Below are positions 1 through 64,000 of a stretch of 64,000 nucleotides of DNA, piece by piece. Position numbers and translations under genes: made by a program. This stretch comes from an uncultured Verrucomicrobiae bacterium (lineage in GTDB: Bacteria; Verrucomicrobiota; Verrucomicrobiia; Limisphaerales; Palsa-1400). Where the stretch lies: assembly GCA_963764165.1 (NCBI GenBank), contig CAVXRD010000001.1, positions 1-64,000 on the forward strand. Reading direction: 5' to 3'. A model generated the notes under the pieces. The model saw only the letters and a program-made list of their open reading frames with translations, made no database searches and had not been told where the DNA came from. The stretch's first letter is position 1. The number at the start of each line of letters is the position of its first letter.

Positions 1-545
1 CCCGGCAGCAGCAGCAACAAAAAGAAATCCACCATTGAGCGCAGCGCCGTTTCGCTTTGGCCGACGCCAACACTTTCGATCAGCACGAGGTCGAATCCCG
101 CCGCCTCGCACAAGAGCATCGTTTCGCGCGTGCGCAGGGCGACGCCGCCTACGGTGTCGCCCGCTGGCGACGGGCGAATAAATGCCTTGGGATCGCGGCT
201 CAAATTTTCCATGCGCGTCTTGTCGCCGAGGATGCTGCCTCCAGAACGCTTGCTGGTGGGATCAATCGTCAACACCGCCAGTGAATGCCCCTGCCCTGTC
301 AAATAGCATCCGAAAGCCTCGATGAACGTGCTCTTTCCCACACCAGGCACGCCGGTAATGCCTAACCGGCGTGCCTTTCCAGTGTGCGGGAGCAGAGTCT
401 GCAAAACCTCCTGGGCCATCGCTTCGTGGCGGGGCGACTGGCTTTCAATCAGCGTAATGGCGCGGGAGAGCACGCTGCGATCCCCGGCTAAGACACCGGT
501 AACGTAGTCCTTCGGACTCCACGTTTTGGATGACGCTGATTGCAT
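1..545 (-). CDS. meaB: Methylmalonyl-CoA mutase-associated GTPase (MeaB/ArgK), runs off window start
   Basis: Manual translation from ATG at 545: [35 protein letters not shown]...[20 protein letters not shown] (P-loop). Lies directly downstream of the mutase. Absent from the ORF track because no stop codon falls in the window. Confidence 0.93.
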
Positions 546-548
546 GAA

Positions 549-2729
549 TCATGCGGCCAGGCGGGCGGCCAGTTGTGTCAATAATTCCTTCGCGGCGTCC
601 GGGATGCACGTTCCCGGGCCGAACACCGCCGCCGCGCCGTTTTCCTTGAGGAAATCGTAATCCTGCGGAGGAATGACTCCGCCAACCACGACCATGATGT
701 CGGGCCGTCCGACTTTTTTGAGTTCCTCGACCAATTGGACGAGCAGCGTTTTGTGTCCGCCAGCCAGCGAGCTGATGCCGACGATATGGACGTCGTTTTC
801 AGCGGCCATGCGGGCGGCTTCGTCGGGTTGCTGGAAGAGCGGGCCGATGTCCACATCGAAGCCGAGGTCGGCGTAGGCAGTAGCGATGATTTTCGCGCCG
901 CGATCGTGGCCATCCTGGCCCATCTTGGCGATGAGAATGCGCGGACGCCGTCCTTGTTTGCGGGCAAAATCGTCGGTCAGCCTGCGAACCTGCTCGATTT
1001 GCGGGTCTTGTCCGAATTCCGATTGATACACTCCGGACACAGTTCGAATCACAGCTTTATGCCTCCTGTAAACTTTCTCAAGCGCGAATGAAATTTCGCC
1101 CAGCGTGGCCCGGACGCGCGCGGCGTCAACGGCCAGCGCGAGAAGATTGCCGGTGTTGGACTCAGCGGCTTGCGTCAGCGCATCCAGCGCGGCTTGAACC
1201 TTGGCGCTGTCGCGCTCGGCGCGGATTTTTTGCAGGCGTTGAATTTGTGATTGACGCACGGCGGTGTTGTCCACTTCGCGGACGTCGAGCTTCTCGGCTT
1301 TTTCCAAGCGGAAGATATTCACGCCGACAATCGCCTCTTTGCCCGAGTCGATGCGGGCCTGGCGGCGGGCGGCGGCTTCTTCAATGCGCAATTTCGGCAA
1401 ACCCGTTTCGATGGCTTTGGCCATGCCGCCCAAACTCTCCACTTCCTGGATGTGCGCCCACGCGCGTTTCATCAGGGCTTGCGTGAGCGCTTCGACGTAA
1501 TACGACCCGCCCCACGGATCAATCACTTTGCAAATGCCGGTTTCCTCTTGCAGGAAAAGCTGCGTGTTGCGGGCGATGCGCGCCGAGAAATCCGTCGGCA
1601 ACGCGATGGCTTCGTCGAGCGAATTGGTATGGAGCGATTGCGTCTGGCCGAAAGCCGCGGCCATGGCTTCGAGGCAGGTGCGGGAAATGTTGTTGTACGG
1701 ATCCTGCTCCGTCAGCGACCAGCCGGATGTTTGCGAATGCGTGCGCAGCGCGAGCGATTTCGGATTCTTCGGATGGAACGGCGCGATGAGCTTCGCCCAC
1801 AACGCGCGGGCGGCGCGCATCTTCGCGATCTCCATGAAGAAATCTTTTCCCTGCGCCCAGAAAAACGAGAGGCGCGGCGCGAAAGCGTCAATATCAATTC
1901 CCGCCTTGATGCCGGTGCGGACATATTCCAAGCCATCCGCCAGCGTGTAGGCCATTTCCAAATCCGCTGTCGCTCCCGCTTCCTGCATGTGATAGCCGGA
2001 AATGGAAATCGAATTGAACTTCGGCATGTTCTTGGAGGTGAATTTGAAAATATCGGCGATGATGCGCATCGAAGGGGCGGGCGGATAAATGTAAGTGTTC
2101 CGCACCATGTATTCCTTCAAAATGTCGTTTTGAATGGTGCCGGAAAGCTGCTCAAGCTTCACTCCCTGCTCCTCGGCGGCGACGATGTAAAATGCCATCA
2201 CCGGCAGCACCGCGCCATTCATCGTCATCGAAACAGAAATGCGATCCAGCGGAATGGATTGGAAGAGAATCTTCATGTCCTCCACCGAGTTGACTGCCAC
2301 GCCCGCCTTGCCGACGTCGGCAATGGCGCGCGGATGATCGGAATCGTAGCCGCGGTGCGTGGGCAAATCGAACGCCACCGACAAGCCTTGCTGGCCGGCC
2401 GCGATGTTGCGGCGATAAAACGCGTTGCTTTCCTCCGCGGTCGAGAATCCCGCGTACTGGCGAACGGTCCACGGCTTTGTCACATACATGGATCCGTAAG
2501 GCCCGCGCAAAAAGGGCGCGATGCCGGGCATGCTCTGCAGATGTTCGCAATCGGCGAGATCGTCCGCGACATAGAGCGGGCGGATGTCCACGCCCTCAAG
2601 CGTTTTGTGGATGGCCTCGTCAAGCGATTCGCGGGCATCGGACTCGAAGTGGTTTCGCCAATCCTCGAAACTGGTGTGCTTCGGCTTGGATTCGAAGTCG
2701 ATTTTGGTGAAATCAGGATAGTTCTTCAT
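549..2729 (-). CDS. scpA: Methylmalonyl-CoA mutase, large (B12-binding) subunit
   Basis: 726 aa; [34 protein letters not shown], and B12-binding [10 protein letters not shown] motif. Confidence 0.97.
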
Positions 2730-3505
2730 AGCGTCATTCCTAGTTTCGAATGAATGGTGTGGAGCAATGCCGCCGCGTCTGCGCGAATGTGAATGAATTC
2801 GTCAATGCCCGCTTTCTTGAAGCTTTCGAGTTGATCCTTCGGAAACCCGGCCAGCACGATTGTGGCATTCGGTTTGACGCTGCGAATGCCCTTCACAAGC
2901 GGTGGCACAAGCGCGGGATAATTTTCGTCCGTCGAACAAATCACCGCGACGTTCGCAGTCGATTTTGCGAAGGCGTCCACAGCGGCTTCGCTCGATTTGA
3001 AGCCTTCGGGGGAAACCACCTCGTAACCGCCAGCCGCGAAGAAGCCGCGCGAAAAGTCCGCGCGAGCTTTGTGGTCGCGAAGCGATCCCATGTTGAGCAG
3101 GAACACTTGCGGCGCGGCATGGCCGGCGGCCACATATTTATTGACAGCGCCGCGCAGGCGTTCGAAGGCGAGGGAGGCGCGCGTGATTTCCACTGGCGCG
3201 ACTGGAGCGCACGGATGATCGTGAATGCGAATGGCGCGGACAATTTCGCCCAGCGTCGCGCCGGCAACCACCGCCTCGACACATTCGGCAAACAAACCTT
3301 CGCCGCGAATGTTGACGATGTTCGACAGGCGCTTCAGCACCACTTCACTCTCGGGATCATCCATCGATGTGCGGTAATCCGCGATTTGCTGCGAGCGGCG
3401 CTTGTAAAATGAATTTGTATCCACCGCCGGAACTTCGAGCGGTTTCTCCCTGGTGTTGGCGTATTGATTGACGCCGACGATGGAATCGCGGCGACGCGAG
3501 GCGTT
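2726..3505 (-). pseudogene. mutA: Methylmalonyl-CoA mutase small subunit, C-terminal fragment (5'-truncated)
   Basis: Frame extends upstream of ORF 2726..3424 as NASRRRDSIVGVNQYAN. Contains GATLGEI, HKARADFSRGFF and VICSTDENY. In-frame TGA at about 3539-3541 and no N-terminal barrel. ATGA overlap with the large subunit. Confidence 0.85.
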
Positions 3506-3506
3506 G

Positions 3507-4106
3507 AGTATCGGGCAGGATCTGCACGACGGAATCTGTCAACAGCTCGCCGGCATAGAATTCAGATTGCAGGCGGTCGCGGAGAATACGCCCAGCAAAA
3601 GTCAGGCCGCCGAAGTGAGCCTCATCGCAGCCCGCGTCCGCGACGCCATTGCGCAGACACGTTCGCTGGCTCACGGTCTCGTTCCGGTCGTTCTGGAGTC
3701 AGAAGGTCTCATGTCGGCCCTGGCAAAATTGGCGGAAGACATCAGCCAGGCGTTCGGCGTCCGGTGCCAATTCAAGAATGAAACTCCCGTCCACGTCCAT
3801 AACAACGCCGCCGCCACGCATCTTTACCGAATCGCCCAGGAAGCGGTGGCAAATGCCATCAAGCACGGCAAAGCGAAATCGATAAAAATCCGCCTCGCCG
3901 CCGAGCCAAAAGGAATCGTCCTGACAATTCAGGACAATGGCGCGGGCCTGCCGCCGAATTCTGCCGCCAGCAAAGGAATGGGGCTGCACATCATGAAATA
4001 CCGCGCCGACATGATCGGGGCTCAAGTCGCGATCCAAACACAATCTTCAGGCGGAACCGCAGTCGTTTGTTCCCTGCCGCAAACCGCCGCCTCAAATCGA
4101 AAATGA
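3507..4106 (+). pseudogene. NarX/UhpB-type sensor histidine kinase, only HisKA_3 + HATPase domains (5'-truncated)
   Basis: Begins at the H-box IGQDLHDGICQQL; has YRIAQEAVANAIKH, IQDNGAG and GMGLHIMKYRA; no sensor domain or credible start. Confidence 0.85.
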
Positions 4107-4130
4107 CTTCGCGAAAGAAACCTTCGGCTA

Positions 4131-4953
4131 GGGCCTGTTAACACTAATTGACATTTTATAGGCGACAAGGCAAAATGGCTGGGTGGAGCTTACAGAGAGT
4201 CAATATCAGCGGGTTGCTGATTGTCTGCCGCGGCAGCGCGGCAACGTGAGCATGACCAATCTGCAACTTCTCAACGCCCTGCTCTATGTGGTGGAGCATG
4301 GGTGCAAATGGCGCGGCCTGCCAAAACATTTTGGCAACTGGCATACGATCTACACCCGCATGAACCGCTGGAGCAAAGCGGGCGTGCTGGATCGAGTCTT
4401 CGCCCGGCTCCAGCAGGAGCAAATCCTGGCGATCCGGATCGAGCAAGTCTGCTTGGACAGCACGACGATCAAGGTTCACCCCGACGGCACCGGGGCGCTA
4501 AAAAAAACGGCCCACAGGCCATCGGGCGCTCCCGAGGCGGTTGCACCACCAAAATTCATCTGGTTGCCGCGAATGCCCAGTGCGCCTTAATGCTCAAGCT
4601 TTCCCCCGGCCAGGCGGGGGACGCGCCGCAAGGACGCGAGCTTTTGCAGGCGGGCGGGCCGGTTCCGGCAGGGCTTCCACTCATCATGGACAGCGCCTAT
4701 GAAGGGGACGAGACTCTGCAACAGGCGCGGGAATTGGGCTACGCTCCAGTGGTTCCTCCTAACCCCCGACGCTTAAATCCGTGGGAGTATGACCAAACCC
4801 TTTACCGACGCCGCAATGAGATTGAACGGCTTTTTCGCCGACTCAAAAGCTACCGCCGAGTCTTCAGTCGCTTCGACAAATTGGATGCGTTGTACTCCGG
4901 ATTCGTCGTCCTCGCGCTCATCGTGGAGGCGTTACGTTAGTGTTAACAGGCCC
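4131..4953 (+). mobile_element. IS5-family insertion sequence (IS427-like group), about 823 bp
   Basis: Perfect 16-bp terminal IRs GGGCCTGTTAACACTA (4131-4146) and TAGTGTTAACAGGCCC (4938-4953). Flanked by duplicated TA (or CTAG if the IRs are taken as 15 bp). Confidence 0.95.
4183..4940 (+). CDS. IS5-family transposase, two ORFs joined by a probable -1 frameshift
   Basis: OrfA 4183..4590 (GCKWRGLPKHFGNWHTIYTRMNRW, CLDST) and OrfB (IGRSRGGCTTKIH, MDSAY, RNEIERLFRRLK) overlap at the A8 run at 4500-4507. Confidence 0.92.
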
Positions 4954-5608
4954 TAGGAAAAAAGTGCTTCTGGTGGATGACCACCCCATGACGCGGGAAG
5001 GCTTGGCCGCGCTGATAGCCCACCAGCCGGATCTTCAAGTTTGCGGCGAAGCTGGTGACGCGCGCGAAGCAATGGAAAAGATAGCATCTCTGAAACCTGA
5101 CATTGTCCTGAGCGATATTACCTTGCCCGGAAAAAACGGGTTGGAATTGATCAAGGACATTCAGGCGATGCACCCGCAGGTCCGGGTGCTGGTCATCTCG
5201 ATGCACGACGAGCTGCTGTACACGGAGCGGGTCTTGCGGGCCGGTGCGCGCGGTTACGTTATGAAACAGGAAGGAGGGAAAAAAATTGCCGAGGCCATCC
5301 GGCGCGTCTTGGACGGGCAAATTCACGTCAGCGAAAAAATGTCGTCAAAAATCCTGGAAATTTTCTCCGGGCGCCGCCCGGATTCGGCCGCCTCGCCGGT
5401 GGAAAATCTGACAGACCGTGAGTTCGAGGTGTTTCGGCTCATCGGCCAAGGGCTTGAAACCAAGCGAATGGCCGAGAAGCTTCACCTGAGCGCCAAAACC
5501 GTTGAGGTTCATCGCGCGAACATCAAGGCCAAGTTGGAACTGCACAGCATGTCTGAATTGATTCACTACGCTGTCCGCTGGGTCGAATCGGAAGGCGCAG
5601 GCCAATGA
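4940..5608 (+). CDS. NarL/LuxR-family response regulator; native 5' end (ATG 4103) separated by the IS
   Basis: LLVDDHP, PDIVLSDITLP, GARGYVMK, LTDREFEVF..TVEVHRANIKAKL. Removing the IS restores MTSRKKPSARKKVLLVDDHP with an ATGA overlap to the kinase. Confidence 0.92.
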   Translation: MLTGPRKKVLLVDDHPMTREGLAALIAHQPDLQVCGEAGDAREAMEKIASLKPDIVLSDITLPGKNGLELIKDIQAMHPQVRVLVISMHDELLYTERVLRAGARGYVMKQEGGKKIAEAIRRVLDGQIHVSEKMSSKILEIFSGRRPDSAASPVENLTDREFEVFRLIGQGLETKRMAEKLHLSAKTVEVHRANIKAKLELHSMSELIHYAVRWVESEGAGQ

Positions 5609-5635
5609 AGGATGCCATTTGCGCCTGCCGCCACC

Positions 5636-6550
5636 TCAAAACACTTCCGACTTCAATCCAGTCTCGACTTTAATGCGCTGGCTAATCGCGGCGAGGCTTG
5701 GAAGAGGAAGATGGCCGCATTCGGAATTTGGTGTGGGGCGCGTTGCAGAATAAATCTGAACCAGCGAAATCATCGCCCCGGCGTCTTTCAATTCGCGAAG
5801 GCGCTGGATGTATTGATCAATCTCCTCGTGCGGCGGCTCCTGACCGGCGATCAATGGAAATAGACTTTGGATAATGATCGGGCGCTTACGTCCGGTTAGC
5901 CTCGCATTGTCCATGACTTTATCCAGCGGGACTTCGCTGCGATTGACCCGATCCATATAAGCCTGCGTGCCGGCGTCGAGCTTGATCCAAATTTCATCGT
6001 CGCGGGTAAAATATCGGAGTCCCTCCTGGACCTGCGGCAAGTTCAGACCTGTGCCATTGGTGATGAGAACCATCTTGAAGAAAGGCAGCCCGCACGCCCG
6101 CACATGCACCACCGACTGCACGGCCTCGGCAAAATTCGCGCACAACGTCGGCTCGCCATCGCCACTGAAAGCGACGTGGCGCAGGCGAAGCAATTCCGGA
6201 CTGATGCTAATATAACCGGCGCATTGCCGAATTCCTCCCGATTGGATCAGCAACAGCGTCCTCTCCAATTCCGCCGCCATGACGGCCGTGTCCAGTTCGG
6301 TTTCAGTGGGCCGGACATTTCGATGCACCTCGCAATACACGCAATCAAAATTGCAAAGCTTGTCCGGGTTCATGTTGATGCCGAGGGAAAGCCCGCGCGC
6401 CCGCGGGGAAATCAGGACATAAACGAACCGATTGCCGAGAAAATTCCGTGGACAGCCGGAGGCCGTCTGGGACACGCGGCCCCCTTGCGGCTTCATCTCA
6501 TCAACTGCGCAATATTTTGCGGTCATTATTTGTTCCTCCAGCTTCGTCAT
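5636..6550 (-). CDS. Radical SAM protein (COG0731-like, function unknown)
   Basis: CNFDCVYC motif, FSGDGEPTL, LITNGT, IWIKLDAG. Confidence 0.85.
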   Translation of the reverse strand: MTKLEEQIMTAKYCAVDEMKPQGGRVSQTASGCPRNFLGNRFVYVLISPRARGLSLGINMNPDKLCNFDCVYCEVHRNVRPTETELDTAVMAAELERTLLLIQSGGIRQCAGYISISPELLRLRHVAFSGDGEPTLCANFAEAVQSVVHVRACGLPFFKMVLITNGTGLNLPQVQEGLRYFTRDDEIWIKLDAGTQAYMDRVNRSEVPLDKVMDNARLTGRKRPIIIQSLFPLIAGQEPPHEEIDQYIQRLRELKDAGAMISLVQIYSATRPTPNSECGHLPLPSLAAISQRIKVETGLKSEVF

Positions 6551-6852
6551 GCTCGACTCACTCTGACATAATGCCCCGAAGCCTCTACCCCGTCCTTGTC
6601 TATTGCTGACTACATTTTGCCCGGCAGCAAATGCCGCCCTTTTCGCCTGGCGGCCAAATCCGCGAACTAATCACCAAAAAGCCACGAGCCAAACCGAACA
6701 CCAGGGTTCAAATGGTTAAGGCAAATCCAAGGAATCAGAATTCAAGACAGATGAGTTTTTTGTCCATACGACGGCCCCACGGAGAATCGGCCCTGAAAAA
6801 AGGAACATCCTTTCTCTCTGTCGCGTTAGCCAACGCAACTCCCGAGTCGAAT

Positions 6853-7803
6853 TTACAGCAACTGAGCAGCCACTCGTCCGCCCAATGCAAAAGCTTCTCT
6901 CAATGGCGCCCGCCCCTCGGCGTGGCGGGGCACCCCGGTTAGGAATGATACCGCTCGCAGGCAAAGCTCTTCGCCGTCAACCTGCGCGTGCGCGCCGATC
7001 GGCGTCTGGCAACCGCCGCCCATAGCGCTGAGCAGAGCCCGTTCGGCGGTCACGCATTGGAAGGTTTCGTCATCGTTCAGTCGCGCGCATATCTCGGCCA
7101 TGCGTTCATTGTCCGCCCGAATTTCCAGGCCGATCGCGCCCTGGCCCACGCAAGGCAGCATCTCGTCCGTGTCAAGAATTGTGACGGCCAGGCCGGTGGG
7201 GGCGTCGCGGCCTTTTAATTCACCAGCGGCGGTAATCTGGATATGGAGCCGGCCCAAACCTGCGGTGGCCAGGATGGTGGCGTCTATTTCAGGCTGGCCA
7301 GCCAGCTTTCGCAGCCGTGTGGAGACGTTGCCGCGAATTTCGATCACATTGAAATCCGGACGTCGCGCCAGAATTTGCGCTTTGCGTCGTGTGCTGCTGG
7401 TGGCAATGGTCATGCCCGGCGGAAAATCAGCCAGTCTCGTGTTGGGCTTGAAAGCATCGCGATAGATAAGAACGTCGCGAACATCCGCACGCTTCCCGGC
7501 GACCGCCGCGAGAAGCAAGCCGTCGGGCAGTTGAGTCGGCAGATCCTTCAGGCTGTGAACGGCGACCGCCGCTTCGCTTTTGAGCAGGGCGATCTCCAGT
7601 TCCTTGGTGAACAGGCCGCGCGGCAGGCTGGCGTCAATGCGCGACATGGAAGCGGATTGCAATTTGTCGCCGGTGGTCTTGATGATTTTAAGGGCAAAAG
7701 CGAGCTTGGGAAATTTTGCGCGACAATCCGCCAGGACCATGTTCGCCTGGGCGAGGGCCAGCGCGCTGCCGCGCGTTGCAATGAGGACGGGCGAGTCGAT
7801 CAT
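6853..7803 (-). CDS. hemC: Hydroxymethylbilane synthase (porphobilinogen deaminase)
   Basis: ATRGSALALAQA, GLFTKELE, VHSLKDLP, IRGNVSTRL, GGGCQTPIG. Confidence 0.96.
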   Translation of the reverse strand: MIDSPVLIATRGSALALAQANMVLADCRAKFPKLAFALKIIKTTGDKLQSASMSRIDASLPRGLFTKELEIALLKSEAAVAVHSLKDLPTQLPDGLLLAAVAGKRADVRDVLIYRDAFKPNTRLADFPPGMTIATSSTRRKAQILARRPDFNVIEIRGNVSTRLRKLAGQPEIDATILATAGLGRLHIQITAAGELKGRDAPTGLAVTILDTDEMLPCVGQGAIGLEIRADNERMAEICARLNDDETFQCVTAERALLSAMGGGCQTPIGAHAQVDGEELCLRAVSFLTGVPRHAEGRAPLREAFALGGRVAAQLL

Positions 7804-7965
7804 TATTTAAGATAATTCGGGGGATTGTTGCCGCAAGCAGAATCCGGTTAAGTGGTGTTTTTGCGACTAAACAAAATATGCTTAATCAATGGCAAGATAC
7901 GCCCTTCTCCAAACTTCACCACGCGCTATTCTGCACTCGTTATCTAAACCTGCTTCAATTTGCTG

Positions 7966-9042
7966 ATGAAAACAAAAAATCATATTGTGGTTCTGGCCGC
8001 CAGCTTCTTCGCAGCGGCCGTGGGCGCTTTGGCTGCGGACGATGTTCAGACTTATTCGGTCCCAAAGGGGCATCCGCCCATCGTTCAAACTCCCGCAGCC
8101 GCGCCTGGCGCCACCGAGCTCGAAATTAGTGCGGCGCCCATCCGATGGACGACGCCCGGCGAATGGCAAGAACTCCCGGCCACGAGTGTGCGCATTGGCA
8201 ACTTCGTTGTGCCCGGCAAGGGTGACAAAAAGGCAGAGGTGGCCATCACATCCTTTCCCGGCAAAGTGGGTACGGAATTGGACAACGTTAACCGCTGGCG
8301 TCGTGAGATAGGGTTGAAACCGGTGGAGGAAAGCAGCATCTCATCGCAGGCTGTCAGTATCGATTCCCATGATGGAAAGCTATACGATTTCTCTGGGGCA
8401 TCAGCTAACACCGTGGTTGTCTTGCTGCCTCGCGAGGGCGCCACCTGGTTTTTCAAATTGCGCGGCGACAAAGAGACAGTTAATGGATCGAAGGCTTCCT
8501 TTCTAGCTTTCTTAAGGTCAGTTCGTTTCAGCGGGGAGGCCGAGCATAAGCCGATGGCAACTTTGGAAGCAATGCCCTCTGATCCGCACGCCGGCGCCAT
8601 ACCAGCCATTGACAACGCTGATGGCGAACCCAAATGGAATCCCCCCTCCACCTGGAACCCCAATCAACCTGGCCCGATGATTGTTAAGAGCTTTTCCGTG
8701 CCGGGCGATCAAGGTCGGAAGGCAAACGTTGCCGTTAGCGTCTTCCCCGGCGATTTCGGCGGCGCGTTTGCGAATGTAAATCGGTGGCGCGCCCAGATGG
8801 GACTCGCCGCGATTAAGCAAACCGAACTTTCCAAAACAACTCAGCCACTGCAAGTCGCGGGCACCGCGGCGATTTTGGTGGATTTGAGCAATCCAAACAG
8901 TCCAGCGCGCCTGGTGGCGGCCATCGTCCCGCAAGGAGACAGAACTTGGTTCTATAAACTTGTCGGGGATGAATCGGTGGTGGCTAAGGAAAAGGATGGC
9001 TTTGTGAAATTTGTGCAAACGGTTCACTACCCTGAGCCATGA
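7966..9042 (+). CDS. Secreted protein with two tandem copies of an uncharacterised domain; first gene of the ccs operon
   Basis: Signal peptide; NVNRWR(R/A).(I/M)GL and TWF(F/Y)KL.GD each occur twice; ATGA overlap with the ResB-like gene. Confidence 0.8.
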   Translation: MKTKNHIVVLAASFFAAAVGALAADDVQTYSVPKGHPPIVQTPAAAPGATELEISAAPIRWTTPGEWQELPATSVRIGNFVVPGKGDKKAEVAITSFPGKVGTELDNVNRWRREIGLKPVEESSISSQAVSIDSHDGKLYDFSGASANTVVVLLPREGATWFFKLRGDKETVNGSKASFLAFLRSVRFSGEAEHKPMATLEAMPSDPHAGAIPAIDNADGEPKWNPPSTWNPNQPGPMIVKSFSVPGDQGRKANVAVSVFPGDFGGAFANVNRWRAQMGLAAIKQTELSKTTQPLQVAGTAAILVDLSNPNSPARLVAAIVPQGDRTWFYKLVGDESVVAKEKDGFVKFVQTVHYPEP

Positions 9043-10325
9043 TTAATCGCTTCGCCAAACTCTTCAGTTCGCTGCGGCTCACCATCGTGTGCCTGGGCCT
9101 TGCGCTCGTCTTGGTGTTCGCCGGCACGCTGGCCCAGGTGCGCCTGGGTCTCTACGTGGTGCAATCGGAATTCTTCCGCAGTTTCTTCATCTATTGGACG
9201 CCAGAAGGAAGCCATTGGAAAATCCCGGTTTTCCCGGGAGGCTGGACGATTGGGGTGGTTCTGGTGGTCAATCTCCTCGCCGCTCACATTCAAAGGTTCC
9301 ATTTCAGCCGCCGAAAAATCGGCCTCTTCCTTGTACACGCGGGCTTGATTCTTTTGTTAGCCGGTTTTTTTCTGACCGAAATTTTCCAAGTGGAAAGCCA
9401 GATGCGCATCGAGGTGGGTGAATCAAAAAGCTATGCCGAGGACAGCCGCCGCAATGAACTGGTCGTGATCGATGTTACCAATCCCGACCGCGATGACGTG
9501 GTCGCAATTCCGCAATCAGCCTTGGCACAGGGCGGGGAGATTCATCCTCCGGGCCTGCCCTTTGTGTTGCGTGTCAAACATTTCCTGCCCAATTCACTTC
9601 CGGCCGGCCCCATGTCCGGCGGCGGCGAAAAACTGAAGGCCGCCAACGGCATCGGCCAAAGATTGCTCTTCACTGCCGCGCCACCGGCGGGCCGGATGGA
9701 CGACGAAAATAAGCCCGCGGCGCTGATTGAGGTCGTGGCCGACAACAAGGCCATTGGCGAATGGACGGTTTCGACCTGGCTGACCAAGCGGCCATGGTCT
9801 TCGGAGTTGCAGGCACAATTTGGGGAACTTTTGGGTGTGCCGATTGAGGCGGCTCAGGGATTCGCATGGGCGGGCCATAATTACGAAATCGCCCTCCGCC
9901 CCGTTCGCTATTACAAGCCTTACAGCATCACATTGTTGGAATTCAAGCACGACGTCTATGCAGGCACAGACATTCCGAGCAATTTTTCCAGTAGAATTCA
10001 CTTGAGCGATCCGAAGCATGGCGAGGATCGCGATGTGCTGATTCGAATGAACAGCCCGTTGCGCTACGGTGGCGAAACCTATTATCAGGCCAGCTTTGAG
10101 CCGGGCGACAAGGTTTCGATTTTGCAGGTGGTGCATAACCCCGCTGCGGCCACCCCTTACGTGGCTTGCGCCCTCATTTGCGTCGGATTGCTGGCGCAGT
10201 TTCTCACGCACTTGTTTGGTTTTGCCAGGAGGGGCGCGAGCCCATCGCAGCTTGTCCCAGCCCGGTCAGAGGTCCCTGCGCACTTGGTGGAGCCTATGAT
10301 CGAGGCGGAAAGGAGTGAAGCATGA
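9039..10325 (+). CDS. ccsB: ResB/CcsB-like cytochrome c biogenesis protein (System II)
   Basis: FSSLRLTIVCL..GTLAQ, GLFLVHAGLILLL, IRMNSPLRYGGETYYQASF; adjacent to ccsA. Confidence 0.85.
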   Translation: MINRFAKLFSSLRLTIVCLGLALVLVFAGTLAQVRLGLYVVQSEFFRSFFIYWTPEGSHWKIPVFPGGWTIGVVLVVNLLAAHIQRFHFSRRKIGLFLVHAGLILLLAGFFLTEIFQVESQMRIEVGESKSYAEDSRRNELVVIDVTNPDRDDVVAIPQSALAQGGEIHPPGLPFVLRVKHFLPNSLPAGPMSGGGEKLKAANGIGQRLLFTAAPPAGRMDDENKPAALIEVVADNKAIGEWTVSTWLTKRPWSSELQAQFGELLGVPIEAAQGFAWAGHNYEIALRPVRYYKPYSITLLEFKHDVYAGTDIPSNFSSRIHLSDPKHGEDRDVLIRMNSPLRYGGETYYQASFEPGDKVSILQVVHNPAAATPYVACALICVGLLAQFLTHLFGFARRGASPSQLVPARSEVPAHLVEPMIEAERSEA

Positions 10326-12163
10326 AAAAATGGATTCCGTGGTTAATTACCGGTGCGGTTGCGCTATGGTTTGGCTCGGGAGCGCTAGCTCCCAAGCGGG
10401 TGGATGGTTTTGATTTGGCCGGTTTCGGGAGGCTGCCGGTCCTTCTCAACGGCCGCATTCAGCCTTTCGATTCTGTTGCGCGCAATGCTTTGCTCAGCAT
10501 GAGCGGGCGCTCGACGGTGCGGTTGGCGGACGGCGGTTCCCTGTCCGCCCCGCAATGGCTATTGGAGATCATGGCCAACTCAGCTCTGGCCGATCAAAGA
10601 AAAATTTTCCGCGTGCAACACCCTGATCTGCAGGGCTTGCTTGGCGCGGAGAACCAAGGGCTTCAGCACTACTCCTTCCATGATCTGACCAATCAGATTG
10701 ATCCTCTAGAATCGCAGGCGCTCAAGCTGGAGGAAGCGGAGAGCAAACAAGGCGGGGACGCGGAAAAAGCGCGCACTCCGTTTCAAAAGGACTTGATGCA
10801 TTTATATGACAGCGTTGTGCTTTACAACCGGCTCAAGAACAATCTTGGTCCTGCGGGTGCCGAGGATTTTCAAGGGGAAATTGAGCTGTTTGCGGCGACG
10901 GCGACCACAAATTCCTTCAGCGAGGAGAAGACGCGCCTGCTTGAGGGATTCTATCGACGCTACGCCCGGGCGGCCGATTTCGCGTATGTCAGAGCCATCC
11001 CGCCGCGGCTCGGCGAGGATCGCAGTGCCTGGACAAGTGCCGGAGCGAGCCTGACTGGTTCACGGGAGGTTCATCCCGCGGTCAGGTTTTTCGCAGCCAT
11101 GTCCACGGCCTATCAAACCAACGATCCCGCCAGCTTCAACCGGGCGCTGGCCGGTTATCGTGTCTGGCTGCAAGAAAACAATCTCGAGCCGGAACTGGCA
11201 AAAGGATCGCGGGAATTTTTCTTCAATCAACTCGAGCCATTTTACAAAAGCCTGGTGATTTACATTGCCGCCGTCCTGCTCGGGTGCGTGTTTTGGATCA
11301 ATTTTTGGGAACCGGCGCGGCGGACTGGAGTTGCGCTGCTGGCGCTGGCGTTCATCATTCACACTTTCGGATTGGGTTTCCGCATGTATCTTGAAGGCCG
11401 GCCGCCGGTCACTAATCTGTACTCTTCGGCCATCTTCATTGGCTGGGGGTCGGTGGCGCTGGGTCTCATTTTGGAGCGCATCTTCAAAGGCGGCATTGGT
11501 TTGGTGTCATCGGGTTTGATTGGATTCATCACCTTGATCATCGCGCACCATCTGGCGCTGAGCGGCGATACGATGGAAATGTTGCGCGCCGTGCTGGATA
11601 CCAATTTGTGGCTCTCGACTCACGTCGTCGTAATTACCATCGGATATGCGTCCATGTTTGTCGCCGGATTGCTGGCCGCGATTTATATCGTGCGCGGTTT
11701 CTTCACTCGAACGCTCTCCGCCGAAACCGCCCGCGCCCTGGCGAGGATGGTCTATGGCATTGTTTGCTTCGCCACGCTGACAAGTTTTATCGGAACAATT
11801 CTGGGAGGGATTTGGGCCGACCAATCCTGGGGCCGCTTTTGGGGTTGGGATCCCAAGGAGAACGGAGCGTTGATGATCGTTCTTTGGAATGCCATTATCC
11901 TGCATGCCCGATGGGGCGGCCTGATCAAGGAACGCGGCTTGATGGCCATGGCGGTGTTTGGCAATATTGTGACGAGCTTTTCATGGTTTGGAGTCAACAT
12001 GCTGGGGATCGGGCTGCATTCCTATGGTTTCATGGATGAAGCTTTCTTCTGGCTGATGGTATTCGATGCCACGCAAATCGCGCTCATCGTCTTTGCCCTG
12101 ACCCCGGGCCGGTTCTGGGCGAGTTTCGCGCCGCGTTTTGCCGCCAAGCCAAGCTTGGCTTAA
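10322..12163 (+). CDS. ccsA: Cytochrome c assembly protein CcsA/ResC with large N-terminal periplasmic domain
   Basis: WWD motif GGIWADQSWGRFWGWDPKE, RPPVTNLYSS, WLSTHV, GLHSYG. Confidence 0.95.
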   Translation: MKKWIPWLITGAVALWFGSGALAPKRVDGFDLAGFGRLPVLLNGRIQPFDSVARNALLSMSGRSTVRLADGGSLSAPQWLLEIMANSALADQRKIFRVQHPDLQGLLGAENQGLQHYSFHDLTNQIDPLESQALKLEEAESKQGGDAEKARTPFQKDLMHLYDSVVLYNRLKNNLGPAGAEDFQGEIELFAATATTNSFSEEKTRLLEGFYRRYARAADFAYVRAIPPRLGEDRSAWTSAGASLTGSREVHPAVRFFAAMSTAYQTNDPASFNRALAGYRVWLQENNLEPELAKGSREFFFNQLEPFYKSLVIYIAAVLLGCVFWINFWEPARRTGVALLALAFIIHTFGLGFRMYLEGRPPVTNLYSSAIFIGWGSVALGLILERIFKGGIGLVSSGLIGFITLIIAHHLALSGDTMEMLRAVLDTNLWLSTHVVVITIGYASMFVAGLLAAIYIVRGFFTRTLSAETARALARMVYGIVCFATLTSFIGTILGGIWADQSWGRFWGWDPKENGALMIVLWNAIILHARWGGLIKERGLMAMAVFGNIVTSFSWFGVNMLGIGLHSYGFMDEAFFWLMVFDATQIALIVFALTPGRFWASFAPRFAAKPSLA

Positions 12164-12171
12164 ACCACCGG

Positions 12172-12681
12172 TTAGGTGGCTTCGGAATTTGCGAAAAGAA
12201 TTTTTGACAGGTGCCTGTCGAGGCTCGACAGCGCGCCCGCACAGGTTGCCTCGCGGGTTTTCACGAGAAGTGTGTCAGACCAAGCTTCTTCCTCGACTTG
12301 CTCGCTAATGAACCAATGGAGCAGCACTTGAGCTGGATAATCTTTCTCGGCCAGTGCGATTTCGTAAGCTGCGTGAATGCCCGCGGTATTGGCCCGCTCT
12401 AAATCATACACCGCCTGGGAAATGTCGTTGAGATGCTTAAAAGAGGACATCGGGGCAGCCAGGGTGCCAATGGTCGGGACCACTTCCCGGTCGGCGAGAT
12501 GCTTCAGAATTTTTTCGGCGTGGCTCTTTTCCTCCGCCACCTGATCATGAAAGAACTTGGCGAACCCCGCGTAATGATGAACCTCGGACCAGTAGGACAT
12601 GGCGAGGTAAGTCTGGGAGGCATGCAATTCCTGCCCAGCCTGCTTATTCAGCGCCGCAACAACCATGGGGGATATATCCAT
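12172..12681 (-). CDS. ftnA: Ferritin (non-heme)
   Basis: ALNKQAGQELHASQTYLAMS, EEKSHA, LHWFISEQVEEE; likely start is the ATG at 12681. Confidence 0.9.
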   Translation of the reverse strand: MDISPMVVAALNKQAGQELHASQTYLAMSYWSEVHHYAGFAKFFHDQVAEEKSHAEKILKHLADREVVPTIGTLAAPMSSFKHLNDISQAVYDLERANTAGIHAAYEIALAEKDYPAQVLLHWFISEQVEEEAWSDTLLVKTREATCAGALSSLDRHLSKILFANSEAT

Positions 12682-12806
12682 TATTGACAAAGGTATCGCG
12701 GGGCTTCTCCGCCGTCCAGAGAATTGTTTTGGCTTGCTCCCGGCAATTCGGCTTGCAGATGGAATGCACGAATCGAGTTGCTCTATGTGCCTCGATTTGA
12801 TTGTTT

Positions 12807-14537
12807 TCATGGGATGAAGGCCGTGCTTCGGGGTTGTTCCTCAGATCCATTTATGGGCCGCTCCTCCAGCGCATGCTCCTCGGCCTGCCATTCCTCGGAA
12901 ACCCGGCCATCCATGCAAGCCCGGTTCAAGGGATAAACGTCCGGATCAAAAATGACGTGGTATAAATGCCAGACCACGATGGCCAGACACGCCAGAATGG
13001 CTTCGTAGTAATGAAAGGTGGTGGCGACATCAATCGCCCAGCGCGGCAGCCAGTGGGTGGTGGTGAGTTTGAACCAAATCATCAAACCCGTTGCGCCCAT
13101 GATGATCGTGCCCCAAACCACCGCCCAGTATTCCATCTTTTCCGCGTAGCCAAACCGCCCGAATTTCGGCTTTTCCTTCCCCAGTCCTGTCAAATACCTG
13201 GCATTGGCCGTCATGTCGCGCGCGTCCCTTGGCCTTGGAGCCATGTCCTTGATGAGTCTTCGGCCTTTCCGGGTGGCCGTCACGTAGCAGATATGATAGG
13301 CCCCCACCGCCAGAATGACGATGCCAGCGATGCGATGTCCCCCGCGTCGAATTCCTTCGTCCGATCCCAGGAGCCGCGAAATCCAGGAGTCGGGGAATTT
13401 CAAGGCGAAACCCGTCAGCGCCAAGAGAATAAAACTCAACGCCAAAACGAAGTGTTGCGCGCGCTGGGAGAAATCCATGCGCAACACGGAGCGGTCTTCG
13501 CGGCGCGCCCGCGCGGCCACTTTGCGTCCGAAGATCAAGGCGTTGTGCGCCGCCATCAACCCGATCACGCTGAAGATTAAAACCAGGTAAGCTTTGCGCA
13601 CCCACCAACTGATCTGCTGCCCGAAATCGCCGCCGACCTCGGCGGAGGCGGAGTCAATATGAATTTTACCCTGCTCAAAATTGGCGCTGGCGCCGGGATG
13701 GCATTGGCCGCATGTCGCCGCCAGATTGTCTTTGTAAATGGTTGAGCGCGGGTCGGTGGAGGCAAGAATTTTATGGAAACCGTGGCAACTGCCGCAGTTG
13801 GCTGCCCGGGTCGAACCGAATTGCGCCGCCAGCCCGTGGTAACTGGCGAAGAACGTCTTTACGCGGTCGGCCGGCAAATTGAACTTGGTGTTGAGCCGCT
13901 CCGACGCGTGGCACTGGCTGCATATTTCTGAAATCGCGAGGGAGGAGCGGTTCTTGAGGCCCTGTATTTTGTGTTCCGAATGGCAGCCAGTGCAGGTGGG
14001 AGCATCGCGCCTTCCGACAGCCAGCGCCTGGCCGTGAACACTTTCGATCACGTCGCGAGACTCTTGTTCGTGGCATTGGCCGCAAGTCCTGGCCAGATTC
14101 GTAAAATGGAGCGGCGACGCGGGCAAATCCGCCGACAGGATATCATGTTTGCCATGGCAGTCGATGCACTGCGGGGCTGCGTGCGTGCCATTGTGCGCAT
14201 GGGCCATGCGGGCGTTGCCATGGACGCTCAACCCGTACGAGAGCGATTGATCTTTGTGGCAGCGCGAGCAATTGACCAGCCGCGCGGCCAGATTATCGTC
14301 CGGATGTTTGACAGTCAGATCACTGTGGCAACTGGCGCAGGAAGTCTTTTGATGCGCCGAACCGGCAAGAACGGCTGCGTCCACGTAGAGCAGCTTGGCC
14401 ACGCCCGCCGCGTTGGTCGAGGTCAAGGTTTTGTCGCTATGGCACTCCAGGCAATCGCTGTTCTTGATGTCTGCTGCAGTTAAAGCCGCCGCCCCAAGCC
14501 ATCCCGCCGCAAGGAAGATAAACACGCGGTTGAACAT
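12807..14537 (-). CDS. CbcL-like inner-membrane protein: 9-heme cytochrome c domain + FdnI/HydC-type cytochrome b domain
   Basis: Signal peptide and 9 CxxCH motifs, then TM helices with QRAQH, GHRIAG, RFGYAEKMEYWAVVWGT, FHYYEAILA and WHLYHV. Confidence 0.88.
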   Translation of the reverse strand: MFNRVFIFLAAGWLGAAALTAADIKNSDCLECHSDKTLTSTNAAGVAKLLYVDAAVLAGSAHQKTSCASCHSDLTVKHPDDNLAARLVNCSRCHKDQSLSYGLSVHGNARMAHAHNGTHAAPQCIDCHGKHDILSADLPASPLHFTNLARTCGQCHEQESRDVIESVHGQALAVGRRDAPTCTGCHSEHKIQGLKNRSSLAISEICSQCHASERLNTKFNLPADRVKTFFASYHGLAAQFGSTRAANCGSCHGFHKILASTDPRSTIYKDNLAATCGQCHPGASANFEQGKIHIDSASAEVGGDFGQQISWWVRKAYLVLIFSVIGLMAAHNALIFGRKVAARARREDRSVLRMDFSQRAQHFVLALSFILLALTGFALKFPDSWISRLLGSDEGIRRGGHRIAGIVILAVGAYHICYVTATRKGRRLIKDMAPRPRDARDMTANARYLTGLGKEKPKFGRFGYAEKMEYWAVVWGTIIMGATGLMIWFKLTTTHWLPRWAIDVATTFHYYEAILACLAIVVWHLYHVIFDPDVYPLNRACMDGRVSEEWQAEEHALEERPINGSEEQPRSTAFIP

Positions 14538-14774
14538 GCTTGGAGTTTGAATTCACAATGATCGTTGCCGCTCGTCATTGCTTGTTATTCATTTTGCAGT
14601 TCTTGCGCGGGCTTTCTGGTCTTTCGCTGCCATGAACCACAGGGTCACCATCCGCATCAAAAGCATAGCCGAACTTATCCGCTGCGTCAAATCGGAGAAG
14701 CGGGGTTAGCGCCTCAACTTTGAGTTGTCGGTCGAGACAAATAGTTCCAAATCACGAGACCGCCGTGCTCACGG

Positions 14775-17726
14775 CTAACCAAGCACATTGAAAAGCATAT
14801 TGAGCATGGCTTCCGCGGTATAAGGCTTTGGAATAAAATGTTTGACGCCGGCGTCAATAGCTTTGGAGATGCCCGCATTGGCGTCCAATCCGCTGGAGGC
14901 AATGATCTCGATCTGCGGATTCATGGCTAATAAAGCGACCATGGTGGCTGGTCCATCCATAATCGGCATGGCCATATCTGTCAAAACCACGGCAATTTCG
15001 CGCAGGTGGAGCGCGTAAAGAGAAATAGCAATGGCGCCGTTTTCGGCGAGCAAAACACGGTAGCCAAAATGCTCCAATGTTTTCTGGACCACGGTGCGGA
15101 CGGCTCGTTCGTCATCCACGACCAGCACCAGTTCGCCATGTCCTCTCGGCAGTTTGTTCAGCGCCATGTCCGCTGTTTCAAGAGGCGCTTGCGCCATGTT
15201 GGCTGGCAGATAGACCTTAAACGTGCTTCCCTTGCCAACTTCGCTGTAACAGTGGATGAATCCGCCATGACTCTTAACTATGCCCAATGTGGTGGACAAA
15301 CCCAAGCCGGTGCCTTTGCCGAGCTCCTTGGTGGTGAAGAAAGGATCGTATATCCTATTGCGTATTTCCTCGGGGATCCCCGTGCCCGTATCCACCACCT
15401 TGATGACGACATACGGTCCAGGTTTAGCGCTCAGATTCATGCCGCTATAAGTTTCATCGAGCATCAAGTTTTCCGATTCGATGGATAATTCACCGCCGTG
15501 GGGCATGGCATCGCGCGCGTTGACGGAGAGATTCAGCAGGACTTGGTGGAGCTGGGTCGCGTCGCCGGTGATGGTCCAGAGGTCTGGAGAAGCGCGGTAG
15601 CCGAATTTAATCGATTTGGGAAATGTCTCTTGAATGATATGCCGGATTTCACGGATAATCCGTGCGGGTTGAATGGGGACGCGATCTCCAGCGATGCCGC
15701 GGCCAAACGTCAGCACTTGCTTAACCAAACTGGCGCCGCGCTGAACATTGGTCTCCAATGAATCCAGCAACGCGCGCCCGTCAGCGTCAGAGATTTTGTC
15801 CTTCAACAGCTCAATGGAAAACAGCAAAGGCGCCAGCACATTGTTGAGGTCGTGCGCGATGCCACCCGCCAGCATGCCAAGGTTTTCCATCCTTTGCAGT
15901 TGCAGAACCTGCGATTCCAGCTTTTTTCTATCCGTAATGTCGCGGACGACTACTTGCGCCGCGGACTCTCCGTTGAAGGTAAAAGGTATGGCCGTGACCT
16001 CCACATCCACGGCGCTGCCGTCCAGGCGCAGAAATTGTTCAGGGAGCATTGGCGCGGTCAACCGCTCTGTCTGGAGTTTCGCCATGCGGGCTGCGACCGT
16101 TTCCCGGTATTTGGGGTGTATGAATTCCAGCACGGATCGGTGGAGAATTTGATCAGGATGGGTTGCCCCAAAAAGCTTCAATCCAGCGGCATTGACGTAG
16201 GCGAATTTGCCGTCGCATCCGATAAAGATGGCATCGGGTGAATTTTCCACCAACTGACGGTACCGCTGCTCGCTCCCTTGCAACGCCGACGTTGCCGCCA
16301 CCCGATCGGTGATATCAATGACCGTCGCCTCTATGTAGTTGGCCGTTCTTCCTTCGTCCACCGCCGACGAAAGGTTCACGAGCGCCCGGCAGGATTTGCC
16401 ATCCTTGCGCTTTAAGCACATTTCATAATCCGCCAGCACTCGGCTCTCCTTGAAGCGAGCAAGCATGGCGTGCCGATCCTCCGGGTTGAAATACAAGTCC
16501 GTGACGTGGCGGGTCTTGATCTCTTCAATAGAATTATAGCCAAGCATGCGTACCAAAGATTCATTGCACTCCACGATCTGGCCATTCATCAGGGTCGTCA
16601 GGACTCCGGCGGCGTTGTGTTCAATAAAACGGCGGCAGCGCCGTTCGGACTGTCGCAAGGTATCCAGTGCCAGCTTGCGCTCTGTGATATTCGCAAATAC
16701 AAGCGCGACATGTCCACTCGCCGGATTATAGACCGAGGCGTCCACCCATGCGCCCGAGGATGCCAGCTTCATCTCGAAGCGTTCGGGCTGGCCGGTCGCA
16801 TTCACCCGGCCAAAAATCTCGAACAATTCCGGGCGGGCCTCTTTGATGCCCGGAATGACCTCCGTGAGCTTTCTCCCTATGACATCCTTCAGACCGGTGA
16901 TATTCTCGAAGGCTTGGTTGACCGCCACATAAATGGCATCCACTGGCTGGCCATATGCATAGACAAACTGGCAATAGGCAAAGCCTTCCAGCATGTTCGC
17001 AAACAAGGAACGGTAGCGGGACTCGCTTTCCCGCAATGCGTCCTCCCCCTTCTTCTGTTCGGTGATGTCCTCTTTGACGGCTAAAAAGTGCGTGGTTTTG
17101 CCGATCTCATTGAAAACCGGCACGATCGAAGCGCTCTCCCAGAATAGCTCGCCATTCTTCTTTCGGTTGTGGAACGTCCCGCGCCATTCCTTGCCGGCAA
17201 GAATCGTGCTCCACAATTGCTTGTACTCTTCCGGTGGCGTTTCACCGGACTTCAGAACGCTCGGTTTTTGGCCAATCACGTCGTCGGGGGCGTAGCCTGT
17301 TATCGCCGCAAACTTGGGATTGACGTAGGAAATCCTGCCGGCCAGGTCAGTGATCACAACTGAGACAGGACTTTGCTCAACGGCGCACGATAGAACGCGG
17401 GCCTCGTCGGTTGCCCGCCGAAGTTGAACCAAAAGGCATGACACAACCCAAAGCGTGCCAATGCCCAGGCAGATATTGACCACCGACGTGCCAAAATCCA
17501 TTCCAGCGGGAGAAAAATAGAATCCTATTACTGTCAGCGACGACAAGACGGCGGCCATTAGAAATGGCGAGAATTGCCGGTTGCCATAGTGCGAAAGCAG
17601 CAGCGGGATGAAATACAGCACCCAATCAGCTTCTCCCTGTGGAGTGAAACAGTCAAAAATGAAAATCCCAATGATCAGCGCCGGAATGGCAAAGGGGACA
17701 ATTTGCCTGATGCGAGATGAGATCAT
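14775..17726 (-). CDS. Hybrid sensor histidine kinase (TM region, about 4 PAS domains, HisKA, HATPase, REC)
   Basis: [49 protein letters not shown]; start is ATG 17726 or GTG 17813. Confidence 0.93.
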
Positions 17727-18147
17727 GGCATCACCTATTGATCCCCGTGGCCAGGTCGGTTGCCCTGAGCGGTTTTTTGGGTGCAGCGCGCTCCGAATGG
17801 TTTGGAATAGCACAGTTATTCATGCACTTACTATTCGTCATCGCGAGCGCATCACTATCGCCCTTTTTTGGCTTTCTTAAGCCAAAAATTGGGTTCCGCA
17901 GATCCTGTGCTGAGATCCGGCGGACCAAGCGGCGCCCTGGCAGGGCGCAGCATTGAATGTGCATATAATCTCGAAAAAGCCATTACACCCGTTACATCAT
18001 TGATTATCAACCGGATAACCCGCTACAAAAATAGCTCCAGAGCCGCTACAGACCCGGTACATTTCTTCCCAGAGGGTTGCCATTGAATGAAACAATGCGT
18101 TTTCCGTGGGCTCTTAAAGCAGTCGTCGCGGATGCGTTGGCCACAAT

Positions 18148-21100
18148 TCATTCCACTGAAGACAGAGAAGAACCTTTGAATATCTCCGCGGGCGCTTTGG
18201 CGCCGCTGGACATTTTTTCGTATAAAGCGAATTTTCTTAGAACCTCATTTTGCGCGGCCTGAAGAACCTCTTTGCCTTGCGCCGAATCCTTGCCTGTGAG
18301 GAGTTGAAACCGCCTCTCGGAGGCCCAGAGTTTTTCCAAGGGAGTCTTAGGAGCGGATGAATCAAGCTTCAATCCGGGCTCGCCCGCCTCGACGCGCCGC
18401 GGATCGAACCTGTAAAGCGGCCAGAAGCCGGTGTCGACGGCCAGCTTTTGCTGGTCCAAGCCAAATCCCAGGGAATAACCATGCTCAATGCAAGGACTGT
18501 AGGCTATGATAAGAGAAGTCCCAGGGTATGACTCGGCCTCCTCAAAAGCCTTGACGGCTTGGGAATCCTTCGAGCCAAGTGCTATTTGGGCCACATATGC
18601 CGTGCCGTAAGCCATCGCGATCAAGCCAAGGTCTTTCCGTCCGCTCCGCTTGCCAGCCACGGCGAATCTGGCCGAAGCGCCACGCGGCGTCGATTTAGAC
18701 TGCTGTCCGCCGGTGTTGGAATATACTTCCGTGTCCAGGACGAGGATGTTGACCTTGGCGTTCATGGCCAGAACGTGGTCCAATCCGCCGAAACCGATGT
18801 CATAAGCCCAGCCGTCGCCACCGACAATCCAGATGGATTTTCGCACAAGCGCATCCGCCAGCGTATTTAGTCTGGCGGCGTCCGGCCCGGGCAGAGAGGA
18901 GAGCGTCCGGCGCAATTGCACCACTCGCTCGCGTTGCTGGCGGATTTCCGCGTCCGTTTCCTGTTTGGCCGCGAGCAATTCGTCCACCAAGGCAGCTCCG
19001 ATCTGCGCGGAGAGCTTTTTCGCCAGTTCCTGCGCGAATTCTGTGCGCTTGTCCAAAGCTGTCCGCTGGCCAAAACCGTATTCGGCGTTGTCCTCGAAAA
19101 GCGAATTGGACCAGGCGGGGCCGCGGCCCTCGCCGTTAACCGCGTAGGGAGTCGTTGGCAAATTGCCGCCGAAAATCGAGGAGCAGCCGGTTGCGTTGGC
19201 GATGATCAGGCGGTCGCCGGCCAACTGCGTTAGCAGCTTGACGTAGGGCGTTTCGCCGCAACCGGAACAAGCGCCGGAAAATTCCAGCAGCGGCTCGCGG
19301 AATTGCGTGCTCTTGACATCCGAGGCCAGCCGCGCCGGGTCAGGCAAAGGCAGCTTAAGGAAGAATTCGAAATTGGCCTTCTCGCGTTCGCGCAACGGCG
19401 CCATCGGTTCCATGTTGATCGCCCTGCGCGTGGGATCAGCCTTGGATTTGACAGGGCAGACGGCGACACAAAGCGTGCAGCCAGTGCAATCCTCCGGGGC
19501 GACTTGCAGGGAATACTTGGAATCCTTCCATTCCTGCGAGCGAAAAGCGGTGGATTTGAAGGTTTCCGGCGCGCCAGCCAATTTGTTGGCCGGGTAAAAC
19601 TTCGCCCGGATAGCGGCGTGCGGACAGACCAGGACGCATTTATTGCATTGGATGCAGATGGACGAATCCCACGCTGGAATGTCCAGGGCAATGGCCCGTT
19701 TTTCCCAGCGGGTGGTGCCAGTGGGCCAGGTGCCGTCCACCGGAAACGCGCTGACGGGGAGCAAATCGCCCTTGTTGGCCAGCATGACGGCGGTGACACG
19801 CTGGACAAAATCCGGCGCGTCCGTCGGCACAATGGGCGTTTGGTGGCGGGTCGCCGAAACGGTCTCGGGCACACGGACTTCGTGCAACGCGGCGAGGGTT
19901 TGGTCGACCGCCGCGAAATTCTTATCGATGACCGCCTGGCCTTTCTTGGCGTAGGACTTGCCGATGGCTTTTTTGATTTGCGCAATGGCCTCCTCGCGCG
20001 GCAGCACGTTCGACAGGGCGAAGAAGCACGTCTGCATGATGGTATTGATGCGCCCGCCCATGCCCGTGGCTTTGGCCACCGTCGAGGCGTCGATCACATG
20101 GCATTTGAGTTTTTTGGCGATGATCTCCTGCTGTGTCTCGACGGAAAAATGATTCCAAACGTCGCCTGGCGCGAAGGGGGAATTGAGCAGCAGCGTGGCG
20201 CCTTCCTGAGCGTAATCCAGAACGTTGTAGCGACCCAGGAACGCCCATTGATGGCAGGCAACGAAACTGGCTTTTGATATCAGCCAGGGCGCGCGGATGG
20301 AATTCGGCCCGAAGCGCAAGTGGGAGATCGTCATCGCGCCGGACTTCTTGGAATCATAGACAAAATAGCCCTGCGCGTGGAGGCCGGTGTCTTCGCCGAT
20401 GATTTTGATCGTGTTCTTGTTGGCTCCGACCGTGCCGTCGGCGCCGAGTCCGAAAAAGACCGCTCGCACGACATCGCTGGGTTCAAGATCAAATTCGCTG
20501 TCAAACGGCAGCGAGGTGTGGGTGAGATCGTCGATGATGCCGATGGTGAAATGATTTTTCGGCTCGGGCCGGCCAAGCTGGTCGAATACAGATTTGGCCA
20601 TCGCCGGGGTGAATTCCTTGGACGACAAACCATAGCGCCCGCCGACCACCACCGGATCCGCGTCGAAGGAGGCCAAGCCCCGGTCACAAGCTTCGCGCAG
20701 GGCAGTTACGACATCCACATAGAGTGGCTCACCCACCGCGCCCGGCTCCTTGGTGCGGTCAAGCACGGCGATTCGCCGGACGCTGGAAGGCAGTGCGGCG
20801 ATAAAAGCGCCTACTGAAAACGGCCGGTACAAACGCACGCGCAAAACACCAGTTCTCTCACCATGACGATTCAGCCATTCGACCGTTTCCTGCGCGGTCT
20901 CGCCGCCCGAGCCCATGATGATCAACACACGCTCGGCATTGGGATGGCCGGCGTAATCGAACAGCCGGTATTGCCGGCCGGTGATTCCTGCGAAGCGATC
21001 CATGGCTTCCTGCACGAGGCCGGGAGTGTTTTCGTAAAAGGAGTTGCACGCTTCGCGCGCCTGAAAAAAAACATCGGGATTCTGCGCCGTGCCGCGAACG

Positions 21101-21780
21101 CTGGGGCGGTCTGGCGTCAGGCCGTGGTTGCGGAAGGCTTGGATGAACGTCTCGCAAGGATCTATCATCGCGTGCAACTGTTCGTCCGTCAGGGCACGGA
21201 TTTTGGCCACTTCGTGCGAAGTGCGGAAACCGTCAAAGAAATGAAGGAATGGCACGCGCGAGGCCAGGGTGGACGCGTGCGCGATGCTCGCGAAATCCTG
21301 CGCCTCCTGCACTGAGCCCGATGACAACATGGCGAATCCGGTGGAACGGCAAGCCATCACATCGGAATGATCGCCGAAGATGGAAAGCGCGTGTGTCGCC
21401 AGCGTGCGCGCGGTCACATGCATGCAGAACGGCAGCAATTCGCCGGCGATTTTGTACATGTTTGGGATCATCAATAGCAGGCCTTGCGAGGCGGTGAAGG
21501 TTGTGCTCAGCGAACCGACTTGCAGCATCCCATGCAATGCGCCAGCGGCCCCGGCTTCCGATTGCATTTCCACCAGGCGCGGCACGGTGCCAAATAAATT
21601 GGGACGGCTCGCGGCGGACCATTGGTCACACCATTCAGCCATGGGCGAGGACGGGGTGATTGGATAGATCGCGACGGTTTCGCTGAGGCGGTAAGCAACG
21701 GAGGCCGCGGCCTCATTTCCGTCCAGCGTGGTGAATGGCACGGTCTCTTTGGTTGTTGAAGATGCGTTCATATTGGACAT
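18148..21780 (-). CDS. nifJ: Pyruvate:ferredoxin/flavodoxin oxidoreductase
   Basis: 1210 aa; YPITPSS, two 4Fe-4S motifs (CIQCNKC, CTGCTLC), SGACSGCGE, GGDGWAYDIG. Confidence 0.97.
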   Translation of the reverse strand: MSNMNASSTTKETVPFTTLDGNEAAASVAYRLSETVAIYPITPSSPMAEWCDQWSAASRPNLFGTVPRLVEMQSEAGAAGALHGMLQVGSLSTTFTASQGLLLMIPNMYKIAGELLPFCMHVTARTLATHALSIFGDHSDVMACRSTGFAMLSSGSVQEAQDFASIAHASTLASRVPFLHFFDGFRTSHEVAKIRALTDEQLHAMIDPCETFIQAFRNHGLTPDRPSVRGTAQNPDVFFQAREACNSFYENTPGLVQEAMDRFAGITGRQYRLFDYAGHPNAERVLIIMGSGGETAQETVEWLNRHGERTGVLRVRLYRPFSVGAFIAALPSSVRRIAVLDRTKEPGAVGEPLYVDVVTALREACDRGLASFDADPVVVGGRYGLSSKEFTPAMAKSVFDQLGRPEPKNHFTIGIIDDLTHTSLPFDSEFDLEPSDVVRAVFFGLGADGTVGANKNTIKIIGEDTGLHAQGYFVYDSKKSGAMTISHLRFGPNSIRAPWLISKASFVACHQWAFLGRYNVLDYAQEGATLLLNSPFAPGDVWNHFSVETQQEIIAKKLKCHVIDASTVAKATGMGGRINTIMQTCFFALSNVLPREEAIAQIKKAIGKSYAKKGQAVIDKNFAAVDQTLAALHEVRVPETVSATRHQTPIVPTDAPDFVQRVTAVMLANKGDLLPVSAFPVDGTWPTGTTRWEKRAIALDIPAWDSSICIQCNKCVLVCPHAAIRAKFYPANKLAGAPETFKSTAFRSQEWKDSKYSLQVAPEDCTGCTLCVAVCPVKSKADPTRRAINMEPMAPLREREKANFEFFLKLPLPDPARLASDVKSTQFREPLLEFSGACSGCGETPYVKLLTQLAGDRLIIANATGCSSIFGGNLPTTPYAVNGEGRGPAWSNSLFEDNAEYGFGQRTALDKRTEFAQELAKKLSAQIGAALVDELLAAKQETDAEIRQQRERVVQLRRTLSSLPGPDAARLNTLADALVRKSIWIVGGDGWAYDIGFGGLDHVLAMNAKVNILVLDTEVYSNTGGQQSKSTPRGASARFAVAGKRSGRKDLGLIAMAYGTAYVAQIALGSKDSQAVKAFEEAESYPGTSLIIAYSPCIEHGYSLGFGLDQQKLAVDTGFWPLYRFDPRRVEAGEPGLKLDSSAPKTPLEKLWASERRFQLLTGKDSAQGKEVLQAAQNEVLRKFALYEKMSSGAKAPAEIFKGSSLSSVE

Positions 21781-22084
21781 TTAGAATAACGGCTCGACGA
21801 TGATCATTTGGGCCAGGTTCGAAACTGAGCGCCAGCCGGGCGTTGCAGACCTGGCAGATCAAATTGGATTGCCGAATCAGCAGCCGAATCACTTGCTGTT
21901 CGCAAAAGCCGATTTCCCGCAGGCGCATGGTCACATCGGGCGGCGCGGAAAGTTCCTTGATGCGCACCGACATGCCCGCTTTGACCCGGCTAAGGGGACA
22001 GGTCGTCGGTTTGGCGCAATGGGTTTCTTCTCGGTCGTTCGGGGCGGTTGTTTCGGCGTGCAATATCATGATTCGTTCGATCAC
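21781..22084 (-). CDS. feoA: FeoA-domain protein with an apparent +1 indel near its 3' end
   Basis: PLSRVKAG..RLREIGF..RLALS. Removing one T at about 21822-21824 gives LSSNLAQMIIVEPLF*, ending immediately before the nifJ ATG. Confidence 0.75.
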
Positions 22085-22311
22085 CCCAACTTACGGGCCG
22101 CTTCTTTCCACGACTCCACCGTCCCTGCCATTCTCAGGCCATTTTTTGGCTGATGATGACCGATGCAAAAAGGTCACTCCCCAAAAAATGTCCATCAATT
22201 CGCAACGCCGGTGTAGTTGACGCTAACCGTTCCGGGCGATGGTCGTGGCAACATGAAGAGTGCAAAAGATATTAAGAAAACCGAATCGCCAGCGAGCGGA
22301 AGGAGGGGCGC

Positions 22312-23397
22312 ATGATGTTTGTGGCCGGCATCAGCTTCAAAACCGCCCCCGTCGCTCTCCGCGAGCAGTTAGCCGTTGTTCCATCACGCCTGATCGAATC
22401 CTCGGCCCGCGTCAAAGCGGAGGCTGGCCTGTCCGAGTTGACTGTGCTATCCACTTGCAACCGCGTCGAACTTTACGGAGTCGCCAGCCAAACGAGCGGA
22501 TTGGGTGAACTTCTCAATTTACTTGCGCAAACCAGCCTGGATATCTCCGCTTATATCTATGTGCACACGGGCGAGGCTGCCATGCGCCATCTTTTTGCCG
22601 TGGCCAGCGGCTTGGATTCAATGGTCCTGGGCGAAACGGAAATCACCGGCCAGATAAAAACCGCCTACGAAGCAGCCCGCGCGGCCCAGCTCACCGGCCG
22701 CGTCCTCAACGCCGCCTTTCAACGCGCTTTTCAAGTCGTCAAAGCCATTCGCACCGAAACTCAAATTGGGCGCGGCGCCACTTCTGTCGGCAGCGTCGCC
22801 GTTCAGTTGGCCGAACGAATTTTCGGCGGTGATTTTCACGACAAGACGGTCATGATCATTGGCGCCGGTAAAATGGGAGAAGCCTGCCTGCGCCACCTGG
22901 CCAAGAAAGGCGTCCAATCCATCATTGTGGCCAATCGAACGCTTGAAAACGCGGAACAATTGGCCCGCGAGCTGGGGGGACGCGCCGTCAACTATATGGA
23001 TGACGGATTGGCCGTCATGACGGAAGCGGACATTGTCATCAGTTCAACCGGCTGCCCTGCCACCATCATGGATCGCGAAGACGTGGAAGTGGTGATGCGC
23101 CAGCGCCCGGACCGCCCGCTTTTTCTCATTGATATCGCCGTGCCGCGGGACATCGCCGCCGACGTGCAGGAACTGAAGAACGTTTTTCTCTACAACATGG
23201 ACCACTTGGAAACGCTGATGCGTGAAAACGTAAAGCTGCGGGAGCAGGAAGTGGCCCGATGCCATGACATCATCCAAGAGCACACTGAAGCTCTCACGGC
23301 AAAGCTAAACACCGCCCCTCTGCCCGAGCGCCGGACGGCAACGGCTCCGCAACCTGGCTGGGCTCTGTGCGGTTCGGCTCAAGCGCAGGCCATATAA
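22312..23397 (+). CDS. hemA: Glutamyl-tRNA reductase
   Basis: LSTCNRVELY, SGLDSMVLGETEITGQ, IGAGKMG, IDIAVPRD. Confidence 0.96.
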   Translation: MMFVAGISFKTAPVALREQLAVVPSRLIESSARVKAEAGLSELTVLSTCNRVELYGVASQTSGLGELLNLLAQTSLDISAYIYVHTGEAAMRHLFAVASGLDSMVLGETEITGQIKTAYEAARAAQLTGRVLNAAFQRAFQVVKAIRTETQIGRGATSVGSVAVQLAERIFGGDFHDKTVMIIGAGKMGEACLRHLAKKGVQSIIVANRTLENAEQLARELGGRAVNYMDDGLAVMTEADIVISSTGCPATIMDREDVEVVMRQRPDRPLFLIDIAVPRDIAADVQELKNVFLYNMDHLETLMRENVKLREQEVARCHDIIQEHTEALTAKLNTAPLPERRTATAPQPGWALCGSAQAQAI

Positions 23398-23519
23398 GCG
23401 CTCAATGTGAATTTTGGCAATGGGCGCTGAAGGGGCGCAAGGGGATCGGATCCGGTTGCCAGGACGGAACGCTGCGAAGCGCTGCCGCGGTACAACAAAA
23501 AAACAGAAGGTAAATTAAT

Positions 23520-24314
23520 ATGAAAACATCGAGAATACTAATCCTCGGTTTATTGACAGGAGGGGCGCTCCTGGCGCCGGGTCTGGCCCAGGCTGCCACC
23601 ACGCCTGGCATGGTGAACTCACCCCACGACTTCACCGTTTCCACAAACTTGTGGGTCAACGGGGTGACAAATTGGGTGCCCAATAACAGCGTGTGCGAGG
23701 AATGCCATACAGTCCACAAGGCCGACGCCGCTTACAAGAATGCGGGTCCTTTGTGGGCGCACAACATGTCGGGCAACACCTATACGCCCTTCACCAGTCC
23801 CACGTTGAAGGCCGATGGCTACGCCAACGGCGGAACGCCGGGCTGGAGTTCCCTGGCCTGTCTTAGCTGCCATGATGGATCTGTGGCCATCAATTCCCTC
23901 AACGGCAGCGTGGCCAGCACTCCGGTCAACTTGCCCAATGGAACGACGTTCCAGATTGCCGTCGGCGGGACCGACCTCAGCGGGACGCACCCAATCGGGA
24001 TTGATTACAATGTCGTTCAGCCAGTGGATGGTTATTTGAACGCATCCTCAACCATTGTGCAAAATGCCGGCGCGGACAGCGGGGTCAAAACGATCCAGCA
24101 GGAATTGCTCTTCAATGAGACGGGCACCGGCGGCGGGTCGGGCATGATCGAGTGCGCCAGTTGTCATGATATTCATCAACAAATGGGTGTCTCGGGCACA
24201 AGCCCCACCGGCACGACCATGAAATACAGGGATGCGCTGAAAATCGGCGGCATCAATCCCTTCAACGGAAATTCCTCCTCGCAGGCTCTTTGTTTGACTT
24301 GTCATATCAAATAG
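23520..24314 (+). CDS. Secreted tetraheme cytochrome c, OmcE-like
   Basis: Sec signal and 4 CxxCH. Motif order SPHDF, VCEECHTVH, PLW, SLACLSCHDG, DLSGTHPIG, ECASCHDIH, ALCLTCHIK matches G. sulfurreducens OmcE as I recall it. Confidence 0.85.
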   Translation: MKTSRILILGLLTGGALLAPGLAQAATTPGMVNSPHDFTVSTNLWVNGVTNWVPNNSVCEECHTVHKADAAYKNAGPLWAHNMSGNTYTPFTSPTLKADGYANGGTPGWSSLACLSCHDGSVAINSLNGSVASTPVNLPNGTTFQIAVGGTDLSGTHPIGIDYNVVQPVDGYLNASSTIVQNAGADSGVKTIQQELLFNETGTGGGSGMIECASCHDIHQQMGVSGTSPTGTTMKYRDALKIGGINPFNGNSSSQALCLTCHIK

Positions 24315-24350
24315 CGCGGACGCGGTTGGCGTTTCGCAGCCGCCATGCAT

Positions 24351-24391
24351 GGGCGTCTGAATCCAGAAGGAACAGGCGCCCCATTTTTTTT
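24351..24391 (+). terminator. Intrinsic terminator after the OmcE-like gene
   Basis: GGGCGTCTG...CAGGCGCCC stem followed by T8 (24384-24391). Confidence 0.7.
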
Positions 24392-24487
24392 GTCAACGGT
24401 GCAAGGGCAAGCGCACTAACCAAAGAATGCGATGAAGATGCCAAGATACGGCGAGCCGATTTCCAACATTCCTCCCAAAGTGATCGC

Positions 24488-25574
24488 GTGAAGAAAATAA
24501 TTCATTATGGCAATTTAATGCGGGCGGGGCTTCTCGCCCTTCTGGCCGTTGGTTGCGCCACTACCAAACCGGCGCCATCTCACTTCGTGTTTTTTCCAGG
24601 CGCGCCCGATCCGCCCCGGCTGCAGGTACCTTGTCAGTTTTGGGACTGAGAAAGACCTCGGGACCGAGGAGTCCGGCTTCTCCCAGTTCATCACGGGTCA
24701 AAAAAAATCCGACAAATCGCTCGGCAAAGTCTACGGCCTGGCCATGCACGACAAGAAGATTTATGTGTGCGATTCGGAGTATAACTCCGTTCTGGTGCTG
24801 GACGTGGCCAAGCGATCCCTGGATTCGCTGCCGCTGGAAGGAGAAACGGCGCTGTCCGAACCAATCAATATCACCATCAGCCAGGATGGCACGCGCTACA
24901 TCGCCGATGCCCGGCGTGAACAGGTGCTATGCCTGGACGCTTCCAACCAATTGAATTGGGTGCTGGGACACAAGGGAGAAATGAAGCCGCGGGACGTTGC
25001 CGTCGGCCAGGACCGAATTTATGTGGCGGATGTCCAGGCTCATGCGGTTCGTGTTTATGATAAATCCGCCACCAACCTCCTCTACTCCATTCCCCGGGAC
25101 GAAGACCGCAAGAACTCCAACGCGATCCTGCTTATGCCCAGCAATCTCGCCCTTGATGCCGAAGGCCGTCTCTATGCCTCGGACACCGCAGCCGGCCGCG
25201 TCGAAGTCTATGGAAAGGATGGCCGCTACGTGCAAACCCTGGGCGGGTTCGGTGACGCGCCGGAACACGGACTGCTCAAGCGCCCCAAAGGAGTGGCAGT
25301 CGACCGCGCGGGAGTGGTTTATGTCGTGGACGCGGTTTACGAGCTGGTGCAAATGTTTGACAGCCAGGGAAATTACTTAATGTGCTTTGGCTATCCTGGC
25401 TTGTCCTCAACGGCCGGCCTGCACTTGCCCGCCAAAGTCATAGTTGACTACGACAACGTGGGCCTGTTTGCGAGGTACGCCGCGCCGGATTTCAAAATTG
25501 ACTATCTCGTTCTAGTCACCAGCCAGTTCGGCCCGCGCAAAGTTTCCGTCTTCGGATTCGGCCACAAGAAATAG
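24488..25574 (+). CDS. NHL-repeat (beta-propeller) lipoprotein with an apparent single-base frameshift
   Basis: Lipobox LAVGC in the frame of ORF 24290. Removing one G at 24625-24626 joins PPRLQ to YLVSF in ORF 24549..25574. NHL repeats present (RPKGVAVD, IYVAD). Confidence 0.85.
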
Positions 25575-25581
25575 CCTCGCC

Positions 25582-26487
25582 ATGCGCCGCCATACCGCCA
25601 TCTCCTTGGTTATCGCCGGGGGCATTTGCGCGGCGATTTTTCTAGCCGGCTGTGCCTCATCCGGTCACCGGCGGTGGCTGAATGTTTTTTTTGACGGGGT
25701 TCCCGATCCCTCGGCGCAAGCGCAAAAAAGGCCCGGTCCCGCGCTCCCGCAGACGAATGCCGCCGGGGCCAAACCCGGGCCGGCGGTTCCTCCGCAGCCG
25801 CCCCAAACCGTCTTTTTCAACCACAAGCCTTACGGTGAGGATAACTGCCTGGCATGCCACGAATCTCGCTTCTCCATTGGAATGAGAGGCTCAATGAAGG
25901 AAGTTTGCTTCAACTGCCACAAAGACCTGGCGCCCACAGTCGCGCCCAAGTCTGCCCACCAGCCCTTTGGCGACGGCGAATGCGCCTCATGTCACAACGC
26001 CCACTATTCTACCAACAAATTTCTGCTCGTCAAAACGGCCAAAGCGCTCTGCGCCGATTGTCATGATCCGGTGGTGGCCAAGCCCAAATCCATCCATCAA
26101 CCGTACGGGGATGGCGATTGTCTCTCCTGCCACAGCGCGCATACATCCACTAATAAATTCCTCGTCACGCGCGCGGGGAAATCCCTCTGTTTCGATTGCC
26201 ACGATGATTTCCTGGCCAAAGCGAAATTCAAGCATGACCCAGCCGGAAACGGTGAATGCGCATCTTGTCACAATCCTCATGCCTCGGTTAATAGCGCCCT
26301 CCTCGTCAAGGAATCGCAGAAATTGTGCTTCGATTGTCATGAAGAAAAAGACATCGCCGCCGCCAAAGGCCACGCGAACATGGGCAACGCCACCTGCCTC
26401 AGTTGCCACGATCCCCACCTAGGATCCGACCAGTACCTGCTCAGGGTGGCAAAGGTTGCCGCCAAACCTTCCATCTCGCCGCCATGA
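25582..26487 (+). CDS. 9-heme cytochrome c lipoprotein (paired CxxCH repeats)
   Basis: Lipobox FLAGC, FFDGVP motif, 9 CxxCH in repeated HxP..G.C..CH..H.S...LL....LC..CH units. Confidence 0.9.
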   Translation: MRRHTAISLVIAGGICAAIFLAGCASSGHRRWLNVFFDGVPDPSAQAQKRPGPALPQTNAAGAKPGPAVPPQPPQTVFFNHKPYGEDNCLACHESRFSIGMRGSMKEVCFNCHKDLAPTVAPKSAHQPFGDGECASCHNAHYSTNKFLLVKTAKALCADCHDPVVAKPKSIHQPYGDGDCLSCHSAHTSTNKFLVTRAGKSLCFDCHDDFLAKAKFKHDPAGNGECASCHNPHASVNSALLVKESQKLCFDCHEEKDIAAAKGHANMGNATCLSCHDPHLGSDQYLLRVAKVAAKPSISPP

Positions 26488-28454
26488 AACTGTCCGGTCA
26501 AACGTGGCCCGCATGGATGCTCGCCCTGCTGTTTTCATCGCTGCTGACCCGGCGCCTGATGGCTCAGGACGGCACGCACTGGCTAAACTTGAGGCCAATA
26601 ACGGCTTTTACGGAGATGGATGTGGAATGGGAAAAGGATACGGAAACCGTCGGCAGCATGAAGATCAACTCGGATCGCTTGTATTTGGCTCCCACTCTTG
26701 GACTGGGACTAAGCGGTTCGATCTATCATCCCAACTTGTTGCAATTCGATATCAAGGGGCAGGGCGGATATATCGAACAAGACCTCAGCAGCCAATATGG
26801 CTCGGCCCGCCAGAGCTCCACACAGGACAGTTATCTGCAAAATTACGATGTGAACCTCTCGCTTCTGAGGAATCAGCCTTATGCAGCGAATTTCACCGCG
26901 ACCAAAACGCACACTATTCAGGAATTGGATGCGTTCAATCAAGTCATGGTGGACAGCCAGAGTTATGGGTGCCAGCTAGGCTACAAGGCGGGCCCGATTC
27001 CCTTCAGCCTAAGCCTGAAACATCTGGACGAAACCGAAACCGGCCTCGCCTACAACAATGCGTTTGCGCAGGACAGCCTGGATTTCAACGCCGCCAACGA
27101 GCGGGCGCGCGGCAGCACAACTTTCAGCTACGAACTCGGCCAATACACCCAAACTACGACCGACATTGCCCAAAAGCAGACTTACCAATATGGCACCTTG
27201 CAGGATGTCGAGAAGTTCTGGAAGGACGACCGTGGCCGGCTGACCTCGATGGTCTATTTCAACCAGGAGGATGAGAGCGGCAATGAAGCGGACAACGTGA
27301 CCGTCCAGGAAAACCTCGCCCTCTGGCACTCTCCATCCTGGAATAGCTTCTACAATTACAACTACAATGACTCCTACGTCGATCCCGCCGACACTACGAC
27401 GCACCTTGCCACGATCGGATTGCGCAATCAGCTCTACGAGAGTCTTTCTTCAGCCATGGACGTTCACGGCACACTGGAAAACGAATCCGCGCCGGGCAAC
27501 TCGGCCGCCGAGACAACTTATGGAATTGGCAATTCCGAGACTTACAGCAAGCGCCTGGGCAACTGGGGGCATCTGACCCTCGGCAATACAGCCCGCTTCG
27601 ACTGGACGCACGATAATAATAGCGGCGCCGTCAACACCGTCTTCAACGAGCAGCACGCCCTGACCGACGGCACCCCAACGTTTCTGACCCAGCCGCGTGT
27701 TTTGGCCGTGACCAAAGTCACTGACCCAACCGGCGTCCACGTTTACCTCAATGGCATTGATTACGCGCTCGTGAGGGCGGGAAGCGGGATGCAGATTGAG
27801 CGCGTTCCCACCTCGCTCAATCTGACTAACAACTCGTCCGTTCTGGTCAACTATACGGTGCAGGCAGAGCCATCAGGCTCCTACACCACCTTCAGCGACC
27901 AAGTCCAATTGCGATTGGATCTATTCAACGGATTGGCCGATGTTTATTCGGGGCTGGGCTGGGTTGAGAACCAGGCGCCCGCTGATTTCGTTTTGGAGAA
28001 TAGCTTCTCGACTCTGTCCGGCTTTGACTTCAACTGGCGCTGGCTGCGGGCCGGCGGGACGTATGAAACGCAGAATGCCAGCCTGATCAGTTACATCACC
28101 CGCGGGCTATATCAGACGGCAACTTTCCGGCCCGACAACAGCTCTACATTCAGCATTAATGCTCGCGAGCAGTGGATGGAGTACTTCCAGCCGCAGCAAT
28201 CCATAGCCGATTACACCTTTACCGCGCGTTACTCCGAACGGTTTAACCGCCATTTGGATGGCACCGTGGAGGCGGGAGTTCTGAATCAAGCCGGCGGCCC
28301 GCAGGCGGAAACGTTGTTCACGGCTGGCGCACACATCAAGTATTTCGTCGGCAAATTGTCTTTCTCGCTCGCCTACCAATTCAATCAACAGAACACGTTG
28401 AACGGCGCTGCCGAGAGAAACCTCTTCAGTTTCACCGCCCGGCGCGACTTCTAA
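26484..28454 (+). CDS. Putative outer-membrane beta-barrel (porin) of the cytochrome cluster
   Basis: Signal peptide, GSIYHPNLL motif, Y/N/S/T-rich alternating strands, C-terminal Phe (FTARRDF); ATGA-coupled to the cytochrome gene. Confidence 0.82.
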   Translation: MKLSGQTWPAWMLALLFSSLLTRRLMAQDGTHWLNLRPITAFTEMDVEWEKDTETVGSMKINSDRLYLAPTLGLGLSGSIYHPNLLQFDIKGQGGYIEQDLSSQYGSARQSSTQDSYLQNYDVNLSLLRNQPYAANFTATKTHTIQELDAFNQVMVDSQSYGCQLGYKAGPIPFSLSLKHLDETETGLAYNNAFAQDSLDFNAANERARGSTTFSYELGQYTQTTTDIAQKQTYQYGTLQDVEKFWKDDRGRLTSMVYFNQEDESGNEADNVTVQENLALWHSPSWNSFYNYNYNDSYVDPADTTTHLATIGLRNQLYESLSSAMDVHGTLENESAPGNSAAETTYGIGNSETYSKRLGNWGHLTLGNTARFDWTHDNNSGAVNTVFNEQHALTDGTPTFLTQPRVLAVTKVTDPTGVHVYLNGIDYALVRAGSGMQIERVPTSLNLTNNSSVLVNYTVQAEPSGSYTTFSDQVQLRLDLFNGLADVYSGLGWVENQAPADFVLENSFSTLSGFDFNWRWLRAGGTYETQNASLISYITRGLYQTATFRPDNSSTFSINAREQWMEYFQPQQSIADYTFTARYSERFNRHLDGTVEAGVLNQAGGPQAETLFTAGAHIKYFVGKLSFSLAYQFNQQNTLNGAAERNLFSFTARRDF

Positions 28455-28457
28455 ATC

Positions 28458-29498
28458 ATGAAAAAGAAGATGCCAAAACCAAATTCGTCCACAACCTCCT
28501 TTCTGGTTGCGATTATGGTATTGGCTTTTGCCTCATGCGCGTCCAGTTCTTCAATTCATGCTCCCAGCGTCCCTGCCCGCGTTTACCCACAAGCACCCGC
28601 CCTCGCGCGCCTGGAATATGTCCAGTCGATTCGCGTGCCCGCGGACATGGATCTTAAGCCATCTGCCTGGTCCCGCATGAATTCCTGGATCACCGGCCGG
28701 GGTGGCCCAGCTCCGGTTCTGGCCAAGCCCTTCGGCCTGTGCTTGGACGAATCGTCGAATTTATGTGTGACTGACATGGAATCGGCGAGCGTCTGTTTCT
28801 TTGATCTAACACACGGAGCTTTCCACCAATGGAACAAGATTGGAGCCATGGTTCTGCAATCGCCTGTGGCGGTGGCAAAACGGAAGGATGTTTTCTATGT
28901 GGCCGATTCGAAATTGGGGCTGGTGCTGGCTTTCAATTCTACCGGCCATTTGCTTTGTTCCATTTCCAATCAATTAGTGCGCCCCGCCGGACTGGCGGTT
29001 GCGTCCGACCGGCTGTATGTGGCCGATTCCCAGTTGCACCACGTAGCTGTATTTGATTTGTCGGGCCACTACCTTTTCCAATTTGGGCGGCGCGGCATCG
29101 CTCCGGGCGAATTCAATTTCCCGACGCACATTGCCCTGGCGCCGGGCGGCCAAATTCTGGTCACTGACTCAATGAACAGGCGGATTGAAGCATTTGACTC
29201 CAACGGCGCTTTCCAATCCGTCATAGGCGGCGCTGGCGAGAGTTCCGGACATTTCACCAGGCCAAAAGGCGTGGCCAGCGACAGTTATGGGCACATTTAC
29301 GTCGCGGACGCCCTTTTCGATAACTTCCAGATTTTCGATTCGGCCGGGCAATTTTTGCTGGATGTTGGATCGACGGGCGCGGAACCGGGAGAATTCTGCC
29401 TGCCAGCCGGAGTCGTCATTAGCCCGGACAATCGCATTTTCGTCGCCGATTCCTACAACCATCGCGTGCAGGTATTCAAATACATTGGTCCGCCATGA
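28458..29498 (+). CDS. NHL-repeat lipoprotein
   Basis: Lipobox-like AFASC; repeats GEFNFPTHIA, FTRPKGVA, IYVAD, ADSYNHRVQVF. Confidence 0.92.
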   Translation: MKKKMPKPNSSTTSFLVAIMVLAFASCASSSSIHAPSVPARVYPQAPALARLEYVQSIRVPADMDLKPSAWSRMNSWITGRGGPAPVLAKPFGLCLDESSNLCVTDMESASVCFFDLTHGAFHQWNKIGAMVLQSPVAVAKRKDVFYVADSKLGLVLAFNSTGHLLCSISNQLVRPAGLAVASDRLYVADSQLHHVAVFDLSGHYLFQFGRRGIAPGEFNFPTHIALAPGGQILVTDSMNRRIEAFDSNGAFQSVIGGAGESSGHFTRPKGVASDSYGHIYVADALFDNFQIFDSAGQFLLDVGSTGAEPGEFCLPAGVVISPDNRIFVADSYNHRVQVFKYIGPP

Positions 29499-31222
29499 AC
29501 GCCCCCTTAACAACAAGGATAGTGTGGTTGGTAATTCTACTGCAAGCCACTCTGCTAAGGGCGGAGAGCATCTTGAACTCGCCACATAACCTCTCCGTGG
29601 GCGGCCCCGGCTCGATCAAGGCGGCGGCGGAAGCGGACGCCTGCATTTTTTGCCATACTTCACACGGGGCGGCCCCTCAGTCGCCTTTGTGGAACCACAC
29701 TAGCTCGGGCGCAACCTACACGCCCTATAACAGCAGCACGATCAAGGCAACCGTGGGCCAGCCGACGGGTGCTTCCAAGCTATGCCTTAGCTGCCACGAC
29801 GGCACCGTGGCGCTGGGTTCGCTACGCGGGAGCAGCACCACGATTAAGATGCAGACCAACGCCTCCGTGATGCCATCTGGCAAATTCAATCTGGGCACCG
29901 ATCTTTCCGGTGACCATCCGATTTCCTTTGTCTATGATGCGAATCTGGCCGCCAGCGATTCCGGATTGAAAAGCCCGGCGACTCTCACAAGCAAAGTGCG
30001 CCTGGACAGCAACAAAGAGCTGCAATGCACTTCCTGCCATGATCCGCACGATAATCAGTTCGGCAATTTCATGGTGCAAAACAATTATGGTTCCGCGCTT
30101 TGCCTCAATTGCCACAACATCACCGACTGGGGCGCCTCTATTCATAACACTTCGCCCGCGGTCTGGAACGGCCAGGGACAGAATCCGTGGCCAGGCGCCT
30201 CGTTGAAATCGGTCGCGGCCAATGCCTGCGAAAGTTGCCACGCCAACCACAACGCCGGCACCAAGCCCCGCCTGCTCACGGCCATCAACCAGGAGCAAAG
30301 TTGCTACGTTTGCCATAGTGGCACCGTGGCCATGAAAAACATCCGGTCCGAGTTCACCAAATGGAGCGCTCATCCCGTCGAATTGACCGCCAATTTGCAC
30401 GACGCCGCCGAAGATCTCATCAATTCGCCACGGCATGTCTCCTGTGCCGATTGCCATAATCCACACGCCAGCAAAGCCCAGCCCGGCACAAGCTCAACTC
30501 TCTCCGGCGCATTAGCGGGCATGAAAGGCATCAACTCGTCCGGCGCGCCGGTCAAGCCACTGGCCAAGGAGTTCGAACTCTGCTTTCGTTGTCATGCCGA
30601 CAGCCACAGCAAAGGGCCGGCCATGGTTATCCGGCAGACTCCGCAAACGAACAAGCGCCTCCAATTCAATCCCTCCAACGCTTCTTTCCATCCTGTGGAA
30701 AGCGCGGGGAAAAACGCATTTGTGCCCAGCCTGATCGCGCCCATGAATGCGGCCAGCGTGATTAACTGCACCGACTGTCATAATAACGACCAGGGTCCCG
30801 GCGCAGGCGGAAGCGGCCCGCGCGGGCCGCATGGTTCGGCTTACGCGCCGTTGCTCGAACGGCAGCAAATTCTGACTGATATGTCTGCCGAAAGCGCTGC
30901 CAGCTTCGCCTTGTGCTACAAGTGCCACAGCCGGGCCAGCATTCTGGCCAACCAAAGTTTTCCGGGCCATTCCCGCCACATTCTCAATTATCAAACCGCC
31001 TGCACGACTTGTCACGATTCCCACGGCGTGTCGTCCAACCCCAACCTTATTAACTTCAACTCGGCCTATGTGACGCCAGCTCCCAGCGCAGGATTGAGCT
31101 ATACCACCGCCGGCCGGGGACGTGACAATTGCACTTTGTCCTGCCACGGCAGCGTCCACCTCAACCGCAGTTACGACCGTCCGGCCACACTGCAAAAGCG
31201 CTCGTTGACGAAAGGATTCTAA
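29495..31222 (+). CDS. Secreted multiheme cytochrome c (11 CxxCH + 1 CxxxCH) with an N-terminal OmcE-like module
   Basis: Motifs CIFCH, CLSCH, CTSCH, CLNCH, CESCH, CYVCH, CADCH, CFRCH, CTDCH, CYKCH, CTTCH and CTLSCH. Confidence 0.92.
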   Translation: MNAPLTTRIVWLVILLQATLLRAESILNSPHNLSVGGPGSIKAAAEADACIFCHTSHGAAPQSPLWNHTSSGATYTPYNSSTIKATVGQPTGASKLCLSCHDGTVALGSLRGSSTTIKMQTNASVMPSGKFNLGTDLSGDHPISFVYDANLAASDSGLKSPATLTSKVRLDSNKELQCTSCHDPHDNQFGNFMVQNNYGSALCLNCHNITDWGASIHNTSPAVWNGQGQNPWPGASLKSVAANACESCHANHNAGTKPRLLTAINQEQSCYVCHSGTVAMKNIRSEFTKWSAHPVELTANLHDAAEDLINSPRHVSCADCHNPHASKAQPGTSSTLSGALAGMKGINSSGAPVKPLAKEFELCFRCHADSHSKGPAMVIRQTPQTNKRLQFNPSNASFHPVESAGKNAFVPSLIAPMNAASVINCTDCHNNDQGPGAGGSGPRGPHGSAYAPLLERQQILTDMSAESAASFALCYKCHSRASILANQSFPGHSRHILNYQTACTTCHDSHGVSSNPNLINFNSAYVTPAPSAGLSYTTAGRGRDNCTLSCHGSVHLNRSYDRPATLQKRSLTKGF

Positions 31223-31453
31223 GAGCCATGAAATCCCGCGCTTATCATAATCGGTTCAGCCATCAGCAAGAAAAGTCAAACAAATCGCAAATGCCGCGAA
31301 GCAAGCCTTGGCATTTCACTTCAATTTGGTGTGGATGAAAAAAAGTGTGTTCATGCGAGCGGGATCCCGCCAATCCGGGCCGGCTTCGACGCGAGTGGCG
31401 TCTGGGCGCAGAATCTCCATGAGCAAAGTAATCAAAACAATCCTCAGAGTATT

Positions 31454-31783
31454 ATGAAACAAACAAAATTAATTCTAGTTCTCCTGGCCTTGGCAGCCGG
31501 AACGGCAGTGGCCTCGGCCTCCGATGTTGATGCCATCTGGGAAAAGAGCTGCCAGAAGTGCCACGGCGCCGACGGCAAAGGCGACACAAAAATGGGCGCC
31601 AAGGTCGGTGTGAAAGATCTTACCGATGCCAAGTACCAAGCCTCGTTCAAGGACGAAGCCGCCTTCAAGGCGATCAAAGAAGGCATCAAGGAAGATGACA
31701 AAACCAAAATGAAGCCCGCGGAAGGCCTGACCGACGACGACATCAAAGCCTTGGTTGCCAAGTCCCGCAGTTTCAAGAAATAA
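31454..31783 (+). CDS. Periplasmic monoheme class I cytochrome c
   Basis: Signal peptide, CQKCHGADGKG, distal Met in KMKP, LTDDDIKALV. Confidence 0.92.
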   Translation: MKQTKLILVLLALAAGTAVASASDVDAIWEKSCQKCHGADGKGDTKMGAKVGVKDLTDAKYQASFKDEAAFKAIKEGIKEDDKTKMKPAEGLTDDDIKALVAKSRSFKK

Positions 31784-31814
31784 GCCGTCGAAACAACCAC
31801 CACACCCCGCACAC

Positions 31815-33305
31815 ATGGCAACAGAATCAGCCAATCCAACCCCACGCTCCAAGTCGCTTCTCCGCAATTGGACAAGTTTGACCGGAATCGTTTTGATGGC
31901 GGCGAGCGGGTTCGCGTTTCTGTTGCTGTTCTTTTTGGACGCGGTCGCGCCGACGGCCAATCCTTACATTGGCATCCTCGCCTACCTCGTCGCGCCCGCC
32001 TTTTTCTTCGGCGGGCTCACTCTGGTGATTATCGGCGTTTGGTTTCGCCGCCGCCGTCTGGCCAAAGTCGAGCACGTCACTGGCTCTCTGCACATCGATA
32101 TCGACTTTGGCCGCAAACGGGATCGCCGCATCCTGACATTTTTCATCCCCGCCTCCGCTGGTTTTCTATTGCTAACAGCGATGGGAAGCTATCATAGCTA
32201 CGAGTTTACTGAATCTGTCACTTTTTGCGGCGAGGCCTGCCATACGGTCATGCAGCCGGAATTTGTGACGTATTCACATTCGCCGCACGCGCGGGTGGCG
32301 TGCGCGGAATGCCACATAGGAAAGGGCGCGGAATGGTATGTTCGCTCAAAGCTATCGGGAACTTATCAAGTATACGCGGTGATGGCCCATAAGTACGCGA
32401 AGCCGATTGCAACTCCCATCAAGAACCTGCGTCCCGCCCAGGAAACCTGCGAGCAATGCCACTGGCCGGCCAAGTTCGTCGGCGACGTCGATAGAACATT
32501 CAATTACTTCATCCCCGACAAGACCAACACGGAGTATTCCGTCCGTATGCTGCTTAAAGTCGGCGGCGGCGACCCAACGCATGGACCCGTTGGCGGAATT
32601 CATTGGCACATGAATGTGGGCAATAAGATTGAGTATCTTGCCTCTGACGAGAGCCGCCAGAAAATTCCCTGGATTCGCGTCACCGATAAAAAGGGCGATG
32701 TTACCGAATATCGCACCGCAAAATTCACCAACGAGGTCAACATCGCCGCTGTTCGCAGGATGGACTGCATGGATTGCCACAATCGGCCGGCCCACAAGTT
32801 TAATTCGCCTGAAAGCACCGTAAACATGGCCATGGCCCTCGGCGATATCGATGCGGCCTTGCCATGGATCAAGACCAACGCGGAAGCGGTATTGTGCCGA
32901 GCCTACACGAACGAAGATGAAGCCATCGAAAAAATCTCGGCCACCCTTTCCGATCGTTACCCCAACGATGCGCGCATCAGGCCCGCCATCGCAGCAGTGC
33001 AGAATATTTACACGAACAATTTCTTTCCCGAAATGAAGTCTAGCTGGAAGGCCTACCCGGATAACATCGGCCACAAGGATTGGCCGGGCTGCTTTCGCTG
33101 CCACGACGGCCAGCACGTGAGCGTCGCCAAAGACGGCATGAAGAAGATTATCAGCAACGATTGCAATGCCTGCCACACCATTCTATCGCAGGGGAATGCG
33201 GAGCAAATGAAATTGGCCAGTCCGATGGGGCAGAAATTCGCCCATCCGCAGGACGAGTATGACCCCGCGTTTCAGTGCACGGATTGCCACAATGGCGGAC
33301 TGTAG
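31815..33305 (+). CDS. ImcH-like NapC/NirT-family membrane multiheme cytochrome (7 hemes)
   Basis: 3 N-terminal TM segments; FCGEACH, CAECH, TCEQCHWP, GIHWH, MDCMDCHNRPAH, FPEMK..W..YPDNIGH, GCFRCHD, CNACH, CTDCH. Confidence 0.88.
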   Translation: MATESANPTPRSKSLLRNWTSLTGIVLMAASGFAFLLLFFLDAVAPTANPYIGILAYLVAPAFFFGGLTLVIIGVWFRRRRLAKVEHVTGSLHIDIDFGRKRDRRILTFFIPASAGFLLLTAMGSYHSYEFTESVTFCGEACHTVMQPEFVTYSHSPHARVACAECHIGKGAEWYVRSKLSGTYQVYAVMAHKYAKPIATPIKNLRPAQETCEQCHWPAKFVGDVDRTFNYFIPDKTNTEYSVRMLLKVGGGDPTHGPVGGIHWHMNVGNKIEYLASDESRQKIPWIRVTDKKGDVTEYRTAKFTNEVNIAAVRRMDCMDCHNRPAHKFNSPESTVNMAMALGDIDAALPWIKTNAEAVLCRAYTNEDEAIEKISATLSDRYPNDARIRPAIAAVQNIYTNNFFPEMKSSWKAYPDNIGHKDWPGCFRCHDGQHVSVAKDGMKKIISNDCNACHTILSQGNAEQMKLASPMGQKFAHPQDEYDPAFQCTDCHNGGL

Positions 33306-33535
33306 AAGATGGTTCCGGATTAGCCGCAATTCTAGACTATCAATTGCCAAAGATGGTGGAGCGCTGGGCTGTCGGTGCAGTTTAATTGTCGAATATGAAG
33401 CCTCCTTTAATTGAGCCGGAAGATGAAGCTGCGCCCGGGGTTGCCGGCCCAAGGACAGATTTCAAGCCAATGGCAGGCGAACGGGTTGGTCAAGCCGAAA
33501 CCTCGCTGTCGCAACCTTGGTCGCAGCGTCTGGCA

Positions 33536-33565
33536 GAAATCAGAACACACGAAATCAGAACACAC
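33536..33565 (+). repeat. 15-bp tandem duplication (GAAATCAGAACACAC x2)
   Basis: Seen directly, upstream of adk. Confidence 0.85.
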
Positions 33566-33624
33566 GAATATTCGCCTCTCGACGATTAGTCAGGCGGGGA
33601 CTTCGCTAACTCAAGAGGAATGAT

Positions 33625-34395
33625 ATGAATGCAATGGCTTACAGCAAAAACAGGGTGAATGACCGCGCAGCATGGCTCAAAGCCGGCGACGCCTGCTGTG
33701 AAATAACGCCCGGCCCGGCGAAACATTTTTGCCGCTTGGTTTTGCTCGGCGCGCCCGGCGTGGGAAAGGGAACTCAAGCCGATATGCTCCGCCAATGGTC
33801 TGGCGCCTGCCATCTTTCCACTGGCGACATTTTCCGTGCCGCCAAGAGCCTGTCCCCCGCCGAACGATCCCCAGCCATCCAAAGCGCGCTTGGCTTCATG
33901 ACGCGGGGCGAGTTGGTTCCCGACGGCACGGTGCTCGATCTGTTGCGCGAGCGGGTGCGCTGCCTGCGCTGTCATGGCGGATTCTTGCTGGATGGTTTTC
34001 CGCGCACCGTCGCTCAAGCGGATGCACTGGAACAATTGCTCAGATCGGAAATCTTGCCTCTGACCGCCGTCATCGACTACGAGCTGCCAATTGAACAGAT
34101 CGTGGAGCGATTGGCCGGGCGGCGCGTATGCACCGATTGCAAGGGCACGTTTCATGTGACAGGCCTGGCATTGCCGGAGACCTGTCCTCATTGCGGCGGA
34201 TGTCTCGTGCAACGCGAGGATGATCGACCCGAAGCCATACAAGTCCGCATGGAAGCGTATCGCCGCAGCACCGAACCGCTGATTGAGTTTTATCGCCAGT
34301 GCGGATTATTATTAGCCGTTTCCGCCGATGGCACACCCCTTGAAATTTTTCAGCGAACAGTAAACTCCTTGACCCAGCGCCATTCGATGGCCTGA
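33625..34395 (+). CDS. adk: Adenylate kinase family protein (4-Cys lid)
   Basis: LLGAPGVGKGTQA, HLSTGDIFR, LDGFPRT, CTDC..CPHC, QREDD. Confidence 0.92.
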   Translation: MNAMAYSKNRVNDRAAWLKAGDACCEITPGPAKHFCRLVLLGAPGVGKGTQADMLRQWSGACHLSTGDIFRAAKSLSPAERSPAIQSALGFMTRGELVPDGTVLDLLRERVRCLRCHGGFLLDGFPRTVAQADALEQLLRSEILPLTAVIDYELPIEQIVERLAGRRVCTDCKGTFHVTGLALPETCPHCGGCLVQREDDRPEAIQVRMEAYRRSTEPLIEFYRQCGLLLAVSADGTPLEIFQRTVNSLTQRHSMA

Positions 34396-34816
34396 TCCAG
34401 CGTCAAGTTCGGTGGGATTTTTCACAAGAAACGGGAAGCATCCGCCGCCGAGCATGGCTTATGTTGGATGCGCAATGAAAGTGTTAGAAAAGGAATCGGC
34501 TCTGCTGGATGAGCAGAACCGTGCAGCGGCCTTGTCCCGGAACGAACCGATCCGGCTCGCAACGCCGTCAAAGAATTCTCGCAATAAAGTGGCTACACAT
34601 CCAGTTCCTACCTTGGCTCAAAACTACTACTGAGCTTACTGGAGCAAAGACAACGACGCAGGGCGCGCCTCACAGCGCGCCCTGCGACTGTACATTGGGC
34701 AACAGGAAATCCAGATCAGGCCGCTGGCCACAATCCATTCTTCAAAGCCCAAGAAATGGTGAGGGTTTGGCAATGAAGGGGAAGCCTGTCTGGCGCTTCT
34801 ATTTTAGTTTGCTGCC

Positions 34817-35917
34817 ATGCGAGAATTATTGGAAAGCGAGACGAAGCAAACTGAGCGCGCCCTGCGCCCTGTGGAGCCGCGAGTGGCGAACTGCACAAAC
34901 CGCCAACGGATCCTTGACGCGCTGAACTGCTCACAAGTGGACCGTCCGCCCGTCTGGCTGATGCGCCAGGCTGGCCGTTGTTTGCCGGAATACCGCGCTC
35001 TCAAACAGGATTTCTCTTTCCGCCAACTGATCAGCATCCCGGATCTGGCTGCTGAAGTGACCTTGCAACCGGTGCGCCGATTTCATTTCGATGCCGCCAT
35101 TATTTTCAGCGACATCCTGGTTGTGCCGGAAGCGTTGGGGCAAGGATTTCGATTTCGCGAACAAGGCGGCGTCGAAATGGATTACATGGTGCGCGACAGC
35201 AATGATATTCGACGGCTCAATACTCAGGGCGTCTCGGAGCGGCTCCAATACGTGGCCGAAGCGATTCGTCTGGCGAAATTGGAATTGAAATCGAATACGG
35301 CCTTGCTGGGTTTTGCCGGTTCGCCTTGGACGCTGGCCAATTTCATGCTCGAAGGCGGCAGCGCCGGCGCGCATACCAAGGCCTTGGAATTGTTTCGCAG
35401 CGACCGCGTGCTTTTTGATTCGCTATGCGAAGAATTGACGCTGGCGGTGATCGAGTTTTTGCAGTTGCAAATCAACTCGGGCGTGGATGCCATCCAGATT
35501 TTTGACAGCCTGGGCGGGCTGTTGCCGGGGGAGGATTTCGACGCGGCTTCGGGCCATTGGATGCGAACGATTGTTTCCGCCCTCAATGGCCAAGTCCCCA
35601 TCATCGTGTATTCCAAAGGCGCCCGCGACTGGAAATCATTGATCCGAACTCGCCCGCACGCCATCGGGATCGATCACGAAATCGATTTGACCGACGCCAG
35701 CCAGCAGATTCCAGCCCACATTGCCATGCAAGGCAATCTGCCGCCTGGTTTGCTTGACAGCGGAGAGCCGGAGTTGGTGGCGTCGGAAACCACGCGGCTG
35801 CTTGAGTTGATGCGCGGCCGCAACGGATACATCTTCAACCTCGGCCACGGCGTTCCTCCGGCCGCACGGATGGAAAACCTCGAAGCGCTGGTCAGCACAG
35901 TGCAAAACTTCGCATGA
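34817..35917 (+). CDS. hemE: Uroporphyrinogen decarboxylase
   Basis: PVWLMRQAGR, AAIIFSDIL, GFAGSPWT, IFNLGHG. Confidence 0.96.
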   Translation: MRELLESETKQTERALRPVEPRVANCTNRQRILDALNCSQVDRPPVWLMRQAGRCLPEYRALKQDFSFRQLISIPDLAAEVTLQPVRRFHFDAAIIFSDILVVPEALGQGFRFREQGGVEMDYMVRDSNDIRRLNTQGVSERLQYVAEAIRLAKLELKSNTALLGFAGSPWTLANFMLEGGSAGAHTKALELFRSDRVLFDSLCEELTLAVIEFLQLQINSGVDAIQIFDSLGGLLPGEDFDAASGHWMRTIVSALNGQVPIIVYSKGARDWKSLIRTRPHAIGIDHEIDLTDASQQIPAHIAMQGNLPPGLLDSGEPELVASETTRLLELMRGRNGYIFNLGHGVPPAARMENLEALVSTVQNFA

Positions 35918-37293
35918 GCAAACTCAACGTTGATCTTGAACTGGTGCAGAAATACAACGTGCCGGGCCCGCGCTACACTTCCTATCCACCCGCCCCGCAG
36001 TTCAGCGATCAAGTCACCTGGCCGGAGGTGGCGGCAAGAGTCGCGGCGGCGCAAGACCCCAAGCGCGGTCTTTCTCTCTATTTCCATATACCTTTTTGCG
36101 AGTCCCTTTGTTGGTATTGCGGCTGCACCACTGTCATCACGACGCAGCGCGAAAAAGGCGCTCTTTACCTTGACTACCTGGACAGGGAAATGGAACTGAT
36201 GCGCGATCGCATCAATCCCAAACGCCAAGTCGTGCAGTTGCATTGGGGCGGCGGCACCCCGACTTTCCTTTCTCCCGACGAAATTCGCAGGCTTGGACAA
36301 TCCATCCGCAAGCACTTCAATTTCGCCCCGGATATGGAGGCGGGCGTGGAGATAGATCCGCGCCGGCTGACGCGCGATCACGTCGAGGCCTTGCGCGAAG
36401 CAGGCTTCAATCGGGCCTCCATCGGCGTGCAGGATTTCAATCCCGCGGTGCAAGCGGCGGTGCATCGCATTCAACCGCGCGCTCAAACCGAGAAGGCCAT
36501 TGAATGGGCGCGCGGCGCGGGCTTTTCCTCCATCAACCTGGATCTGATCTACGGTTTGCCCCGCCAAACAGTGGAAACCTTCAACGAGACATTGGAGGAA
36601 ATCATCAAGATGGGGCCGGATCGGCTGGCGGTATTTAGCTACGCGCATGTCCCCTGGATGAAACCGGCCCAAAAGATTCTGGAGCAGGAAGCCGCGTTGC
36701 CCAGCGCCGAAACCAAGCTCGACATTCTCAAACTGGTCATCGAGAAGCTGACTCAAAATGATCGCTACACTTACATCGGCATGGACCATTTTGCCAAGCC
36801 CACCGATGAAATGGCAGTGGCGCAGCGCGAAGGAACCTTGCAGCGCAATTTTCAGGGCTACAGCACCAAAGGCGGGGCGGACATTTACGCATTCGGCATG
36901 TCGTCCATTTCGCAGGCCGACGGAGTCTATTGGCAAAATATCAAAGATTTGCCCGGATATTGCGGCGCGCTGGCTGCCGGCAGGGAACCCTTTGCTAAGG
37001 GATATGTTTTGAGCGATGACGACAAGATTCGCCGCCATGCCATCATGCGGCTCATGTGCGACATGGGTCTGGACTACGCCGCGCTTTCCAAGGTTCTGGG
37101 GATTGACTTCGCCCAATATTTCAAGCCTGAACTGGATTCCATGTCGGACTTGGAAGCGGACAATCTGCTGGTCCGCAAGGCCAGCGGCCTGACCGTGAAC
37201 GAGGTGGGCCGGCTTTTCATCCGCAACATTGCCATGCGTTTTGATCGCTATCTTCCGGCTGGCAAGGAGCGGCGCTTTTCAAAAACAATATGA
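35914..37293 (+). CDS. hemN: Oxygen-independent coproporphyrinogen III oxidase
   Basis: GPRYTSYP, HIPFCESLCWYCGC, WGGGTP, IGMDHFA, RNFQGY. Confidence 0.97.
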   Translation: MSKLNVDLELVQKYNVPGPRYTSYPPAPQFSDQVTWPEVAARVAAAQDPKRGLSLYFHIPFCESLCWYCGCTTVITTQREKGALYLDYLDREMELMRDRINPKRQVVQLHWGGGTPTFLSPDEIRRLGQSIRKHFNFAPDMEAGVEIDPRRLTRDHVEALREAGFNRASIGVQDFNPAVQAAVHRIQPRAQTEKAIEWARGAGFSSINLDLIYGLPRQTVETFNETLEEIIKMGPDRLAVFSYAHVPWMKPAQKILEQEAALPSAETKLDILKLVIEKLTQNDRYTYIGMDHFAKPTDEMAVAQREGTLQRNFQGYSTKGGADIYAFGMSSISQADGVYWQNIKDLPGYCGALAAGREPFAKGYVLSDDDKIRRHAIMRLMCDMGLDYAALSKVLGIDFAQYFKPELDSMSDLEADNLLVRKASGLTVNEVGRLFIRNIAMRFDRYLPAGKERRFSKTI

Positions 37294-38696
37294 AGCCCAT
37301 CGCCATCATCGGAGGCGGTGTCACCGGGTTGACCGCCGCATTTTCTCTCCAGCAGCGCGGCCTCCCTGTCAGGCTGTTTGAAGCGGCGCCTCGCGTGGGC
37401 GGTGTGGTCCAATCCATTCGCCGCGGCGGCTATCTGGCCGAATTTGGACCCAACAGCATCTTGGAGACATCTCCGATTGTGTCCAATTTGATCCGCGAAC
37501 TTGGCTTGGAATCGCGCCGGATTTATTCCAACCCATCCGCCGAGAAGCGTTACGTGGTGCGTGGACAAAAACCCGTGGAAATGCCCAATTCGGCCGCGGG
37601 CTTTTTGACGACGCCCCTGTTTTCTCCCGCCGCCAAACTGCGTGTCCTGGCGGAGCCATTCATCCTGCCAGCGCCGGCTGATGTGGAGGAATCCATCGCG
37701 CAATTCGTCCAACGGCGGCTGGGCCAGGAATTTCTCGATTACGCCATTGATCCAATGGTGGCTGGGATTTACGCCGGTGATCCTCATTTGCTTTCTGTCA
37801 CGCAGGCTTTTCCGAAACTTCACGCGCTGGAGCAAAAATATCATTCTCTTTTTCTGGGCCAATTCCTGGGCGCGCGGGCGCGCAAGCGCAGCGGAGAAGT
37901 TTCCAAGCAAGACGCAAAAAAGTTTTCTTTTGACGACGGCTTGCAGGTTCTCATCGATGAGCTGCAGTCCCGCTTGGTTGACGAAATCCAGACCTCCGCA
38001 CCCGTCGAGAGCCTGACGCGCACAGACGATGGCTGGCTGGTTGAATTGGGTTCCGGCGCGGTCAAGTGCAGCGCAATCCTGCTCGCCCTGCCCAGCCACA
38101 AAATCGCTTCATTGTTGATCAAAACCGAGCCGAAGCTCGATGCTGCCTCCCTTCTGCGGATCCATTATCCCCCGGTGGCCTCGGTCGTGCTTGGCTTCCG
38201 GCGCGCGGACGTGGCGCATCCACTCGACGGATTTGGCATGCTCATACCGAAGAAGGAAAAGTTCAATATCCTGGGCGCGCTCTTTTCGTCCTCCCTCTTT
38301 GACCACCGCGCCCCGGATGGCGAAGTGGCCATCACTTGCTATATGGGAGGCGCGCGTTCTCCTGAATTGCCTCTCAATACATCCGCTGAGCTAGTCGAGA
38401 TCGCGGTGAAGGACCTTCGCACGATTTTGGGCGTCCGGGGACAGCCAATCTTTCAGCATGTGACCGTTTTCAGAAAAGCCATTCCACAATACAACGTCGG
38501 CTTTGCCAAATTCAGGGCCTTGATGAGCGACATGGAACTCAAGGCGCCCGGCTTGTTTGTGGCCGGACACGCCCGCGATGGCATTTCCCTGAGCGATTCC
38601 ATTGTTTCAGGCCACAACGTCGCGGGCAGAATGGAAACCTTTGTGAACACACGCCGACAGCACTTCCACCCCAAGCAACACCTTGTATCCGCATGA
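37290..38696 (+). CDS. hemY: FAD-dependent protoporphyrinogen oxidase (HemY type)
   Basis: IIGGGVTGL, EFGPNS, GIYAGDP, GFGMLIP, AIPQY; located between hemN and hemH. Confidence 0.93.
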   Translation: MKPIAIIGGGVTGLTAAFSLQQRGLPVRLFEAAPRVGGVVQSIRRGGYLAEFGPNSILETSPIVSNLIRELGLESRRIYSNPSAEKRYVVRGQKPVEMPNSAAGFLTTPLFSPAAKLRVLAEPFILPAPADVEESIAQFVQRRLGQEFLDYAIDPMVAGIYAGDPHLLSVTQAFPKLHALEQKYHSLFLGQFLGARARKRSGEVSKQDAKKFSFDDGLQVLIDELQSRLVDEIQTSAPVESLTRTDDGWLVELGSGAVKCSAILLALPSHKIASLLIKTEPKLDAASLLRIHYPPVASVVLGFRRADVAHPLDGFGMLIPKKEKFNILGALFSSSLFDHRAPDGEVAITCYMGGARSPELPLNTSAELVEIAVKDLRTILGVRGQPIFQHVTVFRKAIPQYNVGFAKFRALMSDMELKAPGLFVAGHARDGISLSDSIVSGHNVAGRMETFVNTRRQHFHPKQHLVSA

Positions 38697-39760
38697 ACAA
38701 TCGCGCCATTCTCCTCGTCAATTTGGGATCGCCCAATTCGCCGTCCGTTAAGGATGTGCGCTCCTACCTCGGCGAATTCCTGATGGATGGCCGTGTGCTT
38801 GACGCTCCTTATCCCGTGCGCTGGTGCATCGTTCATCTCGGAATTCTGCCCAGTCGGCCCGCGCAATCGGCGGAAGCGTACGAGAAAATCTGGACGCCCC
38901 AAGGCTCGCCGCTGGTTGTCACCAGCCGAAAGGTTCAAGCCGCGCTGCAGCAACGCTTGCCCGTGCCGGTGAAGCTGGCGATGCGTTACCAGAATCCCTC
39001 GATCATCAATGCCATTGTCCGCCTGCATGAGCAGGGGATCAACGAAGTGTTGCTCATCCCTCTCTTTCCGCATTACGCCATGTCCAGTTACGAAACGGCG
39101 GTGGAGCGGGTCAAAGACGCCATCGCGGAAATTTCGCCGGAAATGGCGCTGGCCGTTATGCCGCCCTATTACGATTTTCCAGATTACATCCAGGCATTGG
39201 TGGCGAGCGCGTCGGATTATTTGCGGCAGGACTATGATCATTTGCTCTTCAGTTTTCATGGCATTCCGGAGCGTCATTTGCGGAAATCCGATCCGACCAA
39301 GTGCCATTGTTTGACAGCAAAAAACTGCTGTTCGAAGGAAAGCCCCGCGCAGGAAACCTGCTACCGCTCGCAATGCTTCAAAACCGCGCAAGCTTTCGTG
39401 AAAGCGGCGGGCATCCGGGAGACCCAATACTCCGTCGCCTTCCAATCGCGCTTGGGCAGAGATCCCTGGCTCAAGCCCTACACCGACCACATCCTTGAAC
39501 ACATGGGCAAAACCGGTATGAAAAGGCTCTTGGTTATTTGTCCCGCCTTTGTATCCGACTGCCTTGAAACGATTGAAGAAATCGGGCTGCGCGGGCGCGA
39601 ATCCTTTCGCGCCGCTGGCGGCGGCGAGCTGACGCTGATCCCTTGCCTGAACGACCATCCGCGCTGGATTGAAGCTCTCGAAAAAATGTCCTGCAACTGG
39701 CTGGGCAGATCAAACCAGGCGAGCGCAGTGGAACAAGCCGCGAGCGGGATAGCTTGTTAG
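38693..39760 (+). CDS. hemH: Ferrochelatase
   Basis: LLVNLGSP, AMRYQNP, LFSFHGIP, FQSRLG..WLKP, FVSDCLETIEEI. Confidence 0.96.
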   Translation: MNNRAILLVNLGSPNSPSVKDVRSYLGEFLMDGRVLDAPYPVRWCIVHLGILPSRPAQSAEAYEKIWTPQGSPLVVTSRKVQAALQQRLPVPVKLAMRYQNPSIINAIVRLHEQGINEVLLIPLFPHYAMSSYETAVERVKDAIAEISPEMALAVMPPYYDFPDYIQALVASASDYLRQDYDHLLFSFHGIPERHLRKSDPTKCHCLTAKNCCSKESPAQETCYRSQCFKTAQAFVKAAGIRETQYSVAFQSRLGRDPWLKPYTDHILEHMGKTGMKRLLVICPAFVSDCLETIEEIGLRGRESFRAAGGGELTLIPCLNDHPRWIEALEKMSCNWLGRSNQASAVEQAASGIAC

Positions 39761-39791
39761 CTAATGCAGATTGAACCCAGCAAACTTTATT

Positions 39792-42581
39792 ATGATGACA
39801 TCAACGCCGCCTAAAACATCCGTTTCATTCGCACACGATATTCTGCGCCGCAGCGGCGGCAGCGCGCTCGGCTCCATTTTTGCCCCGGAATCCGTGGCCG
39901 TGGTCGGCGCAACAGAAACGCAGGGCAAAGTTGGGCGCACGGTTGTCGAAAATCTTTTGCAAGGCGGATTTGCCGGAACCATTTATCCCATTAATCCAAA
40001 GCGGGACACGATTTTGGGACTCAAGACCTATCCCGGCATCGAGGCGCTTCCAGCCGCGCCGGACCTGGCGGTGATTATCACTCCGCCACCCACAGTGCCG
40101 GGCATCATCGAAGAGTGCGTCAAAATCGGCACGCGCGGCGCCATTATCATTTCCGCCGGTTTCAAGGAAATCGGGCCCACCGGCGTGGAGTTGGAGCGGC
40201 AGGTTCTGAAGCAGGCGCACAAGGGCCAGATGCGCATCGTCGGCCCCAACTGTCTCGGGGTCATGGTGCCCCAGCATCATTTTAACGCCACCTTCGCGGC
40301 CAACATGGCCCGGCCCGGTTCGGTGGGTTTCATCAGCCAAAGCGGCGCGCTCTGCACCGCCATTCTGGATTGGAGCTTGCGCGAAAATGTCGGATTCAGC
40401 GCCTTCGTCTCCCTGGGATCCATGCTCGATGTGGGCTGGGGAGATTTGATTTATCATTTGGGCGAGGACCCGAACACCAAGAGCATTGTCATATACATGG
40501 AATCGATTGGCGACGCGCGCTCGTTCCTCTCGGCCGCTCGCGAAGTAGCGTTAACCAAGCCCATTATCGTCATCAAGCCCGGCCGCACTGCCGCCGCCGC
40601 CAAGGCCGCGGCGTCGCACACCGGCTCGCTGACTGGCAGCGATGAAGTTTTGCAGGCGGCTTTCCAAAGGGTTGGCGTCTTGCGGGTCGAGGCCATTTCG
40701 GAATTGTTCGACATGGCCGAAGTTTTGTCCAAACAACCACGCCCCAAGGGTCCGCGCCTGACGATTGTCACCAACGCGGGCGGACCCGGCGTGCTGGCCA
40801 CTGACATGCTTATTGGCAGCGGTGCGCAACTGGCTGAACTCGCTCCGTCGACCATGGCCGCCTTCAACCAAATTCTGCCCCCAACCTGGAGCCACAACAA
40901 TCCGGTGGATATCATTGGCGATGCCGGCCCCGAGCTTTACGCCAAAGCCGTGGACATCGCGGTCAAAGATCCCAACACCGACGGCTTGCTGGTCATTCTC
41001 ACTCCCCAGTCCATGACGGACGCCACCGCGACCGCCGAACAGTTGAAGCCCTACGCGCAATTGGACGGCAAACCCATTCTGGCGAGCTGGATGGGAGCCG
41101 GCCAGGTTGAGAAAGGCGAGGACATTCTCAACGCCTCAAAAATCCCCACCTTCAAGTACCCTGATCGCGCGGCCCGGGCCTTTTCCTACATGTGGCGTTA
41201 CAGCGAGAATCTGCGCGCGCTTTACGAAACGCCCGCTCTCGCGCCGGAATCTGGCGGCGAGGAAGCGATGCGCCAAAAAGCTGGCCGCGTGCTTGCCCAC
41301 GTGCGGAAGAGCCGGCGCACCCTGTTGACGGAGCATGAATCGAAACAGATTCTGGCTGATTACGGAATACCGACGGTTGAGACTCTCATCGCCACCAGCG
41401 AAGCCGAGGCGGTCGAGATGGCGGCGCGCCTGGGTTATCCAGTCGTGTTGAAATTGCATTCTGAAACCATCACCCACAAGACCGATGTTGGAGGTGTGCA
41501 GTTGAATTTGCAAACGGCCGCAGCCGTTCGGACGGCTTGGCGGGCCATTGAATCGGCGGTGACTGCCAAGGCCGGACGAACGCACTTTCTGGGCGTGACG
41601 GTGCAGCCCATGGTCAAATTGGAAGGCTATGAATTAATCATCGGCAGCAGCGTGGATCCGGCGTTTGGCCCCGTTTTGCTGTTCGGCACGGGAGGCCAGT
41701 TGGTGGAAGTTTTCAAGGACCGCGCCCTTGGGCTGCCGCCGCTCAATGCGACGCTGGCCCGCCGCATGATGGAACGCACCCAGATTTTCACGGCTTTGAA
41801 GGGCGTGCGAGGCCGGGCGCCGGTTGACATTTCCGCGCTGGAACAATTGCTGGTCCGCTTCAGCCACTTGGTGGTCGAGCAGCCTTGGATCAAGGAAATC
41901 GACATCAATCCCCTGATCGTCTCGCCTGAACGCATCCTTGCACTCGACGCCCGGGTGGTTCTGCACGACGCCGACACACGCGAGGAATTCCTGCCCCGCC
42001 CGGCCATTCGGCCTTACCCGGCGCAATATGCCGCTCCCTGGACATTGAAAAATGGTGCAAACGTCATCCTTCGCCCCATTCGGCCCGAGGACGAGCCTTT
42101 GCTTGTGAAATTTCATCAAACGCTTTCTGAGGAAACAGTCTATCACCGATATTTCAACAGCCTGCAGTTATCCGAGCGCATCGCGCATGAACGGCTGGTG
42201 CGGATTTGTTTCAACGACTACGATCGCGAAATCGCGCTGGTGGCCGAATACAAGCCGAGTTGGGAGTTGGACGCCGAGATTTTGGGAATTGGCCGTTTAA
42301 TCAGGCTCCGTGGCACCAACGACGCCGAATTTGCCTTGGTCATCAGCGACACTTGGCATAGGATGGGGCTCGGCGCTGAAATGCTAAAGCGCCTGGTTGA
42401 CATCGGCGAAACCGAAGGGATTCGGCGGATTATCGGCCACATCCTCCCCGAGAACCATGCCATGCGGCATGTCTGTCGGAAGGCGGGTTTCAAAGTCGAA
42501 CTTGACCCGGAGGGGCATGATTTTCTGGCCACCTACAATTTTTCTATAAGTTTTACTGGTGGAATTACCGCGGGATTATAA
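39792..42581 (+). CDS. ADP-forming acyl-CoA synthetase (alpha+beta) fused to a C-terminal GNAT domain (Pat/PatZ-like)
   Basis: [41 protein letters not shown], then [24 protein letters not shown]. Confidence 0.9.
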
Positions 42582-44199
42582 GCCCGAGTTCGATTCCCTG
42601 AGGAAGCTTCTCTTGGAAATCGCACCGGAACGCTCGGCGGAGCGCCTGCTCCGCAAGGTGGTTCAATGCCTTGCCAACCGCCCCCACGCCGTCATGGCCA
42701 GAATCTGGCTGATCGATAATGGCGACCTCTGCGGCGACTGTTTCACCCACCCGGAATGCACCGATCAAACCCGCTGCCTTCATTTGGTGGCCAGCGCGGA
42801 ATCCGCCACTTCAGGCCTGGAAAGCAACGGCAACTCCAACGAGGAATTGAAACGCATTCCCATTGCCTCGGGCGTGATAGGGCGCATTGCGAAGACAGGA
42901 AAGGCGGCGATCAGCAGTGACACATCGCATGACCTGAGCGGCATTGGCGGGCCGGAATCCGAGAAACGCGCGGAAATCAAAGGCTTTAACGGCCAGCCCA
43001 TTATTTTTCGCGATGAAGTGCTCGGCGTTCTCGCCCAATACAATCGCATCCCCCCTCCGGAACTGACAACCGAATGGCTCCGCATTTTCGCGGATCACAT
43101 CGGCGCCGCGATTGTCAATACTCGGGCCTTCGAAGAAATCGAACGGCTCAAATCGCAACTGGAATTGGAGAACACGCTTTTGCAAGAGGAGGTGCGCGAG
43201 GCCAAAGCCTTCGGCGAAATGATTGGCGAAAGCGCTGCGCTAAAAAAGACAATGCGCCAAATCGAAATGGTTGCCCCGACCGATGCGACAGTTCTTATCC
43301 TGGGCGAATCCGGCACGGGCAAGGAATTGGTGGCTCGGGAAATTCACCAACGCAGCCGCCGCCGCGAGCGTCCGCTCATACGCGTCAACTGCGCTTCCAT
43401 TCCGCGCGAACTCTACGAGAGCGAATTTTTTGGCCATGTGAAAGGCGCATTTACTGGCGCGGTGAAGGATCGCGCGGGCCGTTTCGAGGCAGCGCAGGGT
43501 GGGACGCTTCTGCTGGATGAAGTCGGCGAAATTCCGATTGAATTGCAAAGCAAGCTTCTGCGCGTTTTGCAGGAGGGGCAATATGAGAGGGTCGGCGACG
43601 AGCGCACGCGGACGGTGGATGTCCGGATTATTGCCGCGACCAATCGCGATTTGCCGCGCGAAGTGGAGATGGGCCATTTTCGCCAGGATCTTTATTATCG
43701 GCTCAACGTTTTCCCCATCAAAGTTGCGCCGCTGCGCGAGCGGGTGGAGGACATTCCGCTGCTGGCGGCGGCGTTTTTGGAAAAGGCGGCGCGAAAATTA
43801 AATGTGCCGGCCGCGCGGCTCACGCAGGCGCATCTGGCCCAATTCCAAAATTATCACTGGCCGGGAAATGTCCGCGAATTGCAGAACACCATCGAGCGTG
43901 CATTGATCCTGGCGCAGCACGGAACACTTTGGTTTGAGTTGCCCACCGGCGGCTCCGCGGATTCCTCGCAGCCCGCCGCTCAAGCAAATCCGCCACCGTG
44001 TGGTTCCGATGCGCCCATTCTGAGTGATTTGGAATTTCGCCAGAAGGAGCGCGAGAATATTCTGGCCGCGCTGAACAAGACAAAATGGAAAATCCATGGG
44101 GCAGGGGGCGCGGCGGAATTGCTCGGGTTGAAACCGAGCACATTAATTTCCCGAATCAAAAGTCTTTCGCTGCAACGGCCTGAACGGCCGGCGTCGTAG
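42559..44199 (+). CDS. Sigma54-dependent activator (GAF + AAA+ + HTH; FhlA/NifA-like)
   Basis: [51 protein letters not shown]. Confidence 0.95.
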
Positions 44200-44203
44200 T
44201 CCA

Positions 44204-44755
44204 TTAAGTCGCCGACGCGGCCAGCGCCCGCGGCACTGCAATATCCGCTTCGGTGTTGGAAATGATATTGACGTAGTTTTTGAAAATATTCTCCGCGATG
44301 TTCGCGACAATCTCGATTGTTTCCGACCCCGAAAATCCAGCCTGCCGGATGAGAGACAGATCCTTCTCGCTTATGTCGCCCCGCTGAAGGACAACGGACT
44401 GCACGAATCGCAGCATCGCGTTTTCGCGCGGATCCTCGGATGCCGCCATGCGGGCGAGGCGAATATCCTCCTCCGTCAATGCGGCTTCCCTGGCGGTGCG
44501 CGTGTGCGAAATCAAGCTGTAATTGCATCCGTTGATTTCAGCCACTGCGAGGGCGATCTGCTGGCGTTCGCGTGAAGTGAGCTCGCCGCGGGCCAGCGAA
44601 TATTCCATCCCGGCGAAAGCCCGGGTCGCGGCCAATGATTTCGCCAGCAACCGCAAAAAATTCGGAATCGCCTCCGGGCCTGAATGAATCTTGGAAAGTG
44701 AAGCCCGAACTTCCGAGGTCAGGCGGTGCGGTTCTACAGGATTAAGTCGTGTCAT
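44204..44755 (-). CDS. AhpD/carboxymuconolactone decarboxylase family protein
   Basis: LTSRERQQIALAVAEINGCNYSLISH; ATGA overlap with the TPR gene. Confidence 0.85.
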   Translation of the reverse strand: MTRLNPVEPHRLTSEVRASLSKIHSGPEAIPNFLRLLAKSLAATRAFAGMEYSLARGELTSRERQQIALAVAEINGCNYSLISHTRTAREAALTEEDIRLARMAASEDPRENAMLRFVQSVVLQRGDISEKDLSLIRQAGFSGSETIEIVANIAENIFKNYVNIISNTEADIAVPRALAASAT

Positions 44756-45837
44756 GGGAAGTGCGTGATGAATGGAATATCGCTGGTGGCGGCCCGCTTG
44801 CGCCACTGGTAGTCCAATTGTTTGTCTAGAATTTTTTCCCGAAGGGCGGCCGACTCCGGAGATTTATCGTCAATGCCATTGAGTTCCGCGGCAAATTTTT
44901 TGGCCGTGACGCCTTCAATGGCTGCTTCTATGTGCTGGTTTTTGCCACCGAAAGCGCTGAGGGCGCGCTGGTAATAGCCAAGCGACTTGTCAAACATACC
45001 CTTGGTGGCATAAGCGGCACCCAGCGTGGTTAGAAATTTTACATTGTTCGGCCCATGCGCCAGCAAAGCCTCGAAGCGTTTGATGATGGCGTCCTCGCCA
45101 TTGCCGGCGGGGGCCGGCTTGGTTTCCTTTTTTGCTGGAGGCGGAGGCATCGCAGTCCCCGTGACTGAAATCGCCTGGGGTTCAGGCTGGGCTGGCGCCT
45201 CGGCGATCGCAATCGTTGCGGCCATTTTCTGAAAAGCACGCTGCACCGCGCCGTCATTTGGGTGTTCCTTTAAGAGCTGACCATAAATCATCGCAGCCTT
45301 TGAAGTGTCGCCGTTCTTGGCAAGAGCCTCAGCCAATTCCAATTTGTAGGCGCAATGTTCAGGATGCTCGCCCGCGAGAACTTCCAATGATAGCGCTGCC
45401 GTGCGCGGCAGGTTCAATCTCATGGCGCATCCGGCCAGTTTTTCGTGGGCCAGTTTATTCGCCGGGTCCTGGTCGAGGATGCGTTCCGCCGCCGCGATGG
45501 ATTTCAGCGGCTGAAAATGGGAAATCACCTGTAGCTTGGTCAGCGCCGGCGACAACCGAATGTTGCGCAACGTGGAATTCCACCTTCCCTTGCATGAGCG
45601 CCCCGCGCTGGCCTGTGCCCGCCGCAGCGCGCGGCGGCATTCGACGAACCCGGGTTCGATGTCGAGCGCGGTAAGGAAGGAAGCCATCGCCGACGATAGC
45701 TCGTTTTGCAGAAGGGCCGTTTCGCCGCAACGATAAAGCTCAAGGCAGGCAGCAGGGATTTGTTCCGCGGTCTTCTCCCGTACCGATTCTTGACCGCCAG
45801 TCTCGGACGGTTGGGCGTCCCGTCGTTGGTTAATCAT
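44752..45837 (-). CDS. Tetratricopeptide-repeat protein
   Basis: Helical repeats (ALDIEPGFVECR, LGAAYATKGMFDKSLGYYQRAL); start uncertain (45837-45927). Confidence 0.75.
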   Translation of the reverse strand: MINQRRDAQPSETGGQESVREKTAEQIPAACLELYRCGETALLQNELSSAMASFLTALDIEPGFVECRRALRRAQASAGRSCKGRWNSTLRNIRLSPALTKLQVISHFQPLKSIAAAERILDQDPANKLAHEKLAGCAMRLNLPRTAALSLEVLAGEHPEHCAYKLELAEALAKNGDTSKAAMIYGQLLKEHPNDGAVQRAFQKMAATIAIAEAPAQPEPQAISVTGTAMPPPPAKKETKPAPAGNGEDAIIKRFEALLAHGPNNVKFLTTLGAAYATKGMFDKSLGYYQRALSAFGGKNQHIEAAIEGVTAKKFAAELNGIDDKSPESAALREKILDKQLDYQWRKRAATSDIPFITHFP

Positions 45838-45851
45838 ATTAACTTCCAGCA

Positions 45852-45866
45852 TCAATAACCGTGCCA
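45852..45866 (-). promoter_or_regulatory. Candidate sigma54 (-24/-12) promoter for the TPR-ahpD genes
   Basis: Minus strand reads TGGCACGGTTATTGA; consensus TGGCACGN4TTGC with a mismatch at -12. Confidence 0.4.
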
Positions 45867-46137
45867 AGGTTCTTGGCGGTGGAATTTGGCAGAAGCCTCG
45901 CTCCGTGCAAAAATCACGGACGGGCAAGCTCCTGCCGAGCCCTTTTCATAGGGGAATGGGTCAGCATGCCCCTCGCCCTGCCAGCCTCAATTCTTGGTGA
46001 ACGCCGGTCCCGATTGGCCCGGGAAAACTTTAAATTTTCCAACTGAAGCATCGAATTCTCGCCAATCTCCAGCGAATTCTCGTGATTCCAGTGACATGCG
46101 CCTGCGGAACTTCTCCTTGATGCCTCACAGCGTCCGT

Positions 46138-46152
46138 TGGCACGTCTCATGC
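46138..46152 (+). promoter_or_regulatory. Candidate sigma54 promoter for the PRC-barrel/USP genes
   Basis: TGGCACGTCTCATGC, GG-N10-GC, 28 nt upstream of ATG 46181. Confidence 0.65.
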
Positions 46153-46180
46153 CCACAATGGAAGGTGAGAGGAACCAATT

Positions 46181-46930
46181 ATGTTACACAGCATCAAAGC
46201 ACTTTACGGAAAGAGGCTCGCGGCGACGGATGACAAGGTTGGATACGTCGAGGACTGTTACTTCGACGAAACAAACTGGGTTGCCCGCTACATCGTGGCG
46301 GACACGGATTGGCGGAGTTATCCACGCCGTCTGCTTCTGTCGCCTCACGCTCTGGGGCCAGTTGCCGACCGCGGCAAAGCGCTGCCGGTAAATCTTACCC
46401 GCGAACAAATCGAAAAAGGCCCCACACTTGACTGGCTTGGATTGGTCACGCGCGATTTCGAGCTCAAGTATTACAGTTACTACGGCTGGCCGGTTTATTG
46501 GGCGGGCGGCTCGCTCTGGGGGCCAACAGATGTTCCGCCGCAAAAGGTCGCGCAGCCCGGCGAGCCAGCATGCGCGGCGTCTTCCGGCAAATTCAATTCC
46601 GGGCCAAAATTCGAGCCACCGCGGACGCTGCTGCGAAGCGCGCGGGCGATTTTTGGATTCCACGTTTTTTCCAACGGCCAGCGCGATGGCCGCCTGTCGG
46701 ATCTTTTGTTTGACGAGAAAAACTGGCACGTGGCCTATCTGGTTTTGGATACAGGCCGCTGGCTGGCACACAAGGAAGTTCTGATCTCCACGCGCAAAAT
46801 TGAGTCCATCGACTGGAATCAGTTCCGGGTCAACGTCGCGCCCGAAAAATCCGAAATTGACCGCGTTGTCGCGCGGCCTGTTCTCCACGGAAAAGCGGCG
46901 CCCTTTCAGCCGACGCTGAGGCACGCGTAA
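46181..46930 (+). CDS. Tandem PRC-barrel domain protein
   Basis: Two units: G.V.DCYFDETNWVARYIVADT and G.LSDLLFDEKNWHVAYLVLDTG. Confidence 0.88.
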   Translation: MLHSIKALYGKRLAATDDKVGYVEDCYFDETNWVARYIVADTDWRSYPRRLLLSPHALGPVADRGKALPVNLTREQIEKGPTLDWLGLVTRDFELKYYSYYGWPVYWAGGSLWGPTDVPPQKVAQPGEPACAASSGKFNSGPKFEPPRTLLRSARAIFGFHVFSNGQRDGRLSDLLFDEKNWHVAYLVLDTGRWLAHKEVLISTRKIESIDWNQFRVNVAPEKSEIDRVVARPVLHGKAAPFQPTLRHA

Positions 46931-46953
46931 CGTCAATAACAAATTCAGAATTT

Positions 46954-47457
46954 ATGAACTCAATCACTGGTGAGAATTCCTCCGCGCTGGAAGCGGTTCC
47001 TGACCGCCTCCAATTTCACACGGTTTTGGCTCCTGTTGATTTTTCGGACGCGTCGGTGCGCGCCTTCCGGTATGCGGCGCGGATTGCGGAAAAGTACGGG
47101 GCGAGAATCATTGCGCTGCATGTGGTGGAGAATTCGCTTGGCTACTATGGTTTTGACGCCACGGTAGGCGACGCCCTGGTCAGCGAAGCGCAGCAGCGGC
47201 TCGACAAAATCTGCCGCGAGGCGAAAGTGCATCCCGAGTGCGTTGAAACGATCGTCCGGCTTCCAGTGGATTCGGTGGCGAAAGAAATCGTGCTGGCTGC
47301 GCGGGACCTCGCCGCCGATTTGATCGTGATGCCTGCGAATCAGCACGCAGGCTTCGCCTTTGGACTAATCCCGAACACGGCTGACAGGATTGGCCACCAT
47401 GCGCCGTGTCCGGTGTTGTTTGTGCCGCCTCCGATTCCGGCGGGCGGCAAAGTGTAA
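46954..47457 (+). CDS. Universal stress protein
   Basis: VLAPVDFSDAS, IIALHVVE, ADLIVM, HAPCPVLFV. Confidence 0.92.
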   Translation: MNSITGENSSALEAVPDRLQFHTVLAPVDFSDASVRAFRYAARIAEKYGARIIALHVVENSLGYYGFDATVGDALVSEAQQRLDKICREAKVHPECVETIVRLPVDSVAKEIVLAARDLAADLIVMPANQHAGFAFGLIPNTADRIGHHAPCPVLFVPPPIPAGGKV

Positions 47458-47471
47458 ACTCTTCAAGAATC

Positions 47472-47816
47472 TTAAGCGCGATGCGCGATGCAATCCGCTT
47501 CGTCTCGCTTAAACACCTTTTCCTCCTCGGGCAGGTAAAGGTAGCGCCCGCAACTCTCACACATGGTAATGTCGTCCACATGCATAAGGCGGTTAATTGT
47601 GCCGATCGGGACGCGCATATAACAGCCCGTGCAGACCTGGTGCCGCACGATGGCGACGCCAGCCTTTCCGCGATTGGCGAGGCGATCATAGTGGGCCAGG
47701 AACGGCGGCGGGATTTTCTCGCGCAATTTCGCGATGGCGGTGTCGACAGCTCTGCCTTCCCCGGTTCCAAATTCGTATTCCTGAAGTTTAAGTAAATTGT
47801 TGAGAAGCTCTTTCAT
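47472..47816 (-). CDS. C4-type zinc-ribbon protein (DUF164-like, short form)
   Basis: HYDRL..G.A....CTGCYM.VP...CESCGRYLY. Confidence 0.85.
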   Translation of the reverse strand: MKELLNNLLKLQEYEFGTGEGRAVDTAIAKLREKIPPPFLAHYDRLANRGKAGVAIVRHQVCTGCYMRVPIGTINRLMHVDDITMCESCGRYLYLPEEEKVFKRDEADCIAHRA

Positions 47817-47942
47817 AGGTCGAGGGCAATAATGGGTTTCTTTCCATTGAGTCGGGATCCAGGCCAAAAAGAATCGGCGCCGTGTTCCTCCGAACTGCGG
47901 CGCCGATTGTAAATGCATAGGAATGAGCCATTCAATAGTGGA

Positions 47943-48116
47943 TCAATGCTGTTTCTTTCCTTGGCGCTTGAAACCCTTGCTGGCTGCCGGGTTGGCGGCA
48001 GCAGCGCCTGTCGGCTGGGTTTGGGCCGGCTTTTGGCTATCGCAGCAAGTGGTGGGTTTGGCAGCGCCGGCTGTCGCGGCGGCTGCGGTCGGGGTGATAT
48101 TAGTGCTTTCGCTCAT
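47943..48116 (-). CDS. Small 57-aa Ala/Thr-rich protein with a CC motif and basic tail
   Basis: MSESTNITPTAAAA..TTCCDS..KGFKRQGKKQH; downstream of a consensus sigma54 promoter. Confidence 0.5.
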   Translation of the reverse strand: MSESTNITPTAAAATAGAAKPTTCCDSQKPAQTQPTGAAAANPAASKGFKRQGKKQH

Positions 48117-48168
48117 AATCGTCGTATTTAATTGTTTTGGCCGCATTAAGCGCAGCCACAACACTCAT

Positions 48169-48184
48169 TGCAAGAGGCATGCCA
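48169..48184 (-). promoter_or_regulatory. Sigma54 promoter (near-consensus)
   Basis: Minus strand reads TGGCATGCCTCTTGCA. Confidence 0.72.
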
Positions 48185-48505
48185 GTGCGCGTGGCGGTGC
48201 GCCTTCCTTGTGCAAGCCAGTCTCCGCCAACATATTGGCTGCGTGGAGAATGGCGGGGTCTCAACCCTCGATAATTCGCTACTTGGGTTTTCTCGACGTT
48301 GAGTTGCGAATTCTCGCGTATTGCGAACAGGCCGTGAGCCGATCTCGCCTTCCAGGAGACAACGAAAATTTGCGCAAATTAGGGCGACTCGCAGAGCGGG
48401 CAGACGGGTCCTTGATTAGAAATATGGACTTGGATCTGAAGGACAAGACGATCTGGCGGATCGCGTCAGCGCGGCTGATTATGTGTAGGTCTTTATCCAA
48501 CGGAG

Positions 48506-48975
48506 GGATTCAAGCTGCCTGCGCAAGGCGAGACGCCCATCATCATGGTTGGGCCCGGCACTGGCATCGCACCGTTCCGCGCCTTTTTGGAGAAACGCCG
48601 AGCCATCTGCGCTTCCGGGAAAAACTGGCTCTTTTTCGGCGACCAGAAACGTTCCACAGGTTTTCTTTATGAAGAACAACTCATGGGCTGGCTCAAAGAT
48701 GGCCACCTCCACCGGCTCGACCTTGCGTTTTCGCGGGACCAAGTGGGAAAACTTATATTCAAAACCAAATGCTCGAAAACGCGGCCGAGCTTTGGAAGTG
48801 GCTTGAAGCAGGCGCCCATTTCTACGTTTGCAGCGATGCTTCGCGCATGGCAATAGACGTCGATGTGGCTGTGCATGAGATTCTTGAAACTGCCGGCGGC
48901 AAAAGTTCGGTCGACGCGCGTTCTTGCGTCGCCAAATTAAAATCCACCCGGCGCTATCAACGGGATATCTATTGA
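48506..48975 (+). pseudogene. cysJ: Sulfite reductase flavoprotein (CysJ-like) NADPH-binding C-terminal fragment
   Basis: FKLP..TPIIMVGPGTGIAPFRAFL, LFFGDQ, LAFSRDQ; frameshift at about 48753; then FYVCSDASRMA..RRYQRDIY; N-terminal domains absent. Confidence 0.85.
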
Positions 48976-49356
48976 GGAATTAGACGTTTCAGGATCACTC
49001 TCCCAGCCTCTTTACCCTCTGGAAAAATCTCGCTGGCTTATTTTCCGGCATAGCTACAGTTTGAAAAAGGATGACAAGAATTGTGGCCGATTCAACAATA
49101 TATATTGAGTCAGCGCCGGTTGACCTGTCCATGGTGACGAGATGAAACGAGTGATTGAAATCAGTGATCTTCTTTAAGCGAAGGAAACGCTTGATGCCAA
49201 AACCCAAGATTCACGAGACAACGAAATTCTTCGGGCGGGTTTTTCCCGGAACAACGGAGACGAAATCCCAGTCGCGTCCCCGATCTCGAAAGCCCCACAG
49301 AACCACAACTGAATTACGACTACTCGACCAACAATTTAATTCTGCACTATAGATAT

Positions 49357-49937
49357 ATGAACACATCCTACGAAACAAATTCGATCCTAGAACAAACCAA
49401 AAAAATGAAATCCCAGCCTGGCTTTGTTGCCGCGCTGGACCAAAGCGGTGGCAGCACCCCCAAAGCGCTGGCCGACTATGGAATCAAGGGGGGATCATGG
49501 TCCAATGATGGCGATATGTTCGAACTGGTGCATAATATGCGCGCGCGCACATCACGAGCCCGAACTTCACCGGTGAACGGATTCTGGGCGCGATTCTATT
49601 CGAGGGCACCATGGAAAGAGATATCGAGGGGCAGCCCACGGCGGATTATCTCTGGAACGCCAAACACATCGTTCCATTTTTGAAGGTGGACAAGGGGCTT
49701 GCAGAGGAAAAAAACGGTGCCCGTCTGATGAAACCGATGCCTGAGCTTGGAGCGCTGCTTAAAAAGGCCAAGGCCGCGCGCGTCTTCGGAACCAAGATGC
49801 GTTCCGTGATTCATCAATCCAATCCGGAAGGTGTCAAAGCCATCGTCAACCAGCAGTTCGAGGTGGCCGCGCAAATCAACGCCGCCGGCCTCGTGCCGAT
49901 AATTGAACCGGAGGTTGACATTCATTGCCCGGATAAG
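49357..49937 (+). pseudogene. fda: Class I fructose-bisphosphate aldolase, frameshifted and 3'-truncated
   Basis: [17 protein letters not shown]; 1-nt deletion at about 49550; [32 protein letters not shown], then homology is lost. Confidence 0.88.
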
Positions 49938-50315
49938 GTGGCATACGCATTCTTAATGCCATGCGCCATCGACCGGCGCGATTACAAGGTGGTATCGTGT
50001 ATAGTGGAATGACACCGGCAGCCGCGGCCACGGCAAAGAATCAGCTTTTTAATTATTCTCGGGCTTATAGTGGCGCGGTCGTGCTGGGCGGCTACCCTAT
50101 CGATTACTGCCAACGGAATTGAGACGGACGGAAGCAAGATGGGGCATTTCAACGTCAGTTTTCCAAATTTCCTTTCGGACTCGAAGGACAAGACTTACGA
50201 ACCAATCGAAAATCTCTGAACAACGGTATAGCCGTACGGCAATTGGAGATGGCGCTTCTCGAATCCGACAGGGCCGCGGACGAGAGCCAGTTTGGCAACT
50301 CGCCTTGACTTTGTT

Positions 50316-50879
50316 ATGAGTCTCAAACGAATGTGCTACAAGGCTGGTGGCTACGCTCGGCGCAATGATCCTTATCGCCGGGAGAATTCTTCCACATATC
50401 CGCGCCGCCCCGACTCGAATCAAATCCAAGCGTCCGCGCCGGACGTTTCGCCAATTGGTGGCTGCGGTGTCGCCGTCTTCATGCTTGGCGGATTGCTCGC
50501 ACTCGCGTGCCCTCCGTTGGGTGTTGTCGTCATTTTGATCGGCGGTCTTGTCGCCAGCGGCTCCGCCGTTGCATCCAACCGGCGCGAGCAATTAGGGGCG
50601 AGTGCGCCCCCATTGCCGCCCACGCCTTCCGCAATTCAGTCAGACGAAAGGAAGCAAGGGCGATTGATCTTCCTCCCACTCCCGCCGCGAGGCGGGAAGC
50701 CGGTCAAGCCAGAATACACGAAGTGTTCGTGCGGCTGCTGCGACCAGCTTTTGCAATACAATTCGGAGTGCAGCGGAATGACTGCTTCGTGTCCCGCCTG
50801 TCAACAGCAGGTCGTGTTGCCGTGTGGGATTTACGAACGAAAACGTGAGCGGTCTTCTCCATCCCCCGGTCGCCATTAG
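50316..50879 (+). CDS. Hypothetical membrane protein with a Cys-rich C-terminus
   Basis: Hydrophobic hairpin followed by CSCGCC..CPAC; no recognised family. Confidence 0.4.
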   Translation: MSLKRMCYKAGGYARRNDPYRRENSSTYPRRPDSNQIQASAPDVSPIGGCGVAVFMLGGLLALACPPLGVVVILIGGLVASGSAVASNRREQLGASAPPLPPTPSAIQSDERKQGRLIFLPLPPRGGKPVKPEYTKCSCGCCDQLLQYNSECSGMTASCPACQQQVVLPCGIYERKRERSSPSPGRH

Positions 50880-51063
50880 CGCAAAATGCTCCGACCAAAA
50901 CCCCCGCCCCCCGTCTGGACTTGCAGGGGTCAGACGGCGCTCCAATTCTGTAATCGGGAGACAATCATGGCTGGCGTTGAACGCTGTTAGCTTTTGTTGC
51001 GTTTGTTGCCACTAGACATTGCCACTACGCAGTGGGTTTGGCGTAAGTGGTTGATTGAAAGGA

Positions 51064-51089
51064 TGGTGGAGCCGAGGGGAGTCGAACCC
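51064..51089 (-). other. Displaced 3' fragment of tRNA-Ala or tmRNA (att site)
   Basis: Minus strand GGGTTCGACTCCCCTCGGCTCCACCA = T-loop, 3' acceptor strand and CCA; no 5' half of the RNA is adjacent. Confidence 0.8.
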
Positions 51090-51150
51090 ATGATGCGACG
51101 GCAACGGCGACCAAGCCGGAGTCGCGCCCAAATCGCCGACAAATTGCGCC

Positions 51151-51330
51151 GATGAAACGGGCGTTGGCGGTTACGTTCCGCTTCGGGTGCATAGCCACTA
51201 CTCGTTTCTCAATTCTACATTGTCACCCACGGCCATTGTCGAACTGGCCAAACGGCATGGCCTGTCTTCTGTCGCCCTGACGGATACCGGCAACCTGCAT
51301 GGAGCCGTAGAATTTGTAGAAGCAGCCAAT
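51151..51330 (+). pseudogene. DNA polymerase III alpha (DnaE/DnaE2) PHP-domain N-terminal fragment
   Basis: YVPLRVHSHYSFL..ALTDTGNLHGAVEF, then homology ends. Confidence 0.82.
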
Positions 51331-51413
51331 ACCTTATTACACGCGGCTATATTGCGATCAACATCAATCGGTTTCGTCCAGTTGGCCGAGGGGCTATCCA
51401 TCCTGAGTTTTCG

Positions 51414-51800
51414 GTGAGCGAACTGGAGGTTCAGCTTTCCTTGCGACGGGCAATGTCACGGTTTCGTAAAGACGAATCCGCCGCACCTGATACTGTTGAA
51501 GTGGAGGCACAATGCCATTGCGGCGTGGGCCGATTTCTCAACATCATGCCCAACGGCGACGTTTTCCCATGCCATGTGCTCACACAGCCTGAATTCTCTT
51601 GTGGCAATCTGCGTGAACAAAGCCTCGTAGAAATGTGTCGTCGTCGTGGTTTGTTGGGGACGCTCGCAGGACTAGATTTTCGCAGATTAGCTCAGACTGA
51701 TCCAGATCTTGCCGAATTGACCCGGCGCAATACCTGTATTGGTGAGGTGTACGAGCGGACACGCAAATCGCCTGCGTGGAATGAACACGTCCCTCATCCG
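51414..51800 (+). pseudogene. SPASM-domain C-terminal fragment of a radical SAM protein
   Basis: CGVGRFLNIMPNGDVFPCH..CGNLREQSL; no radical SAM core. Confidence 0.65.
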
Positions 51801-52120
51801 ACCGCGCATTGCAATTGCTCGTCGGACGAAAGTTCTTTCGGAACGGCGAGAATAAATTCGCGCGAAAGTTGAGCATCCTTGCGCCGCTCGGACTGCTCAA
51901 CCTTATTCCAAAGGGAAGCAGTGGAGACCGTCCATTCCGGGGAATTTTCGGGCCGGAGTATTACGGAAGAAATCACGCCTTTAGTGCGGCTGGAATAATC
52001 ATGGGTCTTGCCTGTCCGCTCGTCCCTGATTTTAGTGCCAGTGCGATAGGCGGCTGCGGCGACCGATGAATGTCCCTTTCCTCTGCTCACAATCTTTGCT
52101 TCCAACCGGTATATTGCCAT
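51794..52120 (-). pseudogene. MobA/MobL (MOBQ) relaxase N-terminal fragment
   Basis: MAIYRLEAKIVSRGKGHSSVAAAAYR..HDYS..LWNKVEQSERRKDAQLSREFILAVPKELS; stops before the HUH motif. Confidence 0.88.
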
Positions 52121-52327
52121 CAACTTACCAGTCGCAACCTCCTCTCACTTACGAACAGTATATCAGAAAATAAACGCCAAGTCTCGCTGAGAATGGCTCT
52201 CACAGCCACTTTCCTGTCATTCGTCCACTGGCGTCCATTACCGTCCGCCACACAAAAAGCAAGAATGCCTCAGCCTGTTTGGAGCCGCGACGGCCCGACC
52301 GAAGGGCCGGAGCGAAAAACGACGAAC

Positions 52328-52362
52328 AGCGCGGTTATACATCGCAAGCGATGTTCCGCGCT
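52328..52362. other. Candidate oriT hairpin
   Basis: ACATCGC-AA-GCGATGT inverted repeat nested in AGCGCGG/CCGCGCT, between the divergent relaxase and coupling-protein genes. Confidence 0.45.
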
Positions 52363-52569
52363 TGGAGGGGGATTCCAAAGCCATCCCCCTCCTAGTCCAC
52401 CCCCGCTTTCACGGCCTCCGCCAAGCTCCGGCAGGGGCTGCCGCCCCTCGCTCAGACCACCCCGCTGGAAGGGCGTGCCGCCCTTTCAAAATCCCTGCCA
52501 AGGGTTGCCACCCGTTGACCGGCAATAGGGGCGACGCCGCCCCTAAAACCCCAAGTTGTCACGCATAGA

Positions 52570-54117
52570 GTGCATGAAATCGATTTCCCACGATTAGCGT
52601 TGCACGATGCTGTTTACAGCCCCAACGTTGCCCGCGTGGGAAACGGGCATGAGGCATTGCCGGAGTTTCACCCGCAGACGGTGTTGCGGGATTGGGGCAA
52701 CGGCAACGCCTTTCGCCTCGCCGATGCGCAGACAGGCGTCTGCGTATTCGGCGCAACCGGGAGTGGCAAAACCAGCGGCCCGGCCAAACACCTTGCCTAC
52801 GGCTACCTTGCCGCCGGGTTCGGCGGTTTGGTGCTTTGCGCCAAAATTGAAGAGCGTCGCCAATGGCAGCAATGGGCTGCCGATTGTGGCCGATTGGATG
52901 ACCTGGTCATCGTGGACAAATCCGCCAAATGGCGATTCAATTTCATGGAGTGGGAGGCCAGTCGGGAAGGCGGAGGCGCTGGCCTCACCATCAACATCGT
53001 CGCCTTGCTGGACGAGATTGCCAGTGCCGTTGCCCATTCGGCGGGCAAGGCAGACAGCGGTGGCGGCAACAACAAGTTTTGGGAAGACGCCCTTCATCAC
53101 CTGAACACCAATCTCGTAGAACTCCCAAAATTTGCCGGTATCCGCGTATCGCTTCCGCTATTGCGTTCTATTTTGGTTTCAGCACCCACTGACCTTACCC
53201 AAATTCAGGACATGAATTGGCAGAAGGAAAGTGTCTGCTGGAAGATCATCGACGAGGCCGATCAGGCAACCAAAGATGCCAGTGCAGACGTGCGGGCGGA
53301 CTTTAAGGAATGCCGGGATTACTGGCTCAAGGAATATCCCGTCTTGTCGGAAAAAACCCGCAGCATTATTGCCCTGACATTTTCCATGCTGGTGCGCCCG
53401 TTCATCACCCGGCCACTGAGGCAAATCTTCTCAAGCGACACCAACGTTAAGCCGGAGGATGCTTTTGCGGGCAAAATCATCATTGTCGATTTGCCCATTC
53501 AGGAATTCCGCGTGGCCGGACGGGTTGCAAATCTTGCATGGAAATACTGCTTCCAGGTGGCAGTATTGCGCCGCACGCAGCCCACCACACCAGACACTTA
53601 TCTGCGCCCGGTGTTCCTTTGGGCAGACGAAGCGCATAATTTCGTCAGCGATTTTGACGCTGAGTATCAGGCCGTGGCGCGAAGCGCGGGCGGATGCACT
53701 GTGTATCTGACACAGAACCGCGAAAGTTATCGCCGCGTGCTCGGCAATTCCGACGCCGTGGATTCACTCCTTGGCAACCTGCAAGCCAAGTTCTTTTGCC
53801 AGAATAGCGGCGATACCAACGAATGGGCGGCAAAACTGCTTGGAGAACGCTGGATTCATGTCACCAGCACCAACGTCGGCCAGAACAGAGCGGACGATAT
53901 ACGCAGTGAGGGTGGCCACCAATCCGGCGTCTCGCGCAGCGAGCAGCGGCGATATTTTGTGGAACCGTCGCGCTTCACTACGCTCAAGCGCGGAGGCGCA
54001 CAGCATGGCTATCAGGTGCAGGCCATTGTTTACAATGGCGGCCACGTATTTCCCACTGGACTCCAAGGCAAGGAGGAACTCCTGCCTTATAAACTCCTAA
54101 CCTTCAACCAAAGATAA
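52570..54117 (+). CDS. Type IV secretion coupling protein (TraD/VirD4-like ATPase)
   Basis: Walker A GATGSGKT, Walker B LWADEAH, ARSAGGCTVYLTQN, LLGNLQAKFF. Confidence 0.85.
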   Translation: MHEIDFPRLALHDAVYSPNVARVGNGHEALPEFHPQTVLRDWGNGNAFRLADAQTGVCVFGATGSGKTSGPAKHLAYGYLAAGFGGLVLCAKIEERRQWQQWAADCGRLDDLVIVDKSAKWRFNFMEWEASREGGGAGLTINIVALLDEIASAVAHSAGKADSGGGNNKFWEDALHHLNTNLVELPKFAGIRVSLPLLRSILVSAPTDLTQIQDMNWQKESVCWKIIDEADQATKDASADVRADFKECRDYWLKEYPVLSEKTRSIIALTFSMLVRPFITRPLRQIFSSDTNVKPEDAFAGKIIIVDLPIQEFRVAGRVANLAWKYCFQVAVLRRTQPTTPDTYLRPVFLWADEAHNFVSDFDAEYQAVARSAGGCTVYLTQNRESYRRVLGNSDAVDSLLGNLQAKFFCQNSGDTNEWAAKLLGERWIHVTSTNVGQNRADDIRSEGGHQSGVSRSEQRRYFVEPSRFTTLKRGGAQHGYQVQAIVYNGGHVFPTGLQGKEELLPYKLLTFNQR

Positions 54118-54120
54118 AAT

Positions 54121-54993
54121 ATGGCTGTTCAACGCAACGACGAACTAACGCTGGGCGAAAAAATGAAGATCGTCCAAATCTTGTCAATATACCCGGCCCT
54201 CACCGTCATGGTGTTCAGCCGCCGCAAGCTGGGCTTTCGGATGCTCAAGCCCAGCAGGCTCATCGGCGTCGCCATGCTGCTTGTCGTCGTCAATGACGTG
54301 TTTGGGTTTTTTAACGGGCTGGGCTTTTGGTTCTCTGAATACCCGTGGATTTTTTTAGGTTTTGCGTTCTTTCAGCGGTGGCGGCGCTGGCAGGAAATCT
54401 GCCGGGGCGAACGCTGGCACACCATGTCGCCCGGCATCTCATTTCTTGAAGATTTGCCGCTGCCGGAAATTCTCACGTCGCACCGGCGCATTTACCGCTT
54501 CGTGGAACCCGTCGCCTATTATATTTTGGGCTGCATCCTCGTGCATCTCGGCCTTGCGGCATTGGGACGATGGATTGCCTTTGCCGGATTCTGCTCGTTC
54601 ATTTTTGAACAAACGGTGTATGAGCGGCAGCTTGACCGCGACCTGGACACGCTGGACGGATTAGTTGCGGCGGAAGTTCAGGCCGAAACAGCCGAACACT
54701 TTTCCGGCGACATGGTGTCTGTCAATCAGCGCACATTGACCGATACAGCAGGCATACCCACCGGCGTGGCTTTTGACATTCACCGGCAGATTGAGAAACG
54801 GCGCGCACGCCAAGCTGTCAAGCCCGAGAAATATGCAACAGAAGCGACCACGCGAATTGTCCAAGTAAACGTGGCCGCGCCATCACCTGCGCCACTGGCC
54901 CCGCCGTCGAGTCCAGTTGCGGAAACGCCACCGCCAGCAGCGCGACCGGCCATTGATAATCTGGCCAAGGATGAGCCGGAAAATCCGGCATAG
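54121..54993 (+). CDS. Hypothetical membrane protein co-transcribed with the coupling protein
   Basis: About 4 hydrophobic segments and a Pro-rich tail; starts 3 nt after the T4CP stop. Confidence 0.75.
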   Translation: MAVQRNDELTLGEKMKIVQILSIYPALTVMVFSRRKLGFRMLKPSRLIGVAMLLVVVNDVFGFFNGLGFWFSEYPWIFLGFAFFQRWRRWQEICRGERWHTMSPGISFLEDLPLPEILTSHRRIYRFVEPVAYYILGCILVHLGLAALGRWIAFAGFCSFIFEQTVYERQLDRDLDTLDGLVAAEVQAETAEHFSGDMVSVNQRTLTDTAGIPTGVAFDIHRQIEKRRARQAVKPEKYATEATTRIVQVNVAAPSPAPLAPPSSPVAETPPPAARPAIDNLAKDEPENPA

Positions 54994-55083
54994 GAGGGTT
55001 TATGACACCGCCCTTTTCGCCTTTTTGTTGTGGCATACGCTGTTGCTCGCTATAACACGGTGCATGACAGTGAAAGGACGCGC

Positions 55084-56493
55084 ATGAGCACTACACCCGA
55101 GCAAATCAACCTGTGGCGCAGCGCTCCGTCCGAGCATCAGCGTTTGGAGTTCAAGGAGGCGAAGACACAGTTCGACTTCAACAAGCTCTGCAAATATTGC
55201 GTTGCCATCGCCAATGAAGGCGGCGGAAACCTTTTGCTTGGCGTGGCTGACCAACCGCCTCGCCCGGTTGTTGGCACTATGGCGGTGAACAATCCTGTTG
55301 GCATGGCGGAGAAACTTTTCCAGACACTCGGCTTTCGTGTGGACGTTGAGGAGGTCAATCATCCCGACGGGCGCGTGGTGGTCTTTCACATTCCTTCGCG
55401 CCCGCGAGGGACGGCCTACCATCTGGAGGGCGCTTACCTCATGCGTGCCGGTCAAGAACTCGTGCCCATGAGCGAAGATCAATTGCGTCGCATCTTTGCC
55501 GAGGGTGAGCCGGACTGGCTGGAAGAACATACAAAGACGGGGCTGGATGCCGCGCAGGTGGTCGAACTCCTCGACACGCAGAACTTTTTTGAACTGCTCA
55601 AGCTGCCATACCCTGCCGACCAAGCCGGTGTGCTCGACCGCCTCCGACAAGAGCGTCTCCTAGATTTGAAAGCTGGCAAATATGCCATCCGCCGACTCGG
55701 CGCATTATTGCTGGCCAAGCGGCTTCAGGACTTCCCGGATATTTCCCGGAAAGCTCCGCGCGTGATCGTTTATACCGGCACGTCGAAACTCGCCACCAAG
55801 CTCGATGAGCCGGGCGTCAAAGGATATGCCGTTGGCTTTCGTGAACTCGTCCATTTCATAATGTCCCAGCTTCCGCAGAATGAAGTCATCGAGGACGCCT
55901 TGCGCAAAGAGGTGAAGCTCGTCCCCGAAGTCTCCATTCGCGAACTCACGGCCAATGCTCTCATTCATCAGGATTTTCACATCAGCGGCGCGTCCGTGAT
56001 GATCGAGATTTACACCGACCGTGCCGAGATTTCCAATCCGGGCGAGCCGCTTGTTCCGCCGGATCGTTTCATTGACGGCTACCAGTCCCGCAACGAACGT
56101 CTGGCCGACCTCATGCGCCGCTTCGCCATCTGTGAGGAAAAAAGCAGCGGCATTGACAAAGTGATTCATGCGGCAGAGGCGTTCCAACTTCCCGCCCCGG
56201 ATTTCCGCACCACCCATCGCCGGACAGTGGTTGTCATCTTCGGGCCAAAGAATTTTGATGACATGGATCGTGACGACCGCATCCGTGCCTGCTATCAACA
56301 TTGCGCTTTGAAATGGGTCATGGGAGAACGCATGACCAACCAATCCTTGCGTGGACGCTTCCGCCTGCCGGAACACAAAACCGCCATAATCTCCCAAATC
56401 ATCGCCGCCGCGATTGAGGCCAAGGTTGTCAAACTGGATGACAAGGTCGGTGTTTCACGCAAATATGCCCGTTACCTGCCATTCTGGGCGTGA
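55084..56493 (+). CDS. AlbA_2 (Schlafen-like) domain protein with a C-terminal HATPase_c_4/RecG-C-like region
   Basis: EHQRLEFKEAK..CVAIANEGGGNLLLGVAD; RELTANALIHQDF, EISNPG, SRNERLA, CEEKSSGIDK. Confidence 0.88.
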   Translation: MSTTPEQINLWRSAPSEHQRLEFKEAKTQFDFNKLCKYCVAIANEGGGNLLLGVADQPPRPVVGTMAVNNPVGMAEKLFQTLGFRVDVEEVNHPDGRVVVFHIPSRPRGTAYHLEGAYLMRAGQELVPMSEDQLRRIFAEGEPDWLEEHTKTGLDAAQVVELLDTQNFFELLKLPYPADQAGVLDRLRQERLLDLKAGKYAIRRLGALLLAKRLQDFPDISRKAPRVIVYTGTSKLATKLDEPGVKGYAVGFRELVHFIMSQLPQNEVIEDALRKEVKLVPEVSIRELTANALIHQDFHISGASVMIEIYTDRAEISNPGEPLVPPDRFIDGYQSRNERLADLMRRFAICEEKSSGIDKVIHAAEAFQLPAPDFRTTHRRTVVVIFGPKNFDDMDRDDRIRACYQHCALKWVMGERMTNQSLRGRFRLPEHKTAIISQIIAAAIEAKVVKLDDKVGVSRKYARYLPFWA

Positions 56494-56784
56494 AAACTTA
56501 TTTAATGGCAACCCATCGCGTAACCATCAAGCATCCCGTAACCCACTGAACATGAAGGACATGCTTATTTAAGCGTTTGCCTGCGGAAATCTGGAAACAG
56601 AGGTGTGAAATTTTGTGACGCCTTGTGACGGGGGCGCTTGGCGGCCGAACGAAACGAGTTGAGCAGGCAGAGCTATTGTCACCTAATTTTGGAGAGTGAC
56701 CAGGACAAGCATTTTCTGACGCCCATAGGCATAACCCCAGTTGTAGGGGTTGGTCGGTCATGAAAATCTTGAAGACGATTAGCA

Positions 56785-57672
56785 ATGCCTTCATCTTTGA
56801 TACGAATGACATCGAATTTCAAATTGCCAGCGGACGGGGCGAAACACGCGATAACTTTTTTAACGCCCAACGGTAAAGAAAAGGGTTCGACCCAAGGGAA
56901 TCTTTTTGAAGTCATTCAGAAATACGAGCGTCGATTTGTGGTTGATAATCACATTGATTGGTTTGGATTGTCTGGGTTGCCCGAAAATTCTAACGTTGCC
57001 TTTATTCTTGGCACGACGACAGACAGAGAAACCTGCTTCCTAAAATCTCTTTTTGAGGACAAAACTGGAAAACTCAAGGTTCGGCAAAATGTTTTCATGT
57101 TTGGAATGCAAAGTCCGAAACGCCCCACGCAACAAGAAGTTCTTGCGGGAAATTTGCCGCCGTTGACACCAGACCTAGTCATTTCACGGCTTGATGAATA
57201 TGCCACTTTAGTTATGGACATGGAGGGCATTCGTAAATTTGAGCAGCCCGACGGCGATAAGGGAAAGTTTGACTCGTCTTGGTCTATCGCTGACGAGAAA
57301 AAAAAGTTGCTGGCATTGCTGTCCGTAAACGAAATCGAGGAAATTGAGCAGATGCCAGAGTTGCCAGATCGGCGACTGAAAGATGATGAATTCCGCCTCG
57401 AAATTGAGCGCAAGAAACCTAAATGTTTCAAACGATTTTGGGAAAGCAATGATGTGGCGCGCTTGGCCTATTCACGCTTATTGCTTTTTTCCAACAAAAT
57501 GCGCAACGAATTTGCCAAACCTAATTACGCCAATGTTTTCGGCGACCTTCACCTTATTCAGAACACACTGTTTTTTAATGCCGGATTCGCCAGCAAGGAC
57601 AAAGCTGTAGTCTCAATGGCGAGGTTTTGCGGATTGCCGAGGTTTGAGCCATCCGTCAGAACCGGGAGTTAG
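56785..57672 (+). CDS. Hypothetical protein (AT-richer cargo)
   Basis: 295-aa ORF, no recognised motif. Confidence 0.6.
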   Translation: MPSSLIRMTSNFKLPADGAKHAITFLTPNGKEKGSTQGNLFEVIQKYERRFVVDNHIDWFGLSGLPENSNVAFILGTTTDRETCFLKSLFEDKTGKLKVRQNVFMFGMQSPKRPTQQEVLAGNLPPLTPDLVISRLDEYATLVMDMEGIRKFEQPDGDKGKFDSSWSIADEKKKLLALLSVNEIEEIEQMPELPDRRLKDDEFRLEIERKKPKCFKRFWESNDVARLAYSRLLLFSNKMRNEFAKPNYANVFGDLHLIQNTLFFNAGFASKDKAVVSMARFCGLPRFEPSVRTGS

Positions 57673-57736
57673 ATAGCATCAGACGGGAGAGGAGTGACAT
57701 TGGACTCGGCCGTTTGCACATTCTCATTTCGTGGGG

Positions 57737-58485
57737 ACAAATTCTGCCGCAAGTTTTTGGGCTTCGCGCTTTTGTTCTGGACTCATATAAGTAGAAACAT
57801 ATTGGATTGCATCCATTCCCATTATACTCCTAGGTTTGCCCTGTGCTTGGGCCAAAGATAGCCACTTATAAGCCAAGACATTACTTTTTTCTGCTCCATC
57901 CATTCCCATAGTTTCAGAATAGCAACAACCCAGTTCAGCTTGAGCCGCAGCATCATTATGATTTGCCGCTTGAGTAAGCCATTTCACAGCTTCTATGGCA
58001 TTTATCGGAACTCCTTTGCCATACTTATAACAGACGCCTAAACGTAACGCGGCTTGAACATCGCCGCTTTCAGCTAGTTTCTGATCCTTTTTAACTTGAT
58101 TGGCAGTAGCGATGGTAGCTGGGTTGGCTTCGCTCGCTTGCACATTTTCATTCTGGGAAACAAATTCTGCCGCAAGTTTTTGGGCTTCGCTCTTTTGTTC
58201 TGGACTCATATAAGTAGAAACATACTGGATTGCATCCATGCCCATTATGCTCCCAGGCTTGCCCTGTGCTTGGGCTAAAGACAGCCATTTATAAGCCAAA
58301 ACATTACTTTTTTCTACCCCATCCATTCCCATAGTTTCAGAATAGCAACAACCCAGTTCAGCTTGAGCTGTAGCATCGTTATGATTTGCCGCTTGAGTAA
58401 GCCACTTCACAGCTTCTACGGCATTTATTGGCACACCGTCACCATACTTATTGCAGAGGCCTAAACACAATTCGCCTTGAACACT
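57737..58485 (-). repeat. Internal near-identical duplication (about 320 nt, offset 423 nt) in the Sel1 gene
   Basis: KYG.GVPINA.EAVKWLTQAANHND..AELGCCYSETMGMDG..IQYVSTYMSPEQK.EAQKLAAEFV occurs twice. Confidence 0.9.
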
Positions 58486-58834
58486 TCCTTGTTCAGCCGC
58501 TTTACGAAACCAATTGACGGCCTGATTTTTATCCACATTGACGCCGCGACCTGAATAATAAGCTCTGCCAATCTCGACTTGGGCATTCACCATACCTTGT
58601 TCAGCCGCTTTATTAAGCCATTTTACGGATTCAGCATCATCCTTGCCTCCTGCCGCAAAGTTGGTTGTCTGGGTTGAGTAATCCAAACCCAAACAAAATT
58701 GAGCAGTCGCATCGCCGCTTTCAGCCAATCTCTTGTCATTATTAAATTGTATCTCTTCTTGTGGTTCAATGGCGGGAGCAACTTTAGCGGGGGATGGTGC
58801 TGGTGAAGAGGCAGGAGTATCACTTGTGTACTTA

Positions 58835-59764
58835 GAGCCCGTCTGAAAATTGATTTTCATTGGGAAATTAAGCCAATCGGCGAAGTTGGAGGCGTATCAT
58901 GGCGATAAAGATCCAAGCCTCGGCGCTTGTTTCAGTGTTTTCGTAATCCCGCACCAATCGACGGTGGCGCATGAGCCAGCCAAAGGTTCGCTCTACCACC
59001 CAGCGGTGCGGCAACACCTTGAACCCGCTGGTGTCGTCGGAGCGTTTAACAACCTCTACCTCCAGATTGGGTTTGAGTTCCTTGACCCACTGCGCGAAGG
59101 CATCGCCCGTGTAGCCACCATCCACCCATAGGAGGCGGAGCCGGGTGAACCAGCCCAGCACCTGGCGCAAAACCGTTTGCGCTCCGTCCCGTTCCGGAGT
59201 GCTGGCCGGAGTCACCGCCACTCCGAGCACCAGGCCTAAAGTGTCCACCAGCAGATGCCGCTTGCGGCCTTTGATCCGCTTGGCGGCGTCATAGCCAACA
59301 TTGCCTCCATGACCGTCGGATTTCACGCTTTGGCTATCCAGAATCGCCGCCGTCGGCTGGGAGCGTTTGTCGTGGGTTTTCCGAACGAAGGTGCGCAGCG
59401 CGTCATTGAGTGCCGCCCACTGATGGTTCACAGCCCATTTCCGGAAAACATGGTAAACGGTTTTCCACGGGGGAAAGTCAGTGGGCAGATAACGCCACGG
59501 ATTGCCGCATTTGATCAGATAGAGAATGGCATCCATGATGCGCCGCCGGTCTGTGGGAGGCCGTCCGCGCCGGGACGGCTTGGGAAGCATCGGCTTGAGG
59601 AAGTCCCATTGGGCATCGGTGAGGTCGGAGTCATATTTAGCGTTTTTCACGCTTCAACGGAAGCTGCGCTTGAAATGTAGGCGCTTTTCGCCGAAGCCAA
59701 AGTCAACTAAACAATGCAACTTTTATTTACTCGTTACCTTCATTCTGATTATTCAGACGCGCTC
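58835..59764 (-). mobile_element. IS5-family element (IS1031-like group), 930 bp
   Basis: Imperfect IRs GAGCCCGTCTGAA / TTCAGACGCGCTC; TTA target duplication at 58832-58834 and 59765-59767. Confidence 0.93.
58868..59650 (-). CDS. IS5-family transposase
   Basis: YDSDLTDAQW, WRYLPTDFPPWKTVY, ILDSQSVK, KGRKRHLLVDTLG, RWVVERTFGW. Confidence 0.96.
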   Translation of the reverse strand: MKNAKYDSDLTDAQWDFLKPMLPKPSRRGRPPTDRRRIMDAILYLIKCGNPWRYLPTDFPPWKTVYHVFRKWAVNHQWAALNDALRTFVRKTHDKRSQPTAAILDSQSVKSDGHGGNVGYDAAKRIKGRKRHLLVDTLGLVLGVAVTPASTPERDGAQTVLRQVLGWFTRLRLLWVDGGYTGDAFAQWVKELKPNLEVEVVKRSDDTSGFKVLPHRWVVERTFGWLMRHRRLVRDYENTETSAEAWIFIAMIRLQLRRLA

Positions 59765-60892
59765 TTAGGATTGCTGCCACCGGATGGATTTGCAGAGCCA
59801 GTCGAGCTTGAACTTGTGGTGCTGGTGGAATTGTTTCCCGAATTTGCCAATATAACTATCACGATGACTACACCAGCGAGAACAGCCAAGATTATTCCGG
59901 CTTTCGATTTGGTTGGCGCGTTTGCTATTTGTTTGGCTGGCTCCAGCGGGTTCCGTTGTTCAGCTTGCGCTTCCGGCTGTTGGTCCCCATGTCGCTGGCG
60001 ACTGGCTTCTGCCAATTGTGCAGCGCGATATTTTATGTATAGCGCTCGCGCTTTGGCATCGTCACCGCCCATTTCTGCATAGGCCCTTGTCCAGAGCCCG
60101 GCAACCAATTTCTTTTCCTTCAATTCCCGCGCAACTTCATCATAAAATTTGTCGTCTTCAGCTTGCTTTAGCTTCCTTTCTTTTCGCCTTGCAAGCCATC
60201 CACTTCCCAAATAGCAGATTAACCCAGCCAACGACCCGCAGAAAAAGTCAGTCAAAACTACTGTCACTGGATGTTGCTGATACGCAGGGTCGTTTTTTTG
60301 CGCATCTTGGTATGCAAACATACCGCCAAGCAGCAGCGAGACAAGTATGGCGGTTAAAATTCGCGTTGGTTTATTCATTTTGCAAAACCCCCATTAAAAC
60401 TAAATGAGAGCTGGGTTTGAACACAAGATAAATACCCGTGCTGAGGACGCGGACAACAAACCGTCCCCCGTCCGTCCAAGAGGCGCAAGCGGCCGCTCGC
60501 TTTCAGCGTGGCAGGCCACCGCGCAACTTGTGCCACTTGTCCTTGCCCATTTGAGTCTGAGATTTGACCGTCCGTGTTCCGCCGTGCGCCTTTAGGCTTG
60601 CCTCATCCCCGTCAAGCCACGGCTCCCGGGTACTCACCGCCAGCCAAAAGTCAGAACCGCGCGACCCAGCGTCCCATTTTGATAGCGGCGTCAGACTGTG
60701 ATTTTGCTGCTTCGGTTTTGCCCTTGTGGGACAATGATTTGCAACCATTTCCGGCGACGCAGGCAACATGACGCTGAAAGCCTCGACGTTGCGGTTTGAG
60801 GTTAGTATTTCTCCAATCATATAACCTTCATGTACTTAAAGCGTGAAGCCTTGTCTGCCGGACGCAAACTTGCCTGATTGCTCATGTGCCCG

Positions 60893-61828
60893 TCACTGAA
60901 ACTGAAAAGTCAGCACGCAATTGACGTAGTTGCCGTTACTGATGCTCATGGAATAGGTTCGGGGTTTAGTGGCAACGCCGCCATTATCGTAGCATGACTC
61001 TGTTTCAGGCCATATTGCTGTCGTTGTATCCGTAGGGCCGTTATCGCTATTCCAACCATAGCCCCAACCTCCATTGCCTCCGGGAACATAGGCATTATTT
61101 GTATTCTGCGAAGTCACTCTCCCTGTTTCCGGCATACCATCATCCATCTTCTTATCAATGTCATAAGCTTGCCGGACGCTCACGGAAGGTATGAGATTAT
61201 CCGGCTGGCAACTCCATGTATTGCCGACCGCGGGCATGTTTTGAACCTGGAAATAATTAATGCCGTTGACGCTCCAAACATACACATAACCACCTTGCCC
61301 CAGCTTCGCTTGAGGAAAAAATGCGCTCAGATTCGTGCTGGGTATAAGCGTTGTGGCAAAAGGACTGCTGGTAACGGCAGTGAATGATCCTTCAATAAGA
61401 TTGATGTTCATGCCGTTGGCATAGGTCAGATCGGTCCAGAACAGGCCGGTTTCTCCGCAGGAGATTCGCCAGCCATTATTCTGGCCGGATGAATTCCAGT
61501 TTACACCTTCTATTACGCCGTTCCCGTCGCCTTCGCCTGCGTAGACGCCTCGGGCGAAGAACCCGAATTGTTGGGCAACCTGTCCATTCAGATCTCCCGG
61601 CAGCGCATTAAACTTGCCCCGGAAGGTGTTCACAGCGGTATTGAGCTTCTCTATCTGTGTAATCTGTGCACGCTCTGCAGCAGCATTTATCAAATCCCGC
61701 CCCACCAGCACTCCACCGACAATAAACCCAATGACAACGAGGACGATGCTCAATTCGATGAGCGTGAAGGCCGCAATCAAAGCCTGCTTGGCGGAACGCG
61801 AAGCCATAAGCACTTGCATCTGGTTCAA
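60893..61828 (-). CDS. Prepilin-type N-terminal cleavage/methylation domain protein
   Basis: AFTLIELSIVLVVIGFIVGGVLVGRDLI..ALPGDL; AYDIDKKMDDG.P.TG. Confidence 0.85.
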   Translation of the reverse strand: MNQMQVLMASRSAKQALIAAFTLIELSIVLVVIGFIVGGVLVGRDLINAAAERAQITQIEKLNTAVNTFRGKFNALPGDLNGQVAQQFGFFARGVYAGEGDGNGVIEGVNWNSSGQNNGWRISCGETGLFWTDLTYANGMNINLIEGSFTAVTSSPFATTLIPSTNLSAFFPQAKLGQGGYVYVWSVNGINYFQVQNMPAVGNTWSCQPDNLIPSVSVRQAYDIDKKMDDGMPETGRVTSQNTNNAYVPGGNGGWGYGWNSDNGPTDTTTAIWPETESCYDNGGVATKPRTYSMSISNGNYVNCVLTFQFQ

Positions 61829-62346
61829 GAGAAGCCCTAACTGGTTGTGGCAACTGCACTTCTTGCATAATCCATGTCGCCGACAATGTCATCCTCATTT
61901 GAAGCACTGACGTAGAGGAATTTGCCCCACGTCCTGAGCGCGACGGCTTTGTTCCGCTTCGCTTGCCCCCTTGCCCCGCCGCTCCGCTCCGCAAAACCGC
62001 CGCCCTCACGCCGCCCCCGATTCCAGCTTGTCACTCAGAATGAAAGCCGCTGCGTTCCGCTTACTCGCCCGCCCCCTTTTGCCCACGGGCGACCGCTCCA
62101 CTGCGCGCCTTTCCCTCTGAGCGACAAGGTTTCGCGGCCCCCGCGCCCCATTTGGTAGTCATTGGGTTGCTTTCAAATCCGTTTTTTTGCGCGTCCTCCT
62201 GCCTATCGCCCTCACCAGCCTGCTTTTCGAGCCGGGGGCCGGACAGCGGTGCCCTCTGAAGACTACTCCCGCTGGCCGCCCGGCTCGGCAGGCTTTTGTT
62301 GGCGAAGGGCGATAGGCCGAGAACGCACAGAGCAAAAAAAAAGATT

Positions 62347-62733
62347 ATGAAAACAAAACAAAATTCTAAATCAGTTTCAGAGCTCCAGAACCGGACCGCA
62401 CAGGGCAGTGAACACAAGGCAGAATTGCCGAAGATTGATTTGAACAAACGGAATCAGAACCGGGTTTTACCGATGGAATCCTTGCTTGAGTTGATTCGGA
62501 AGGAAGCACCCGCGTTTTGGGATGCGGTGGAAGTCGTCGGCAAGTGGGTATGGTTGCAGTTCGACGGCAAACAGCCGAGGGAGATTACCGCCGTTATCTC
62601 TCAGCTTGGTTTCCATTGGAACAACCGCCGCCAAGTCTGGCAGCACCCTTGCGGGCAAGTGACCGTCCGGGCGGACTTCGATCCCCGCCGTAAATATCGT
62701 TCTTACTTTCCGTCCGACCAGAAGCCCGCCTAA
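62347..62733 (+). CDS. Hypothetical protein, first gene of the RadC operon
   Basis: EVVGKWVWL..LGFHWNNRRQVW motif; co-directional with radC. Confidence 0.75.
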   Translation: MKTKQNSKSVSELQNRTAQGSEHKAELPKIDLNKRNQNRVLPMESLLELIRKEAPAFWDAVEVVGKWVWLQFDGKQPREITAVISQLGFHWNNRRQVWQHPCGQVTVRADFDPRRKYRSYFPSDQKPA

Positions 62734-62748
62734 CCGGAGATTTTACCT

Positions 62749-63261
62749 ATGAACGAACAAATACCGTTGTTTCCGGGGTTCGACATCGTGAAGCCGTTTA
62801 AGTTTCCCCCGCAGCCTTATGAATATAAGGTGACGGCCTTGCGGGAGTGTCCGACACCGGAACACATGCAGGAATGCGACACGCCCGCGAAAGTAGCCGA
62901 TTATTGGCGCAGGCACGTTCCCGCCCATCCGTATTTCAGCCCGGAATGTGAGTGTTTCGTTGTCTTGATTCTCAACACCCGCCGCAGGGTGAAAGGTCAT
63001 TACTTAGTCAGTGTCGGCACGATGGACTGTATTCTTGTCCACCCAAGGGAAGTTTTCAGACTCGCGATTATGACCGCCGCATCCGGCATAGTGTTGACTC
63101 ACAATCACCCCAGCGGCGAGGAATCGCCTTCCGAGGCTGACATAAAGGTGACGCGTGACCTGATGCGCGCCGGGCAGCTTCTCAAAATCGAAGTCATTGA
63201 CCACGTAGTTATCGGCAACCCCGGCCATGTTTCACTTCGTGAACTTGGTTATCTCTCTTGA
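62749..63261 (+). CDS. RadC-like JAB/MPN domain protein
   Basis: VHPREVF, THNHPSG..PSEAD, IDHVVIG. Confidence 0.93.
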   Translation: MNEQIPLFPGFDIVKPFKFPPQPYEYKVTALRECPTPEHMQECDTPAKVADYWRRHVPAHPYFSPECECFVVLILNTRRRVKGHYLVSVGTMDCILVHPREVFRLAIMTAASGIVLTHNHPSGEESPSEADIKVTRDLMRAGQLLKIEVIDHVVIGNPGHVSLRELGYLS

Positions 63262-63265
63262 ACCC

Positions 63266-63460
63266 ATGAAACGCAACAAACGCCGCTTGCCTGTTCCGCA
63301 GCACGAGTTTGGTTTTGTGCCCGATACGTTCACCCTGATTCAGGAAAACGGACTGGACGGAGACCGTCTGGCCCGCGAACGCGCCGAGGCAGACCGCGCC
63401 CGGATAATTGCCGAGAAAGCGCAAGCGGCTTTGTTCAACCCATCACCACGCAAAAACTGA
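63266..63460 (+). CDS. Small hypothetical protein
   Basis: 64-aa ORF tightly packed between radC and the next gene. Confidence 0.6.
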   Translation: MKRNKRRLPVPQHEFGFVPDTFTLIQENGLDGDRLARERAEADRARIIAEKAQAALFNPSPRKN

Positions 63461-63461
63461 T

Positions 63462-63863
63462 ATGAACACGAACGAAAACGAATCGCCCTTTGGGCCAATT
63501 GTTTACACCTACACCCGCGCCCAAGCCCTTGCCGACGGCGTGCAGGTTGACGTGACCGCCACCGCGCAGGAAGCCGGAATTCGGTTTCCCGTATTCCTGA
63601 CCCGCACAGTCTTTGACGCCTACGTGACCGTTCCGCCTAACGTGGACGGCCAAGACAAAGCCGGGAGACTTTGGGACGTGCTTACCCTCTTACGGCACGC
63701 CATCCGAACGGCACGGCCCGGACAAGACCGATTGCCGTTTGCGCTCTACGTGCGCAACGACAACCGCCGCGCAAAACTCGTGAAGCTGATCGCCGCTTGC
63801 GGCGCAAATGACATCGACGATCCCCAGCCCGCCATTACGGTAATGATGCCGGGGGAGGATTGA
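63462..63863 (+). CDS. Mobile-element hypothetical protein (DUF6573-like)
   Basis: YTYTRAQALADGVQVDV..AGIRFPV..GRLWDVL..ITVMMPGED. Confidence 0.75.
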   Translation: MNTNENESPFGPIVYTYTRAQALADGVQVDVTATAQEAGIRFPVFLTRTVFDAYVTVPPNVDGQDKAGRLWDVLTLLRHAIRTARPGQDRLPFALYVRNDNRRAKLVKLIAACGANDIDDPQPAITVMMPGED

Positions 63864-63881
63864 TCGCCCGAAAACACAAAT

Positions 63882-63916
63882 GTGGCTAGACCGGCAACGG
63901 TTTGGCCGCTTTTTTT
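63882..63916 (+). terminator. Intrinsic terminator
   Basis: GTGGCTAGACCG-GCAA-CGGTTTGGCCGC stem-loop followed by T7. Confidence 0.85.
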
Positions 63917-64000
63917 GCGATTGGGGACTTGCGCCGTCCCCAAACCCCCACCGCCAGAGGCATGGCCTCTGGACTCCATCACTCGCTTGCGCTGGCTTTT

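Follow-up and report, generated by a model that had tools for sequence, protein, structure and literature searches.

An OmcE/UetA-type tetraheme cytochrome as candidate subunit of an extracellular heme wire in an uncultured Limisphaerales bacterium

In the cytochrome nanowires OmcS and OmcE, one heme of each subunit is ligated by a histidine of the adjacent subunit (PMC9473688; PMC12307469). The trans-ligated heme of OmcS is the penultimate one (heme 505), and its hemes stack in motif order (PMC6584659). The OmcE structure from D. soudanensis, published in 2026, is presented as the first for a bacterial cytochrome wire from a species other than G. sulfurreducens, and its authors leave unanswered how OmcE wires are anchored or capped (PMC13712944). 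As described there, an omcE cluster at its smallest encodes the subunit, a large barrel, and two each of multihemes and propeller lipoproteins (PMC13712944). Verrucomicrobiota is absent from the five phyla for which that paper gives barrel and propeller genes, and the string ‘verrucomicrob’ occurs nowhere in its main text (PMC13712944). The uet cluster comprises the tetraheme UetA, a PPIase, a 28-strand barrel, trihemes, a cupredoxin, two NHL proteins, and the undecaheme UetJ; its authors raise the possibility that UetA and UetJ interact or polymerise, and OmcE is never named in the accessible text of the preprint (bioRxiv 10.1101/2022.05.06.490989). Carriers of uet include Ca. Tenderia electrophaga, the Tenderiales, and some Gallionella (bioRxiv 10.1101/2022.05.06.490989; PMC10734462).

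Freshwater Verrucomicrobia carry porin-multiheme clusters, and Geobacter-type outer-surface cytochromes were reported as not found in their genomes (PMC5615132; PMC6344600). The word ‘nanowire’ appears nowhere in PMC5615132. Our search of openly accessible literature for OmcE cytochrome nanowires in Verrucomicrobiota gave only a paper on ImcH. Fe(III) respiration in Limisphaera, published in 2026, is reported as the first iron reduction in Verrucomicrobiota (PMC13608581). Limisphaera belongs to the Limisphaerales, which is also the order of the host considered here. RecA of this genome points the same way: among its relatives of 93–95% identity that are named to a taxon, 7/8 are Verrucomicrobiota, one of these being Limisphaerales, whereas TIGR02600, tried as a marker of the phylum, had only a weak and partial match. 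The type of system described below is already known, and what this locus adds is the host phylum and a candidate for the anchor.

The window, a 64,000-nt stretch of an assembled contig, contains a gene on the plus strand (23520..24314) for a 264-aa OmcE/UetA-type tetraheme cytochrome c, hereafter P0001, which is a candidate filament subunit. A hydrophobic stretch at residues 6–24 followed by AQA|A suggests, by inspection, a Sec signal peptide without a lipobox. The whole protein has exactly eight Cys and nine His. Its heme motifs are C59xxCH63, C114xxCH118, C212xxCH216, and C258xxCH262, its distal histidines are H36 (PHD), H66 (CHTVH), H157 (HPI), and H219 (CHDIH), and it ends with LCLTCHIK followed by the stop codon. 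A first-pass annotation of this DNA had noted that the order of the motifs and the distal histidines mirrors OmcE. This holds, with every histidine that it named invariant in 119/119 aligned homologues; its inventory was right for the four distal histidines and overlooked a ninth invariant one, H81, in the motif PLWAH.

The likeness to OmcE extends beyond the motifs. A phmmer search of the PDB with P0001 (E ≤ 10) gave two matches only, 7TFS, the OmcE nanowire of G. sulfurreducens (3.8e-11), and 9YUQ (2e-8), the latter probably being the D. soudanensis OmcE bundle, as judged from its 16 chains and its likeness. Identity to OmcE is 23–27%, with long insertions. The AlphaFold2 model of P0001 (pLDDT 84.2, pTM 0.80) predicts an OmcE-like fold: Foldseek returned 7TFS as the sole match (E 2.8e-6; TM 0.51 by query and 0.64 by target), and VIA-align against 48,161 chains placed it at Z 13.6, with an rmsd of 2.7 Å over 180/202 residues. 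The runners-up in VIA-align were OmcS (Z 3.8) and the Mtr complex entry 6r2q (Z 2.7); no further family stands above Z 4 among its matches, where absence rules out none. The comparison of predicted structures proposed in the first-pass annotation thus agrees with its reading of P0001 as an OmcE-like tetraheme, as do the sequence matches. A predicted homodimer with four hemes scored 0.27 against a mark of 0.42 and was counted neither for nor against.

Homologue searches found 3058 proteins among 4785 candidates. All eight Cys and nine His are invariant in the 119 sequences that were aligned, which are the best 120 of the 3058 minus P0029, a sequence covering 56% of the query. A profile of the P0001 family matches 2240 representatives at E ≤ 1e-30, and the OmcE-like family is therefore large. 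In a tree, P0001 lies among the standalone tetrahemes, those of Geobacterales omcE loci included, apart from the N-terminal domains of undecahemes (100/97). What places P0001 in the OmcE family is thus four CxxCH motifs and four distal histidines in order, the predicted fold, and neighbours that include a barrel, judged by strand periodicity, C-terminal F, and Atlas neighbours, and NHL propeller lipoproteins, judged by Pfam and lipoboxes. The genome gave two OmcE-like matches, P0001 itself and an undecaheme domain; with no other standalone gene found, P0001 is not accessory to another major subunit. A scan of genome contigs with P0001 as the single query gave only four distant loci.

The genes downstream of P0001, all on the plus strand, make up the published minimal omcE set, as far as that set is described. 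They begin with an NHL beta-propeller lipoprotein (NHL1, 24518..25574; signal MRAGLLALLAVGC), whose frame is broken near 24627. A nonaheme lipoprotein with paired CXXCH motifs and an LAGC lipobox follows (25582..26487) and resembles the periplasmic wires MtrA and DmsE. The next gene (26484..28454) encodes a 656-aa outer-membrane beta-barrel with a C-terminal F and, by a crude count, ~28–31 amphipathic strands; it has no Pfam or NCBIfam match and shares homology with the barrel found in a locus of uet gene order. A second NHL beta-propeller lipoprotein (28458..29498) precedes a UetJ-type cytochrome (29495..31222) with 11 CxxCH and one CxxxCH motifs, hereafter the undecaheme, whose N-terminal ~190 mature residues are OmcE-like and which is a candidate anchor or cap. 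Further on lie a small monoheme cytochrome c (31454..31783), a candidate periplasmic shuttle, and an ImcH-like NapC/NirT inner-membrane cytochrome (31755..33305) with three TM helices, six CxxCH and one CxxxCH motifs, the real start of which is probably downstream of the ORF start. This last protein agrees with ImcH as described (bioRxiv 10.1101/2023.05.03.539133).

Upstream of P0001 by 122 bp, on the same strand, is hemA for glutamyl-tRNA reductase (22312..23397; TIGR01035 above cut-off). P0001 had been called the first gene of the cluster, which is true of the cytochrome module and not of the whole, since hemA precedes it and the hairpin scan described below found no terminator-like element in the 122-bp interval. 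The two genes may share one transcript. HemA of the window is short (361 aa), with its TIGR01035 match stopping at profile position 335/416; relatives match over the same length, and the C-terminal part seems, from these sequences, to be absent in this lineage. The cluster sits within an island of heme and cytochrome genes (6853–14537 and 31454–39760). Its upstream part includes hemC, a probable system II cytochrome c maturation pair (ResB-like and CcsB/CcsA-like, 9039..12163, plus strand), ferritin, a CbcL-like inner-membrane quinol oxidase with a nonaheme c and a cytochrome b part (12807..14537, minus strand), and hemA, and its downstream part has the ImcH-like gene followed by ORFs judged by eye to be hemE, hemN, hemY, and hemH. 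At 4221–4940, an IS-like transposase ORF fragment, also identified by eye, has a sensor kinase fragment on one side and a response regulator on the other. Elsewhere in this genome (G000), multiheme genes are found in a cluster with 5, 4, and 10 CxxCH motifs (C4:718757-729368) and at C2:1102591 and C2:2544308 (8 and 7 CxxCH).

P0001 resembles the OmcE nanowire of 7TFS and of the D. soudanensis bundles as a tetraheme with the same motif order, four distal histidines, a CxxCHxK end, and the predicted fold, and its cluster, like omcE clusters, combines a large barrel with pairs of propeller lipoproteins and of multihemes. It differs by its long insertions and by a His where OmcE has Arg in PLWx[R/H]. 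No homology is detectable between the window's barrel and that of L001, a Geobacterales omcE locus preceded by purH and resB (HH probability 3%). Moreover, the window has an undecaheme with an OmcE domain, and it lacks the 8-heme protein with an OmcE-like C-terminus of Geobacterales omcE loci. The homologous barrel and accessory multihemes of the Desulfuromonadia omcE cluster at the purH-resB-ccsB locus are likewise not found in the window. With OmcS (6EF8), a hexaheme to which the P0001 model has a weak fold match (Z 3.8), P0001 would share heme packing and trans-subunit His ligation, as published for that wire (PMC9473688, PMC6584659).

The likeness to the uet cluster, as described in its preprint, covers the tetraheme (UetA), the barrel (UetC), two NHL proteins (UetH/I), the undecaheme (UetJ), and nearby ccsAB genes. 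In a uet-order locus (L067), a stand-in for Tenderia uet picked by gene order, the tetraheme matches that of the window at E 5e-12, the undecaheme at E 3e-52, and the barrel with an HH probability of 93%. By sequence, then, the window cluster is an omcE/uet-type system nearer to uet in its barrel and undecaheme, since these are homologous in L067 and the L001 barrel is not detectably so. The ORFs of the window cluster include no PPIase UetB, no c7 trihemes UetDEG, and no cupredoxin UetF; the window instead has the paired-CXXCH nonaheme lipoprotein and ImcH/CbcL-like quinol oxidases, pointing to electron export, as opposed to the uptake proposed for Tenderia. The porin-multiheme clusters of freshwater Verrucomicrobia, compared with the window by description only, share the phylum, a large novel porin, periplasmic and extracellular multihemes, and a proposed transfer to humics, and they differ in their octaheme periplasmic partners (PMC5615132; PMC6344600).

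The first-pass annotation had also given the P0001 gene a terminator of its own. Folding confirms an intrinsic-terminator-like hairpin on the plus strand (24351–24381) followed by a T8 run (24384–24391), the element thus spanning 24351..24391, with a free energy of −20 kcal/mol (z −2.5; 3/200 shuffles fold equally well). A simple consensus scanner reported no terminator 3′ of the gene, probably because the loop exceeds the scanner's limit of 3–8 nt, and no promoter-like site on the plus strand between 22000 and 26000. Similar elements stand after homologous genes. A hairpin plus T-run of ≤ −15 kcal/mol follows 29/67 tetraheme genes vs 10/155 of their neighbours (6/106 other multiheme genes and 4/49 NHL genes), in a home-made, lax scan over related and hence not independent loci that also scored −17.4 inside the nonaheme gene. 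Such an element is also present 3′ of the tetraheme gene in three Geobacterales-type loci. This enrichment supports, at the level of sequence, the argument that the subunit is made in excess, in which the hairpin would keep subunit mRNA above that of the assembly genes.

We propose, with a probability of roughly 0.65, that P0001 polymerises head to tail into an extracellular heme wire, of which it would be the abundant main subunit, within a system of the omcE/uet type. Membership of the OmcE family and a high-copy role as wire subunit are well supported by the fold, the histidine pattern, the cluster, and the conserved hairpin. Eight histidines of each subunit would ligate its four hemes, with H66, from the first CxxCHxxH, acting as donor to the open heme in the subunit before it. 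In the OmcS work of Wang in 2019, the donor is reportedly likewise the His of the first CxxCHxxH (His16). The acceptor would probably be heme 3, by analogy with OmcS; heme 4 had been considered as the open heme and was dropped, the trans-ligated heme of OmcS being the penultimate one (PMC6584659). H81 would then be a likely non-ligand basic residue at the docking face. Menaquinol would hand electrons to the ImcH-like and CbcL-like proteins, from which they would pass to the small cytochrome and the nonaheme lipoprotein, then across the barrel to the undecaheme, the filament, and finally Fe(III) or humics. Such a path from quinol oxidase to wire subunit in Verrucomicrobiota would offer a specific explanation of how members of the phylum may respire Fe(III) or humics.

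The case for donation between subunits comes from the pattern of histidines. No heme unit precedes H66 in the chain, and yet it is invariant in 119/119 of the aligned homologues (from the best 120). A first heme with a His at +3 is present in 66/67 tetrahemes that end with CxxCHxx, vs 6/52 other multihemes of the same 85 loci. In three of six natural concatemers (P0379, P0380, P0383), the first domain lacks the donor His and later domains have it; one (P0381) is contrary, with a second domain that lacks it, and two are ambiguous. Within the cluster, only P0001 has an OmcE-like C-terminal acceptor end, and self-polymerisation is therefore the simplest use of H66.

The undecaheme could potentially explain how such a wire ends. 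Its N-terminal domain is OmcE-like (E 1.3e-52; HH 100%), and such domains fall on a separate side of the tree from all standalone tetrahemes (26 vs 19 rows, 100/97). Its H57 and W66 are invariant in 119/119 rows (the window protein and 118 of the best 120 matches, P0131 and P0164 being left out), even though no heme unit precedes them in the chain, and H252, in the next unit, could close the open heme of the domain itself. If H252 does so, the undecaheme, with its invariant H57 and nothing before it, could attach to a filament end but would not lengthen it. In the three Geobacterales omcE loci there is an 8-heme protein ending with LCxxCHxK (3/3), a candidate acceptor-type base for the N-terminal face of the filament. 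In these loci (L001-L003), this 8-heme cytochrome with its OmcE-like end lies at about 7365–8618. In the 27 loci that are 12 kb or longer, the undecaheme occurs alone in 12, an acceptor-ended multiheme alone in seven, both together in four, and neither in four; some of these loci are incomplete, and the acceptor class takes in 5-heme paralogues of the subunit.

Tentatively, and at somewhat less than even odds, we suggest that Limisphaerales have a His81 subfamily of OmcE-type nanowires ended by the undecaheme, in which His57 would reach the open heme of the last subunit, the undecaheme's own heme would be closed internally, and eight more hemes would lead to the barrel or the tip. The same tentative proposal, to be taken jointly, has the Geobacterales loci use instead an adaptor of opposite polarity, the 8-heme protein ending with LCxxCHxK. 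Among the papers listed by our searches of the openly accessible literature, none concerned an undecaheme anchor for OmcE wires. If true, the proposal would answer the anchoring and termination question of OmcE from gene content, and the donor face of the undecaheme makes it an anchor hypothesis open to direct test.

The same donor face could serve a shorter structure. At the barrel, the undecaheme might receive no more than one or a few tetraheme units, forming a short porin-cytochrome conduit of the MtrCAB or Uet kind, and its intact OmcE-type face (H57 and W66 in 119/119) could bind a single tetraheme. The uet preprint proposes such a conduit interaction for UetA and UetJ and mentions polymers as a mere possibility (bioRxiv 10.1101/2022.05.06.490989), and verrucomicrobial porin-multiheme clusters have been described as porin-cytochrome complexes (PMC5615132). 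A conduit would, however, leave the invariant H66 partnerless, given that P0001 has the only OmcE-like acceptor end in the cluster, and a part used 1:1 needs no terminator of its own, whereas the hairpin is enriched after tetraheme genes. We regard this arrangement as unlikely, and a decaying locus as far less probable still. The latter idea, that the cluster is no longer assembled, draws on the frameshift of NHL1, in which one extra base near 24627 parts the lipoprotein signal from the propeller body in this assembly. In an independent assembly, NHL1 is an unbroken 351-aa frame that is otherwise identical (P0254), and the frameshift is for this reason likely an assembly error; the remaining cluster genes are full-length when compared with a relative of the same family.

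Improbable too, to a similar though slightly lesser degree, is a monomer capped by H81 as an extra ligand, which would make P0001 a soluble shuttle or a terminator. In its favour are the exact count of nine histidines, all invariant in 119/119 (from the best 120), and the preference for His at this position; an anchor proposal with nine His and four hemes is also found in the D. soudanensis paper (PMC13712944). H81 aligns with Arg (PLWNR) in both solved OmcE proteins (7TFS, 9YUQ). The position is occupied by 63 His and 12 Arg, with one unresolved, in 76 standalones, by 90 His and 29 Arg in 119 undecaheme domains, and by His in 126/143 further representatives, all of these samples having been drawn by likeness to a His-type query. 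It changes between His and Arg on both sides of the tree, in standalones and undecaheme domains alike, and Arg is no ligand of heme iron, which argues against capping. In addition, H81 lies 15 residues past the donor His, on what would be the face opposite the open heme, and OmcE of G. sulfurreducens has a spare His (AVHND) and polymerises nonetheless. A genome in which no other major subunit was found also speaks against a mere shuttle. A His three residues before the HP His (HxxHP) is the position that self-caps small tetraheme cytochromes; 21/119 aligned homologues (from the best 120) have one and P0001 does not, and the homologues that do may, by analogy, be capped variants. In the wire that we favour, H81 would contact a heme propionate, and it may have an extra role, being Arg in the solved wires but invariant in the 119 closest homologues.

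Glycosylation of the filament had been hinted at on the strength of six N-x-S/T sequons. P0001 has seven, NMS at 82 having been overlooked, and this number is within chance for a protein rich in N, S, and T (20,000 shuffles: mean 4.0, sd 1.7, P = 0.08). The bacterial-type consensus, used here as a yardstick, is D/E-x-N-x-S/T, and no sequon of P0001 has this form. Each sequon is kept in only 1–10 of the 119 aligned homologues (from the best 120). A search for PF02516 (STT3/PglB) came up empty in the 97%-complete genome and was positive in 4/14 control genomes, and no glycosylation block adjoins the cluster in the window, where the flanks are heme genes, not sugar genes. The hint of N-glycosylation does not hold: the number of sequons is within chance, they are not conserved, and no oligosaccharyltransferase turned up in this genome. 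The sequon and adjacent-glycosyltransferase features of the glycosylated OmcE of the G. sulfurreducens type are not found in the window cluster, and for OmcE of D. soudanensis no glycan density is reported (PMC13712944).

A full-length standalone match together with an undecaheme was found in 5/60 relatives searched, and among 400 other genomes sampled from the phylum, with at most seven candidates scored per genome, two match at E ≤ 1e-15; the distribution is therefore patchy. These five relatives all keep the gene order of the cluster; in two of them it runs across contig breaks, one lacks the nonaheme gene and hemA, and hemA is upstream of the tetraheme gene in the other four. The multiheme encoded between NHL1 and the barrel has 9, 11, 13, or 15 hemes in the window and in L025, L026, L072, L083, L097, L098, and L102, and five in other loci. 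These steps in length by heme pairs would resemble a tunable wire that spans the periplasm. Split genes also occur at other places, affecting NHL1 in G007 and a nonaheme-like gene in G005. In each of the concatemers P0379, P0380, and P0383, a single chain holds two to four OmcE-like domains and continues into a long heme-free C-terminal extension, which gives it the look of a short covalent wire. Tetraheme or pentaheme paralogues stand in tandem, two or three at a time, in L035, L041, L074, and G386:C83, and most of those in the first three loci have their own hairpin.
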